Positions 1 to 64,000 of a stretch of DNA of 64,000 bases are shown piece after piece (within the stretch, counting starts at the first letter, position 1; each line of letters begins with the position of its first letter). Position numbers and translations under genes: made by a program. The notes under the pieces were generated by a model. It saw only the letters and a program-made list of their open reading frames with translations, searched no databases and had not been told where the DNA came from. Source of the DNA: Zancudomyces culisetae HAW-14-8 (Eukaryota > Fungi > Kickxellomycota); NCBI GenBank assembly GCA_052426225.1, contig JBNJNM010000021.1, forward strand, positions 2,914,001 through 2,978,000, given 5' to 3'.

Positions 1-1904
1 TACAAATTCTATGATACTGTCGGACGTGACCGGATGGAACACGTTCGTTCGTCGGGTTTCTCATGGTTACAAACTCTTGATTGATTATATCTTCCAAATC
101 ATGAAACGGGTCACGTGAGGAGGTCGGTTAAATCTCCATTGAAGACACTCCTGATCGGTCGCTATCTGATGAATAGCGACCATCGTCTCGGAACTGCTGG
201 ATGATGGCTGTCCTGAGTTGTTCATGAGACCTGACATTTAGATTTTAATAATTTTAATTTAATACTTTAAAAATATCTTTAGCCTTAGCACTATTATTTA
301 TTCAATATAATCTGTTTAAAACAAAGTCCTTTTGTTTAAATTTTCTTTATTTCCTATTCTTGTTGTATACTTTAAAACTACTAAAAGAGCTGAAGAGACT
401 TCTAATGAGATCTCTTTGGCTTTTATATATGTTAAACGCTATGTTTAAAACTATTTAATTCTTATCCTATTAATATTTATTATTCCGTTATCGCCTCATA
501 ATAGGCTTTGTTGTCGTTCTCATATTTTGACTAATTTCCATAGTGGATTTAATACTCTTTAATTTAATTAAATATACTAATAATAATAAATTCATTTTAT
601 GTCCTTAATTCATTTTGTAGTTTTTCTCTTGGATTTTGATCTGAATATTTCTGACATTTTGTGATCGGAATATACTTCATAGATTTGATAGATAATATAT
701 AAATAAAATGAACTCCATTATCTGACATTTTTAACATTTCATTTGAATTTTTATAGATTCCCAAGCAATTGGACTAATTATCTCTTATACCCAGAACACA
801 CGACAATAGGGAAATAACTATACATGTATAAAAACATAACCTTTTAGATAGAAAACCGAATGAATAAGTGAAGAGGACTTCAACTGCAAATATAAAGGCG
901 ACGAGAACGATAAAAATAATATAAGGCCTAGTAAAAAATTAAAGAGAAAGAATAACTAATGAGTTTATATTATAAATTTATTTTAGATTTATAATAGAAC
1001 GTATACTCCTTTATCAAGGAAGCAGTTAAACTAAAACAATATTCTGATACCAATAAGTGGAAGCTAGATAAATTAGTTATAATGATATAATTAGTAAATT
1101 CGATAGAGACGATATACAAATAAATCTAAACTGTAATTAAAACAATAAGTACAGCCTTCTTTACGGAATAATAAAATATATGTATATTTAACTACTGTTA
1201 ATTATAAATAAGTTGATAACACATTTAATGAAGTTAAATTTAGACTTAAAAGTAATAATCTGCTTGATATCTAATCAATGGTGTGAGATTAATACAGATG
1301 AAGAGGAATACAAACTAATCACCATAATTTCAAAAAATATATATCATAATTAAATATCTATAATTAATCTAGTAATTTAATTCTGTTCAAAAATAGAATT
1401 TGAAATAATAATAATAAAAAACACTTTAACAACATTATATAAATATTAAAATTTTATAAAATAACTAAAAAAAGTAAAAAAGTAGATGTTATTAAAGATC
1501 TCAACATTTTAAGCTTATCTGATTATATGTTTGGTATAACTCTGAAAATGAAAATATACTAAAGTCTCAAATCAGAAAGCTAGTTCAGATTGTCGTTAAT
1601 GAATGTGTAACTAATATACTAATGAAATAATAATAAAATACAAAAAGTAAACTAAAAAATAAACAAGTACAGATGATATTCATAATTAAAAAAAACTATA
1701 TAAAAGAATAATCTGATAATAAAGAAAATGTAATTCTTTTTATTAGCCACTATCGTATTTTCCAAACGATTAGATGTTGAACGACTTATAAATGTAAATA
1801 TATTTGATATAGATTGTCCTAAAGAGGTTATAGATTAAAATCAAATAAATTAGCAAGATATAGTTATGTTAAAATTAATAATTAAATCATAAAATAACAA
1901 AAAG

Positions 1905-1978
1905 TGATTTCTGCCGGACTCGAACCGGCGACCGTCTGTGTGTTAGACAGACGTGATAACCATCTACACCAAGAAATC
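1905..1978 (-). tRNA. tRNA-Val(AAC)
   Basis: Reverse complement GATTTCTTGGTGTAGATGGTTATCACGTCTGTCTAACACACAGACGGTCGCCGGTTCGAGTCCGGCAGAAATCA folds as a cloverleaf: acceptor GATTTCT/AGAAATC, anticodon stem TCTGT/ACAGA around CT-AAC-AC, T-loop GGTTCGAGTCC. A T5 Pol III terminator follows (AAAAA at 1899-1903). Confidence 0.97.
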
Positions 1979-1985
1979 ACTGTTG

Positions 1986-2360
1986 TGTCGTGAATTTTAA
2001 TCACCGCAATTTATAATTTTTTCCCACTGGGTTTTTAATAAATTGCTAAGATGGTTAGATTAAATTCACGTTACATTCCCGTAAATCCGCATGACAAAGC
2101 ATTTCAGATGGATCGACAGTTGAGAAAATCATCCCCAACACGTTTATAAATTTTAATGTCTGGATTTACAATTTTAGCTTATGTTTCATTTACTTGTTTC
2201 AGATTATTATTATTTCACATGTTATCATAAAATTTATATGATTAAAGTATTTTATTAGGATTATAATTTTTACAGAATTTATATATAAGGTTTAGTATTT
2301 CTAAAATAAAACAACATCAGTTCTCAAATACAGTTTTACTTATACTATATTTATACGACA
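1986..2360 (+). mobile_element. Solo LTR A (375 bp), 8 nt upstream of tRNA-Val
   Basis: TGTCGT...ACGACA termini; 4-bp TSD GTTG at 1982-1985 and 2361-2364. The 5' part is similar to the reverse complement of the end of LTR O (28614). Strand inferred from the U-rich stem-loop at 2006-2046. Confidence 0.88.
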
Positions 2361-2364
2361 GTTG

Positions 2365-2824
2365 TGTTAGCGAAACACAGGTTTACTTCCCTATATTGAA
2401 TATTATATATTTATTTTGATAGAAATACTATACTAAGTACTATGTTTAAAATTGTTTTCACTATAGTAACTATGCTAAAACAAATAGACCAAATTTAAAT
2501 AAACTATATTTATTTGATGATGTAATACTAAGTGAATATCTAGCCATATTTATACATTTTAAAAATGACTATTACAATATTCTGAAATAATTTTATACTA
2601 ATTAAATAAAAATCCTATAAAATATATTTAAATTGAACTAGAGTGTTGCTGTAGAAAAAATCCAGAAGGATAAAAAAACTAGGCAGCACATAATATATAA
2701 ATAACCTATAATAAATAATATCTTATATTAAATGATAAACCTAAATATTAATATAAAAGTATATGAATAACTGGTAAGTTAAAATTATATAATGACTAGA
2801 GGTAGCTCTAGCCACTATATAACA
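2365..2824 (-). mobile_element. Solo LTR B (460 bp)
   Basis: TGTTAG...ATAACA termini; GTTG on both sides; reverse-complement homologue of LTR M (26969-27425). Confidence 0.9.
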
Positions 2825-2828
2825 GTTG

Positions 2829-3977
2829 TGTCGTGTAGTGAAAATGCTTAACGTCCTACTTGGTAACTTTCGCTACCAAGTACTACACGGGACGGGTCAA
2901 TTTCAATAATATATAAATTTATTATACTATTATTTATCTGTGGAAAAGGACAATTTATTAACTAATTCACAATAAACATATTTATACTATTTCTATAAAA
3001 TACATCTATTAAACTAACCAATAAAATTGGGACAACTCTTCAGTATAGTTTACTATACGACAGAATCCCCCCCTTAAGCTTAGATCGTCCCGATCAAGCT
3101 TATCTATAGTCACCCTAATACCTAAAAAATGATATTTTATAGAATACTACAAAATACTTATAAAACTAACACTAGACTGGCTATCTGCTGATACTTCTTG
3201 AACACTAATCTGTGCTCATCTCAACTCTGAATCTTAAATCTGAATCTCATAATCTTGAATCTCATTGCCTAAATCTCAAAATCTAAATTTCCTAATTTAC
3301 CTCTAGGACACCTGTATTGGCTGTACTCTGGCCTTTCCTAACTCGGAGTCCAATCGTAGCTACTTCCTAAGGTCCCTAGCTATTCTTCTATGCTTCACGC
3401 TGCAGATTCCTACTGCACTGACGTCCCTCACATATTCCTAATTTAGCGTCACCCGAAGTCCACGAGCTTCCGTTATCCATTCTGGCACTTCCTGACAGCT
3501 TCAATAACCCTTTAGTCCAACTCTGAGGTATTCCTATACCTAATCTCCAAGATTGCAATTTACTCATTTCGAGATTTCGAAATCTCATCTCGAGCCAATC
3601 AGATTCCTGGCTCGGCCCAAAAAGACCCTGCTCAACGGAGTGAGTCCTGGCTGGATCACCACTGTTAAGTTTTGAACTTATTTGTTTACTTTGTCTTATT
3701 ATTTGATATAATTCTATACTATAATATTTTATTACTATAAACTGTAATACTATATTCTTATTTTTTGAGTTCAAAGTTACTTTATTTGTGTTTTTCGGCA
3801 ATGCCTTTTATCTCAGCTCATTTCGATAATAATAATATTATAATAAATTGACTAAGTTATAAATGATGGACAAAAACCACGAGGGGAAAAAGGTCCAATC
3901 TAATAATACTGCTAATCCTATAAAACCAATAATTAAAAACTATGTAAAATTTGTTCACGTCATATGATTATATGACA
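2829..3977 (-). mobile_element. Short non-autonomous LTR element (TRIM-like) with non-matching LTRs: LTR D 3663-3977, 600 bp non-coding interior, LTR C 2829-3062
   Basis: On - strand: PBS TGGTGATCCAGCCAGGACTC (3642-3661) 1 nt after LTR D; PPT TTAAGGGGGGGATTC directly before LTR C; GTTG flanks both ends; no retroelement protein motifs inside. Confidence 0.8.
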
Positions 3978-4382
3978 GTTGTTGTTATATTTTTATTTTA
4001 ACTTAAACTTTTATTAACTTAAAATATACTTGAACTTTATCCTATTCTCTTACTATACCAAATATCCGTTAATATTGTTATTATTAACTATTGAATATTA
4101 GTATACTGAATAAAAGAACTTATTACTACTATTTATTTGGATTAAAGATGTGTTTTATTTAGTGCTATTTCCCTGCACTTATATACTTTTACTGCTAACT
4201 TAAAAAATACTATTAAAACTATACAAAGATACATAAACTTTACTACTGAAAGTTAAAGCATAAATTTGTATATACTGTTTAAAACTTGTAATAAAAATCA
4301 TAATACTAATTAAAAACATATGATTACTAAACTAAACTGTTTCAAGGTATGTCTTGGTTTACTATATGACAGTACCTCCCTC

Positions 4383-6829
4383 CTATGGTAGAATGCCCTC
4401 ATTCGTACCTATCTGTCTGAATCTTTTTAACTTTGACTTTAGCGTTGTGGTCACTTCTGGTATCATAAAATCCTTTTGATGATATTTTTTCAAGATGTCA
4501 CCATTAATTAAATCTCTGTTGCCTTTATCATCTCTTATTATGTAACAGCCTTTACTTAGTACTCTTTCAATCACATAAGGACCTTCCCATAATCTTTCGA
4601 GTTTCGCTTTTTCGTATTCGACCAGTTTTAATACTAAATCGCCTATTTTGAAATTATACATTTTAACCTTTTTATTATACCTAATTTCATTGTTTTTCTT
4701 TGCCAAAACTGATTTTGTTGTTCCCAGTTCTCTTAACTGTGGTAAATCGTCTTTAATGTTTTGTATCCTATTTTTTATTTCTTCTTCGATATTTGATATT
4801 TCACCGTTATAATTCCATAATGATGGTAAATCCAATTGTACTCCGTATAACATTTCTGCTGGACTTAAACCTGTTGATTTATTTTTCATCGTTCTTATGA
4901 CTAAAAGTGTTTTCCATAAATAACTGTCCCAATTTTTCTTGTCTTGTTTACATTGCTTTTGTAAAATGTTGACTAAAGTTTTATTGAACCTTTCTACTTG
5001 GCCGTTACTCTGAGGCCTGTAAGGTGAAGTCGGAGAATGATTTATGCCCAACCATTCATACACCTTTGTCGTACTTTCGCTTATAAAACTTGGTCCCCTA
5101 TCTGAAATAATTTTTTGCGGTATTCCATAATATTGTACTATATGGTTAATTATAAACGAAATAATAGTTTCACTTAATAAATTCTCAACTGGAATGGCAA
5201 TTGGCCATTTCGTACAATAATCGATTGCTGTGAGAATATATCTGTTTCCTGAATTTGTGATATGATTAAATGGGCCTACAGCATCAATCCCTATAATTTC
5301 AAACGGTTTAGTTACTTTGATTGGGATCAATGGATGTTTAAAAGTTCTTCCATCCTTGTATAGTTGACACAAATGACAACTTTGTACCATATCATATACA
5401 TTTTTGTATAAGTTATTCCCGCAATATTTTTCACTGATTCTTTTCCATGTGTTTTCGATCCCTTCGTGTGTTTCATTGTGTATGCTGTTGATGACTTCAG
5501 AATAATTATTTTCATGTAGTACTTCTTTAATTTTGTTTTTTATAACTTTACACAATTTTCCATCTACAAGTTGATATTTACTTGAATTTTTAACTATATT
5601 GTTTTTATAATTTTCATCACAATTGCTTGGAAATGATAAGTCTGCTAAATACTGTTTTAAGCATTCGTGTTCGGTAAAATCCATTGCATAAACGTCGATT
5701 TCATCTTTATCGGTTTCGTATTCTTCGTTTGTTAATCTCGATAAGCTGTCTGCTGGATTATTTTTACCTGGGATATGTTCGATATCAAACTCAAAGTTCC
5801 TTAAAATCATTGCCCACCTGGCAATCCTACCTGTCAATTCTGTACCGTTAAATATCTGTAATAATGCTTTATGATCAGTACGTATAACAAATTTTCTACC
5901 CCATAAATAATACTTAAATTTTTTTATCGCCCAAACTACCGCTAATGCCTCGAGATGACTTATTGAATAGTTTTTCTCGGCTTTATTTGTAGTCCTGCTG
6001 GCGTATTCAATTACTCTTCCTTGTTGTTGCGATAGCACTGCTCCTAACCCATTTATCGACGCATCTGTGGTTATTATAAATTGTTCTTCCCAATCTGGAT
6101 GGTCTAGAATTGGTGCTTCAGTAAGTGAGTCTTTTAGTTTTTCCAATGCTTGGTCTTGTTCGTGTTCCCACTTCCACGGCTCGCTTTTCTTAAGTAGTTT
6201 TGTAATTGGTTGTGCAACTTTTGCATAATTCTGTATATACTTTCTGTAGTATCCAGATAATCCTAAAAGTGATTGAACCTCTTTTATATTTGTCGGTTTC
6301 TTGATATTTTGTATCGCTTCGACTTTATTTTTGCTAGTACCTATCCCTTTCCCGGATATTACATGCCCTAAATATTCGATACACTTTTGTCCCATTAAAC
6401 ATTTTTCCCTATTTAACTGTATACCATTTGTTTTTAATAAATCAAATACCAACTTAACATCCTCAACATGGTCTTTTTCATTTTTAGAATATATAATTAT
6501 ATCATCTATAGAGACAACTGCCTTTTTCCATAAAACAGGCTTTAAAGCTAACTCCATAGATCTTTGGAATGTTGAAGGACTGTTAGTCAGTCCGAACGGC
6601 ATGACATTGTATTTATAACTACCTCCCCCCGGTATGGCGAATGTGGTTTTATCCTTATCCTTTTCAGACATTTTAATCTGCCAAAATCCATTGATAGCGT
6701 CTAGCGTACTGAAAATTGTTGCACCTGCTAGAGCCATAAATAAGTCTTGAATAACCGGTAACGGGTAGGAGTCCTTTTTTGTAACCTTATTTAATTGACG
6801 GTAATCAGCACATATTCTTAAACTACCGT
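4383..6829 (-). pseudogene. Element E gag-pol, 3' part (RT, RNase H, integrase)
   Basis: Removing T and one TSD restores KKNG-SLRICADYRQLN in frame; MPFGL, SIDD (FIDD in relatives), TDAS, HHCC, D-D-E and WEGPY motifs; colinear with 30714-35093. Confidence 0.92.
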
Positions 6830-6842
6830 TGTCATGAACTGA

Positions 6843-6928
6843 TTCTAGAATGTTCGAAAACGTTCTAGAATCATCTGATTTTATTCCGCAGTAATGTTTA
6901 GAATGTTGGGAAACATTCTAGAACATTA
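6843..6928 (+). promoter_or_regulatory. Heat-shock-element-like array in U3 of element T (copy at 12143-12228)
   Basis: TTC-ta-GAA-tg-TTC-ga-AAA-cg-TTC-ta-GAA: six alternating nGAAn units in register with one mismatch, plus a degenerate second copy; TATAAAA at 7127. Confidence 0.65.
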
Positions 6929-7300
6929 CCGAAAATTCACATTATTTCTCAATTTTTCTTACGTAATAATTTTCACATGTTTAATTTTATTAGCATTCGA
7001 GTTTGATTTTTGTTTGATTACTAATCCAATTTGATTAGTAATCAAACACGTTTTTCTTTAGCTTGCATATTTAGCTATTCCGCAGTTTTCTAGTGATTTT
7101 GTTCAAAAACCAAGGCTGGAAAAAAGTATAAAAAGGGTACAATTTTCCTGTCTTGGATTCAGTATCTAGTATCTTGTATACATTCATACAATAAACATTA
7201 ATAATAATAAATATAACACTCCAGACTCCAGATCTTGACACTATACTAGATCAAAATATTATATTTATTATTTTCTGAAACCAGCCTAAGTATTTAAACC

Positions 7301-8521
7301 ATGGAACCGTTTAGCCCAGAACAAGTTGAATTCCTCAACAAAGCCGCCGTGACCCTGCCAGCAGTTGAAGAAGCCCTCCAGCAACTACTAATAAGAGTAG
7401 AAAAAGCCGAGTCTGCCATCAAGGAACACCCTGCCACAGTATCCAAGAAAATTTATGACAAGGTCAAAGCAGACACCACCAAGTCCATCCAGACCATTCT
7501 TGACTCCATGAACAACCTCCAGTCCGATATCCAGAATTCAGACCAGCTAACCCAAAGCGCCATACAGGCCAACCAGTCGGAAATCCAATCCCTTCAGGAC
7601 CAGCTCAGTACCCTCAGGGACGAAGTCATACTTTATATAACTGAAAACCGTGCCACCAAAGTTGCTAGTACTTCTGAACCTAGTATCAAAGTCAGACACC
7701 CAGACACATTTTCAGGAAAACCCTCCGCCTGTTCCAACTTCTTTTCACAGCTTGCTCTCGTCTTTGCCGCTTCACCCGACAAATTCAACACTGACTCAAG
7801 TAAAGTCTTGTATGCCATCTCCTACCTCTCAGGAACACCATTCAATTACATGGAACCTTACCTCATGAAAGCAAACCTTCCAGAGTCTGACCGTCCTGCC
7901 ATTCTCTCCAACTACAATCTGTTTAAAGAAACTATCACTCGTGCCTTTGGTGATCCCAACCCTATTGAGAATGCTGACAGGGCAATCCGCCAACTCAGAC
8001 AAACCACTTCCGTTGCCGCATATGCCACCGAGTTTAGACGCCTACAGATGTTAATTGACTGGAACCAACCACCTTTGATCTCACAGTTTCTATCCGGTCT
8101 CAAGTACAACGTATCCCAGGAACTCAGCCGTAGAGAACCAATAGAAGACATCGATACCCTGATCTCTACAGCCATCCAGATCGACAACCGCCTCTTCAGC
8201 CATCCACAACGTCGTCAACCTCCAGTTAACCCCACTGCAACTATGCCACCCAAACCCACTGCTTACAACCCGTTTGCTTCACCTGTTTCTGCACCATCTA
8301 CCACTCCACCAGCTAATAGTGATGGACCTCAACCAATGGATCTCAGTACCGCTTCATCGACTAGAAGACCACCACTTACTCCTGCTCAAAGAGCATACCG
8401 TATCGAAAACAACCTCTGTCTCTATTGTGGCGGTAATGACCATTTCAACATCAACTGTCCAAAGAAACGCCACAACATCTCCAGCATTACACCAACACAG
8501 GAAAACGACACCGCCCAGTAG
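7301..8521 (+). CDS. gag: Element T Gag
   Basis: PDTFSG capsid motif, LRQTTSVAAYATEF major-homology-like motif, DGPQPMDL, CLYCGGNDHFNINC zinc knuckle. Confidence 0.93.
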   Translation: MEPFSPEQVEFLNKAAVTLPAVEEALQQLLIRVEKAESAIKEHPATVSKKIYDKVKADTTKSIQTILDSMNNLQSDIQNSDQLTQSAIQANQSEIQSLQDQLSTLRDEVILYITENRATKVASTSEPSIKVRHPDTFSGKPSACSNFFSQLALVFAASPDKFNTDSSKVLYAISYLSGTPFNYMEPYLMKANLPESDRPAILSNYNLFKETITRAFGDPNPIENADRAIRQLRQTTSVAAYATEFRRLQMLIDWNQPPLISQFLSGLKYNVSQELSRREPIEDIDTLISTAIQIDNRLFSHPQRRQPPVNPTATMPPKPTAYNPFASPVSAPSTTPPANSDGPQPMDLSTASSTRRPPLTPAQRAYRIENNLCLYCGGNDHFNINCPKKRHNISSITPTQENDTAQ

Positions 8522-8559
8522 ACAGTAAGGGACACCTATTGGGCAACTTAGCCAGTCCC
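8500..8559 (+). other. Predicted -1 ribosomal frameshift signal (slippery site plus H-type pseudoknot)
   Basis: G GAA AAC (8500-8506), 6-nt spacer, stem 1 GCCCAGTAG/CTATTGGGC (8513-8521/8536-8544), stem 2 GGGAC/GTCCC (8529-8533/8555-8559). Confidence 0.75.
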
Positions 8560-11500
8560 CACGCCACTGTAACCACTCCTGTTTCTGACACCCAATCTCC
8601 TGATAAACCAAACACCTTGACCATTCCTGTAACCATCTTGTTCAAGCACCACCACATCAAAACCTACGCTATGGTTGACTCTGGTGCTTCGTCCTCGTTC
8701 ATTGACGCCACCTTTGCTCTAAAAAACAATCTACCATCTATATCTAGAAAAATGACAATCACTCTCGCTGACGGATCAAAGCTTAGATCCAACTCTGCCT
8801 CCCAAGTAACACTAAAAATCAACGATAACCATCTCGAAAGTATCTATCTGCAACAACTAGATCTTGGATCTTCACCGATCATCCTTGGTCTTTCCTGGCT
8901 TCAACAACACAATCCTGACATCAACTGGACTGAGAACATAGTCCATCTGCCGTGTACCTTGACTTCTTGTGGGCCCAACCATGTCAACCTAGACATCTCT
9001 CTTGTGGGCTCAAACCAGTTTAAAGAACATCTGAAGGCACCAGACACTGTCTATGCTGGTGCAATTACCGTGAACAATCTTGAATCCCTTGTAGCTCCTG
9101 AATCTTGTGAAAATCTCTGTTTTGTCTCTGAATCTAATCCTGAAACCCCTGATACTCCTGTAATCCCTGAAAAGTATAAAATGTTTGAATCTGTCTTCTC
9201 TGAATCCCAATCTGCCAAACTGCCTGAACATCGTCCATATGATCATACCATTCCTTTGCTTCCTGACTCAAAGATACCATATGGCCCATTGTACAACCTC
9301 TCCCAATTGGAACTAAAGACCCTGTACGACTATATTCAGGAAAACCTAGCCAATGGTTTTATCCAACGCTCTGAATCCCCGGCTGGGGCTCCCGTCCTAT
9401 TTGTAAAAAAGAAAGATGGTAGTCTCCGGTTGTGCGTCGACTATAGAGCCCTGAATAAGATCACTGTCCCCAACCGTGCAGCCTTGCCACTCATCTCTGA
9501 AACCTTGGATCGGCTTGGCAAAGCCAAGATATTCACCAAGCTGGATATGAAATCCGCATACCACATGATCAGGATCTCGCCTGGTGAAGAATGGAAGACC
9601 GCGTTTCGTACACGCTACGGCCACTTCGAGTATAAGGTCATGCCGTTTGGCCTTATGAATGCTCCAGCCACGTTCCAGTCCTTTGTTAACGATCTCTTCC
9701 GTGAATACATTGATCAATTCCTTGTTGTGTACATCGATGATCTGTTAATCTACTCAGATGATATCGATAAGCACTATGACCACGTCTGCCTTGTCTTGAA
9801 GAAGCTTCAGGAACACAATCTCACCCTCAAGCTAGAGAAATGTGAGTTTGATGTACAATCAGTACAGTTCCTCGGTTTTGTAATTGGCCCCAACGGAATC
9901 TCTATGGATCCATCTAAAGTATCCAGCGTTACCGAATGGAAGACACCAACTTGTGTCCGTGACGTTCAGGTATTCCTTGGCCTTACAAACTTCTACCGCC
10001 GTTTTATTCTGAACTACTCCAAGATATCTCTGCCACTCACCGCCTTGTTGAAAAAAGGTGTCCAATTCCAGTGGACACTCAAAGCTGAAGAAGCTTTCGC
10101 CTTGCTAAAAGAAACCATGATCAGTAACCCAGTCTTAGCTCACTACAATCCTGACCAGCCTTGTATCATCGAAACCGATGCATCAGATTTTGCATTAGGT
10201 GCCATTTGCAGCCAGTATGACAACGAGGGACAGCTCCACCCTGTTGCATACTACTCCCGGAAACTCCTGCCTGCTGAAGTGAATTACCAAGTCTATGATA
10301 AGGAACTGTTAGCAATTATCGACGCTTTTGCTCACTGGCGTCACTACCTTGAATTTTCTGTACACCCAACCGTTGTTATGACCGACCATAAAAACTTGGA
10401 ATACTTCTCCACTACCAGAAATCTTAGTCGCCGCCAAGTCAGATGGTCAGAATACCTCAGTAACTTCAACTTTGTCATCAAGTACCGCCCTGGAAAACAG
10501 AACACTGCCGCCGATGCTCTTTCTCGGAAAGACCAACCTTGGAAGGGGGGTGACTCCCGTACTGACCAAAACAAAATAACTTTGCTACCTCCTGAAATCT
10601 TCTTGAAGTCCATGACTAGTACACCTGTTGAACCTTTGTCCTCCACGCTCATGAACAACATCAAGTCACTACAACCCAAAGACACGTACTTTGGACCCAT
10701 TTACACTGACTTATCCAAGAAACCTGATTCCCATGAAAAGTACACTCTTGTTGACAATCTTCTGCACTATGATGGACTAATCTGTATCCCCTCGGACGAC
10801 AACATCAAAAGAACTATCCTGATTGAATGCCATGATTCCCCTGCTGCCGGCCACTTTGGAAATGCAAAGACATACGAACTTGTATCTCGCAACTTTTACT
10901 GGCCAACCATGAGAAAATATATCAAAGACTACATCTCTGGTTGCGATACCTGTCAACGCAACAAATCCTCTCGCCATAAACCATATGGCTACCTCGCTCC
11001 ACTTCCCGTTCCTGATTCACCTTGGTCATCTGTTTCTGTCGACTTCATCACTCAGCTACCTCCATCCAATAACTTTACTGCAATCTGTGTATTTGTGGAT
11101 CGCCTTACCAAGATGGCGCATTTTGTTCCCACAACCAATGAAATTGATGCTGAAGGTACTGCAGATCTATTTATCCAACATGTCTTCTGCAAACATGGGC
11201 TCCCTAAAGACATCGTATCTGATAGAGGTGTGACCTTCAATTCATCATTCATGCGTACTCTAATGAAATCACTGAATATTGAACAGAAAATGTCCACCGC
11301 ATTCCATCCTCAGACAGATGGACAAACTGAACGCGTAAACTCAGTATTGGAACAGTATCTCAGGTGCTACATTGATTACCAACAAACTGATTGGTCAAAG
11401 TGGTTACCAATTGCCGAATTCGCCTACAACAACACATCTCATGCTTCTATTAAGACCACACCTTTCTACGCCAACTATGGCTTCCATCCACGCTTCTCAG

Positions 11501-12117
11501 TCACAATTCCTCGTACTCAAGTTTTAAATCCTGCCTCCTCTGATAGATCCAAACGACTATCTGATATCCACCAAGAACTGAAGTTTAACATCTCCCTTGC
11601 CCTTGAAGACCATGAGAAATACTACAACCGAAAAGTATCATCACAACCTGACTTCAACATTGGTGATCTTGTCTATCTATCAACTAAAAACATCAGGACT
11701 CAAAGACCAAGCAAGAAGCTTGACTATCGGAAACTTGGTCCATTCAAAGTATTGGAAAAGATTGGACAAAGATCATACAAACTTCAGCTACCACACACAA
11801 TGAAGATTCACCCAGTATTCCACGTCAATCTCCTTGAACCTTGTAAACCAGATCTGATCCCAGACAGACTATCAAAACCGCTTCCACCTGTGATCATTGA
11901 TGGTCAAGAAGAATATGAAGTTGAGAAAATCCTAGATAGTAAAATATTTGGTAGAACTGTCAAATACCTGGTACACTGGAAAGGATACCCAGACACTGAA
12001 CGTACCTGGCAAACATATTCTGACTTAGCAAATGCAAAATATCTTGTCACTGAATTCCATCGTCACCATCCTGAAAAACCAAAGCCACCACAAATGCTTC
12101 ACGGAGCTCAGCCTTAA
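8500..12117 (+). CDS. pol: Element T Pol (PR-RT-RH-IN-chromodomain), -1 frame relative to gag
   Basis: MVDSGA, YIDD, TDAS, HHCC/DDE, GPF, and chromodomain EEYEVEKILD...YLVHWKGY...TW. The frame is open back through the gag stop to the slippery site at 8500. Confidence 0.95.
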   Translation, partial: GKRHRPVDSKGHLLGNLASPHATVTTPVSDTQSPDKPNTLTIPVTILFKHHHIKTYAMVDSGASSSFIDATFALKNNLPSISRKMTITLADGSKLRSNSASQVTLKINDNHLESIYLQQLDLGSSPIILGLSWLQQHNPDINWTENIVHLPCTLTSCGPNHVNLDISLVGSNQFKEHLKAPDTVYAGAITVNNLESLVAPESCENLCFVSESNPETPDTPVIPEKYKMFESVFSESQSAKLPEHRPYDHTIPLLPDSKIPYGPLYNLSQLELKTLYDYIQENLANGFIQRSESPAGAPVLFVKKKDGSLRLCVDYRALNKITVPNRAALPLISETLDRLGKAKIFTKLDMKSAYHMIRISPGEEWKTAFRTRYGHFEYKVMPFGLMNAPATFQSFVNDLFREYIDQFLVVYIDDLLIYSDDIDKHYDHVCLVLKKLQEHNLTLKLEKCEFDVQSVQFLGFVIGPNGISMDPSKVSSVTEWKTPTCVRDVQVFLGLTNFYRRFILNYSKISLPLTALLKKGVQFQWTLKAEEAFALLKETMISNPVLAHYNPDQPCIIETDASDFALGAICSQYDNEGQLHPVAYYSRKLLPAEVNYQVYDKELLAIIDAFAHWRHYLEFSVHPTVVMTDHKNLEYFSTTRNLSRRQVRWSEYLSNFNFVIKYRPGKQNTAADALSRKDQPWKGGDSRTDQNKITLLPPEIFLKSMTSTPVEPLSSTLMNNIKSLQPKDTYFGPIYTDLSKKPDSHEKYTLVDNLLHYDGLICIPSDDNIKRTILIECHDSPAAGHFGNAKTYELVSRNFYWPTMRKYIKDYISGCDTCQRNKSSRHKPYGYLAPLPVPDSPWSSVSVDFITQLPPSNNFTAICVFVDRLTKMAHFVPTTNEIDAEGTADLFIQHVFCKHGLPKDIVSDRGVTFNSSFMRTLMKSLNIEQKMSTAFHPQTDGQTERVNSVLEQYLRCYIDYQQTDWSKWLPIAEFAYNNTSHASIKTTPFYANYGFHPRFSVTIPRTQVLNPASSDRSKRLSDIHQELKFNISLALEDHEKYYNRKVSSQPDFNIGDLVYLSTKNIRTQRPSKKLDYRKLGPFKVLEKIGQRSYKLQLPHTMKIHPVFHVNLLEPCKPDLIPDRLSKPLPPVIIDGQEEYEVEKILDSKIFGRTVKYLVHWKGYPDTERTWQTYSDLANAKYLVTEFHRHHPEKPKPPQMLHGAQP

Positions 12118-12540
12118 GAGGGGAGGTCGTGTCATGAACTGATTCTAGAATGTTCGAAAACGTTCTAGAATCATCTGATTTTATTCCGCAGTAATGTTTA
12201 GAATGTTGGGAAACATTCTAGAACATTACCGAAAATTCACATTATTTCTCAATTTTTCTTACGTAATAATTTTCACATGTTTAATTTTATTAGCATTCGA
12301 GTTTGATTTTTGTTTGATTACTAATCCAATTTGATTAGTAATCAAACACGTTTTTCTTTAGCTTGCATATTTAGCTATTCCGCAGTTTTCTAGTGATTTT
12401 GTTCAAAAACCAAGGCTGGAAAAAAGTATAAAAAGGGTACAATTTTCCTGTCTTGGATTCAGTATCTAGTATCTTGTATACATTCATACAATAAACATTA
12501 ATAATAATAAATATAACACTCCAGACTCCAGATCTTGACA

Positions 12541-14478
12541 ACCGTTTTTCTTATGAACAATGACGACTGGTGAACACCATTCTGCGTCGCTTGGTTCGAT
12601 TATTTTCCTGTTCAGCGTTTCTTTAAGTTGTTCTTCAACTTTTTCTTGAAGTCTATAGGGTATCCTATATGGCTTCTGTTTGATAGGCTTTTCATCTGTC
12701 AGCTCAATCTTATGTTCTGTTATAGATGTCTGTTTTAATTCTGAGATGTCATCTACAAAGATGTCATCAAACTCTTCAATCACTTCAGCTAGTTTACTAT
12801 TGTTATCTGCTTCTAAGCCCTTTGGTGCCTCCTTAACCACGTAATACATTTCTGTTTCATCCTCTTGAATTTGTGTAGTAGTGGTTAACCTGGTAATGAG
12901 CTCTGAGTTTTCAATTGGAAATCTTATCTCTGGTACTTTCAGATTAATTATCACTCTGTGTTTGAGAAGCCAGTCGGTTCCTAAGATCAAATTTCCTTCA
13001 TTTTTTTCCATAACAACCAAGTTTGCTGGAAGTATAACCGAAGCTATTTTCACTGGTACATTGTTAATCTTACCCAATGTTGGATGTTTTTTACCATCCG
13101 CAGTTATAATAATTTGAATATTTCTGCTATCAATATCTAAACCCCAACATTCTACCATTTTAGGACCAACAACTGAACAAGCTGCGCCAGTATCAATGAC
13201 TGCTGAAATATCTTGTCCAAAAATTTGTACTTGTGCTCTACAATTGGTAATTTTCCTTTCATGTATTGAAATCTCATTAATTTCTGAAGTATCCTTTTTG
13301 TTGCATAGTCCAACTAACTCTTTTGCTAGTATAGGTGAACTATCTAACAGTTGTATAAGGCTAATCTTTGGATATACCTTATTCAACTCATCCCTTAATG
13401 AAAATGCCTTTGTACCGTTTTGTATCCTTGGGTTATACCTTTTTTGTATTTGTACACTCAGCGGTACATCTTCATCAATTTCCTCAACATTTTTTTCTAC
13501 AGTTTTTTCTTTAATAAAATTTTCTGATAAAGTTGATGTTGCTGCAGTGTTGTTTCTTTTTCTTGCTCTTATTTCAGTAGTGGTATCATTTAATGAATTG
13601 TTTTTTCTTTTTTCAACCGCAAATAGCTGCTTACTGTCTGATTCTTTTTCACCTACAATGTCAATGAAATTTACGTTAGCATTTATTTTAGAATTACTAT
13701 CTTGATTCTTCTGAGCTTTCCATTTTTGGCATTCGAACTTCCTATGTCCTTCCTCCTGGCAATAGAAACACTTGTAAACATTGGTATTCTCGGGTCTATA
13801 ACTTTTCAATTTTTTATCTACTACTTCATCCACTTTAGCTAAAAGACTAACACTTAATTCCTCGAATTTCCTAATCATAGCTGCATACGGCTCTTTGTCT
13901 TTTGACATATCCTTAATGGTTCTACCCTGCCTACTCGCAGCATTTTTAGATAGTTCCTTCATTTTGCTTACTTTATCTTTGTACTCACTCTTCCTATATA
14001 CTCCTTGTTCAGACTTCTCCAACTTAGATATGAACTTTATCACCTTGTCCCAACTCTTGTATCCTGTTTCTTCCAGCTTTTCCTTATGCTCTGCCTTCAG
14101 GATACTAACTAGTAAATCCAGTTTGATATCATCCTTGGTTATTCCTGCTTTTTCACACAACAGTTCTAGATCGTATTCCAATTCCTCTATGCTGTTGTAG
14201 TCGGAGTGTTTGATGTTTCTCAACTTATCCCAGACTTGACACTTGGTCTCCTTGATGCTAAACTTTTCAATAAATAGTTTACTGAATTCATCCCAACTCG
14301 TGAAATTCTCTTTGTTTTTCTTATACCAAATGGCTTCCTTCTTGCCAAGGTAAAGTCTCACAAGATCAATCCAGTCCCCTTTATCCCAATTGTTTTGTTT
14401 AGCAACTAACCTATAGTTATCCGCCCAGTCCTCGGGGTCAATACCCATATCAGATTCAAAAGTCTTCGGTGTGATCAT
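12541..14478 (-). pseudogene. Element E gag-pol, 5' part (Gag, CCHC knuckle, protease, start of RT), interrupted by element T
   Basis: CFYCQEEGHRKFEC knuckle, AVIDTGAA protease, WCSPVVIVHKKNG. The last 15 aa of the ORF-track protein are read-through into the inserted LTR. Confidence 0.92.
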
Positions 14479-14778
14479 TGTATCTAATTGCTGTCTTTTT
14501 AGAAATATATTATCTGCACTTTGTTATGTTATTTTTCTAGGTATATGCCTAGCTGGGAGCGCCACTGTTATATTTTTATTTTAACTTAAACTTTTATTAA
14601 CTTAAAATATACTTGAACTTTATCCTATTCTCTTACTATACCAAATATCCGTTAATATTGTTATTATTAACTATTGAATATTAGTATACTGAATAAAAGA
14701 ACTTATTACTACTATTTATTTGGATTAAAGATGTGTTTTATTTAGTGCTATTTCCCTGCACTTATATACTTTTACTGC

Positions 14779-17700
14779 AGTGGATATTATTTCACTAAGC
14801 CAATTTTGCCCCTGTTTCATCTAAATTATTATTATTATTTAGTATTAGTAACATTATGATTAAGTATTGATGGAAGTTTTTGTACGGGGTAACTCGGAGT
14901 TTTTATGAAGTCTTTACTTATCTTTTTTATTTTTCTTTTTTGGATATATTTTAGGAGATATTTTTTTACACACTCACTTTTAGGGAAGAGAACTAAGATA
15001 ACATTATATTTATTAAATAAAAGATATTAAAACTAAAACCCTTAAACAGAGCCACAAACAACTTAGGCGTTATCAGCACCAAGGGGAAAGTGGATAGTTC
15101 CAAACAGACATATAGTCAAGAGATTTCCTGTTCTAAAACCCCAATAAAAGAAGTTAAAATGGCAGAAAAGATCGATCCCACATTGTTACCACCAAAATGG
15201 GAAGGTGAGGAAAGTACCGGCATCGAACAATGGACAAGAAGGTTTTCGATGGGTATAGATATTATGGGAGTAGATGAGAAGAAAGCCATTCAGCTTTTAG
15301 GGATATGGTTACAAGGAAGAGCTAATGACTGGATGTTCCATGAAATGGAAGAAGAAGAGGTAAGCAAAAGGAAACTAGCGGAATGGTTAAAGCTTCTTAT
15401 TAAAGAAGTCAAGAGCTGGCAAAAAACAACAGCTGGCAGCATAGAAGGACTTGCAAAGATGAGGAAGGCGACCACAGAAAATATTGGTGAGTTCACTTGA
15501 AGGTTTATGAGATATTCAGATACCATCCCCGAAGAAATGAAGACAGAAATGCAGGTGAGAAAAATATTCATAAACTGTTTAGCAGTGTGGGATGAGGCCA
15601 TTCTGTGGAAAATAGCTGAAGATTTGGATAGTATAAAGCTAAAGGACCTAGTGGACAAAGTAATCAACCTGAGTAAGGTGAGACAGATCTGGAAAGATCA
15701 AGGAGCCGAAGAAACACCGAGTACTAGGAAAACCGCTTTGGAAATAAGTCAGAAAGATCCTGAAACTGACTTGTTACAACAAAAATTAGAGGATTTAACT
15801 GAGACGGTGAAAACCTTACTAATTCAAAGTAAGAAGGAAAGACCCAAAGTCACTTGTTTCAATTGTGGCAGAATTGGACACAAGGCGAGATTTTGCAGAA
15901 GTCAACCCAGTACTCACCCAGTATCGGTAAAAAATAACTCAGAGGAGGCCAAAAAATACACGGACAATCGACTACCCGTTCATAAGGAAAACTCCATGCT
16001 AGCAATATCCGCTGCCGCCACCGCCCATACATTGGAACCCCACTACCTTAATTCCGAGGATTATCCACACAAGTCACCACAGTCTCAACCATCAGAAAAT
16101 CTAATAGACAGAACTATCAAACCAGTGCGTTCATTGAAGTTAAAGGTAAAGAATAAGACCAAGAAGAAGGTAAAGAAAAAGCCGGCAAAAGAGTGCATTT
16201 TATTTAACAAATTGTTAGGTACACCAGTTCCTGTATCATGGGGTGAGTATTTCGACTCACATCCGAAAGAAAGAAGACCTGTCTATAATTCTTTCCGGGA
16301 ATACATTCGGAAGGGATCAAAGAAGAAGGCCATGTTAATAGAAACAGCACTCACCGAAAAAGGAAACACAGACCCCTGTTACATCTGGACTAGGATAGCA
16401 AATAGGACTGTACCTTTATTTGTGGATTCTGGGGCTTCCTATTCACTCATGCGAGCATCGCTGGTAAGAGAGTTGGGACTAAAGAAAACAAGATTGGAAA
16501 ACCCTATCTCACTAACACAAGTAGGAGGAACCCATTTAGAAGTCTCAGAGGCCACAGATGCAGTAATAAGTTTGGATGATGACGTAGAAATAGGAGTGAG
16601 ATTTTTAGTCACACCAACATGTGCGGTGCCAGCTATCTTTGGCTTAAACACCTGCAAGGAGCTGGGTGCAACCTTAAATTACAGGGACAACACCATTGAC
16701 ATAGTGACCGGAGGCAGTAAATACCGTTTCCAGTTAGTTAGTCAGGACAATTTAAACGGCATAGGGGTATCCGACGAAGAATACTCTGGTGACGAGACAG
16801 ATGAGGGAAACTACACAAGAATCTTCCTCGGATTCCGAAGGCAACATAATAAGCAAACCTATGTTTTACTCCTTAATGAGTGCAGATTTGACAGAGTCAG
16901 GTTTTCCAGAAGCTGTAGAACAAAACTTAGAAACCGAAATGCAAAGTCAGTCAGACATGTGTCCAGAGATAACAGAAATGTTAAAATTATTTAGCGATAT
17001 TTTTGAAAATAAAGTTGGAATAACTACAATAACAAATTCCGAGTTCAACATATGTATAGAAGAAGGAAAAGGTGCAATAGCCACGAGGTTACGACGATAT
17101 TCAGAAAACGACGCGAACGGAAATAGGTCGACAAATCAAAGAAATGAAGGAAAAAGGCATAATCAGGGAATCGTTTTCAGATTGGGCATCAGCAATTGTA
17201 CTAGCGAAAAAGGCCGATGGGACAGCGAGGTTTTGCGTCGATTACAGAAAAGTCAACGAGATCACGATAAAGGACCGATTCCCGATTGCTCGGATCGACG
17301 AATGTTTGACATCCCTCTCAAAAGGTAGAATATTTTCAACTCTGGACCTTAACTCGGGTTACTGGCAGTGTGAACTCTCAAGAAAGGCTGCACCTATAAC
17401 CGCGTTTATTAGTCCATGGGGGCTTTTCGAATTCTGTGTTTTGCCGTTCGGATTATCCAATGCGCCGGCTCATTTCAGCAGAATCATGGAAAGGATTTTA
17501 GCTCCATTTTTGTTTCGCTTCGTTGTGGTGTATTTGGACGATATTGCAGTTTTTTCAAGGAATCTAAACGAACATATTATTCATCTCCGAGAAGTTTTCA
17601 AAGCACTAAGAAGTAACAATGTTTCGCTAAACATGAAAAAATGCAGATTCGGAACAGATAATTTCAAGTATCTGGGACACCAAATAACTCCAGAAGGGAT

Positions 17701-19840
17701 TAAACCGATTTTAAATAAAATAGATAAGTTAGAAATTAAAACCAAACCGAAAAATATCAAACAGGTACAATCTATTTTAGGACTATTTAATTATTTTCGA
17801 AAATTCATAGATAGCTATGCAACCATAATCAAGCCGGTGCAGGACCTTATAAAACAAGGAAGAAGATGAAGATTCAATTGGACGGTAGAATGTACGGCTG
17901 CCGTGGAGAAGGTAAAAATGATACTGTCGTCAGATGCGGTACTAGCCCAACCAGACCAAGATAAGAAATTCTTACTGTCAACGGACGCCTCTTCGATAGC
18001 AGTGGGTGCCGTACTTGAGCAGGAATTTGACGGGACGTTACGACCAGTTGCATATTATTCTAGACGACTAAATGGTGCCGAAAGTAGATATTCAGCATAC
18101 GAGAGAGAACTTTATGCTATTATTTTGAGTATAAAACATTTTCGACATTTCTTGATGCCGAAGCCATTCACAGTTTATACCGACAATTCAGCTGCAAAAT
18201 ACGTTTTGACAAGGCGAGAACCTTCCTCTCGTGTTGCAAGATGGTTAAATTGGTTATCTGAGTACACTTTCGATATACACCATCGAAAAGGGAAAGACAA
18301 CGTTGTAGCTGATTTTTTAAGTAGACCAATGCTAATAGCCACTGAAAACGTTAACGTCGAAAACAGAGATGCATTAAAATCCAGCGTTATAGAAATGTTA
18401 AACTCATTTGAGATAAGTTATACAAGTGAATATATTTTAAACACATTAAAAAATTATATTGTCATACAAGAAACCCTTTATAGAAGGACTAATAAGCGTT
18501 ATAGAGAGGTAGTAAAGAGTAAAGTAGAAGCTCTAAATATTATACAGACGCTACATGACGGGCTAGGACATTTGTCGTTTATGCCCATATGGCATTGGGT
18601 TCAAGCGAAATATTGGTTTCCTGAGATGTTCAAGCTGGTGAAAGCGTACGTTTCGTCGTGCCACAATTGTCAAGTTTATAACATAAGAAAACCAAAATAC
18701 AATTTTCAAGGTAAGATGCCTGTTTCGGGGATCTTCGATGAGTGGGTCCTAGATTATCTTGGGCCTTTCCCAATCTCCTTGAGTGTGAACCGGTATATAC
18801 TTGTGGGTGTTGAGAGACTTAGTCACTTCCCGGTAGCTTTCCCATCACCCGACATAACTGGAATATCGACAGTCCGCCACCTCAAGAATCTCGTTGCGAT
18901 TTTCGGTATACCCGCAGCATGTAGAGTAGACAATGCTACTAGTTTTCAAAACGAAAAGGTTAGGGATATGTGCAGTAAATATAGCGTGAAATTGGAATTT
19001 AACGTACCGTATCAACCCGAATGGATGGGACTCGTTGAACGAATGAATAGTAGGATCAGATATAGCTTGGCGAAGAGCTGCGAAGGAAATTACGATACCT
19101 GGGACGACCATTTACCTGAAATACTACTAGGAATTCGTAGTTCACGGAACAGGACGACGGGAAGAACACCATACGAGTTGCTCTATGGTGTCCCCCCATC
19201 TTTAACAGGAAAAAAGTTATCTACTCCATCCGTCAACTTACGAGAAGTAGAGCTGAGCGGAGTTAGGGTAGAAAGATTGGAAGAGGTTAATACTGCTGTG
19301 CTTTCAAAAAACGAATATAAATATTCTGTCGGTGACCTAGTACTTATATTGTCCGGAAAGATTAGAAAAAATCAACCGCATAATAAACTGTTACCTCGAT
19401 ATACAGGTCCGTGGAAAGTCAAATCCGTCTTACCACATCATTTATATTCTGTAGAAAACGAGGTAGGAAAGGGAGGTGTATATCACGCTTCGCGCATTTC
19501 AAAATATGAAATGAGAACTTAAAACTTTGTTTTAAGTTGCCTTTCGGGAGGGGAGAGTGGATATTATTTCACTAAGCCAATTTTGCCCCTGTTTCATCTA
19601 AATTATTATTATTATTTAGTATTAGTAACATTATGATTAAGTATTGATGGAAGTTTTTGTACGGGGTAACTCGGAGTTTTTATGAAGTCTTTACTTATCT
19701 TTTTTATTTTTCTTTTTTGGATATATTTTAGGAGATATTTTTTTACACACTCACTTTTAGGGAAGAGAACTAAGATAACATTATATTTATTAAATAAAAG
19801 ATATTAAAACTAAAACCCTTAAACAGAGCCACAAACAACT
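14779..19840 (+). mobile_element. Ty3/gypsy element S with AGT...ACT termini, nested in the 5' LTR of element E
   Basis: 285-bp LTRs 14779-15063 and 19556-19840, identical by eye; 5-bp TSD ACTGC (14774-14778, 19841-19845); PPT GGGAGGGGAG; E LTR sequence resumes exactly after the TSD. Confidence 0.94.
15159..19522 (+). pseudogene. Element S gag-pol with an in-frame TGA (15498-15500) and about three frameshifts (near 16790, 17110, 17870)
   Basis: CFNCGRIGHKARFC knuckle, FVDSGA, YLDD, TDAS, HHCC, DDE and YTGPW motifs spread over ORFs 15090, 15507, 16789, 17144 and 17903. Confidence 0.85.
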
Positions 19841-20024
19841 ACTGCTAACTTAAAAAATACTATTAAAACTATACAAAGATACATAAACTTTAGTACTGAA
19901 AGTTAAAGCATAAATTTGTATATACTGTTTAAAACTTGTAATAAAAATCATAATACTAATTAAAAACATATGATTACTAAACTAAACTGTTTCAAGGTAT
20001 GTCTTGGTTTACTATATGACATTG

Positions 20025-20607
20025 TGTCGTGTGTCGGGAAAATTTGCACAATAAGATTTTCCTAGAGAGAATCGCGGGATCGGCGGTTAATCTTCTCACA
20101 ATAGGATCAACCGAACATCCTATTGTGAGCAAAATTAACAATTACTTATTATCCTATCTTTTAGTAGTATTTATTAGTATAAACTTATTTATTAGTACAA
20201 CGGAAATTAGATATAAGCAAAGTAATTTCCTCTGTTTCGAACTTTACCTTCAAATTTCACAATAAATCGTATACATAGCAACAATAGTAAATTTTATACG
20301 ACACGTGCGAGACAACTAATGTTTAGAATTATGTACAATAATAGTAGTTTTTACTCCTTAGTGGTTTTTATACGTTATTGGACAGGTTTAAAGCTTAAAC
20401 AATTTATCTCGTTATAAATATAAACTTTATAGTTTTTGGATTAAGTTTAGACTTTATTATGATAAATATATATCAATAAAGATAAGATATAACAACATAT
20501 AAGTTATAAAGATAATAGTTTAAATATACTTTTAGTAGACTAGCTATAATTAAATAATACACACGTATTAATGCGTAAAAATTAACATTGGAAGCATTCT
20601 TGCGACA
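20025..20607 (+). mobile_element. Solo LTR G (20025-20031 plus 20308-20607), interrupted by LTR F
   Basis: TGTCGTG...TGCGACA termini; GTTG on the right (20608-20611); U-rich stem-loop at 20335-20380. Confidence 0.78.
20032..20303. mobile_element. Solo LTR F (272 bp), inserted 7 bp inside LTR G
   Basis: TGTCG...CGACA termini; 4-bp TSD CGTG (20028-20031, 20304-20307); contains a 13-bp perfect hairpin CTCACAATAGGAT/ATCCTATTGTGAG. Confidence 0.82.
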
Positions 20608-20611
20608 GTTG

Positions 20612-20832
20612 TGTTGTATAATTACAAGTTTAACGTCTACTGAGTAATATATTTACCCAGTATTATACAGGACGGGACTTTTATATTATATATTAGGACT
20701 ATAATTAATTTGGGAGAAAAAGACAATTTATTAATTAATTTAAAACTAGACTATTTAATACTTAAAATAATACTATTTGTATTAACCAATAAAATACAAG
20801 GTAATACAGGTATATATTTCTACTATATAACA
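20612..20832 (-). mobile_element. Solo LTR H (221 bp), related to LTR C
   Basis: TGTTGT...ATAACA; GTTG both sides; shares TTAACGTC, GGACGGG, GACAATTTA and AACCAAT blocks with LTR C. Confidence 0.85.
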
Positions 20833-20837
20833 GTTGT

Positions 20838-21091
20838 TGTTGTGTGTTGCCATGTTTAAGGTCCCATTTAGTGTTTTTTACACCAAATAACACACGGTAC
20901 GGGTCATTTTACTTACCTTTTACTATATGCTGCGAATTATTATATAGTACTTTGGATTTTGCAAAAGAGGACATTTATTTAGTTAAACAAAAATTTCAAT
21001 TTTATACAATAAAATCTACAAAAAATCTAACTAAAAATTACAAAACACAATAAACCAATGTAAATGTTTCGCCTATTGTAGGCATACAACA
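20838..21091 (-). mobile_element. Solo LTR I (about 254 bp), diverged relative of C/H; outermost unit of the left stack
   Basis: TGTTGT...ACAACA; same conserved blocks as C/H; right flank AAAAT does not match the left flank; start could be 20845. Confidence 0.7.
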
Positions 21092-21096
21092 AAAAT

Positions 21097-21328
21097 TGTC
21101 GTATAGTAAACAATACTGAAGAGTTATCCCAATATTATTGGTTAGTTTAATAGATGTATTTATAGAAATAGTATAAATATGTTTATTGTGAATTATTTAT
21201 AAATTGTCCTTTTCCACTGATAAATAATAGTATAATAAAATTATATATAATTGAAATTGACCAGTCCCGTATAGTACTTGGTATCGAAAGTTACCAAGTA
21301 GGACGTTAAGCAATTTCACTACACGACA
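21097..21328 (+). mobile_element. Solo LTR J (232 bp), C family; outermost unit of the right stack
   Basis: Close reverse-complement match to 2829-3062; TGTCGT...ACGACA. Confidence 0.9.
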
Positions 21329-21331
21329 GAC

Positions 21332-24300
21332 TGTCGTATGAATTATTGGATATTACAATCCGACTATTTCATTTTTTCCCCTTGTGGTTTTTTGGGAATA
21401 TGATAGGTTGTAGTTCTAATCGTTATCAATTTTATTTCTTAATCTATTTTAGTTTTATTTAAAGAAGTTTAATGTAGTAATAGAAAATCTTTTTTTTTTA
21501 CAATTAATAAATCAAAACATAATAGATACTAGTATAACATATTGAAAGTACCTTTATACAATAACAAGTATAAGAATAGAAAAAGTTACAATAAGCAAAA
21601 ACGTTGGAGTAATTATTCCTACCACATTTGGCGCTCCCAACTAGGCTGAAACAAATCTTAATTAAATTAAAGCTATTCTAACCAAACCAGTTTTATTATA
21701 TATTACAACTACATATATATAATATCAACCATAACCTATAATTTTATAATATCAAAAAGTAATAATAATATAAAAATGAACAGTATACAAAACTAAAAAA
21801 TTCAAGGTAAGTTTAAATTAAACAAAAAAATATATATATTTATCTATCATAACAAAACATAACAAAATGAAAAAATCAAGTTATAAAATACTGGAACCTT
21901 CAGAGTTCAACGGATCACTATGGCAGGATCCCGAATATTGGGTAAAAAAGTTTGAGATTTACATGAAAAAGAACGATTTTGAAGAAGCAGAGTACGTGGA
22001 TTGTGTGGAGTCATATTTAGGCGGTAAAGCAAATCAGTGGTACATTATCTATCAAGATAAATTCAAGGATTGGACAAAGTGCAAGGAGTTATTCTTGAAA
22101 CAGTTTAAAAGCAAAGAAAGGGAGTTAGCTTCATGGGAAGAGCTCCAGGGATTCAAACAGGATAGCATGGATATTCTAGAGACTGCATCTAAACTGCAAG
22201 TACTGTTCAAAGCCGCAAGTATAACAGAAGAAAAAGATAAATTACGTTACCTAACCGCTTGCTTAAGACCAACATTTAAAAAGCTTATTTTTGAAAAAGG
22301 TACTGAATCATGGGAAGAAGCAATAAATCATTTAGTTAGACATGAACAACTAGAAAGTATGTGCAACGATACTTCAACGGGTAGCGGAGGAAATCTTTTT
22401 GAAAATGTTACTAAGGAAAGGCTAATACAAGAAGCTAGGTCTATAAAAGATGATCCAGAAGTTATGTATGAAAAGATAGTCAAAAAGTTTGACGAACTCA
22501 GTATCAACATTATCAATAGTATTAAGGCAGGCAACAGCAGACCACCACCAAAAAGTCCTTTCTGTTTCGAGTGTAGGGAGCCGGGACACTGGCCATACCA
22601 ATGTCCTAGGAGGGAAGCTAATCCAAGAACCGGACCAAGTGTAGCATCGGGAAGTAATGCAATGCCTGTGAATACTAACAAGAGGGAAGTAAATTTTTTG
22701 GAAGTTGAAAATGATATCGTAGTCAGTCAAGTTTTTGAGTGTGAAGCAAATGAAGCTGAAATCTATGCAGCAGAAAAGAGGAAGAATGAATTACAATCAG
22801 AAAAAGAAGCTAAAAAAAGAAGAGAAGGCGAGTCAACAATAGAAGTTAAGCCTAATAGGGACATCCTGAAACCTAGAATTCAGCGGAAGAAAGCAGTACC
22901 TATTAAATTTACAACTGACAAAGATGAATATTCAATCAAGAAAAAGCTACAAGGCATACAAGCTAATATAAATTTGGCCCAGCTTCTAGAAGCTTCACCA
23001 CAGGTGCGAAAGGAGCTAATTAGTTACGTTAGAAGGGGTGAGGAGTATGAAATTAAAGAGGTGAACAGCATTGAAAATGTAAGTTCAAACTGCAAGGCTA
23101 TAATAAGTATATTTGGAAGAAACTACTGGGCTATATTGGACACAGGCGCTGCCTGCTCGGTAATGTCAAATGCATTTGCTGAAGTGTTGGGATTAGATAT
23201 TGACAAAGAATCTAACCAAATTATTGTGACAGCAGACGGGAGGAAACACGGGACTAAGGGAATAATTTCAGAGGTACCACTTACAATTGCAGGGCAAAGG
23301 TTTCCAGTGGACATGACAGTTATGGATCAGAAAACTCATGTGTTAATCCTTGGAACAAACTGGTTTAAAAGACACGGAGCAGTTATCAACTTAAACAGCA
23401 ATGAGTTAGTGTTGAACAACGAAGAATATGAAATATCCCTGTCAATTTCAACGCGCAAAGACATAACAATTGAGTCAAAAGACAATGAGTATGAGTTATA
23501 TGGTGTGGGAATAGAGAAGATAGAGAAACCGGAGCTACAGGAAGAGGAGATAGATGAGGAAATACAAAGGATTATAGATGCACACAGCGATCTTATGGCA
23601 ACAGAATTGTCAGAGCTAACACAGACGGATAGGATACTTCATGAAATAGACACTGGAGAAGCAAAACCTGTTAAATCTAAGCCATATCGAGTACCTCACT
23701 ACATGAGAGAAAAACTAACAGAGGAGATAAACAAAATGGAAGAACAAGGTATTATAACTCCTTGTGTTTCTGATTGGTGCGCGCCAGTAGTGGCGGTCTG
23801 GAAAAAGAATGGGAAGATTCGACTATGCTCAGACTACCGTAAGTTGAATGCGGTCACTAAGAAGGATCAGTATGCACTACCAGTAATCGAAGAGATATTT
23901 ACTGCGGTTGCTGGAGCAAAGATATTTAGTACGCTGGACGCATTAAGCGGTTTCTGGCAGGTGAGGATGAAGGACTCAGATAAGCCAAAAACAGCTTTTG
24001 CGATCCCAGGAGGGGGCATGTTTTGTTATAATGTCATGCCCTTCGGTCTTTGTAATAGTCCTGCGACTTTTCAAAGACTGATGGAAAGGGTATTATCATC
24101 AGTACTATGAAAATCAGCTTTAGTATTTATTGATGATATTATAATATACTCAAAGTCCAAATTACAACATACAAAAGATTTAGAGGAGGTGTTCAGATTA
24201 CTTAGAGACAATAATATAAAGCTTCATAGAATTAAGTGTTCATTTGAAAAAACCAGATTAGAATATTTAGGACACATTATCAGTGCAATAAAATTAAGAA

Positions 24301-26587
24301 CTCGCGAGTCAAAGGTAAAAGCAGTTAGGAATTTGGAACATCCAAAGTCTATCAAGGAGCTTCAATCATTTTTAGGCCTAACCGGGTATTATAGGAAGTT
24401 TGTTCAGAACTATGCGCAACAAGCTAAGCCATTACATCAACTGTTAAAAAAAGATACCAGATATAACTGGACGCCTGAGTGTAGCGAAGCAGCCGAATAC
24501 TTATAAAATTCAATAATAAAAGCTCATGTATTGATTTTTCCAAACTCGGAGGAGCGATTCGTGTTGACAACGGACGCTTCAAAAAACGGAATAGGTGCAA
24601 TCCTTTCCCAAAAAATAAATAATCAAGACCATCCCATTGAATTTGCTAGCAGGTCCTTAAGTCCAGCGGAGAAAAATTATTCGTCAACCCACTTGGAAGG
24701 ACTAGGAGTGGTTTGGGGAGTAACTAAATTTAGAAACTATTTATGGGGTAGACAATTCGACATAGTAACCGACCATTCTGCGTTGGTAAGAATTTTTGAC
24801 TCGAAAGACTTAAATGGAAGGTTGGCCAGATGGAGTATTATTTTGTCCGAGTATGACTACATTATCAGACATAGACCAGGGAGAATTAATCCTTCAGACT
24901 ATCTTTCTAGAGATGAAAATGTTGAAAAAACAAATATAGGCATTAGAGAAGGTGAAGTTGAAGTTGAATATTCACAATGGATAACCTATAATATCAAGCT
25001 ATAAAACACTATTTGGAAACAGGTAATTATCCACCAGGAGCGGACGATGACTTTAGGAAAAAGCTCAGAAACAAGGCATTAAAGTACAGACTGCATGAAG
25101 ATAGACTACATAGAAACTCAGCTAAGTTCGGTATGCGGGAAGTATTAACCGAGGTAAATGCTGAAGAAAAAGTAAAAGCGATACACTTGGAGAGACATGA
25201 AGGAATAAATAATACATTTGAGAGAAAAAAAAGATTGTATACAGGACCAAATTTATTGCAAGTTGTAAAAAGGATTGTGGAGAGCTGTGACCTTTGCAAA
25301 CAATACAAAGGAAGTGTTACAAGGAAAACAAATCTTATTCCAATACTGGCAAGAAAACCGTTTGAAATACTGGGACTAGACGCGGTTGGTCCAATAAGCC
25401 CTATTTCTAATAATGGAAACCGATACATATTGTCAGCCGTAGATTACCTAACTAAATGGCCCATCTGTAGAGCAGTAAGTAATATAAACACTGAAACGGT
25501 TATTAACTTTTTGATATATGATGTAGTTCAGTATTAATGTGTACCAACACAACTGATAACAGACCGTGGATTTAATTTTCTGAGCGACATCTCAACCGAC
25601 TTCTATTAATTATTAAATATTCACCACACACCCACTACCGATAACGACTGCAAACTAACGGTCAGGTAGAACGGTTAACCAAAATATAAAAAATCTACTA
25701 TCAAAACTTTGTCAACATGACAAAGCGAACTGGGATAACTATTTTTGGAAGTTGCTGTTAACTTTAAGAACAATGAAAAATCGTAATACAGTCTTTAGTC
25801 CATCAGAATTACTTTATGGTGTCGAGTTGAACACTCCAACATCATGGAAACCAGCTACATAAGTCGAAGACTTTGAGGAGGCCGTAAAAGAAAGAATCGA
25901 ACATATCAGCGTGGATCTTCCGGATATTCGCCTTACAGGATTTGAATCAATGGTAAAAAACAAGAATTACGAAAAAGGAGTCTATGATAAAACCGTGCGA
26001 CTGGCGAGTTTCGGAAATGGGGACAAAGTTTTAAAGCATGTGGAACAAACGAGTTCAAAGTTCGATCCCAAGTGGGAGGGTCCGTACACCATCATACGAG
26101 TACACGGAAATGGTACTTTACAATAGCAGACGCCCAAAGAAATAGAGACGTTGTAAACGGGGACAGACTTAAGAAGTACCATGAGCATAAAAATATGATA
26201 CCAGAAATACAAACAGCGAGACTAAGACCAACACTAAGACAATTTCGACAGCCGTCAGTTGCTTCATGGGGCACTCAGAACTAAGGGGGAGACCTGTCGT
26301 ATGAATTATTGGATATTACAATCTGACTATTCCATTTTTTCCCCTTGTGGTTTTTTGGGAATATGATAGGTTGTAGTTCTAATCGTTATCAATTTGTTTC
26401 TTAATCTATTTTAGTTTTATTTAAATAAGTTTAATTCAGTATTATAAAATTCTTGGTCCTTTACAATAAATAAATCTAAACATAATAATACTAGTGTATT
26501 ATTTTGAAAGTACCCTTATACAATAACAAAATAAGATAGAAAAAGTTACAATTAAGCAAAAAGGTTGGTAGAATAATTCCTACCACA
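21332..26587 (+). mobile_element. Degenerate Ty3/gypsy element K (E/R lineage); LTRs 21332-21626 and 26295-26587
   Basis: Direct-repeat LTRs; PBS TGGCGCTCCCAACTAGGC (21629-21646); PPT AAGGGGGAGACC; AGAC on the left, AGA on the right. Confidence 0.93.
21867..26284 (+). pseudogene. Element K gag-pol with multiple stops and frameshifts
   Basis: CFECREPGHWPYQC, ILDTGAA, FIDD, TDAS and integrase fragments in ORFs 21867, 24189, 24531, 25013, 25911 and 26072. Confidence 0.9.
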
Positions 26588-26590
26588 AGA

Positions 26591-26963
26591 TGTCGTATAA
26601 TAATACATTGAGAACTAAAATTGTTTGAGATTTATCATCTCAATTTTTATCAATCTAGTTATTGATTTTTATAGGTTATCTTTATTTTTAGATAGGACAT
26701 TTTTCGCCTTGTGGTTTTTGTCCAACGATTATTAGTTAGTTAGTTTAAGTTATAGTTTCATAGTTTTATATCAGAAATCGGGGGTAAAAGGAATCCCCCA
26801 CTATATTCTAAATAAAAATAATCTTTCTACAAAATAATATTGTGATAGCTACAATATATACTATTAGTACAACAATATAAATAAATATACAATATAGTAG
26901 TAGTTTTAAATACATTAATAATCACAATAAGAATAAACAATAGGGAAAGCTGTTTATTCGACA
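26591..26963 (+). mobile_element. Solo LTR L (373 bp)
   Basis: TGTCG...CGACA; TSD AAGA (26587-26590, 26964-26967); U-rich stem-loop at 26695-26723 nearly the same as in LTR D. Confidence 0.85.
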
Positions 26964-26968
26964 AAGAC

Positions 26969-27425
26969 TGTTATATAGTGGCTAGAGCTACCTCTAGACA
27001 TTATATAATAATAACTTACCAATTACATATTTATTTCTATATATTAATATTTAGGTTTATCAATTAATATAAGTTAATATTTATTATAGGTTATTTAGTA
27101 TATTATGTGTTGCCTAGTTTTTTTTATCCTTCTGGATTTTTTCTACAGCAACATTCTAGATTATTATTAATAATTAGTATAGTTTTAAGTTTAAAATATA
27201 TTTAGGTTTTAAGTTAAAAAGTTGTTTTAAATTAGTATAAATATGATAGTTATTCAGATAGTTTAAACATCATCAAATAAACACGTAAAATACAAGTTTG
27301 GTCTATTTATTAAAGTCATAGTTACTATAGTGAAAACTTAACAACATTAGTACATAGTATAGTTTTTCTATCAAATAAATATATTTTTTACATAATAGCG
27401 AACTGGAACCTGGAATTCGCTAACA
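26969..27425 (+). mobile_element. Solo LTR M (457 bp), B family
   Basis: Reverse-complement homologue of 2365-2824; AGAC on the left, AAAAA on the right. Confidence 0.88.
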
Positions 27426-27430
27426 AAAAA

Positions 27431-28118
27431 TGTTGTATGCTTAGTTCTATCCAAGCTAAACTATTGGATGAACAGCATACAGCTTCTCAAACACCGAATA
27501 ACCACCGTTATCTCGGGTGTTCGAGCTAGTAATCTGGGATTACTAGGGTGAAATTATCACCCAAAAAGTGAGTCAATATTAAGTTTTGATTATTTTATTT
27601 TAAGTTTCTATTATATAAAGTTCTAATAAAATAGCTAGTCAGGTACTAGTATATTACTAGTAACCCCACCACAAGTTTGGTGGTTTTATCTTTTTATTTT
27701 TAAAAGTTATTCATTAAATAAAATACAAATTAGCTCTAAAATACTTGATTTTACTCTATAAAATTGAAATTTGTGATTTGAGCAAAAACCTACCTAAAAC
27801 CAAAAAAAAACACAGGTAGTGAAGATAACACAATTTTCAAAGGGTATCAGAAAGGTATCAGAGTCTAATTTTTGGACCAAAATTAATTGTTTTGCACACC
27901 AAATTTTAGGAGTTGGGCGTAATTTTACCCAGTTTTATCGCATTTATTGAAGTAATAAATACATAAAACTAAATTAAATAAAAGCTATAAGGTAGGGTTG
28001 ACTGGTTAAAATAAAGTATAACTTTCTCCAGTAACGTTTCCCCTCTATTAGCAGAACTTTTTGTAGGTTTAGTTGCGGAAATTTCCTGAGAAATTTTCTG
28101 CAAACTAAAATTACAACA
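27431..28118. mobile_element. Solo LTR N1 (688 bp)
   Basis: TGTTGTA...TACAACA; near-identical direct copy at 28618-29307; no PBS or PPT adjacent. Confidence 0.82.
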
Positions 28119-28122
28119 CACA

Positions 28123-28614
28123 TGTCGTATTAATATCTTTTATTTATAGACTAAAAATTTATTATTGATAATATTAATATTTTATATTTTATATTTTTAT
28201 TGTTATTGTTATTGTTATATATGTTATTAAGTAAAAATATAATAAAATTGTTGTTTTCCTTCTCTGACGAGAATTTGAACGTCTTTTATACTTTTAGAAA
28301 CGCTAAATAAACTTATAAATACTAAATTAATATTACTATAAATTAATAAAGATAGCCTAATTCATATGAAAACATAAAACATTGTTATAATTGATGTGAG
28401 TTGTAATGACTCACGAAAGTTGAACTAGATCGATTTACATTCACAGTGATGTCATTAGATTTACATTCACAGTGACGTCAACTGATTTACGTTCACTGTG
28501 ATGTAATAAGATGACATCATTGTGAATTTGATTGTCGTAAAATTACTATCGGAATTTACAATCAAAAAAACCCAGTGGGAAAAAGGATTATAAATCTTCA
28601 GTAATTTCATGACA
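28123..28614 (-). mobile_element. Solo LTR O (492 bp), related to A
   Basis: TGTCGT...ATGACA; CACA left, CAC right; on - strand the order is U-rich stem-loop, tandem repeats, TATAAAA. Confidence 0.82.
28432..28506. repeat. Three tandem 26-bp units GATTTACATTCACAGTGATGTCATTA inside LTR O
   Basis: Units start at 28432, 28458 and 28484; unit 2 contains the palindrome TGACGTCA. Confidence 0.85.
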
Positions 28615-28617
28615 CAC

Positions 28618-29307
28618 TGTTGTATGCTTAGTTCTATCCAAGCTAAACTATTGGATAAACAGCATACAGCTTCTCAAACACCGAATAACCACCGTTATCT
28701 CGGGTGTTCGAGCTAGTAATCTGGGATTACTAGGGTGAAATTATCACCCAAAAAGTGAGTCAATATTAAGTTTTGATTATTTTATTTTAAGTTTCTATTA
28801 TATAAAGTTCTAATAAAATAGCTAGTCAGGTACTAGTATATTACTAGTAACCCCACCACAAGTTTGGTGGTTTTATCTTTTTATTTTTAAAAGTTATTCA
28901 TTAAATAAAATACAAATTAGCTCTAAAATACTTGATTTTACTCTATAAAATTGAAATTTGTGATTTGAGCAAAAACCTACCTAAAACCAAAAAAAAAACA
29001 TAGGTAGTGAAGCGTAACACAATTTTCAAAGGGTATCAGAAAGGTATCAGAGTCTAATTTTTGGACCAAAATTAATTGTTTTGCACACCAAATTTTAGGA
29101 GTTGGGCGTAATTTTACTCAGTTTTATCGCATTTATTGAAGTAATAAATACATAAAACTAAATTAAATAAAAGCTATAAGGTAGGGTTGACTGGTTAAAA
29201 TAAAGTATAACTTTCTCCAGTAACGTTTCACCTCTATTAGCAGAACTTTTTGTAGGTTTAGTTGCGGAAATTTCCTGAGAAATTTTGTGCAATCTAAAAT
29301 TAAAACA
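28618..29307. mobile_element. Solo LTR N2 (690 bp)
   Basis: About ten differences from N1 by eye. Confidence 0.82.
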
Positions 29308-29309
29308 GA

Positions 29310-29726
29310 TGTCATATCGAAATTGATGGATTACCCCTTGTCAGGAATTGGATAGGTAATTGGTTATTAATTAGTCATAATGTTATTATTTTATTATTAT
29401 TATTATTAGTATTAAATTATTGGGAAGATTGGACTTTTCTCCCTGAGGAGGGTTTTTTCCTACTTCCTTGATAACAAGTCCACGTTATCATTTTGTTTTT
29501 AAAAAAGAGAATTTTTTTGGTTAATAAGTTATATAGATACAAGTTCCATATATAGTGTTTATAGTATCGAAAAGGAATAAACAAGAATTAAATTTGAACA
29601 AGTGTCTACATTAATCAAGTTATTTTCAGTAACGGTGGACCTAAACACCCTCCGTAAAGAAAATAACTAGTGTATTGACACTGTGCACCCATAACGGGTA
29701 CAATAATATTCCTAATTAATATTACA
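29310..29726 (+). mobile_element. Solo LTR P (417 bp)
   Basis: TGTCAT...ATTACA; TSD CAGA (29306-29309, 29727-29730). Confidence 0.83.
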
Positions 29727-29730
29727 CAGA

Positions 29731-30238
29731 TGTTGTAAATATTTTTATGTTTATATTTATTTTATATTTTTATTTATAAGTTATTTATATTAAAGATAGA
29801 TTTAAAGATTAATAAAGTTGTTAATAAAATTAATGTTGTTGTTAATAAAATTAATGTTGTTGTTATCATGATGTCTTTCACTTTTGTCAAAAATCTAGGG
29901 TTTATATAGTTTTATTTCTCCTTGATTCACATTCTCGTTTGTATCAGGTTTTGGAGTTTTTCTGACAAGTTTCACTAAATATTGTGTTTCTTATCTTCTT
30001 CCCCTTGTTTTATCTTGTTTTAACTACTCCTGATTAACATCTCATATTTTTTCCCCGTTTTCACTAACGAGGTACATTGTAATTTATCATTAAGATAAAT
30101 TACATTGATTTATTTTGAAACATAAAAGTGCGATGATAATAATAGACGGTAATAATACTAATAAAAATAATCAAATGTATGGGGAAAAACCCAGTGGGAA
30201 AAAATGTCCATACCTATACTATAAAAACTAATACGACA
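29731..30238 (-). mobile_element. Solo LTR Q (508 bp)
   Basis: TGTTGTA...TACGACA; TSD CAGA (29727-29730, 30239-30242); TTTTTCCCACTGGGTTTTT motif on - strand as in A and O; internal 21-bp tandem duplication near 29820-29862. Confidence 0.85.
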
Positions 30239-30243
30239 CAGAC

Positions 30244-33200
30244 TGTCATATAGTGGGCAGGAGAGCATGATGACTAATTAATTAGTCATCATGCAAACGA
30301 ACAAATTATTAGTTTGCGATAACTAATGAGGATCAGTTTTTTTCACTATCGATGAAAATAACGTCATCTAGTTTTTTCTGATGACTCATAGAGTCGCAAT
30401 ACAAACGTTTGTTTAGTCATATAATTTTTAATAGTAATTTATTGTTTTAGTATTAAAGAAGTTTAGTTTCAGTATCTTAGTTTAAATTAATTTTTACTTA
30501 GAAAGAAAAAAAGTATAAAAAAGGGAAATATTTGACAAAATAAAGAAAGATATACAGAAAATAATCAGTTAAAAATATAATTACCTTGTTATAGTTAATA
30601 ACAATAACTTAAAGAAATATTATAGAACAATTATAGTAAATACATATATTTTAGAAATAAAATATAACAGTGGCGCTCCCAGCTAGGCCTAAAAACCTAG
30701 TATTGATAACAAGATGATAACTCCAACAGTGTTTGAGGCAGATCAAGGTCATGATCCGGAAGAATGGACAGATAACTTTAGACTCGTAGCTAAACAGAAT
30801 GGCTGGAGCGAGGATGATTGGGTTGACTTGGCAAGGTTATACTTGGGAAAGAAAGAAGTCTTGTGGTACAAGAAGAGTAAAGGTACCTTTACTGACTGGA
30901 AAGCGTTTAGCAAGGCAATGAAGAACAAGTTTACTATCAAGGAATCCAAGACAAGGATCTGGGACAGGCTTAAAGATATCAGACAAGCAGACTTTAGCAG
31001 CATTGAGGAACTAGAGTATGAGGTAGAACAGCTATGCACCAAGGCAGGGATCATAGACAATGACATGAGGATAAACCTACTCATAAGTACACTGAATCCG
31101 GATTGCAAAGAAAGTGTTGAAAGTATTGAGTATACCAGTTGGGATGCAGTGGTTGCACACGTACAGAAGTTTCAACGAACCAGAAAAGATGCAAAAATGA
31201 AAATGGAAGGCGTAGGTGTAAAGATCAAGGAAGCAACTCGTAACGCAGCTAGTAAGCAAGGAAAAACTATAAAGGAAATGGCTAAGGATCAGGCACCATA
31301 CGCAGCGATGATTAAAAAATTTGAAGAGATGAGCGTCAACCTGTTATCCAGGGTCGACGAAGCTATTGACAAGAAGCTGAAAAGCTATAACACCGCAAAT
31401 ACAAGAAGCTATACCTGTTACTTTTGCCAGGAAGAAGGTCACAGAAGATTTGAGTGCCAAAAGTGGAAAGCACAACAAAACAAGGGATCAAAGGAAGAGG
31501 CAGGTACCAACGTGAACTATATAGATTTAGTCAAGATGGATGACGTCAAAGATCAAGAGATATTTGCAGTAGAAAAGAGGGGTTATGCTCAAAATGACAA
31601 AAGCTCAGATCAAAGACCTAGTAAGCGAGCTAATAGAACCGTAACCCAAGAGAGAAATATGACAAGTGCAGAAGCAACTGAGGTAGAGAAAGAGATTGAG
31701 GAAGTTAGAGAGGACATACCGCTTAGAGCACAGTTAACTAAAAGATACTACAATAAGGTAGTAGATGGAAACAAGAAGTTTTCACTCAAGGAAGAACTCG
31801 AAAAGGTGTATCCGAAAATCAACTTAATTCAACTCTTGAATACCTCACCATCATTGTCAAAGGAACTAGTTAAGATTTGCGATAGGGCCGAAGCAGCTGA
31901 AATAAATGAAATCCAACTACAAGAAAAGAAGACTACAAACTGCAGAGCCTTGGTGGAAGTGTTCGGGCAAGAGATCATGGCCGTAATAGACACAGGAGCA
32001 GCATGTTCCGTGGTTTCTATTAATATGATTGATGAATGGGGAGTTGGTGTGGAAAGTTCCTCGAAGCAAATAATAGTAACTGCTGATGGGAAACGACACC
32101 CTACGCTAGGAAAAGTAAATAGAGTTCCAGTTAAGATAGCCTCATTTGTCTTTCCAGCAAACCTAGTAGTTATGTCAAAAAACGAAGGGACGTTGATCCT
32201 AGGTACTGATTGGTTGGTACAACACCGGGCTTCCATAAACCTGCGCGTACCGGAAATAAGGTTCCCCATTGAGAATGCGGAAGTAATTTCAAGACTGGTA
32301 ACATCCAACGAAGTTCAGGAAATAGAATCAGAAATCTATTTAATTTTGAAAGAAGGACCCGAGTGCAAGGAAGATTTCATAGACGAGAATACTAGGAAGG
32401 TACTAGCTGAATATGATGACATTTTTGTCGAGGATATTTCAGATTTGAAGCAGACCGACGTAGCCGAACATAGGATTGAGCTAGAAGTAGACAAACCCAT
32501 TCGTCAGCGGCCATATCGGATTCCCTTTAGGTTACAAGAGAAAGTAGAAGAGCAGTTAAAGGAAATGTTAGAGAAAGGAATCATTGAACCAAGCAACGCC
32601 GAATGGTGCTCGCCTGTCGTAATCGTTCACAAGAAGGATGGTAAGTTGCGAGTTTGCGCAGATTACCGACAGCTCAACAAAGTTACAAAAAAGGATTCGT
32701 ATCCTTTACCCGTTATCCAGGATCTATTTATGGCGTTGTCAGGGGCAGTGATTTTTAGCTCCCTAGACGCGCTAAGTGGATTCTGGCAAATCAAAATGCG
32801 GGAAACAGATAAGGACAAGACGAGTTTTGCCCTTCCAGGGAGTGGTAGCTTTAGATACAACGTTATGCCCTTTGGGCTAACGAATAGTCCAGCAACGTTC
32901 CAAAGGACTATGGAGCAGATATTAAAACCGGTGTTGTGGAAAAAGGCCGTCGTCTTTATAGACGACATCATAGTGTTTTCAAAAGAAGTGGACGAACACG
33001 CAAAGGATCTGGAACTGGTATTTAACTTGTTGAGGAAGAACAAGATCCAGCTACACCGTAACAAATGTGCCATAGGTCAAAAAGAAATAGATTACTTGGG
33101 GCACGTGGTCTCAGATAAAGGTATTGGCACGAGTCCGAAGAAAATATCAGCGATACAGACAGTCAAAGAACCAACAAATATAAAGGAAGTACAATCTCTC

Positions 33201-35531
33201 CTAGGATTGACGGGGTACTATAGAAAGTACATTCCAAACTATGCACGGATAGCAAACCCACTAACCAGGTTACTCAAGAAAGACGAAAAGTGGAGGTGGA
33301 CCGAAGAGCAAGCCGGGGCAGTAACACAGCTAAAGACATTACTAACGACTGCACCAGTACTGGGCCATCCGGATTGGGAACAGGAATTTGTCATCACTAC
33401 GGATGCATCTATGCTAGGGATTGGAGCCGTACTTTCGCAAGGTGAAAAAGGTTCGGAAAGAGTGATCGAGTTTGCAAGTAGGACAACCAATAAGGCAGAG
33501 AAGAATTACAGTATAAGCCATCTAGAAGCGCTGGCTGTAGTATGGGCGGTGAAGAAGTACAAGTATTACGTTTGGGGCAGGAAATTCCGTATTCGTACAG
33601 ATCACAAGTCCCTGATACAGATATTCCATGGGCCTGATATCTCCGGGAGAATCGCCAGATGGGCGATGGTGCTAAGGAACTATGATTTTGAAATAGAACA
33701 CTTACCGGGAAAATTTAATCCTGCTGACGGACTGTCAAGATTGGTTACGGAAAGCACAGAGGACAAACCGGAAGAATTGGACGTGTGTGCAATGGGATAC
33801 CTAGAACATGAGGCGGTAAGACAGTACTTGGCGGACCTATCCTATCCTAGGAATAGTGACGAGAATTTTCGAAAACGCTTGAGGAATAAATCCAGGCAGT
33901 ACAGATTAATAGAAGGAAAGCTATTTAAGAGAGTTAAAAAGATTCTGAAAGAGGTGCTTCACGAGCGAAATTATAAGGAAATAATCAATAAAATTCACGA
34001 AGAGTCTCATGAAGGTATAGAGAATACCTGGAAGCGGGTCAGTGCCAGATATTGCGGAACAGAACTTTACAAAGATGTATACGAGATAGTTCAAAGCTGC
34101 CATACCTGTCAGCTGTATAAAGACGGAAGAACTAAGAAGCATCCTTTGGTACCCATCAAGGTTCAGAAACCATTCGAGATTGTCGGTATTGATGCTATAG
34201 GACCAATAAGTCCGGGGTCGGAATCCGGGAATAGGTTTATTTTGACAGCGATTGATTATTGCACAAAATGGCCTATAGCTGTACCAGTGACAAATATACA
34301 GAGTGATACCGTGGTAGACTTTATTATATCACACATTGTTAAGGAGTTTGGGATTCCGCAAAGAATTATCACTGACAGAGGCGCAGGATTTGTCAGCGAA
34401 GTAACAACAGAGGTTTACGAGTGGCTAGGAACCCGACACGCACCAACAACACCCTACCGTCCCCAGAGTAACGGACAGGTAGAGAGGTTGAATCGCACTT
34501 TGGTTAACATTTTACAGAAGCAATGCCGAAACGACAAAGTCAACTGGGATAGACACATGTGGAAGACCTTACTAGTACTTCGCACCATGAAGAACAAATC
34601 TACGGGATTCAGCCCGGCTGAAATGTTGTATGGGGTACAGCTAGAACTGCCTTCAACTTGGAATTATAATGGGGAAATTGACAATGAGGAAGAGCAAGTG
34701 CAGAACAGGATTAAAAGCATAAAGGGCGAATTGCCAATCCTTCGGCAACTAGGAAACCAGAACTCAGCGAGAGCCAAAAGGTATGATGAAAATATCTATA
34801 ATCGGAAGGTTGTGGAATACAGCTTTAAAGTAGGAGATTTAGTCTTGAAGCTGATTGAGTACGAAAGGGCCAAGTTAGAAAGAGTCTGGGAGGGACCCTA
34901 TACAATTCAGAATAAGCTAGATAAGGGCACGTACATCATCAGTGACAAGTACGGTAATCGGGACCTAGTACACGGAGACATACTCAAACAGTACCACATG
35001 AGTAGCCATATGATTCCGGAGGTGACTACCACATTAAAGTCCAAGCTAAAAAGGTTCCGACAAAGAGCACGCGATGAGGGCATCTTTGCTTAGGGGAGGG
35101 GGTACTGTCATATAGTGGGCAGGAGAGCATGATGACTAATTAATTAGTCATCATGCAAACGAATAAATTATTAGTTTGCGATAACTAATGAGGATCAGTT
35201 TTTTTCACTATCGATGAAAATAACGTCATCTAGTTTTTTCTGATGACTCATAGAGTCGCAATACAAACGTTTGTTTAGTCATATAATTTTTAATAGTAAT
35301 TTATTGTTTTAGTATTAAAGAAGTTTAGTTTCAGTATCTTAGTTTAAATTAATTTTTACTTAGAAAGAAAAAAAGTATAAAAAAGGGAAATATTTGACAA
35401 AATAAAGAAAGATATACAGAAAATAATCAGTTAAAAATATAATTACCTTGTTATAGTTAATAACAATAACTTAAAGAAATATTATAGAACAATTATAGTA
35501 AATACATATATTTTAGAAATAAAATATAACA
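30244..35531 (+). mobile_element. Intact Ty3/gypsy element R ending 9 nt upstream of tRNA-Ala
   Basis: 426-bp LTRs 30244-30669 and 35106-35531 with one difference seen; TSD AGAC (30240-30243, 35532-35535); PBS TGGCGCTCCCAGCTAGGC (30671-30688); PPT AGGGGAGGGGGTAC. Confidence 0.97.
30714..35093 (+). CDS. Element R single-ORF Gag-Pol polyprotein (1459 aa)
   Basis: CYFCQEEGHRRFEC, VIDTGAA, FIDD, TDAS, HHCC, D-D-E, WEGPY; no chromodomain; uninterrupted. Confidence 0.96.
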   Translation: MITPTVFEADQGHDPEEWTDNFRLVAKQNGWSEDDWVDLARLYLGKKEVLWYKKSKGTFTDWKAFSKAMKNKFTIKESKTRIWDRLKDIRQADFSSIEELEYEVEQLCTKAGIIDNDMRINLLISTLNPDCKESVESIEYTSWDAVVAHVQKFQRTRKDAKMKMEGVGVKIKEATRNAASKQGKTIKEMAKDQAPYAAMIKKFEEMSVNLLSRVDEAIDKKLKSYNTANTRSYTCYFCQEEGHRRFECQKWKAQQNKGSKEEAGTNVNYIDLVKMDDVKDQEIFAVEKRGYAQNDKSSDQRPSKRANRTVTQERNMTSAEATEVEKEIEEVREDIPLRAQLTKRYYNKVVDGNKKFSLKEELEKVYPKINLIQLLNTSPSLSKELVKICDRAEAAEINEIQLQEKKTTNCRALVEVFGQEIMAVIDTGAACSVVSINMIDEWGVGVESSSKQIIVTADGKRHPTLGKVNRVPVKIASFVFPANLVVMSKNEGTLILGTDWLVQHRASINLRVPEIRFPIENAEVISRLVTSNEVQEIESEIYLILKEGPECKEDFIDENTRKVLAEYDDIFVEDISDLKQTDVAEHRIELEVDKPIRQRPYRIPFRLQEKVEEQLKEMLEKGIIEPSNAEWCSPVVIVHKKDGKLRVCADYRQLNKVTKKDSYPLPVIQDLFMALSGAVIFSSLDALSGFWQIKMRETDKDKTSFALPGSGSFRYNVMPFGLTNSPATFQRTMEQILKPVLWKKAVVFIDDIIVFSKEVDEHAKDLELVFNLLRKNKIQLHRNKCAIGQKEIDYLGHVVSDKGIGTSPKKISAIQTVKEPTNIKEVQSLLGLTGYYRKYIPNYARIANPLTRLLKKDEKWRWTEEQAGAVTQLKTLLTTAPVLGHPDWEQEFVITTDASMLGIGAVLSQGEKGSERVIEFASRTTNKAEKNYSISHLEALAVVWAVKKYKYYVWGRKFRIRTDHKSLIQIFHGPDISGRIARWAMVLRNYDFEIEHLPGKFNPADGLSRLVTESTEDKPEELDVCAMGYLEHEAVRQYLADLSYPRNSDENFRKRLRNKSRQYRLIEGKLFKRVKKILKEVLHERNYKEIINKIHEESHEGIENTWKRVSARYCGTELYKDVYEIVQSCHTCQLYKDGRTKKHPLVPIKVQKPFEIVGIDAIGPISPGSESGNRFILTAIDYCTKWPIAVPVTNIQSDTVVDFIISHIVKEFGIPQRIITDRGAGFVSEVTTEVYEWLGTRHAPTTPYRPQSNGQVERLNRTLVNILQKQCRNDKVNWDRHMWKTLLVLRTMKNKSTGFSPAEMLYGVQLELPSTWNYNGEIDNEEEQVQNRIKSIKGELPILRQLGNQNSARAKRYDENIYNRKVVEYSFKVGDLVLKLIEYERAKLERVWEGPYTIQNKLDKGTYIISDKYGNRDLVHGDILKQYHMSSHMIPEVTTTLKSKLKRFRQRARDEGIFA

Positions 35532-35539
35532 AGACACAA

Positions 35540-35611
35540 GGGGAATTAGCTCAGTGGTAGAGCGCTCGCTTTGCATGCGAGAGGCCGCGTGTTCGATCCT
35601 CGCATTCTCCA
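35540..35611 (+). tRNA. tRNA-Ala(TGC)
   Basis: Acceptor GGGGAAT/ATTCTCC with G3:U70; anticodon stem CTCGC/GCGAG around TT-TGC-AT; GTTCGATCC; one U-U mismatch in the T stem. Confidence 0.95.
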
Positions 35612-35613
35612 CT

Positions 35614-35686
35614 GCCCGGCTAGCTCAATCGGTAGAGCGTGAGACTCTTAATCTCAAGGTTGCGGGTTCGACCCCCGCGTTGGGCT
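35614..35686 (+). tRNA. tRNA-Lys(CTT)
   Basis: Acceptor GCCCGGC/GTTGGGC; anticodon stem TGAGA/TCTCA around CT-CTT-AA; GGTTCGACCC; T4 and T5 runs at 35691-35703. Confidence 0.97.
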
Positions 35687-37971
35687 TTACTTTTACGATT
35701 TTTAGTTATCGCTCTTTAATTTTATATATTTTGTATACTGCCACACATACGAATTTCTAATGGCTATCTCACTTGCAATTTTGTATGTGTCATGTGATAA
35801 TTATTTTGTTTTACAACCAGACGTACTACATAATTATTATCCATTTTTCTTATTCTATTAATTATCGAATAGTATTTATATTTTAAGCTGATTTAATATG
35901 GTTACTATTGTTTTAAACCGCATTATAATTGTAGTTATCAATTTTTGTTTTTGGCATCTTAATTTCGTAGCATATTTATTTCAACTTATACAATAGTTAA
36001 ACTCAATTAACATATCAAAATAGGGTCCTACCACTTATTGTTAGTTAATTTTATCTATTCATCATACTATTGAAAGTGGTACTGTCAGATATAGTTCGCA
36101 AAAGGTAAATTTAATCCGACAATGAGTATACCTGAGTATGTATAGCAACTCGATAATATTTGTTTTAATGAATTTGCCCACATTATCTTTTCTAGATATT
36201 TATTCTATTTAAATTCTGCAATGCGAGTATAGCTAATTTAGGCACACAAGTGTTTCTTACTAATAATTTTTTTACATCATATTTAGTTGGATTTAGTAAT
36301 ATGAGTGTAGGAATACATAACAAATCAGTAAACTTTAGTCTGAGTATATCTATGGTGCCTGTTCTATACTTACTATAATATTTCCAACGATATATTATAT
36401 CATGTTGTTGAAACACCTACATATTATAACAGTATAATTAATATGTTACATAATTATATTCTCTATCATCTTGGGGTATAAATTTAATTTCATATAATTT
36501 AATTGTTATTAGTAATATCACTTATGTTTGTTATTTATCAACTATATACTATTTCTTATTACTTCAATTCGTTCTATTATTTATCACATATTATTAAATA
36601 TTTATCTTGGCTAACACTTACTATCTTAATTTTACCCTGTGTAAATATACTCAGGATTTACTTTATCAGTTAGAAAATGGATATTGTTAAATGTCTAATA
36701 TACTTATTTTATCTAAATCATATCTTTGTAACCTCAATCTTCTTTTATTTTTATTCGCTTTCAATTATTAACTCCCAAGCTAGCATGCTATGTTTATCTA
36801 GTAATATATTCTTATTTGTTTGTCTACTACTTCACTCCATTATATTTAAATTTTCTATTACCGCATATTAGTTATGTTATTCATTTTCTTTTGTTTTATT
36901 TCATTTTCTAATTCTATTATTTTGATTTGGTTAGTTAACGATATGATTGATAGAATCTTTACAACCTAATAAACTTAGTGCCTAAATATTTACAAAGAAT
37001 CGACAGCACTACTTTTGCAATTATTTATTTGTTATTATTGTTGAAATAAGAATTAGAACCAAAACTCTTCTTGTTATCATTTGTATTTATTTTATGCTTG
37101 TAATCTTTATACTTTCGCTTTATTTTCATTAACTATATCAAATGTAAAATTGTTAACTATACTGTTACAAACCAATTTATAGTTAATCTATTAGATATAT
37201 AATATTTACTTATAATTATATATAATGCGTGTTATAGTACTTTTTCACTTTCATTATTTAATAGAAAAATTCTTCTGTTAAAAGGAATTGTATTTTAGTT
37301 GGTAATATTAACTCTATGGTTTAATCGTTCCTAGTTATTAAGTTTAGGTTTTAACTATATATAAATAATCAATAATATTTATCTGAGATTAATGCAATAT
37401 TGTTAAATATTAAGGCTATGATAATTACCAAGATAGTACAGTTTTTAGGTTAAAAAATTTTTTACACTTAAGTGGTTGTAATTAATGATTTGTACTTTGG
37501 TTTGTATTTTTGGTTCTCAGTTATCGATTTGATATTACTATGCACATTATGGTACGTCGAATAAAATACACTAAAATTAACTGAACCATTTTCTAAGCGA
37601 ATAGACATTAGTGATGCCTTAGTTTTATCTAATCACATTCACTTGCCACCAAATCAAATGGCTCAATTATATATATCCTTTTTTTCGAGTTTTTTTTTTT
37701 GGGTAAATAAACCCAAACTCGCTAATCAGATTTTAATGGTCAATGTCCCAGATTTCGTAGTCCCTTTCTGTATAAGCTACCCTATATTCATATATATTTT
37801 GTCTAAAGAGTAACAAGAAAAATGCAATAAAAACAATTATTTCCTAACACCGTTCATTCTAAACACAAATATAACTTTGTAAAGCTTGTTGAACATTGCA
37901 ATAAAACCAAAGTTGAATTCAGATTAGAAATCAAGGTCGGGTCCAGAAGCGAATACCCGTAAACAGTGGTC

Positions 37972-40900
37972 ATGTTATTTACAAATACTAGTTTTACAAC
38001 ATGTCCGTGTAGTGAAGGATGGGGCCCATTTGGAGGGCATGAAAAACTGGATTTTACTCTATGTTTTGAGTATTTGGCAATGTTGCTGCCGATACAACTA
38101 TTGTTTATTGTCGTGGGACTTTTGAACGTCTCACGATTAGAGGCTCAAGCGACTTATATGGTATACCATCGACGGTTGGGTAGGGAGGCAGCTAAAAAGG
38201 TATATTGCAATTTTATTATTTAATAATACTTGTTGTCAATTCTTGTAGCTATTTGGTATTTTTTTGAGGAAAACCTGCAGAAGACAGTCTACTATTTTGT
38301 AATCCATAGTGTAAATATATTGGTACTTTAACCAAATAGATTCTAATACTGGCTCTACTACTTATCAACATGATAAAGATACTTCACCTGTTTAAAACAT
38401 ACAAAGCAAAAATAAATATTTTTGAAATTGTTCAGGTTGTAGAACTGTCGGCATTATTGATAATGTCAAAATACCAAAAGCTGAATGATCTAAAAAGCAG
38501 ATACTCTTCAAAAGCACATCAATTCTACTGGTTGTTCATGGTGATAATTAAAATATTTATTGGCCATACAATTCTAAGACAAGTAGATTATAACATATCA
38601 ATCACAATACTGGTTGTGATGTTGACGGAAGTAGTAATACTAAGTGCATTGTTAGGTCTAGAAATGGCGAAATCAGCAAATACCGCGTATTTCTATCTAG
38701 GTGAGGATCAGAACGCCCAAGAGAATGTTGATATCAACCCAGAAGATAATGCAAATATTCTGTCGATGCTGACATTTTGGTGGATGTGGCCATTGATAAA
38801 GCTAGGAAACCAAAGAGATCTGAATAGTGAGGATTTACCGCAGCTACCCATGGAATATCAGACAAAAAATACAGCAGACAAATTTTGGAGCAACTGGGTC
38901 AACGAAAGGGCAAATCAAAGGGAAAATTTGGTAATTGCGTTGGCGAAAACGTACGGGAGGCAGTACGCGATAGCAGGAATTTTGAAGTTGGGGAGTGATA
39001 TACTACAGTTTGCCCAGCCAGTGTTACTGAAGATGCTTATAGAGTTTATAACATCTCAAGGAAGTGACAATGAAGCCGAAAGAAAACCATACTCATACGG
39101 GGTGTACATTTCAATAGTGGTATTAGTGTCATCAGTAATTCAAACACTGTTTATGAACCAATATTTTAGCCAGGTGGTGATGACAATGATGGATGTACGG
39201 GGAGGGATAAGCACAGCCATATACAAAAAATCAATGGTGATATCATCAAGCTCAAGCACAAAATATACTACTGGTGATATAGTAAACAGAATGTCAATCG
39301 ATGCACAGAAAATATCCAACCTGTGCCGTCATGGCCATTTAGTATGGTCAGCACCATTCCAGATTGTTATAGCGGTATACATGTTGATCGGGATTATTGG
39401 ATGGACTGCATGGTTTGGTGTTTTAATAATTCTGATTACAATTCCACTCAACTTTTCTATACGAAGAAAACTCAAAAAGATTCAAAAACGCCGATTTAAA
39501 ACCCGAGATAAGAGGATAAGGCTAATTGAGGAATCTTTGGTTGGGATAAAGATACTAAAGCTGTATGCTTGGGAAAACGAGTTTATGAATAGGATTAGAA
39601 GGGTCAGAAATAGTTTCGAAATTGGAATATTTAAAAAATATGGGTATTATCTCAGTTGCTCAAACCTTTTAGTTACTATAGGACCTTTCTTAATATCTTT
39701 GTCAACATTTGCAGCTTACTCGTTTTTTGATGGGGTATCAAGAGGCCCGCTCAATGCGAAACTGATATTCGTATCACTTTCACTTTTTAATTTGTTGAGA
39801 ATGCCATTTGGTATGCTTCCAGCGGTTATAGCAAGTTTGGCAGAAGCAGGGGTTGGAATTGAACGTATTAAATCATTCTTGATTTGTGACGAAATCAGCA
39901 AGAGAGGGATAACCAGACTGGAGTATTCACGAAATAAACACGGTGATACCAAAACAAAGCTGGTTGAGACCGACAATGTCGATGTTTTCTGGGACAAGGA
40001 TGGGGTGCAACCGACACTATCCCAAATCACGCTAGCTGTAGAAAATGATGAACTGCTGGCTGTTGTTGGACAGGTAGCAAGCGGTAAATCATCACTGATT
40101 TCGGCCATTCTGGGCGAAATGTATGTTAAAACCGGGAGTATTACGACTAGAGGCTCAATGGCATATGCTGCACAGCAGCCATGGATAATGAATGCCACAA
40201 TTAGAGAAAACATTTTGTTTGGCTACAAATATGATAAACAGTTTTATGAGCGTACGATCAGAGCGTGTGCGCTGGAGGTTGACCTAAAAAATGATGCCAA
40301 GTGGAGACTTGACCGAAATAGGTGAGCGGGGAATCAATTTGTCGGGAGGACAAAAGGCAAGGGTGTCACTTGCAAGAGCTGTATATTCACGAGCCGATAT
40401 TTATATGTTTGATGATCCATTGGCAGCTGTAGATGCGCATGTTGGAGAACACATATTTGAGCATGTAATAGGACCTAATGGAATGTTAAATACGCGGTGT
40501 AGGATTTTGGTAACAAATGCAATACCATACTTATCACAATGCGATTCTGTTGCGTTGTTGAAGGGTGGAAAGTTGGTAGAAATAGGAAAGTTTGAAGAGT
40601 TAAACAGTAGAAAAGATGGTCAAATGAACGCGCTGGTCAGGGAATTTGGAAATGTCAGCGCAGTACACTCAGAGGAGGGGAAAAGTAAAGGTGATGTGAC
40701 AGGAGTATCAGAACCACTTGTTATAAACGATGGTATGCAGCAGCAGGATCAACAGAATGGGCTGCAACAACAAGAGCTTATTGGAAATATTACACAGGAC
40801 AAACACAATCAAACGTTATTACCCGAAGACGATGCCCAACCACCAACCTATTCAACTGATCCAGAAATTGCCTGTTCGAGTTCAAGGCGATCCTCGGCGT

Positions 40901-42796
40901 CTACGCTTCCTCGAGCCAGTATTGAACCATACAAAAACAGAATGGTAAACAAAAGCTATACCAAAGACATTGGTGATAACACAGAAGTAGGAAGGCTAAT
41001 AGCCGCGGAAAAATCAGAGAGCGGACGGGTAAAGATGCGGATCTATAAGGAGTATTTGAAATCTTGTGGAATATGGTCAGTGCTGATATTCCTGGGATCG
41101 ATTTTATTAAACACGTCGGCACTTGTAGGCAGCAATTACTGGCTTAAGTTATGGAGTGATGATTCTAATGATGGAAATGAGAACAATAAATACTACTTGG
41201 TTGGATACACACTATTTGGAATTATTATTGGGTTATTCGTAATGCTTAGGACATACGTATTGTGGGCTGGGTGTGCAACAAATGGCGCAAGGGTGAGTCA
41301 TGAGAAAATGCTTGTTAGTGTGTTTAGCAGCCCAATGTCATTTTTTGATACCACACCGGTAGGGAGAATACTGAACAGATTTAGTAAAGATCAAAGCACG
41401 GTTGATGAGGAATTACCTGGTTCGATTATGGAATGGTTACAGCTGCTTCTACAGGTAACGCTTAGCGTGATGGCGATTGCGTTTGCGTTACCGATATTTT
41501 TGGTGGTTGTTTTTCCCACTGATATTTGTGTATGGAGCATTGCAAAGAATATTTTTGCAAGTAAGCCGAGATTTGAAAAGGTTGGATTCGGTTTCGCGGT
41601 CACCTATTTATCAACAATTTCAAGAAAACATTTATGGCGTTCAAACGATAAGGGCATTTGGTCAGGGAAATAGGTTTATTAACGACAATATTGAAATGGT
41701 CAATATTAATCAACGAGCGGTTTACAGCAACCTGGGGCTTGGTAGATGGATATCGGTACGATTAGAGTTGGTTTCGGCATCAATATTATTTTTCATTGCA
41801 ATTACAAGCATACTATTTTTGAATAACAAACCGGAGTTTGCCAAGTCTTCCGCATCAACATTTGGGTTGTGTATGACATATGCCCTAAGTATTACCCGGT
41901 CCATGAACTGGTATATTCGAATGTATCGTGAAATGGAGATTGAAGTGGTTTCACTAGAGCGTATTGACGAGTACTCGAATTTGCCGTCAGAGGCACCCTT
42001 CACCATTAAAGATGCGCAGCTTGACCCATCATGGCCAAGTGATGGCAAGATTGAATTTGTAAACTACAGCGTCAAATATCGACCTGAACTACCCAATTGT
42101 GTACTACGTGACATCAATGTTAACATAAATCCAAGGGAAAAAGTTGGTATAGTTGGCCGTACAGGTGCAGGAAAGACAAGCTTGACCCTTGGACTGTTTA
42201 GGATTATTGAGCCATATGAAGGACATATTTTTATTGATGGAATTGATATTACCAAAATCGGATTGCATGATTTGCGATCAAGGATATCGATAATCCCACA
42301 AGACCCTGTGCTGTTTTCAGGGACAGTACGGTTCAACCTGGATCCTACGTCATGTACTGAGGATACAGAAGGTGGCGAAGATACCAGTAGAAACGCTTTA
42401 CGGAAAAGTGATGAAGAGTTATGGCGTGTGTTGGAACTTACGCATTTGAAGCCATATATTCAACAGCTTGATGGGCAGCTGGATGCGACTGTGTACCAGG
42501 GAGGCACTAATTTTAGTGTTGGACAGCGCCAGTTAATGTGTCTAGCAAGAGCATTGGTTAAGGACTGTAAAATAATAGTGATGGACGAAGCAACTGCGGC
42601 AATAGACCCAGAGACGGACAATTTGATTCAAGGCCTGATCCGCTCTGAGTTTAAGGATAATACAATAATTACGATTGCACACAGAATAAACACAATCGCC
42701 GATTCAGATAAGGTTCTAGTATTTGACAGCGGTAGGCTGGTCAGCGTTGAAGAAGGCAAACACTTCACAAGTGACATGATAGTGCAGCTCGGCTAA
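37972..42796 (+). CDS. ABCC/MRP (Ycf1-like) ABC transporter; exons 37972-38199 and 38340-42796; two apparent +1 homopolymer frameshifts (near 40290 and 41512)
   Basis: TMD0 start (CxxxEGWGP...DFTLCFE), NPE/TFWWM linker, Walker A GQVASGKS and GRTGAGKT, signatures LSGGQ and FSVGQRQ, DEATA; phase-0 GT-AG intron 38200-38339. Confidence 0.9.
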
Positions 42797-42989
42797 TTGC
42801 TGCTATTTTACTGTTTATTTTCATTTTTTAGTTTTTATTTCTTGGGGGGGGGGAAAGGAAGGCTGCTGTATTTTTTGCTAGATTAAATTATATTTTATTA
42901 ATTCGCGTGTTCAACAACAATGGAATTGAGTTCAAGTATATTTGAATTATATTAGTAAAAATAAAAATAGAGATAAAAAAAAAGACTAA

Positions 42990-45447
42990 TTAATAGTAGC
43001 GCTCCACAAGGTACATGGATGACAACGATGAGGGGTCAAGAGGGTCGTGTGATAAAACAGGATCGATTTGGTACATTATTTCGGAAGCAGGTGTGGATTT
43101 TGCAGAAGCAGAGGCAGACTTGTTTTTCGAACTTTTTTTAGAATCCTTTTTGGAGTCCTTTTTGGAGGATTTGGGGGTCTTTTCCTTTGCAGGTGCGGAG
43201 ACGTTGGATTTGGAAGCCAAATTTGCGGCTTTTCCATCAGGAATGCTAATAAAGTTGGGGGATTTGTCGGTGAATGAATCAAGGACAAAGTAGCCCTTAC
43301 GTTCAAACTGAATAATGTCGCCGATATTGAGATTGAGTACATTAGGGTCGACGAGTGCAGGGGTTTCAAAGATGGTGGGAGTGGTGGTTAAAACAGATGT
43401 GAAATCGTCAGACTCATCGAGTTTTGGCTTGTTAATCAGATAGTCATAGTCCAATAATGTGGCATTTGCGGAAGTGGCGGTAGACAACCAAGTGACTTTT
43501 TTGGAGGTAAGCTTGTAATCACCCTTAAGGTTCAGTTCCAAAGTGATCGAGTTGTTTGGCAGGTCAATGGAGCGAACAAAGGCATTGCCCAAATCCATTA
43601 GAGTGATTTCTTCGTTGAGAGCAAAGGAAGAGACGTCGTCGTGTTCGAGATAGATTTCGTTAGAGTAGGTGATGGATTTGGAACCGAGGTCGGGATTCTT
43701 TTTGTGCTTGGGCAAGGAGCGCTGTTCGGGGGCAGCAAACGCGTCGGGGCCAGTTAGAGTAGCAGTTATACAACCCTGAGCTTTGACGGCAGTAAATCTA
43801 GGAGCTACGGGATCGATGACTTTTTTGTTGAGTGCCCACAACTTGTCCCATTCCAAAAGCAACTGGTTCTGTGATGCTCCTTGCATCAAAACGTACTGTT
43901 TAAGTGCAGAGATAGTTAAACCTCTGCGACGGATTCCTCGAACAGTTGGGAAACGGGGATCATCCCAGCCTGTAACCAAGTTTTGGTCAACAAACCACTG
44001 CAGCTTGCGCTTGGACAATAGAGTATAAACAAAGTTAAGGCGTGAGAAATCACAAATCTGAACTTTGCGTAGGGAGAGTGTATCGATGAACCAATAGTAC
44101 ATTGGGTTGCGATCGCGGTACTCGTTGGAGCGCAGAGCATGCGTCACACCTTCAAGTGCATCAACAATAGGAACAGCAAAGTCGTAGAGTGGATATGCTT
44201 TGTATTTGGTGCCAGTACGGTGATGTGGGGTCAAATTGATACGGAAGATGACGGGATCTCTAAGTGCCTTGTTCTTGTCGTCAACGCTAATCTTGGCGCG
44301 CAGACAGTACCCTTTGCTGATTGCCTCTTCGCTGCCCTTGATTATTTCACTAAATCGTGCCTTGTTCTCCTCTATGCTAAGGTCTCGACATCTACTCTTT
44401 TCACCATGCATACGCTGTTCACGCATTGTTGCCTGGTCAGTGTCATCAACGTACGCCTTGCCAATCTCGATCAGTTTCCATGCATACTCTTCTAGCTTGT
44501 CAAAGTAGTCTGACGTGTGTGTAATCTGGTCTGCCTTGATTCCCAAAAGCCTCAAATCCTCCACTATTGACTCCTCAAACTCTTCCTTCTCCTTTGTTGG
44601 GTTTGTATCGTCAAACCGGACTATCAGCCTTCCTCCATTGCTCTTGGCTATGTGCTCATTCAAAAGTGCTGCCTTTGCATGTCCAATATGCAAATAGCCA
44701 CTGGGTTCTGGTGGGAACCGTGTGCATACTTTTCCGTACTCCAAGTTCTTCAACCCGAGTTCGAAGTTACCCTGGTCCTCCTTCTTTCCCCCAGCCTTTT
44801 CATCAACACGTTTGCTAAACCCTTCCATCACTGCCTTTCCGGTAGATGTTTCCATAATGTGTTTATACCACCTCTTTACATTTTCCCCAATTTGCTCACT
44901 GTTAGCTTTAATGTTCTTCTGGAACGCCGCAGAGCCCCGCAGTACCCCCCACACTAACTCATCTGCAATCGTGCTTTCGTATCCTGCAAGGTAGCTTCTC
45001 ATCTTTAAATGTTCCTCAAGCTTTGCTGTGCCCTCCAAAAACTTGCTGAATCCTCCTTTGCTCATCTCCTTTCCAAGAGTAACATATTCCTTGATTTCCT
45101 CGTCCTTTATTGCCACTATTTCCAAAAGCTTTTCGACAACCTGCTCCTCTCCGAGCAAATCTGCACCGCCTTGGCCACCTGTTTTGCTTAGCTTAGCATT
45201 GAGTTTTTCTTTACCTGTACCCACATTGTTTCCAGCAGTCCATTCGACCTTTACTGTTGTTTCTTTGGAATTTGCATTGATGTGCTCTGCTACTGCTGCC
45301 GCAACTATTTTTTGTTTTTTTTATACCCATCAGTCAATTATATTTCACTTTAAGAACTCGCTACAAAACCAAAATTAAAACCAGTAAAAAGTACTTACTA
45401 AATGGAATCGGCGAGCCCTTTTGCGCTAGTACCAGATTGTAACTCAT
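42990..45447 (-). CDS. GUS1: Cytoplasmic glutamyl-tRNA synthetase; exons 45447-45399 and 45304-42990
   Basis: RFPPEPSGYLHIGHAKA (HIGH), LLSKRK, GST-like N-terminus, FERKGYF; the GTAAGT...TAG intron 45398-45305 joins MSYNLVLAQKGSPIPF in frame. Confidence 0.95.
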
Positions 45448-46322
45448 TTTGCAAACTTTTTCCTTTTGATTATTTTCTTTTTACTTTATACACTTTTTCT
45501 AATTATAAAAGATTACGCCTGCTAACTGTTATTTGAGCACTTTAGTTCTAATTGCACTTTAATTCACCTTTGCAGCTAAACAGTGTCGCTTTCTTTAATG
45601 TCAATAAAAAATTTTTTTAGTTCATGATTTATTTCATTGCTGTCATTGGGTAATTGATATTTTCCCTCTCCACTTTTGAAAAATAATATTGATCAGTAAT
45701 TAAATGTAAATTACACCTATATATGTCTGAATGAAGCGTTTCCAGTTTTCCAAAAGGGAGTTTTGAGGTAGTAAAATAGATAGTTCTATTCTTTTCCAAG
45801 CTACTATTCTAGAAACGCTAAATATATACTGTGCTTTCATAAGTTCTGACCAATCCTTTATTTTTTGTTTTTCTGAGAGATGTTCTTGTTATATTATCCG
45901 TTTTGACATAATTATCCTAGACTCTAGTACTATCTTTCAGGCGGGAAAAAGAAAAAAGGAGAATTAGACTATTTTACTCAAATGGAAGTAATATGAATAG
46001 TTTACGCAGCTTGAGCTTGAATCTGGAAGCTTTCAGTAATCACGAGAACTATCTTTTCTAAATTGTCCCATAAAACCCAAAAAATGGAATTTTTTCCACA
46101 TCAACCATTTCACTCAAATCATTTCCAACAGTTATAATCTTTGTAGTGATACATTCGCTGCGCAGCAAACGATGGTGTAGCCCAAGTATTTGTAAGGGAA
46201 AGATATATAATCAAGCTAATTTCCACTACGCTGGTTGCGATCAATTCTGTTTGGATTACCTTTATATCATTCAAACAATCAAAGTTAAAAAATAAGATTA
46301 AATCAATTATATTAACAACATA

Positions 46323-49300
46323 ATGGATGATAGCAGCAGTAGCAGTGTTTTCTACAAACTTCCAGAATGTATTCTGTCAACTATATTTGTACTTGTCCAA
46401 AACCCCTATTTATCATCACTGAACAAAAGTATGTACTATGCCTCCCAAATGGTGAGTACAATCAGCAAGTATATTCTTAAATACGTCGTATCATATACAT
46501 GGAGTTCCCCGATAAAAAAAATGTTAAGAATTTTCGAAGAATACACCAGGATAGCTATGATTGAAACAGTTGGAATTTTAGTCTTTAAAAGACTCAGAAA
46601 GTTGGAATACGAAACTGCTCTAAATCTGGCAGTAAAATACAATTGGAGGAAAATACTAAGTAAACTGCTTAAAATGTACCTTGTGATTGACAAAAATACA
46701 TCAACTGTTGTATACCAGGGAACTTTATTTATGAAAGAGCACGAGTATCTAGACATCAATATTGAACATTTATCATTAAATATGAACGAATTACTTAGCG
46801 ATCACAAAGATATCAAAATTTCTGAGTGTCTTTGTGTAAGACCACTAATCACTCAACAAATAGGTTTTTTACTGAACAAAGAAATATGTAGTACCGTAAA
46901 AGGTGTATCTGCTGGGATGTTAGTGGATGTCTGCAATACCAAAATCGAAATTCCTCTAGAAATATCTGGGTCTGTTGGGAGCGAGACGAGATTTATTGAT
47001 AGCAAATACATGATATTTTGCATATTGGTCTATGCAGATGAAGTCTGCGAAGCGGATAACTTTGAGCAGTTAAAACGGATTTTGGATTTAAAAACCGACA
47101 CAGAATTCACTATTCAAGAACTGGAACGGATTAAAAATGAGTTTTACGCTGACACATTTTGGAGACTTGTTAATTTTATTGATGAATACGAATACACAAC
47201 TAAAATGGGCTTTTTGATCTATATTGCATGTTCATACTATTCGATTTCTTGGGATAAGGAAAATTTAATAAAATACCTTGAAGATAACTGCTCTATAGAC
47301 ACCCACAAACAGATACTCTTTGATACAGCAGTACACCATAAAAAGGAAAGTTTGGTGAAAAATTACATGTTACAAGTGGAATTAAACTCGGAAAATATCA
47401 GTAAAATAACAGCGTTGGCGTTTCAACTAGATAGTATTGAGCTTATTAAACTTCTGGTAGAGAACAGTGATAGACTGAAAGGGGTTCTAGATGAAAATGC
47501 TTTGAAAACAGTTATAAAGAAAAAGGACTATTCATTGGCACAAGTAATTATCAATAATTATCCAAATACTGTAACAATTTTCTGTCTAGAGGAAGCAGTA
47601 AAAATCGGGAGTATCAGAATCGCCAATTTACTGATCGAAGCTGGGGTAGACTTAAAATCATCAAGATTCACGGGAACTGCAATTGCTAGCAAAAACAGAG
47701 ATATGGATATGTTGCGGTTATTGTTGAAAAATGGTGCTTCTGCCAATTCAGATGCACGAGCTGCTATCCGACATCTGTGTGATATCGATAACCATGAGAT
47801 AGCAGAACTTCTGGTAGAAGAATTTAATAAAGATATTTCCAGACTAAAAGCTTCAAAAGCAATAGATGAGGTCAGAACAAGGCTGAGGTTTAACAAAACA
47901 CTAATGTGTCTGACTAAAAGGGTAGCATGTAATTTTTGGGCTAGTGAGAAAAGTGATATTTCATTCGAAGGGTTTGAGTATAGCATAAGATTTTGTGAAG
48001 ACCTGTTGATGTGTATCAGTTCAGAAAAAAGGGATCTAGCGAATAATACAACTTTTAATATAATAGGCTATTTAGTTAAATACCATTATAATCTGTGGTA
48101 TAAAAAAACTTTTTATACCAAATTTTGTAATGTAATTCACTGTATAATAGAAAATGATCTAGAAGAAACGTTGAAACATTCTGAATGCGATGAAGCCAAC
48201 TATAATAGACATGCTGACAATAAACTAGAACCGAATTATAAATATCATGAGATAACAAAATCCGAATTAGCAATCCGAAACTTTGAAATGCTGAAACTAT
48301 TGATTGAGTATGAAATGGATGTTAGTTCAGCTGATGGTTTGATTTTAAAAACAGCATACAAGGTAGGTGATATCGGGTGGATAAATTACTTTATTAGTAA
48401 AGGTATGAAACTAAAAGGAAGATTGAATGGATTTGAAGAAGCTTGTAAATCAGACAAAGTAGAGGTATTGAAACACTGGATAAAGAATGGTGGTATGGTA
48501 CCTAAGAATCCAAAACATTCTTGCATTAACATGGCATGTTTACTGGGTAACTTTGGTATCGTTAAACTGTTGGTGGAGAATGGAGTTGATTTGAGTGATC
48601 CAAACCGTAATGGAATCAGGATAGCATATATGCTGGGACTCGGGAGTATACTAGAATATCTCCTAGAAAATAATGCTACACTAGGGAACATTTGTGGGTA
48701 TCAGTTGGAGTATGCGTGTTTTATCGAGAATATTGAGTTATTAAAAACGATTCTTGAGTATTATGATGGTTTGGGAGTATTGGAAAGAAAGGACAAAATA
48801 AATACAAAGAAGAGGAAAAGAGTACAAGATTTTGATTGCTTGGATCATGAAAACACCGGTAAACTCGAAGAATACAAGATTACTAAAACTTTACTTGAAA
48901 AGGGTGAAAATATCCAGAATAGTGATTTGTTGAATGGAGTAAAGATTGCAATTGAAATGGATAATATTAAAACACTGAAAATACTATTAGCCTACAAGAT
49001 TGATTTCTGTAATCATTCTGAAGTACTAATAGCTGTCATAGGAAATAAAAATATCGACATGATTAAATTACTTTTGAAGAATGGACTCAATGTCAAAACC
49101 AACAAGTATATTATAAATGTAGCGCTTGATACAAAAAACTTTGAAATTATCAGATTGTTACTGGAACATGGAGTACAAGTGGATAAAGATTCAGACAACT
49201 TGGATTGTTTAATTACAGGTGATATTAAAATACTAAAACTGGTACTTTCATATCGTCCTTATATCGGTGGTAGTTCTCGCCTACTTGAAACTGCTATTGG

Positions 49301-49724
49301 GTTAAATAAACTAGAGACAGTTAAATTGCTTTTAAAAGATACCACCTCCTTAAAAGATAGCAAATATAATCATGTTCTCCAGGCATGTAAGAGGAACAAT
49401 ACAGAAATGTTGAAAATGTTGTTGGAGAAGGGAGTAAAAATAAAAAGAGGACGCAAGAGCGGAGTGATTCAGGCTTGCGAAAATAATAATCTGAAAATGC
49501 TGAAACTTTTATTTGAAAATAACGCAAGGTTACTAAAGAAGGACTATGGGCTTAGAGAAGCATGTTACCATAGAAATTTAGAGTTAATCAAACTGCTGTT
49601 AAAGTATGGTGCTGATATAAGTAGGCACATTGGATCGATCATGAAGATTGCGAAAGACCTGGATGATCACGAGTTGATTGAGTTTTGTCAAAATAAAGGC
49701 AGTGGAAATTTGGAACTAGGATAG
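46323..49724 (+). CDS. Ankyrin-repeat protein (1133 aa) with F-box-like N-terminus
   Basis: Many A(C)xxGNxxIVKLLxxxGxD units; N-terminal KLPECILSTIF...LSSLNKSMY; intronless. Confidence 0.85.
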   Translation: MDDSSSSSVFYKLPECILSTIFVLVQNPYLSSLNKSMYYASQMVSTISKYILKYVVSYTWSSPIKKMLRIFEEYTRIAMIETVGILVFKRLRKLEYETALNLAVKYNWRKILSKLLKMYLVIDKNTSTVVYQGTLFMKEHEYLDINIEHLSLNMNELLSDHKDIKISECLCVRPLITQQIGFLLNKEICSTVKGVSAGMLVDVCNTKIEIPLEISGSVGSETRFIDSKYMIFCILVYADEVCEADNFEQLKRILDLKTDTEFTIQELERIKNEFYADTFWRLVNFIDEYEYTTKMGFLIYIACSYYSISWDKENLIKYLEDNCSIDTHKQILFDTAVHHKKESLVKNYMLQVELNSENISKITALAFQLDSIELIKLLVENSDRLKGVLDENALKTVIKKKDYSLAQVIINNYPNTVTIFCLEEAVKIGSIRIANLLIEAGVDLKSSRFTGTAIASKNRDMDMLRLLLKNGASANSDARAAIRHLCDIDNHEIAELLVEEFNKDISRLKASKAIDEVRTRLRFNKTLMCLTKRVACNFWASEKSDISFEGFEYSIRFCEDLLMCISSEKRDLANNTTFNIIGYLVKYHYNLWYKKTFYTKFCNVIHCIIENDLEETLKHSECDEANYNRHADNKLEPNYKYHEITKSELAIRNFEMLKLLIEYEMDVSSADGLILKTAYKVGDIGWINYFISKGMKLKGRLNGFEEACKSDKVEVLKHWIKNGGMVPKNPKHSCINMACLLGNFGIVKLLVENGVDLSDPNRNGIRIAYMLGLGSILEYLLENNATLGNICGYQLEYACFIENIELLKTILEYYDGLGVLERKDKINTKKRKRVQDFDCLDHENTGKLEEYKITKTLLEKGENIQNSDLLNGVKIAIEMDNIKTLKILLAYKIDFCNHSEVLIAVIGNKNIDMIKLLLKNGLNVKTNKYIINVALDTKNFEIIRLLLEHGVQVDKDSDNLDCLITGDIKILKLVLSYRPYIGGSSRLLETAIGLNKLETVKLLLKDTTSLKDSKYNHVLQACKRNNTEMLKMLLEKGVKIKRGRKSGVIQACENNNLKMLKLLFENNARLLKKDYGLREACYHRNLELIKLLLKYGADISRHIGSIMKIAKDLDDHELIEFCQNKGSGNLELG

Positions 49725-50388
49725 ATGATGCATATTAGTTGTTTGGACAAACATATTTGTGATTCCAAGGTAGTAGTATAAGGTTAAATCACGCAACTTA
49801 TACCTTATTAATCAATATCTGGTGGATTTTAAGTGCAAGAAATAGTTGAACATATTATTCTTGAATCTTTTCCAAAATTAAGAAAAACAAGAAGCGAGTA
49901 TAGTAAAAGTGAAATGTTGAGGAATAGGTTGAATGGACAATCTCTAGGATTATTTTCTTTGTAGTTTACTGTGATATTTATTTTATAAATTATAGTGGAA
50001 AAAGTATATCGATCTAAAAACACTATCAAACATAGCTATCTATTAAGCTCACTAAATTTTAAAGCTTGATTGCTATTATAAAGATACTTATACACCCATG
50101 GCCCGCAAACCTCTACAACATTCTTTTTTTTGCAAAGGGCATAGCTATGGTATTCAGAGGATATTCTCAGGTGTATCTATTAGACACCCAGCTAGTTGTG
50201 GCTGTCTTGTGTCTACACAAATATGATTTCTACATACTATATCCGTTGATACCTTTTCAACGTTGTATCATAGTTCAATTAAATCTCAGAGGTAAACTAT
50301 TATTACAACACTTTTATATCAGTATATCTGCTATATACCATTTTTATAGTGTTTTTTATGAAACCAGCTTTCCCTATCCGTTTGATAT

Positions 50389-50586
50389 CTAGTAAACATA
50401 ACTTCTTGCTTCACCAAGATACCCAGGTGTAGAGTAGTAGTTTACTTTAGTCACAGGGTGGTATTTTTCGGTTATAGTCCTAGAGCTCTGGTTGCTTTTG
50501 ATGCTTCCTGCAACATTCTTTTCTACAGTTTCTCTTGCAACAATGCTTTTTATGAAACTCTTTCCTAATCCACTACGGAAATCCAT
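50389..50586 (-). CDS. Possible 65-aa small protein of unknown function
   Basis: ATG in an A-rich context (CAACAAAAAAAAATG), GC above flanks, soluble basic composition; no recognised domain. Confidence 0.35.
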   Translation of the reverse strand: MDFRSGLGKSFIKSIVARETVEKNVAGSIKSNQSSRTITEKYHPVTKVNYYSTPGYLGEARSYVY

Positions 50587-50624
50587 TTTTTTTTGTTGTA
50601 TTTTTGAAGTTTGTTTTTCTATTG

Positions 50625-50655
<31 letters not shown>

Positions 50656-52784
50656 AGTAATAAATATATCATAAGATGTTCTAAATCGACTTGATGATTT
50701 ATTTTAAAGATATTCAGAGAAATTTAGTCTAGTATTTATACTAAAAACATCCTTGAACAGTATTCATGAACAGTTAAATTCAATAAACCCGCGGCTAGTG
50801 TTTTATTAAAGTTGAGTATATTACAGATATGTCCACTTCAATGTCACCAATATACCGCAGTATTAAACTAAATTCTGTATACTAAAGATATCATGAAGTA
50901 GTTTGATGGTTTTGCTGACAAATCATATTCCTTCTGTGACTAGAACAAGACAACAAAAGATAATAAAATATACAATATTTAGTAAAAATTGTTTCTTTAC
51001 CGTGGGAATCACATCTAAAGTTTACTTGGATTAAATAATTTAGCTAAAATTACATTGTTAATTACAATATGAGATGTTTTTCAGTCACTTATTATGTCGT
51101 CTTTGTAAGGTGTTATGAGCAACAGAACCACAACCAGGTTTATTTTATTATTTTCAGAGTGTTTCATTTCCACCATGAAGAAAGTGGTGTAGTAGTGTGT
51201 CATCTAGATACGTAAATACATTGTGTGATCTGTGCCTGCGCAGTGTTCTTCAAAATATCGATCCATTTTAGCTACCTATCCTTGTAAATGTCTTTTTTTT
51301 TCTTTAGTCAATGTGCAATAGATTAGTAATACGATTTCAACCATCAACATTATTACCAGATAGTTTATTCCAGCCAATCACGTGTAAATACTGGGTAAAT
51401 AATCTGCTCAACACCAATTACAAATGAGATCCTCTGACCTCTCACCCATGAGATTCCATTCCATTCCACTCCATACACATTCACCATTGGTTCGGGGGAA
51501 ACAGTTTGTTAGTAAAGCTCTCTGTTGGTAAGGAAAGTTAATGTAGAATTTAAAAATACAGAATAACTGCGGAAAGGGCAATTCCAGAATAGAGATCCCC
51601 ACCTCCCCAATCCTTATACTATTCCCTTTGCAAAATAATAGACTCCGCAGTAAATACAAGGATAGTTGGGTGTTTTTATATATTGTGGTGAAAACTACTT
51701 TTCATAAGATTTACTTGTACTTTTGCACTTGTTTTATGGAATCGCATAACATATAAATTACAACTGAAAATTAAAGTATGCTCATTGTAGATAGAAATGG
51801 GCAAATCTTGATCAAGTTCTAGGTGCTACTATTGTGTAAATCTTTGATACTTATGTTTAGTACATAATTTAACGTTCGTTTACGCTTTTCTTCAATAATA
51901 TGTTGAAAAACTTGACGTGTTTGATACGGTTGATCATATTAGCAAAAGAATACAAACAACGTATATCGACACTTGAAAACTCATAATGTTTAGTATAAAT
52001 AGAGGAATCCTTAAAAATTTTGCAAGCAGTGTATAGCAATATATAAACGTATCTATTAACTCGTCTATTACATCTCGTAGGGGTCTTGATAATACTTTAT
52101 CTTCTGAATCCCTATCAATTATGTTTTGAACGTTTACACAGACTACACAAACAACACAGACTATTTTCATGAATTTTTTACTTTAGGCTTTTATCCTGGC
52201 CAAATTATCCCTTAGGAACGGTTTTTACTTTCTTTCAACCTGTTTCTTTTTAATAAATAAATATTTTGTTCTATAGTCACAGGTCTTTGACAGCATCTCA
52301 TTAACTAGTCTCTTTTTCAACAACTTTTTTTTATTATGCCTGAATAGCATTATTTGCTTTTTTAAAGTATTTAATATTATATGAGATTTATTTTATCTAT
52401 ATATTATTATGGAATCTATCTCTGTTGGGTTTATATCGCAATCCCAACAGAGTAGATCATAAGTATATCAAAAATACCTACTCATATTTTAATACAGTAA
52501 AATAACTAGGTATCAATTAGAAAATGAAATGAATCCAACAAATTAAAACTAAACTAAAATATTGTACGACGATCTTATTGGAAAGCTTTATTTACATTTT
52601 TAGAATAAACAAAGATAATAAGCGATTTACAGAGTTTGCATTTAATTTAGATTGAAATACCCTTTTAACTATAATACAAAATAACAATAAGGAAAAATAA
52701 CATATTGTCAAACATACAGTAGAATTATAAACACTAATCTTATTATATAGCTAGTCATAGTCTAACCTGAACATCGATTCTCAG

Positions 52785-55700
52785 TCACAAATCAATTCTG
52801 AAAATGGAGAATTTTAGGAAAAATGAGTTTGAAAAACCGATGGATCGACGGGTTAGCTTTGCCTCAAAACTGCGAGTAAAGTAAGAAAACTTGTTTTATT
52901 CTTTGCTTAATTCATTTACAGGAAATACATTTGACTGTTATTAGTGTTAATATTTGATTCTATATTAACAGAGATTTAATACAAACTTTTTATATATTCA
53001 TCGAAAATAGAAACATTGATACGAAAAAATGGAACGATGACAAAAGAAGGCAAACAGTAAATAGTATGGACAATGGCAAGAAAGATGGGAATGATGGGAA
53101 TGGAGGTGAAAGTAGTGGTAGTGGAGGAGATGGCAAAGTGTTGGAAGTTAAAAAAGCATCCTTAGCGTGGGGTAGTGCAAAGAGGGAGGGGTTGGACAGC
53201 TTGAACAGCCATAACAGTGATGCCAGCGATCAGGAGGATTTTAAGTTAAATGTGTTTGAACCCATCGAATTTAATCAACAACCGGAGAACAAGTAAGAGA
53301 TTTTATTGTAGACTCATTCTAAAATTTGTCAATATTTTGATGCTTTTATTGTCTAACAATCGCCAATCATGGCGAATGCGAAGAATACTAAAAAAAATGG
53401 CAATACAAAATACAAAATTAACAAGAATGTAAAATTGCAATTGATAATTAAATTTAGTGGCGACGAAGACAGTACACATGAAATCACGATGACAGGAATT
53501 GGGATTGTCGAGGAAAGAAACGAAATGCCTTATGGTCGGTCATTTGAGCAGGAGGAGAGTTTTGAAGTGAGTATGTATGAATCAACAGAGGAATCAATGA
53601 TGGATTTTGGTTCGATAAGTGAGGGAAATACTGGGCCACATAAAATCGAACTTGAAATACCAGTCATTAATAGCGAGAGGAGTGATATGGGTGGTGTTGA
53701 TGATGATAGCGAGGATGATAGCGAGGATGAGAGCGAGAGTGAGGACGATGAGTTTGGTTCGTACAATGATAACAAAACAGCGGATCTTACAGGTGCCTTA
53801 AAGAGAAGCCGAGAGCTTAATGCACTCAATACAGGCACAGGTGTTGATGAGACGGGAAAGTTATTTGATTTTATTCAAAATGAGGTTGTGGATACGGAGC
53901 AAACCGGTACAGGTGTGGTTAATAATGATACGGAGACAGGAATGGAATTCACAGAGTTTTATAACGAGGTTAATCCGAATATTGCAGTTGGTGGTGAGTG
54001 GGTAATTTACATAACTCAAAACTTATTATCTTTAGTTAGTATGCGAATCCGTAAAACAAAATATAATAAATAACAAATATAGAGGATACCAATATGGAGA
54101 TAACACAATTGTATGCATCAAATGTTGAAAACATGTCTGTGGAGATGAATGAAGAGGTTTTGGATTTTGGGAGCATGATCAGCAATGATGGTGCTGTGCT
54201 GACAGAGCATCCAGACGACATTACTACGTCGTTACCCATACATATTCCATTGCCCACGCCTTTGAAGAGTGCAATGGGAAGTACAAGTATTAACATCCAG
54301 AGTGTACAGGAGGAAAATAAGGAGGATATCGAGCAACGAAATTGGCCAAATGTTGTGGATGTTTTAGAAATAAGGAAAAACGAGTGTATAGAGATGGAAA
54401 AGTTTGATGTTTATCCATCTCCTGAGGCTCTTGAAAGGTTTAGAAATGAAAACCAAGTTGGTAGTGAAAAAGAAAAACACCCCAAATTTGTAATTTCAAA
54501 AGTCAATCAAAACTTGATAAGACTCATTGAACAGTTTAAAGAGAGGTTGAGAGTGGCTAGTACAGATTTGGGTCTCTTGAGTGATAAGGTAACTGAAAGA
54601 AACGCTGCAATTTTTCAAAAATATTTTGAAACAGATAGTAAAGGTGAAATTATTTTGAATACTTCGGGCCGGTCATTAGCTGATCAGGTAAAGAAGAAGT
54701 GTACTGAGGAGCTTTCTAGCAATGAATACCAGTCAAAAGAAAAGCTAAAACGAGAGTTAAAAGAGACATTGCAACGAATAACGCGCGATAAACTTGTACT
54801 TCAACAAAAAACCAGCGAGGTCGAGAACTAGACAGACAGAAGCAGCAAGAAATCGCTATTTTGGAACAAAACATGGAAGAGAAGCGTAAACAGCTTGAAG
54901 ACATTCAAAGCAAAATTAGCGAACAGTGGAACTCAAGGGAGTTAAAGAGGCCAAGTTGGACAGTTGCAAGAAAAAGTAAAAAATTTGAGGTTGCAAGAAG
55001 AAATTTGGAGAAAGTCGAGTGAACAAAGCAAAGAGGCACATCTGGAGCTTTTGGAGGAGCTTGATAGAACAAAGCAGCTGCAGAACCATCAGAATCAGCA
55101 ATTTCGGGACAAGATATTTTGAAAATGAAGCAGGAGAACAGGGTGTTGGAAGAAATCAACCACATCAGGGTTTCCCAATCCTCATCAAAACGATTGTGTT
55201 TACATACGAAGATTATGCTAGTGTATCAATAACTTTGGAACCCAACAATAACTGGCTAGAGGGAAGAAACCATGCGACGTGATGAGAGTCTATTTAATGA
55301 TAGCCGCAACTACAAAATTGAAATTGAAATGGTCAAATCACCGTTTGAATTTGATGAGTTTAAACCAGGAGTTCTGATTGATCGATAGTGTCAGCTTGGC
55401 TAGTATGTTTGAGTATGTAGTAGCCAAAATCCAGGAAGCCAAGGCAAAGAAACCCAAACTAGGGTACATTGTCAGGAGTGCAATCAAGTATCTGAATGCC
55501 ATTTCCGTTCTATCGAAGGATCTATTCTTGTTAAACACCAGATTCAAATCAAAGTTATTCTTCAAGCCCGAGCTAAGCATGCCAGTGGTTATTGAATCTG
55601 AAATGTATTTGCACAACTACTCCACAAAAGTTGTATCCAAGTTGCACTCCCGTTTCCACCCACCCTTTCTATTGACTGTTCATCTCTATCCACAACTCAT

Positions 55701-56254
55701 GGCATAATTGGCACTCCAAAACCAAAGCTGAAAAAACCCAGAAAATCAAACACTTTTATGCCAGGTTCGGCGGGTACAAAACTGATAAGGATTTGCTAAA
55801 CATTGACACGGTTCATATCGACCCTGAATGCTATTTCCACCTCAAAAACCCATCTTTTGCTTATTGGATTCCAGGAAACTCAACTGTTTTGGTGAGAAAA
55901 TCGTTGTCTGAAGACAATAGTTCGGAGGTTGTTACCGCAACAGATGGCGGTTACTCCACAGTTTTATCTATTGAGTTTCACTACGGACAACCGATTGCTG
56001 CGTTGGCCGACATTACACAATATACTTCGCCTTCATCAAAAAAGAGAGGTGCTGACCATGTGGATAATAGCGTGCTTGAGCTGAAAGATAAACTGGATTC
56101 ACTGTACAGCAATGTTATCATGTCCGGCTATGATCGTGACAAGCTCAGCAGGAGTGATATTCATCTAAAGCCATCTGTATCAACTAGTGGCCATAACAGC
56201 GATAATATTCTTCTGTTCCATGAGTCTATTTACAAGTATTTGCTCGGTTCATAG
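52785..56254 (+). CDS. SPC105: Kinetochore scaffold Spc105/Spc7/KNL1; introns 52881-53010, 53293-53457, 53994-54082; first exon not located; many frameshifts at 54800-55790
   Basis: SILK (52792-52803) and RRVSF PP1-docking motifs, MELT-like HEIT/MEFT/MEIT, coiled coil, then a globular C-terminus; all three GT-AG introns keep frame. Confidence 0.82.
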
Positions 56255-56539
56255 ACCAAAATATTCATTCGATAAATGTGTTTTACAATCTCGTTATTTT
56301 TGTTGTTTACTACTACGTGTTTTAGCCAATAGTACACTCGGGTTTGTTTATTGCTAAAAATTTTCATGTTTTTTTTTCTTGAGAATTGAATAAATTGACA
56401 AAGATAACTATTAATGCAATTTAAACCTATTTGTATAATTTAATACCACCGAATATACCACGCATATATAAGCTTATTAATATAAATTCAACAGAACTGA
56501 AGGGTGCACAATTAGAACATAAAATTACGAATTTTCGAA

Positions 56540-58053
56540 ATGTCTGAAGACGAAAAATACAAGATTCTCAATCAAATCCATCAAAATGTCAATTATCTTA
56601 AGGAATTTGATTTTACAAAACCAGCTTTGAACTTCATTTCTTTGGGTATATATCCAGAGGGAGAATCGTCCAGTGAAGCTAAGAGCAAGGCGGGATTTAT
56701 AGTCAGAAAGGCTACTGAGGCAGAGGCATTCCATGCCTTGCCGGCAATTAAGCAAATGCTTTCCAATTCTTCTGCTCATTTACAACAGCTCAAGTCACTT
56801 CAAATAAAGTAAGTATTCTTGCACAGGGCTATTATGCTTAAGCATTCTATATTATTATTTGTTTTTTTATTTGTGGATTCGAATTGCTATAACTATTACA
56901 TTATGGCTACAAAACAAGAAATATTTGGATTCTGTTCAAACAAACTCTGCTAACTCAGCTTGTAACTAAAATCGATCATAGGGATTTTTCAACTATGGAG
57001 AATAGACTAAAGTTTGAAAGTATATACAACAATGCGGTAGATCTAGCCGATCTGTGTGAAATAACAGCTGTTAGTGAGCGGCTAATAAACGCAGCATCGG
57101 AATATTCTAGCTTGATAGCAGCTCATGACGAAATGAAGGCTGAACTGGCCAAAATGGTTATAGACAAGGATACGTTGCATCGTATATCGTCTCATGAAGC
57201 TGCAAAGGCTGAATTGGAAAATATAAAGCAAGAAGTTATCCATGTGGATCAGGAGCTGGAAGAGGATAGAAAAAAATATAGCATATTACAGGGTGAATAT
57301 AACCGCCTAGTAGCCGATCTCCGAGAACTTGAGTTTACCGAAAATAATGAAGCAAATGGACCCACAAACGAGTTTGCAAATCCAATGACAGAAGGTGCTG
57401 TGTTGACGAAAGAACAGCAGGATAATATGCTTGTTGAAGAAGTAATTCGCAATCTCAAGGAGCAAATCGCTCAGGAGGAGCAAGAGTGCATTAAACTGCA
57501 AAACTCGCTGAATAGTTCGATGAATGGGTCAAAAATGCTGGAAAATATGTTCTTTATACTACAAAACATCGAGCATTCCAAAGGTGGGCCGATCCTTGAG
57601 CCCAGTGATTACAGCCAACTTAACAAGCTCTATCTTGACAAGCTACTTGCCGTTATTATGCTGATAACAGAGACGTGTAAGGCACACAAGATCTCTGATT
57701 TTGTATATGAATCGGTTTTGGACTATGAGTCAAATTTTTGGTACAACTCCTTTGATGAGTTCCAAATGGCGGGAAATGTCTTTACTAATACGCCCAACAT
57801 CACTACCAGCAATAGCAACAACGCTACCAATTCCAATACACGGTATTTGTGGTCGATAATACTAAAGTTGTTGACAAAAGAGATGTATACCGATGAATTG
57901 GCATCTCAGCTGGTATCATTGGGTGCCATCAATGCAGCTTCTGAGTTTCAGCCCAATAAAATGCTGTATCCATTATTTGCCAGAAACATTGTAGAATTGA
58001 AACCTCAGAATGATGGAAAAGTGAAAGTTACTCCTACTTGGGTAACTTTGTAG
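56540..58053 (+). CDS. Coiled-coil protein resembling DASH subunit Spc34, with a C-terminal extension; exons 56540-56808 and 56982-58053
   Basis: LNQI...L..F.F.KP...IVR.AT..E N-terminus and L.LC...V.ERL...Y..L helix recall Spc34 from memory; the GTAAGT...TAG intron keeps frame. Confidence 0.55.
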
Positions 58054-59094
58054 ACAAGACGGTTTATTTCTCGTATTTTATATGTATACGTATAGTTGTG
58101 ATGTATTATGATTGATGTTCTTGGTTTTGTAGTTGATTTTTGCCTTTTGCTTTTTTTCTGTGCCTTTGTTGAATTATACAATTTTTATGGTTAAAAAACA
58201 AATGATTAAATCCACCAGTATGTCGGCACATCATTGTGATACTTATTTCCAGTTTATCACAATTAATTGTAAATTGTAACAAATGCCACATGCAACAATG
58301 TTACTACGAACCATCAGAAATACATTTATTTTTTCTTAAATCTTTTCAATGGGTTATGTGAAAATGATATACTTTATGACTAGAATAGCCGGCACTCTCA
58401 TATTATTAAAATGCTATTATGTGCTAGTTTAGGAGTGAGGTATGAACCATCTTTTATATATCTATTGTTCCAATTGTTCCGGAAAAAATCAGCTCTTCAA
58501 ATTGTTTATGCGTCAAAAACTAAAAAAATCAAAAATAAATAAATAAAAATAAATCTGCATAATTGAGTAAAATGATCAATAAAAAAAATTTTTCCTTTAA
58601 TTGTTATGTTTAATGGGCGGAATACAGAAAAATTCGGGGGAGTAAATTAGACGGTGATGAATGTTGTGAATAATATAATATAGCTAAATCAATAAAGGAA
58701 AAAAGAAAAAATCAAATATGCAAATAGCCAAAAGGTAACTTTTTATATTTATTTGCAGCTAATAATCGCATAGAATTTCAAGCAATTTCCTGGTAATTTT
58801 TCTAGAGTTTTAGTACAACGCCCTCTCATTTGCTAATTCCTCACAAAAAAAATTTTTTTTTATCCAAAATAAGCACGAAAAGGGCAACAACAGAGATTAT
58901 TTTTTTTTTAGGTCATAACTGCCAATTCTGAAATTGGTAATATACATTATTCAAACCTTTTTTTTAAACATGAAAGTGTTATGATGTAATTATACTCATA
59001 TTAGAGCTAGCAACCTTGACAATAAAATAAAACGAATAAAGTTAATTATTAAAACTAAATATTGCGTCAAGTTGAATTGTATTAAAAAGAGCTT

Positions 59095-61734
59095 ATGTTG
59101 GACAATTATTCAGAAACTGGATCAATCGAATTCAGCTCCCCAGTGCTTACCAGAACAAACAGTTACCATTTTACACAGGATTCTATCGCTTCCACCAGCT
59201 ACAACAACAGCAGCAACAACAATAACAATAACAATAACAATAACAATAACACCATCACAAGTATGGACAATAGCGACTGTAGCAACAATCGTGCACCAAA
59301 AAGAAAATCGCCAATCGAAAGAAGGTTCAAATTGCGAGTTTGCGTCATATCAAAGATCGCACTAGAGAATAGAGCCAGCTATAAGAATAGAATCCAGGAC
59401 AATTCCACTCATGCGAACAGTGATTACAATCCCAGGTATAATGTAAATCGTAGGAATACACTGGCCGGTAGCAGTGTTCCAAATACTGATTCTGACCAGT
59501 CCTGGTACACACAACTTTTCAACAATACATCTTCAAATATTGAAGTACTCAAACGTTTCATATACATCACTACTACCGAAAAGGAGATTGGAGAGCTAAA
59601 ACACGAGCTCAAGACAATGTACCACAAGCTGTACCCAAATGAAAGCGATTTAAATGTGCTGACGATTCTTGACTCTCAATTCTGTGAATTACAGAATGAG
59701 TACAGGGTAAAAGAGGTCTTTGATGAGAGTAATATATTGTATACTGTAGTAGATGTTACAGGTTCTACTTTAAAAGTAAACAACAAAGGTGGCTTATCAA
59801 AAACAAATGAAAAGGTAATCACCAGTACTGATGTAAATAGCGCTAATAAAAAGATGAAGCTTTCAAATGAAGACGACAAGAGTGTAAAAGCAAGTCGTAG
59901 AAAAAGTAAAAGTATGGTGGAAAATCAAGATAATGTTCCAGTAAAAAACGCACCGTCAAAGCTAGAGCAGCCTCCTACACAAACAGCAAATGAATCAATG
60001 ACAAAAAAAAAGAAAAAGAAGGCTGCAAATGCACGGAAGGAACAAGAAAGGCAGAAAGCTGAAAAGGAGCAACGTGCTGAAAGTGAAAAAGTTAAAAGCC
60101 AGGTGCATGACAAACAGTTAAGTCAGAGTCCCAATGTAAATAATTTAACTTCCAGCGTTGCTAAGCCAGATGTAGTTGATCAGGATAAAGCAACAAGCAA
60201 TAAAGACAAAGTCGCAGCGAGCAGCATGCCTAAAAACAAGAGTAGTATAAAACTGGACAATAAGCAGAATCCAACTAATCAAAAGGAGACCGAGATGGCT
60301 GTAGACACTAGCAGCAAAGTTAGTAATGATCGCAGCAACAAAATTGATAAATTGGATGATGTTACAGATAACAGTGCTAAAATTAGTATTGATAAGATTT
60401 ATCCAAGCAATGAAAAGGTGGATCTTTTAATAAGTAACTACATGAACAAAAAACAATTGCAAGGACCATTGGCCTCACCAATCAAGGGCTCGCCAAATAG
60501 CGAACAACTTCAAAACCAAGGCCAGCCAACACAAAATGTTCAGGATAATATTAAATTGGAGAATAATCGAAAATTGGTACCAAAATCAAAATCAAAATCA
60601 AACACAAAAGAAAATGCAAATGCAAATGTAACTGATGTCCCAGCTGCAGTTGCGAAACCTATTCAAACTCAAAAACTCACTTCACCAGCTAAAAAACAAC
60701 TACACCCTGTACCAACAACGTTGATTTCAACTCCCAAATCCTCTTCACACGCGCCATCATCATCACCTTTATCCTCCTCACCCTCACTCCCACTCTCGCA
60801 ACTACATCTACAGCAACAGCAACAGCCACCCTCGCCCATAGCCCTGCCGTCTCCTTCACCATCGCCTTCAAAATCACCTTCCTTGTCGCCCTCTTCATCT
60901 TCTTCGTCGGATTCTTCATCCGAAAGCGATATCCAATCTTCAGCTGAGAACCCCAATAAGGCTAATATTTCTAAAAAAAATAGTTCCAATATAACAAACC
61001 AAAAATCAAAGCCACATGAATCGACAGCGCTTTCCACACTCATTTCAGATTCCGACTCCAAAAACCGTACAAACATTGTACAAACCCAAAAGGACATGAC
61101 TTCCACCAATCCATCAGCCGGGACAAAGACTGATGCCAAAACTAATGTACAAGTTTCCTCAGAAACCATCATTGATGAACTAACTATTAATGCACAGCTG
61201 GTGAAAACTCCACCTCTAAAGCCAATCAAAGATCAGACCTCCGCCAATTCTCAACAACCCAATGGTAGGTTTATAAACTCAATTAAGCGAGCGATTAAAA
61301 AGAATTCGTTGAATCTAAGTCTGCCTAATGTTACTCCTCTGACTGAATTGGCAAAAACAAAGCCATTTGATGAGCTGCGAAAGAGAGCAAATGAAATGGT
61401 CACTAGCCGAGTTGTCAGCAACTCCACCACTCCATTTGGTTCAGCTACAAATACCAATAGAAACTCTTCGTCTTCTGACTACTCCTCTTCATCCGATTCA
61501 TCTTCTTCTGATTCGTCTTCTGACGATGATGATGATGATGATGATGATACTAGCAACAAAACCAAAAGTAAAAACAAAAACTCGTCAAAAGATGCTGGTC
61601 AACAAAAGATTGGTTCTAAAATCCCTTTAAACACGAAGAACAGCAATAATCCGTTCATTAACCCTTCATCTTCTTCGATAGGCATTTCCAAACATAACCC
61701 TAGAAATAGAAAAAGTTCCTTGTTATATTTATAA
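59095..61734 (+). CDS. Net1/Dnt1/Tof2-like nucleolar protein (Cdc14-binding N-terminal domain plus a long low-complexity tail)
   Basis: KLRV...KRFIYIT...IGEL..E....Y.KLYP.E..L....I.D...CEL..EY.V.EVF matches the Net1/Dnt1 N-terminal domain pattern; poly-N, S/P-rich and poly-D tracts. Confidence 0.72.
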   Translation: MLDNYSETGSIEFSSPVLTRTNSYHFTQDSIASTSYNNSSNNNNNNNNNNNNTITSMDNSDCSNNRAPKRKSPIERRFKLRVCVISKIALENRASYKNRIQDNSTHANSDYNPRYNVNRRNTLAGSSVPNTDSDQSWYTQLFNNTSSNIEVLKRFIYITTTEKEIGELKHELKTMYHKLYPNESDLNVLTILDSQFCELQNEYRVKEVFDESNILYTVVDVTGSTLKVNNKGGLSKTNEKVITSTDVNSANKKMKLSNEDDKSVKASRRKSKSMVENQDNVPVKNAPSKLEQPPTQTANESMTKKKKKKAANARKEQERQKAEKEQRAESEKVKSQVHDKQLSQSPNVNNLTSSVAKPDVVDQDKATSNKDKVAASSMPKNKSSIKLDNKQNPTNQKETEMAVDTSSKVSNDRSNKIDKLDDVTDNSAKISIDKIYPSNEKVDLLISNYMNKKQLQGPLASPIKGSPNSEQLQNQGQPTQNVQDNIKLENNRKLVPKSKSKSNTKENANANVTDVPAAVAKPIQTQKLTSPAKKQLHPVPTTLISTPKSSSHAPSSSPLSSSPSLPLSQLHLQQQQQPPSPIALPSPSPSPSKSPSLSPSSSSSSDSSSESDIQSSAENPNKANISKKNSSNITNQKSKPHESTALSTLISDSDSKNRTNIVQTQKDMTSTNPSAGTKTDAKTNVQVSSETIIDELTINAQLVKTPPLKPIKDQTSANSQQPNGRFINSIKRAIKKNSLNLSLPNVTPLTELAKTKPFDELRKRANEMVTSRVVSNSTTPFGSATNTNRNSSSSDYSSSSDSSSSDSSSDDDDDDDDDTSNKTKSKNKNSSKDAGQQKIGSKIPLNTKNSNNPFINPSSSSIGISKHNPRNRKSSLLYL

Positions 61735-61821
61735 TTTTATTTTTCACAATTGCTACTTGATTAAACATACTTGCTTGCTATGCAGTTTTTATATTTAATT
61801 TTTTGTTTTTGCTAATTTCAC

Positions 61822-63714
61822 CTATTTCTTTTTACGCTTGATCAGATTAGTGCTTAACACATTTACTTGGCCGTTCTTGCTTTCATTTCTATCAATACCC
61901 TGTCCTTTTCTTTTAAACGTAACAATATTTGTAACCCCACTACCATTAGTGACAGTAGTTTGTTTAGTATTTTCAATAGCCTTACACAGGACCCTTTGTA
62001 CTTCAGATTCACTGTCCATATTTGCAACCTCCACAAAATGACAATCTATGTTACACCCATCCTGAACATTTAGCATATCAATCACATATTCTCTAAATTT
62101 TCTAGTAGATCTAACCGCGGTCTCAATGGTAGAATAATCCATTTCCTCTAAATCAATCAACTTGTTATTGATTCTGTTATAAACATCGGGTTCAAGAGCA
62201 TTCTCCTCAAGCATAGAGTCAAATTGATAATCCATCGTGGCCATTCCACCTTTACACTTGTTATTAACACCATTATCATCACCAACGTTTTTACTACATT
62301 TGATTGCTTGCTCCTTCCTTCCGATTTCTATATTGAAGAATCCTGTCATATGTCCACTGCCACATTCCTCGCTAATACTTACAAGTGCCAAAACTTCAGC
62401 AATACTAGTTTTCTTGTACTTAACTGCGGGGCCGCCGTTGTTCGTTTTAGCAGGTGTATTTTCATAGATCTTTTGCAGTTGTCTAGTTATCGGATCATCC
62501 GGATATTGTGGAATGGTTTCGATCGCTGGAAGTCTCATCTTTGTGGCATCACAATATCCGTAATTCCAGGAAATTTTCACAAGTTCCCCATAGCTGTAGC
62601 AAGTGTTCTGGCGATAACTATCGTTATCAGCATTACCTATAATAGATTCACTTGTCGACGGTGATTTCGGAGATCGAACTTTGTTTATCAGTTCATGTAA
62701 CCACTTAATTTCAAGACTACTTTCTACATTCGGAATCCACACATTCGCATTGATCGTTGTTTCCACTTTATTAATTCTATTTTCCTTTAAATTAGATATC
62801 TTCTCATTAGCAATACTGGAGTCAGTCACGCGACCTCCTTCTACATGCTTACATTCAAGCACAGGAGAATTTTTCACTTGTTCTGTTACGTAGTTACAGG
62901 CACTGTTTTTTAGTTTGTAGTACTCGAAAAATATATCAAAAGTCCTAGTCCACCATTTCACAAGCTCTGAACCCTCCAAAATACGCTTATTACGAATGTT
63001 TTTCTTGGAGTTAGCAAATAAATATTCTGGTTGAGCTCTAGCGAACGTGTATACAAGTACGTTTTCAATATCTTTATTATAAGCAGTATTGTATTTATAC
63101 TTGATCGCATATTCCAAGTATCCCACAATCAACGCTCTAACATAACCCAAAGAAGGACGCTTCTGCTCATCTTTGATATTTGGAGCTTTTTCGTTTCCAT
63201 ATCCTGAACTATCTACCTTTTCTATATATATTACTATCCGCCTTGTTTTCTCGTTCTGATTGCCGTTCTTGCTGGAATTTTTACAGACTTGAATTTCTAA
63301 ACCCCCAACTAGAGAGTTTGAGATTTCCGTACCACACAAGTTTGATTTATAAGAATATTGATGATAACTCGAAATATTTTTCCCAGCCTCAGTCTGCTCC
63401 TTTTCCAGAATTTTATTATTGTTAACCAATATGCTGTATTCCCTTACCTGGATTCCCGCAACAAGTACTTGTTCCCCGTTTCCAATCTTTTTTGAAAGCA
63501 ACAATATTAAATTCTGCTCCACTGTCTCATTATTTGATTCCTGATTCCATTCGCCCGCGGTTAAAGCCGGTAGTATAGTTTTTTTTGGAATTTCAGGTTT
63601 TGTATAAAAAGTATAGATTTGTCCATCGGAAGAATCGGGAATAGTCTGAACTACAGATCGGACAGATCCAATTAATGTTCCTTGTTTGATTATTGCTTTA
63701 TTGAAACTATTCAT
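61822..63714 (-). CDS. RTT109: Histone H3K56 acetyltransferase Rtt109 (KAT11)
   Basis: YIEKVDSSGY, FARAQPEYLF.NS...KRIL.G.ELVKWW, IPQYPDDP.TR motifs. Confidence 0.9.
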   Translation of the reverse strand: MNSFNKAIIKQGTLIGSVRSVVQTIPDSSDGQIYTFYTKPEIPKKTILPALTAGEWNQESNNETVEQNLILLLSKKIGNGEQVLVAGIQVREYSILVNNNKILEKEQTEAGKNISSYHQYSYKSNLCGTEISNSLVGGLEIQVCKNSSKNGNQNEKTRRIVIYIEKVDSSGYGNEKAPNIKDEQKRPSLGYVRALIVGYLEYAIKYKYNTAYNKDIENVLVYTFARAQPEYLFANSKKNIRNKRILEGSELVKWWTRTFDIFFEYYKLKNSACNYVTEQVKNSPVLECKHVEGGRVTDSSIANEKISNLKENRINKVETTINANVWIPNVESSLEIKWLHELINKVRSPKSPSTSESIIGNADNDSYRQNTCYSYGELVKISWNYGYCDATKMRLPAIETIPQYPDDPITRQLQKIYENTPAKTNNGGPAVKYKKTSIAEVLALVSISEECGSGHMTGFFNIEIGRKEQAIKCSKNVGDDNGVNNKCKGGMATMDYQFDSMLEENALEPDVYNRINNKLIDLEEMDYSTIETAVRSTRKFREYVIDMLNVQDGCNIDCHFVEVANMDSESEVQRVLCKAIENTKQTTVTNGSGVTNIVTFKRKGQGIDRNESKNGQVNVLSTNLIKRKKK

Positions 63715-64000
63715 GCTTTTATATTTAATTATGTAGAGTTGGAAGGATACTGAGCGAAATTACTATAAATGTTAAAACTGAATTAGTATAATTCAACTTT
63801 TGAAATGGAAAATCAAAAACTAAATAAATCGGACATTTTAACGCTAGCCAATAAATAGCTAGCGGTTTATTTATAAATTCGACTTTAACCCAACCAAATA
63901 TTTCATCAATATAAAATAAAATATTTATCAAATTGAATAAACGTGATAGAATAAAATAAACAATAATCATATTCATCTTGTTTAGAAAACTAAAATTATA

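What the first reader, a model, noticed from the sequence alone, without database searches (positions are those of the whole stretch)
15064..15081. Primer-binding site complementary to the tRNA-Ile anticodon arm, with C opposite wobble position 34
Seen: after the 5' LTR of element S comes TA-GGCGTTATCAGCACCA rather than TGG. Its reverse complement is TGGTGCT-GAT-AACGCC. Known: eukaryotic tRNA-Ile(AAU) commonly has TGGTGCT-AAT-AACGCCA at positions 27-43 and A34 is edited to inosine, which pairs with C. Priming by internal tRNA fragments is known for copia and Ty5. Inference: this gypsy element is primed by a cleaved tRNA-Ile(IAU) fragment ending near position 42, and its PBS records host A-to-I editing.
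Basis: partly seen in the sequence, partly recalled or inferred. Interest (0 to 1): 0.78.

Follow-up and report, generated by a model that had tools for sequence, protein, structure and literature searches.

The report
Gypsy retrotransposons primed by cut tRNA-Ile
A group of Ty3/gypsy jumping genes, one of them in an insect-gut fungus, carries where copying starts a conserved 16-base site that matches the anticodon arm of isoleucine tRNA instead of a tRNA's tail, so they likely start copying from a cut, inosine-edited tRNA, a trick that the papers I could read describe only for the unrelated copia group.

Summary
Observation confirmed. Element S (14779-19840; identical LTRs, 5-bp target duplication) is Ty3/gypsy by domain order, in a Harpellales fungus. 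Two bases after its 5' LTR, 16 bases pair with tRNA-Ile positions 27-42, with C opposite wobble 34. A tRNA 3'-end reading fails (no TGG; needs G61), and so does self-priming. Two further families of the same gypsy clade (metagenome contigs, gag 23-31% identical) carry the same 16-mer at the same spacing.

The inosine idea is not new: edited half-tRNA-Ile priming is published for plant Bianca copia, and anticodon-loop tRNA-Ile priming for fungal copia/Helenus. The new part is the setting. Those papers restrict cut-tRNA priming to copia, and here the register differs (primer end likely 42-44 against 40), which points to an independent origin.

Open: the host tRNA-Ile genes could not be read, genomic tRNA-Ile(GAT)-like genes with this arm exist elsewhere, the scan for relatives demanded the C, and nothing is shown experimentally. 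The C more likely reflects selection for I:C pairing than copying of the tRNA. I found no earlier scan note of this site; related notes cover a copia half-tRNA-Asn site and gypsy 5'-tip sites in other genomes.

The parts
14774..14778 (+). left target-site duplication ACTGC; S sits inside the 5' LTR of an older, minus-strand gypsy element
14779..15063 (+). 5' LTR of S, 285 bp, AGT...ACT ends rather than TG...CA
   Evidence: identical to the 3' LTR
15064..15065 (+). TA between LTR and core site; opposite tRNA positions 44 (pairs with the usual A44) and 43 (mismatch to the usual A43); TT in the two related families
15066..15081 (+). predicted primer-binding site, complementary to tRNA-Ile positions 42 down to 27
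   Evidence: invariant in the 3 aligned families
15074..15074 (+). C opposite wobble position 34; pairs with I or G, not with A or U
   Evidence: duplex 6.4 kcal/mol stronger with G as a stand-in for I
15159..16994 (+). gag (CCHC knuckle) and protease; in-frame TGA at 15498-15500
16765..19522 (+). pol: RT, RNase H, integrase (zinc-binding H2C2, rve core); two frame changes between about 16770 and 17110 and an in-frame TGA at 17867-17869
19546..19555 (+). polypurine tract
19556..19840 (+). 3' LTR
19841..19845 (+). right target-site duplication ACTGC

Best explanation
S is a Ty3/gypsy retrotransposon whose primer-binding site pairs with the anticodon arm of tRNA-Ile (positions 27-42), so it likely starts minus-strand DNA synthesis from a 5' fragment of mature, inosine-edited tRNA-Ile(IAU) that is predicted to end at position 42-44. 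Shown: element anatomy, the site, its conservation in three families of one clade, and the failure of 3'-end and self-priming readings. Inferred: (1) mature tRNA-Ile(IAU) is packaged, its anticodon arm is opened and anneals over 27-42; pairing stops at 27, plausibly because the adjacent G26 is usually dimethylated. (2) C15074 is kept because it pairs with I34; selection is favoured (about 2:1, my estimate) over copying of the tRNA. (3) The tRNA is cut just 3' of the anticodon stem. End 42 with a 2-nt spacer is the only end that fits all three families without a mismatch. End 43 would give a CCA-like terminus and fits the two TT families. (4) This arose independently of copia half-tRNA priming, where the first base after the LTR lies opposite position 40.
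For: Site and position. Domain order PR-RT-RH-IN. Clade of S plus 14 proteins with SH-like support 1.0, separate from the window's other elements (49 sequences, 661 columns). Same 16-mer before clade-type gag in 3 of 87 metagenome loci, which are two families. All of L167's top 8 and L125's top 9 blastx hits are clade members or their cluster members. S, L125 and L167 share no significant DNA similarity except the LTR end plus site, and their gag proteins are 23-31% identical. Features the pattern did not fix: the spacing is 2 nt in both new families (0-4 allowed), and the base opposite position 26 is not C in any of the 3 families, while G26 is present in 21 of 23 distinct tRNA-Ile genes with this arm. 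All 15 tRNA genes with this arm in the 91-locus viral scan, which allowed A or G at 34, are AAT. Eukaryotes generally lack Ile-GAU and convert AAU to IAU. Precedent: Bianca and fungal copia/Helenus.
Against: The host's tRNA-Ile genes were not seen. Five of the 87 metagenome loci hold tRNA-Ile(GAT)-like genes with exactly this arm (ARAGORN of the 5), so a genomic G34 is possible in some eukaryotes. The scan that found the relatives demanded the full 16-mer including the C, so it cannot show that C is invariant or what share of the clade uses this site. DNA upstream of the 14 clade proteins could not be obtained (searches returned no clade locus). L125 and L167 have no 3' LTR in their contigs, so their LTR ends are inferred from the ACA motif. 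S itself is a broken copy (two stops, two frame changes), and its A opposite position 43 could be a private change. No RNA, particle or cDNA data.
Confidence: 0.8

Rival explanations
1. Same internal priming, but by a genomically encoded tRNA-Ile(GAT) or a tRNA-Ile-derived repeat RNA, so no editing is involved.
For: Five eukaryote-like metagenome loci carry GAT genes with the exact arm; a perfect 16/16 match.
Against: Those five copies differ from one another in the D and T arms, like a decaying repeat family, and come from other contigs than the elements. Eukaryotes generally lack Ile-GAU. The host has an A34-type tRNA-Val gene. Three divergent families, probably in different hosts, would all need it.
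Confidence: 0.06
2. The site is an ordinary 3'-end site for an unusual tRNA (the relatives read TGG one base after the LTR), and the anticodon-arm match is coincidental.
For: L125 and L167 have TGG at a 1-nt spacing, like the window's ordinary element D2.
Against: S has AGG. The reading requires G at position 61, whereas 128 of 130 tRNA genes with a readable T-loop have C61 and none has G. The best 3'-end match has 5-6 mismatches in 16, against 2-3 for the ordinary elements D2 and D8.
Confidence: 0.04
3. tRNA-Ile pairs here only as an anchor, a packaging signal or a silencing target, and priming uses another 3' end (self-priming or a protein or host primer).
For: No experiment shows priming; some gypsy lineages self-prime or lack a tRNA site.
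Against: The longest complement of the site within the LTR is 6 nt, and none of 8 nt or more occurs in the element, whereas the chromovirus in the same window shows a 9-nt LTR complement. The fixed 2-nt spacing from the LTR end is what a primer terminus would define.
Confidence: 0.06
4. Priming by the tRNA-Ile(UAU) isoacceptor, which can share the arm, with a mismatch at 34; or a chance resemblance.
For: Seven distinct viral Ile(TAT) genes share the arm.
Against: C cannot pair with U34; the duplex is 6.4 kcal/mol weaker. Chance is about 3e-4 for S alone, before counting conservation.
Confidence: 0.04

Closest known systems
Bianca lineage (plant Ty1/copia), primed by post-transcriptionally edited half-tRNA-Ile (PMC6317226; passages and supplement 5 read)
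   Same: Same tRNA, same internal anticodon-arm site, same A-to-I explanation; 5-bp target duplication.
   Different: Copia domain order and plant hosts. That paper found half-tRNA primers 'exclusively' in Ty1/copia lineages of plants. I could not read the Bianca site sequences (its Additional file 1 was too large), so their register was not compared.
Fungal Helenus TRIMs and Copia-18_PHord of rust fungi, tRNA-Ile-AAT anticodon-loop primers (PMC10886601; section 3.6, passages and part 1 of 11 of the supplement read)
   Same: Fungal host, tRNA-Ile(AAT) anticodon loop. In two Helenus consensus sequences the base opposite position 34 is also C (my reading).
   Different: Copia-mobilised. Their site begins directly at the LTR end, opposite position 40; in the S clade the first base after the LTR is opposite position 44 and the shared core runs to 42.
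Hemivirus-type priming: Drosophila copia, 1731, yeast Ty5, Osser (PMC1181622 and PMC5371799, passages)
   Same: Primer is a tRNA cut within or next to the anticodon arm.
   Different: Initiator tRNA-Met, 3'-OH at nucleotide 40, Pseudoviridae. PMC1181622 states that Metaviridae use the 3' acceptor stem.
Ty3/gypsy (Metaviridae; ICTV profile PMC7879559, passages)
   Same: LTRs, a site of up to 18 nt next to the 5' LTR, polypurine tract, gag-pol with PR-RT-RH-IN order.
   Different: The site is not complementary to a tRNA 3' end; in S the LTR ends are AGT...ACT.
Tf1/Tcn1 self-priming chromoviruses (passages)
   Same: Gypsy elements that make a primer by RNA cleavage; a precedent for RNase H cutting within an RNA structure.
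   Different: Their primer is the element's own first 11 nt and they carry a chromodomain; S has neither.

Membership tests
Ty3/gypsy (Metaviridae) | Two LTRs, target duplication, polypurine tract | tested here: met
Ty3/gypsy (Metaviridae) | Pol order protease-RT-RNase H-integrase with gypsy-type Pfam domains | tested here: met
   Asp protease, RVT_1, RT_RNaseH/RT_RNaseH_2, Integrase_H2C2, rve in that order
Ty3/gypsy (Metaviridae) | Pol relatives are gypsy-type polyproteins | tested here: met
   no named reference lineages were in the tree, so no named gypsy clade is assigned
Ty3/gypsy (Metaviridae) | Site complementary to a tRNA 3' end (the usual state, not a criterion: self-priming Tf1/Tcn1 are gypsy elements) | tested here: not met
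   rule, exceptions
Bianca / Hemivirus-type copia | Copia order, integrase before RT | tested here: not met
   S is therefore not a member, although it works like one
Bianca / Hemivirus-type copia | Site complementary to a tRNA anticodon arm | tested here: met
   against non-host tRNA-Ile genes
Bianca / Hemivirus-type copia | Primer end at nucleotide 40, directly at the LTR end | tested here: not met
   pairing runs to 42-44; compare
Half-tRNA-primed elements | Cut tRNA fragment joined to minus-strand cDNA | not testable with these tools
   needs particle RNA or cDNA
Half-tRNA-primed elements | Host encodes the matching tRNA-Ile(AAT) and edits it | not testable with these tools
   no genome, no run listed, no tRNA-Ile gene in the window
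Tf1-type self-priming chromovirus | About 11-nt complement of the site in the LTR; chromodomain | tested here: not met
   longest complement 6 nt; no chromodomain in S

The most novel reading that the evidence does not exclude
An undescribed gypsy clade, found in Harpellales gut fungi and environmental contigs, invented cut-tRNA priming independently of copia and makes its own primer. Intact tRNA-Ile(IAU) anneals across the LTR junction (a duplex reaching position 47 with one mismatch is predicted in all three families) and is cut there at 42/43, leaving a CC or CCA end that mimics a tRNA tail, by the element's own RNase H rather than by a host nuclease. It would be a halfway form between ordinary tRNA priming and Tf1 self-priming, dependent on host A-to-I editing.
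Probability: 0.2. Interest if true: 0.8.

Novelty: new variant of a known kind. Interest (0 to 1): 0.55.

Why it matters
Reviews and surveys I read treat cut-tRNA priming as a copia trait and 3'-end or self-priming as the gypsy states. A gypsy clade with a conserved anticodon-arm site in a different register would show that the trait evolved at least twice, on very different reverse transcriptases. It also gives a testable handle on which nuclease makes such primers, since a cut at 42-44 is not the cut at 40 attributed to host RNase P for Ty5. A search that uses only tRNA 3' ends (as in PMC13524379) would miss such sites, so other gypsy families listed without a site may hide the same mode. 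The link to inosine ties transposition to the host tRNA deaminase, but that link is already in print for Bianca.

Tried and rejected
No whole genome is held and no sequencing run was listed, so other S copies and host tRNA-Ile genes were not seen; no reads were laid. Protein-based locus searches for the clade returned no clade locus: viral contigs (one distant gypsy, L001) and metagenome contigs (0 of 17 candidates). Pattern scans that left position 34 or the stem free found no LTR element: genome contigs, 35 loci; viral contigs, 91, 34 and 29 loci (checked). The tblastn hits there were one tandem repeat contig where the match is a tRNA gene, and one bacterial IS. Variation at position 34 in the clade is therefore untested. 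No second, bipartite site of 10 nt or more for one tRNA-Ile gene was found in S. Pfam found nothing in four short gag/pol pieces, so L125 and L167 are assigned by blastx and a clade profile and were not placed in the tree. A first tree run timed out; the second dropped P0048. My recollection that CsRn1-type gypsy elements use a cleaved tRNA-Trp was not borne out: PMC2582038 describes a 3'-end site. My first label 'tRNA-Arg' for the window's ordinary elements is unconfirmed (nearest 3' ends in my set are Asn). The apparent match of LTR ends to tRNA variable loops was produced by my own pattern and was discounted. Literature: ten searches showed no paper describing anticodon-arm priming in a gypsy element or this clade. 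Subscription journals and Repbase entries are not covered, and one review was not held. PMC4139406 notes an undefined 'distinct mechanism' of minus-strand priming for the Candida gypsy Tca3, whose source paper I did not read; it could be a precedent.

Full report
Setting. The window is fungal: its glutamyl-tRNA synthetase is 100% identical to a protein named from Zancudomyces culisetae, with Smittium proteins next at 54-56%. Its first 35 kb hold a nest of LTR elements. Element S spans 14779-19840 with two identical 285-bp LTRs, AGT...ACT ends, the duplication ACTGC on both sides and a polypurine tract at 19546-19555. It is inserted in the 5' LTR of an older minus-strand element. Pfam gives a CCHC knuckle, protease, RT, RNase H and integrase in gypsy order, with no chromodomain. 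The copy is broken by two in-frame TGA codons and two frame changes, whereas several relatives are single gag-pol proteins. It was either moved in trans very recently or carries assembly errors.

The observation. After the LTR come TA and GGCGTTATCAGCACCA (15066-15081). The three tRNA-primed neighbours have an ordinary TGG site 1-2 nt after their LTR. I compared the sites with 145 distinct tRNA genes called in fetched loci, a set enriched for this arm by my own patterns. The S site matches tRNA-Ile positions 27-42 with one mismatch in 13 AAT and 7 TAT genes and exactly in 3 GAT genes; its best 3'-end match has 6 mismatches in 16, against 2-3 for neighbours D2 and D8. A 3'-end reading would need G61, whereas 128 of 130 readable genes have C61. 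The chance of such a match within four offsets of an LTR end is about 3e-4. Self-priming is not supported: the longest complement in the LTR is 6 nt. In the scan that allowed A or G at position 34, all 15 tRNA genes among 91 viral loci were AAT; 13 had G26 and A43-A44.

Relatives. S Pol finds a distinct group at 34-42% identity. In a tree of 49 Pol regions (661 columns, FastTree, one sequence dropped), S groups with 14 proteins at support 1.0, four of them named from Smittium, apart from the window's other elements. DNA for those 14 could not be fetched. A metagenome scan for the exact 16-mer near an AC(A/T) motif gave 87 loci. Three of them lie just upstream of a gag of this clade: L114 and L125 (99% identical, one family) and L167. 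Both families read AACA-TT-GGCGTTATCAGCACCA. Their gag proteins are 23-31% identical to S and to each other, and the only significant DNA match among the three families is this junction. The 16-mer and the AC(A/T) motif were demanded by the pattern. The 2-nt spacing, the downstream gag and the non-pairing base opposite position 26 were not. Five other loci are tRNA-Ile(GAT)-like genes with this arm that differ among themselves elsewhere. This is the main result against the editing claim. The remaining 79 loci gave no gypsy hit; they were not scanned for copia genes.

Mechanism. The most likely primer is a 5' fragment of mature tRNA-Ile(IAU). Eukaryotes generally lack Ile-GAU and deaminate A34 (PMC8007984 and PMC10275265, passages), and the host has an A34 tRNA-Val gene in the window. 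With G as a stand-in for inosine, the duplex is 6.4 kcal/mol stronger than with A or U; a real I:C pair is weaker than G:C (own knowledge). Pairing stops at position 27 in all three families, next to G26, which is dimethylated in 127 of 160 characterised eukaryotic tRNAs. That this blocks pairing and reverse transcription is recalled, not tested. The boundary fits either copying up to a block or simple lack of selection beyond it. Since Ty1 and Ty3 do not inherit the primer sequence (PMC5371799 and PMC7472051, passages), I favour selection for I:C pairing over a literal record of editing. The primer end is unresolved: 42 fits all three families, while 43 (a CCA-like end) and 44 fit the two TT families. 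The intact tRNA is predicted to pair on to position 47 across the LTR end with one mismatch (using a viral tRNA gene). This is a weak hint, partly forced by the AC of LTR ends, that the tRNA anneals first and is cut afterwards.

Comparison with what is known. PMC6317226 (passages, supplement 5) reports that 92% of 260 Bianca copia elements have sites for the A-to-I edited half tRNA-Ile, and that in plants half-tRNAs are used exclusively by copia lineages. PMC10886601 (section 3.6, passages, part of the supplement) reports anticodon-loop priming, including tRNA-Ile-AAT, in rust-fungal Helenus and Copia. In its consensus sequences the site starts at the LTR end opposite position 40, and two Ile-type families have C opposite 34 (my reading). 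PMC1181622 (passages) and the ICTV profile PMC7879559 (passages) give 3'-end priming as the Metaviridae state. Ten literature searches showed no gypsy case. Subscription papers, Repbase and the large Bianca supplement were not visible, and Candida Tca3 is said to have an unspecified unusual priming. S therefore works like Bianca or fungal copia but is not one. It is a gypsy element that departs from the usual gypsy primer.

Verdict. Observation confirmed; interpretation partly supported. The inosine feature is known. The gypsy setting, conservation across three divergent families and a register shifted by 2-4 nt make this a new variant of a known kind, inferred from sequence only. Confidence in cut tRNA-Ile(IAU) priming is 0.8; interest is 0.55.

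Noticed in passing
window 1904-35686: The whole nest of LTR elements lies on the upstream side of two tRNA genes that point away from it (Val-AAC at 1904-1978 minus; Ala-TGC at 35540). Element D2 ends about 8 bp before tRNA-Ala, and stacked LTR junctions share the motif ACAGTTGT, which suggests a Ty3-like family that targets tRNA genes and re-inserts at the same spot.
   Followed up: partly
window 35540-35686: tRNA-Ala(TGC) and tRNA-Lys(CTT) genes in tandem with a gap of only 1-2 nt, followed by a T run; possibly a dicistronic transcript.
   Followed up: no
window 6830-12540: Chromovirus with identical 411-bp LTRs and no tRNA-type site; a 9-nt complement of the post-LTR sequence lies at LTR position 335, consistent with Tf1-like self-priming. 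With S and the TGG elements, three priming modes would coexist in one 35-kb nest.
   Followed up: partly
window 14779-14781 and 19838-19840: S has AGT...ACT termini, while the two related families end in ACA; both ends of S appear changed together.
   Followed up: partly
window 30242-35531, 21331-26587, 3983-20021: Three related gypsy elements with ordinary CCA-end sites; the primer tRNA was not identified (nearest 3' ends in my set are tRNA-Asn). D2 has one intact 1466-codon frame.
   Followed up: partly
L100, L112, L122, L141, L147: Eukaryote-type tRNA-Ile genes with the normally absent GAT anticodon, variable in D and T arms; four of the five lie near other eukaryote-type tRNA genes. Possibly a decaying repeat family or retroposed copies of edited tRNA.
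   Followed up: no
L183-L214 (15 overlapping loci of one contig): A contig filed in a bacterial MAG is a 2188-bp tandem repeat containing a eukaryote-type tRNA-Ile(AAT) gene and a gypsy pol fragment; probably eukaryotic contamination.
   Followed up: no
window 38340-42796: ABC transporter split over three overlapping frames (introns or frameshifts).
   Followed up: no

What the first reader, a model, noticed from the sequence alone, without database searches (positions are those of the whole stretch)
35000..35093. Conserved integrase C-terminal tail found only in the tRNA-targeted elements: candidate Pol III tethering peptide
Seen: after the GPY module, R ends HMIPEVTTTLKSKLKRFRQ, E ends FMIPEVTTTLKSKLKRFRQ (about 4410-4470, -) and the more distant K ends NMIPEIQTARLRPTLRQFRQ (about 26190-26250). 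E and R are identical over 18 aa here although their LTRs are unrelated. All three sit at stack junctions with 4-bp TSDs. Nested T (chromodomain) and S (ends right after the GPW module) lack the tail and have 5-bp TSDs. Known: Ty1, Ty3 and Ty5 targeting depends on integrase terminal regions. Inference: MIPE(V/I)..L+..L+.FRQ may bind TFIIIB, TFIIIC or Pol III.
Basis: partly seen in the sequence, partly recalled or inferred. Interest (0 to 1): 0.72.

Follow-up and report, generated by a model that had tools for sequence, protein, structure and literature searches.

The report
Conserved integrase tail in tRNA-aiming retrotransposons
Three related jumping genes in a pile of about 18 insertions at the starts of two tRNA genes of an insect-gut fungus end their integrase in a short conserved tail also found in relatives from bread-mould fungi; it likely binds a partner protein, possibly the tRNA-gene transcription machinery, but that link is untested.

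Summary
Observation confirmed; interpretation plausible but untested. The tails of R (35010-35063), E (4413-4466, -) and K (26195-26251) are as described. They follow the integrase SH3/GPY domain of three Ty3/gypsy elements in a 33.5-kb pile-up of about 18 insertions between divergent tRNA-Val and tRNA-Ala genes in a Harpellales fungus. The pile ends 7-8 bp from each tRNA, with 4-bp duplications and one orientation wherever it can be read.

The tail is constrained as protein: E and R differ at 0 of 18 residues but 12 codons, so an RNA signal is unlikely. It is an old clade motif, [ML][IV]P[DE][VI]-x(3-6)-h-xxx-h-xx-[FYW] (h = hydrophobic), matched in 58 of 142 assessable proteins, including Rhizopus elements.

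'Only in tRNA-targeted elements' is not shown. R, E and K form one lineage, S and T are distant, and no homologue's insertion site could be read. For a tether: AlphaFold leaves the tail low-confidence, and its second block falls in register with Ty3 helix alpha0, which contacts Brf1. Against: DGLT-A targets through RNase H and the integrase N-terminus. Probability of a Pol III tether is about 0.4. No description was found in the searched literature.

The parts
35010..35063 (+). Integrase tail of element R: block 1 MIPEV, 3-residue gap, block 2 LKSKLKRF (integrase residues 371-388 of P0001)
4413..4466 (-). Integrase tail of element E, 18/18 identical to R, 12 codons differ synonymously
26195..26251 (+). 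Integrase tail of degraded element K (4-residue gap between blocks)
34827..34994 (+). SH3-like C-terminal (GPY) domain of R integrase, ending five residues before the tail
   Evidence: PFV integrase alignment ends at residue 364; beta strands 314-364 in model; weak PF22938/PF18103
30244..35531 (+). Element R: intact single-ORF Ty3/gypsy element (ORF 30714-35093, 1459 aa, gag-PR-RT-RH-IN, no chromodomain), LTRs 30244-30669 and 35106-35531 (425/426 identical), TSD agac, ends 8 bp before tRNA-Ala
3983..20021 (-). Element E (LTRs 388/389 identical, TSD ttgt), interrupted by nested T and S
21332..26587 (+). Element K, degraded, LTRs about 89% identical; same primer-binding motif family as R and E
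6830..12540 (+). Nested chromovirus T (chromodomain integrase, 5-bp TSD accgt); comparison element
14779..19840 (+). Nested element S in E's 5' LTR (5-bp TSD actgc, integrase ends after SH3); comparison element
1986..21091 (-). Stack upstream of tRNA-Val: about 8 units (catalogued by hand), spacers mostly caac/acaac/caa, nearest LTR end 7 bp from the tRNA
21097..35531 (+). Stack upstream of tRNA-Ala: about 10 units (catalogued by hand), spacers 2-5 bp, nearest LTR end 8 bp from the tRNA
1904..1978 (-). tRNA-Val(AAC)
   Evidence: ARAGORN; Rfam RF00005
35540..35612 (+). tRNA-Ala(TGC), followed directly by tRNA-Lys(CTT) at 35614-35686

Best explanation
The tail is a conserved two-block protein motif just behind the integrase SH3 domain of a chromodomain-free Ty3/gypsy lineage whose three members here sit in stacks at tRNA gene starts, and it likely folds on binding a partner, most likely TFIIIB (Brf1/TBP), which would hold the integration complex at a fixed distance and orientation from the tRNA gene.

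Shown by the sequence or by calls: stacking 7-8 bp from the tRNA with 4-bp duplications, common orientation where readable, protein-level constraint of the tail, and its spread from Harpellales to Rhizopus. Predicted: a long helical core-to-SH3 arm as in Ty3, a tail without confident structure on its own, and an i/i+4/i+7 hydrophobic face in block 2. Inferred by analogy only: that the partner is a Pol III factor. Each new insertion would land between the tRNA and the previous element, shifted by -2 to +1 bp, building the stacks.
For: Targeting of the lineage. Most spacer chains fit 4-bp TSDs with small shifts, on both sides. LTR families A, Y and Z occur in both stacks in the same sense as the adjacent tRNA, with no copy in the remaining about 30 kb of the window. 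K, the oldest (89% LTR identity), lies farthest from tRNA-Ala and R (99.8%) nearest.

Constraint. 0 of 18 amino-acid changes with saturated synonymous change. Among hits ranked without the tail (non-tail score >=100), 19 of 27 assessable carry both blocks, 23 the first and 21 the second. The two-block pattern is in 58 of 142 assessable proteins against 7e-5 in shuffles, including 5 of 6 assessable named Rhizopus proteins.

Binding-motif character. The model has mean pLDDT 89.9 but residues 383-393 are below 50; the shallower model gives helix 379-387 at pLDDT about 40.

Precedent. The profile aligns without gaps from SH3 into Ty3 Gag-Pol 1445-1463. With an offset of 1011, inferred from the published SH3 limits 369-433, block 2 starts at Ty3 integrase residue 448, the start of helix alpha0 (448-456) that contacts Brf1 (10.1101/2021.07.27.453949; one text part and passages). 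The model's 40-residue helix 263-302 matches the extended linker that paper calls a platform for TFIIIB. A 16-residue C-terminal segment of Ty1 integrase binds Pol III (PMC10050235, abstract).
Against: The presence/absence contrast is confounded with descent: S and T are long branches outside the group (quick tree, weak support). No homologue could be shown to sit by a tRNA: 0 tRNA genes in 4 of 4 short loci, which reach at most 520 bp past the match.

The Ty3 register rests on a low-confidence end of a local alignment with only the Pro shared, and the gap between blocks varies from 3 to 6 residues. Ty3 alpha0 packs on a vestigial chromodomain that these elements lack.

DGLT-A, a single-ORF tRNA-targeting gypsy element with a short integrase extension (PMC5006619 passages), binds Tfc4 through RNase H and the integrase N-terminal extension; no binding of its IN-CTD to Tfc4 was found (PMC6101501 abstract and passages). 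In Ty3 the SH3 domain itself contacts TBP, so targeting could lie there. A block-1-like P motif also follows SH3 in T and in more distant hits. Four of 12 named Harpellales homologues and both Calcarisporiella proteins fail the two-block pattern.
Confidence: 0.4

Rival explanations
1. The tail is a structural part of the integration complex: block 1 and/or block 2 pack on another integrase subunit, on RT/RNase H or on LTR/target DNA. Targeting is then carried by the SH3 surface, the N-terminal extension or RNase H.
For: Conserved about as strongly as the SH3 core (0.59 vs 0.56 mean top-residue frequency; flanks 0.31-0.32; 31 rows chosen for having the tail). A P-containing motif follows SH3 in Ty3, T and distant hits. 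Block 2 is basic in Harpellales. DGLT-A precedent for non-tail targeting; the Ty3 chromodomain of a core subunit contacts target DNA.
Against: With a 79-row alignment the monomer model still leaves the tail unpacked. S integrated recently (identical LTRs) with no tail, so it is not generally required.
Confidence: 0.27
2. The tail is mainly a nuclear import signal or a binding site for a general host factor unrelated to Pol III.
For: R and E contain K-R-F-R, matching the monopartite NLS consensus K[KR]x[KR] (consensus recalled). In Ty1 the NLS and targeting segment overlap (title of 10.1101/2019.12.18.879569, search listing only), so the two roles are not exclusive.
Against: Only 12 of 58 pattern-bearing tails keep K[KR]x[KR]; what is kept is the hydrophobic i/i+4/i+7 face, and Rhizopus-type tails end in W with few basic residues.
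Confidence: 0.18
3. The two blocks have different jobs: block 1 is an old structural extension of SH3, while block 2 is a lineage-specific binding helix whose partner differs between host groups (Pol III factor in Harpellales, something else in Mucorales).
For: Block 1 reaches further than block 2 (10 vs 2 of 21 assessable in the lowest score bin). Block 2 changes character between Harpellales (LxxxLxxF) and Rhizopus (AxxxFxxW).
Against: Spacing and hydrophobic register are kept across both groups (gap of 4 in K and in Rhizopus), which fits one shared surface.
Confidence: 0.12
4. Conservation reflects an overlapping RNA/DNA signal near the polypurine tract, or chance between close relatives.
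For: A run of 18 identities anywhere in the E/R alignment is not rare (28% of shuffles); the tail ends about 30 nt before the polypurine tract.
Against: Synonymous sites in the tail are as diverged as upstream (12 of 17 vs 56 of 89) and differ in 6-10 of 11-12 codons in three same-family genomes; the motif recurs across 50%-identity clusters.
Confidence: 0.03

Closest known systems
Ty3 (Saccharomyces cerevisiae; Ty3/gypsy, Metaviridae; PDB 7Q5B)
   Same: Same domain order. Position-specific insertion just upstream of tRNA genes. Long core-to-SH3 helix; model matches 7q5b at TM 0.66. Post-SH3 segment in register with Brf1-contacting helix alpha0.
   Different: Single gag-pol ORF, 4-bp rather than 5-bp TSD, no vestigial chromodomain (32 residues after SH3), about 20% identity, insertion 7-8 bp from the mature tRNA rather than about 15 bp (PMC6101501 legend), one orientation where readable.
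DGLT-A (Dictyostelium discoideum)
   Same: Single-ORF, chromodomain-free gypsy element with a short integrase extension, inserting upstream of tRNA genes (PMC5006619, PMC6101501 passages).
   Different: Inserts 13-18 bp upstream and binds Tfc4 via RNase H and the integrase N-terminal extension. Sequence relationship to R not tested (no DGLT-A sequence came from a tool).
Ty1 integrase targeting domain TD1 (Ty1/copia)
   Same: Short C-terminal integrase segment (16 residues) tethering to Pol III machinery (PMC10050235 abstract).
   Different: Copia superfamily, binds AC40/AC19 and gives a window of about 1 kb (PMC5911963), not a fixed base-pair distance. No sequence similarity tested.
Tj1, Tyl3/Tyl6/Ylt1, Tca8 (yeast tRNA-targeting gypsy elements)
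   Same: Gypsy elements inserting within about 1-30 bp upstream of tRNA genes (PMC5911963 table passage).
   Different: All from ascomycete yeasts; no host factor listed for them in that table; relationship to this lineage not tested.

Membership tests
Ty3/gypsy LTR retrotransposons | LTRs with PBS and PPT; pol order PR-RT-RH-IN | tested here: met
   Pfam order in P0002; LTRs, PBS and polypurine tract
Ty3/gypsy LTR retrotransposons | Integrase with H2C2, rve core and GPY/F-SH3 module | tested here: met
Pol III start-site-targeting retrotransposons (works like Ty3) | Insertion at a fixed short distance upstream of tRNA genes | tested here: met
   7 and 8 bp at two tRNA genes; chained TSDs. One locus pair only.
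Pol III start-site-targeting retrotransposons (works like Ty3) | Genome-wide preference for Pol III genes | not testable with these tools
   No genome held; four short loci without tRNA; genome index unanswered afterwards
Pol III start-site-targeting retrotransposons (works like Ty3) | Integrase contact with TFIIIB, TFIIIC or Pol III | not testable with these tools
Ty3 mechanism in the strict sense | Vestigial chromodomain after SH3 carrying helix alpha0 | tested here: not met
   Only 32 residues follow SH3; no chromodomain hit or fold. Only the alpha0 position is occupied.
Ty3 mechanism in the strict sense | 5-bp target duplication | tested here: not met
   4 bp
Chromoviruses | C-terminal chromodomain | tested here: not met
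   Absent in R and E, present in T
DGLT-A-like elements | Single ORF, no chromodomain, short integrase extension | tested here: met
DGLT-A-like elements | Phylogenetic grouping with DGLT-A; RNase H-Tfc4 contact | not tested
   No DGLT-A sequence among tool results
Classical monopartite NLS | K[KR]x[KR] kept across homologues (consensus recalled) | tested here: not met
   12 of 58

The most novel reading that the evidence does not exclude
An old, undescribed lineage of chromodomain-free gypsy elements spanning Harpellales and Mucorales uses an approximately 18-residue, self-contained integrase tail, the minimal counterpart of Ty3 helix alpha0, to dock on TFIIIB. This gives base-pair-precise, single-orientation integration at tRNA genes and 30-kb pile-ups. 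It would be a portable Pol III tether and would date Pol III targeting by fungal gypsy elements to before the split of these phyla.
Probability: 0.28. Interest if true: 0.72.

Novelty: new variant of a known kind. Interest (0 to 1): 0.5.

Why it matters
tRNA-gene targeting by LTR retrotransposons is described from yeasts and dictyostelids (PMC5911963, passages read). The searches for Harpellales (0 papers; and the one review read by passages) found no case in this group. The stack therefore adds an early-diverging fungal lineage with tight spacing and apparently fixed orientation. If the tail is the tether, it is a much smaller targeting module than Ty3's SH3-chromodomain tandem. It would give a direct test of how often Pol III targeting arose and a short motif for predicting insertion preference from sequence. 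If it is structural, it remains an unannotated conserved integrase motif that no Pfam hit covered in R.

Tried and rejected
Genomic context of homologues, the decisive test, was not obtained. No whole genome is held. The genome index answered once (5 of 20 aligned genomes matched; 4 loci stored, short, no tRNA) and was otherwise unavailable. Scans of metagenome contigs, viral contigs and prokaryote genomes confirmed no relative. No sequencing run was listed. None of these blanks is evidence.

The complex prediction of the tail against the integrase body returned no fold and no verdict. The ESM Atlas gave only generic integrase C-terminal clusters. Scan notes had no look-alike by sequence or place; word searches gave analogues in other genomes or unrelated notes.

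The integrase-core tree is the quick tree only (52 rows; 12 of 49 inner branches at SH-aLRT >=95), so no claim of monophyly or order of events is made from it. The motif patterns were written after seeing the data, and the column conservation used rows selected for the tail. The hit set came from a profile that included the tail, which is why re-ranked by non-tail score. Rows cut off before or within about 20 residues after SH3 were dropped (9 of 36 in the top bin; 44 of 186). Four of the 58 matches are window rows (R twice, E, K).

Rejected: RNA-signal explanation; vestigial chromodomain; pure NLS as main explanation; TSD length as evidence about the tail. Supplements of the cited papers were not read; the Ty3 paper's alignments there could bear on the alpha0 register.

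Full report
Setting. The window is fungal. The nearest named homologues of R's polyprotein are from Zancudomyces culisetae and Smittium (Harpellales), and genome B2, flagged as the same species, holds R's C-terminus at 100%. ARAGORN and Rfam find tRNA-Val (1904-1978, -), tRNA-Ala (35540-35612) and tRNA-Lys (35614-35686). Everything from 1986 to 35531 between the divergent Val and Ala genes is retrotransposon: about 8 units on the Val side and 10 on the Ala side (hand catalogue), plus T and S nested in E.

Observation. The three tails are where and as described. R is intact: one 1459-aa ORF, PR-RT-RH-IN, no chromodomain, LTRs 425/426 identical. E has 388/389 identical LTRs; K about 89%, with a broken pol. 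R, E and K share the primer-binding motif TGGCGCTCCCA; T and S do not. The SH3 domain ends at residue 364-365 of R integrase by alignment to foamy virus integrase and by the model. The tail is residues 371-388, followed by nine poorly conserved residues.

Targeting of the lineage. R's 3' LTR ends 8 bp before tRNA-Ala, and the last LTR on the other side ends 7 bp before tRNA-Val. The 2-5 bp spacers fit 4-bp duplications when each new copy lands between the tRNA and the previous one, shifted by -2 to +1 bp. On the Ala side: K agac, Y aaga, Z agac (left copy only), then U caga, Q caga, R agac. On the Val side: E acaa, then caac three times. The W1-V-W2 block, the central junction and one Val-side junction do not fit and probably reflect recombination (inference). 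Age agrees on the Ala side: K, the most diverged, is farthest from the tRNA and R nearest. R, E, K and LTR families A, Y and Z lie in the same sense relative to their tRNA on both sides, and none of these LTRs recurs in the rest of the window. This part is well supported but rests on one locus pair.

Is the tail special? Between E and R alone, only modestly: a run of 18 occurs somewhere in 28% of shuffles, though locally it is 0 of 18 changes against 48 of 141 (P=0.0017, post hoc). Synonymous sites are saturated (12 of 17 vs 56 of 89 upstream), so the constraint is on protein, not RNA.

The homologues settle the question. A profile search of 1.84 billion representatives gave 37 hits at E<=1e-30 and 406 at 1e-10; 150 were listed. 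Re-ranked by a profile without the tail, both blocks are present in 19 of 27 assessable hits scoring >=100 bits, 7 of 21 at 80-100, 2 of 24 at 60-80 and 2 of 21 below 60. The general form is [ML][IV]P[DE][VI], 3-6 residues, then hydrophobic residues at i, i+4 and an aromatic at i+7. It matches 58 of 142 assessable proteins (four are window rows) against 7e-5 after shuffling. These include 8 of 12 named Harpellales proteins and 5 of 6 assessable named Rhizopus proteins (AxxxFxxW form; names), but neither Calcarisporiella protein, which keep block 1 only. Most pattern-bearing integrases end 23-44 residues after SH3. No Pfam hit covers the tail in R.

The weak point. R-E identity is 69% and R-K 48-55% in most pol pieces, against about 29% for T and for S RH-IN; S and T are long branches in a weakly supported quick tree. 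'Tail in targeted, absent in untargeted' is therefore one phylogenetic contrast, and T even has LIPD shortly after its SH3. I could not read the insertion site of any homologue: four loci of 1.0-1.4 kb hold no tRNA but barely reach the LTR end. Two weak hints of stacking in same-family genomes remain. B4:C1 has two equal-scoring copies 5,017 bp apart on one strand. In L003 the LTR end is followed after 2 bp by a TGT-starting hairpin resembling another LTR (by eye).

Mechanism. With 79 sequences AlphaFold models the integrase confidently (mean pLDDT 89.9, closest solved structures PFV and Ty3 intasomes) but leaves residues 383-393 below 50. A 9-sequence model gave a low-confidence helix at 379-387. 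A conserved but unstructured segment with one hydrophobic face suggests folding on a partner (inference).

[quoted passage not shown] A profile of SH3 plus tail aligns to Ty3 Gag-Pol 1345-1463 (E=2.8e-4). With an offset of 1011, inferred from both published SH3 limits, the tail's Pro pairs with a Ty3 Pro and block 2 begins at residue 448. The residues themselves are not similar and the alignment end has low confidence, so this is positional analogy. The base-pair precision points to TFIIIB/TFIIIC rather than a Ty1-type Pol III contact, which gives a window of about 1 kb (PMC5911963, first part and passages).

Against this, DGLT-A reaches Tfc4 through RNase H and the integrase N-terminal extension (PMC6101501), and a classical NLS pattern is kept in only 12 of 58 tails. 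My odds: Pol III tether 0.40, structural or DNA-binding role 0.27, import or other host factor 0.18, split roles 0.12, RNA signal or chance 0.03.

Novelty. Pol III-targeted gypsy elements and short integrase tethers are known kinds. A Harpellales case, this motif and a 33-kb double stack were not found in print: searches returned 0 papers; some searches were seen as listings; PMC3248453 and PMC10386755 were read by passages and said nothing on it. The library lacks most subscription papers, and repeat databases were not searchable. Other scan notes describe similar stacks at tRNA genes in other fungi (unchecked). Verdict: new variant of a known kind, interest 0.5.

Noticed in passing
window 1986-35531: The whole 33.5-kb interval between divergent tRNA-Val and tRNA-Ala genes is a back-to-back double stack of about 18 LTR insertions from many LTR families, in the sense of the adjacent tRNA wherever orientation can be read. 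This is better supported than the tail hypothesis itself.
   Followed up: yes
window 2829-3977 (-): Chimeric or non-coding unit: 5' LTR of family Y, a different primer-binding motif (TGGTGATCCAGCC), 600 bp without a long ORF, a polypurine tract and a 3' LTR of family A, flanked by caac on both sides. Either a small non-autonomous element or a deletion between two neighbours.
   Followed up: partly
window 27431-29307: Two 98.5% identical 690-bp LTRs (W1, W2) flank a different LTR (V). Their spacers (aaaaa, caca, cac) break the TSD chain, suggesting a block brought in by recombination from another tRNA locus.
   Followed up: partly
window 14779-19840: Element S has AGT...ACT LTR termini instead of TG...CA, identical LTRs, and in-frame stops between its gag, RT and RH-IN frames.
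   Followed up: no
window 35540-35686: tRNA-Ala and tRNA-Lys genes are directly adjacent (about 1-2 bp apart), probably a dicistronic Pol III unit; insertions lie only upstream of the first.
   Followed up: no
P0045, P0161-P0179: Rhizopus-type homologues are mostly called as separate proteins of about 440-455 aa with integrase domains only, unlike the single polyprotein of R. Whether integrase is a separate ORF or they are a different element type was not checked.
   Followed up: no
B4:C1 1336-1671 and 6353-6688; L003 1328-1376: Tandem same-strand copies 5,017 bp apart, and an LTR end followed by a possible second LTR start, hint at stacking in same-family genomes.
   Followed up: partly
window 38340-42796: An ABC-transporter-like gene (by eye from translation) lies in three overlapping open frames, either introns or frameshifts.
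   Followed up: no
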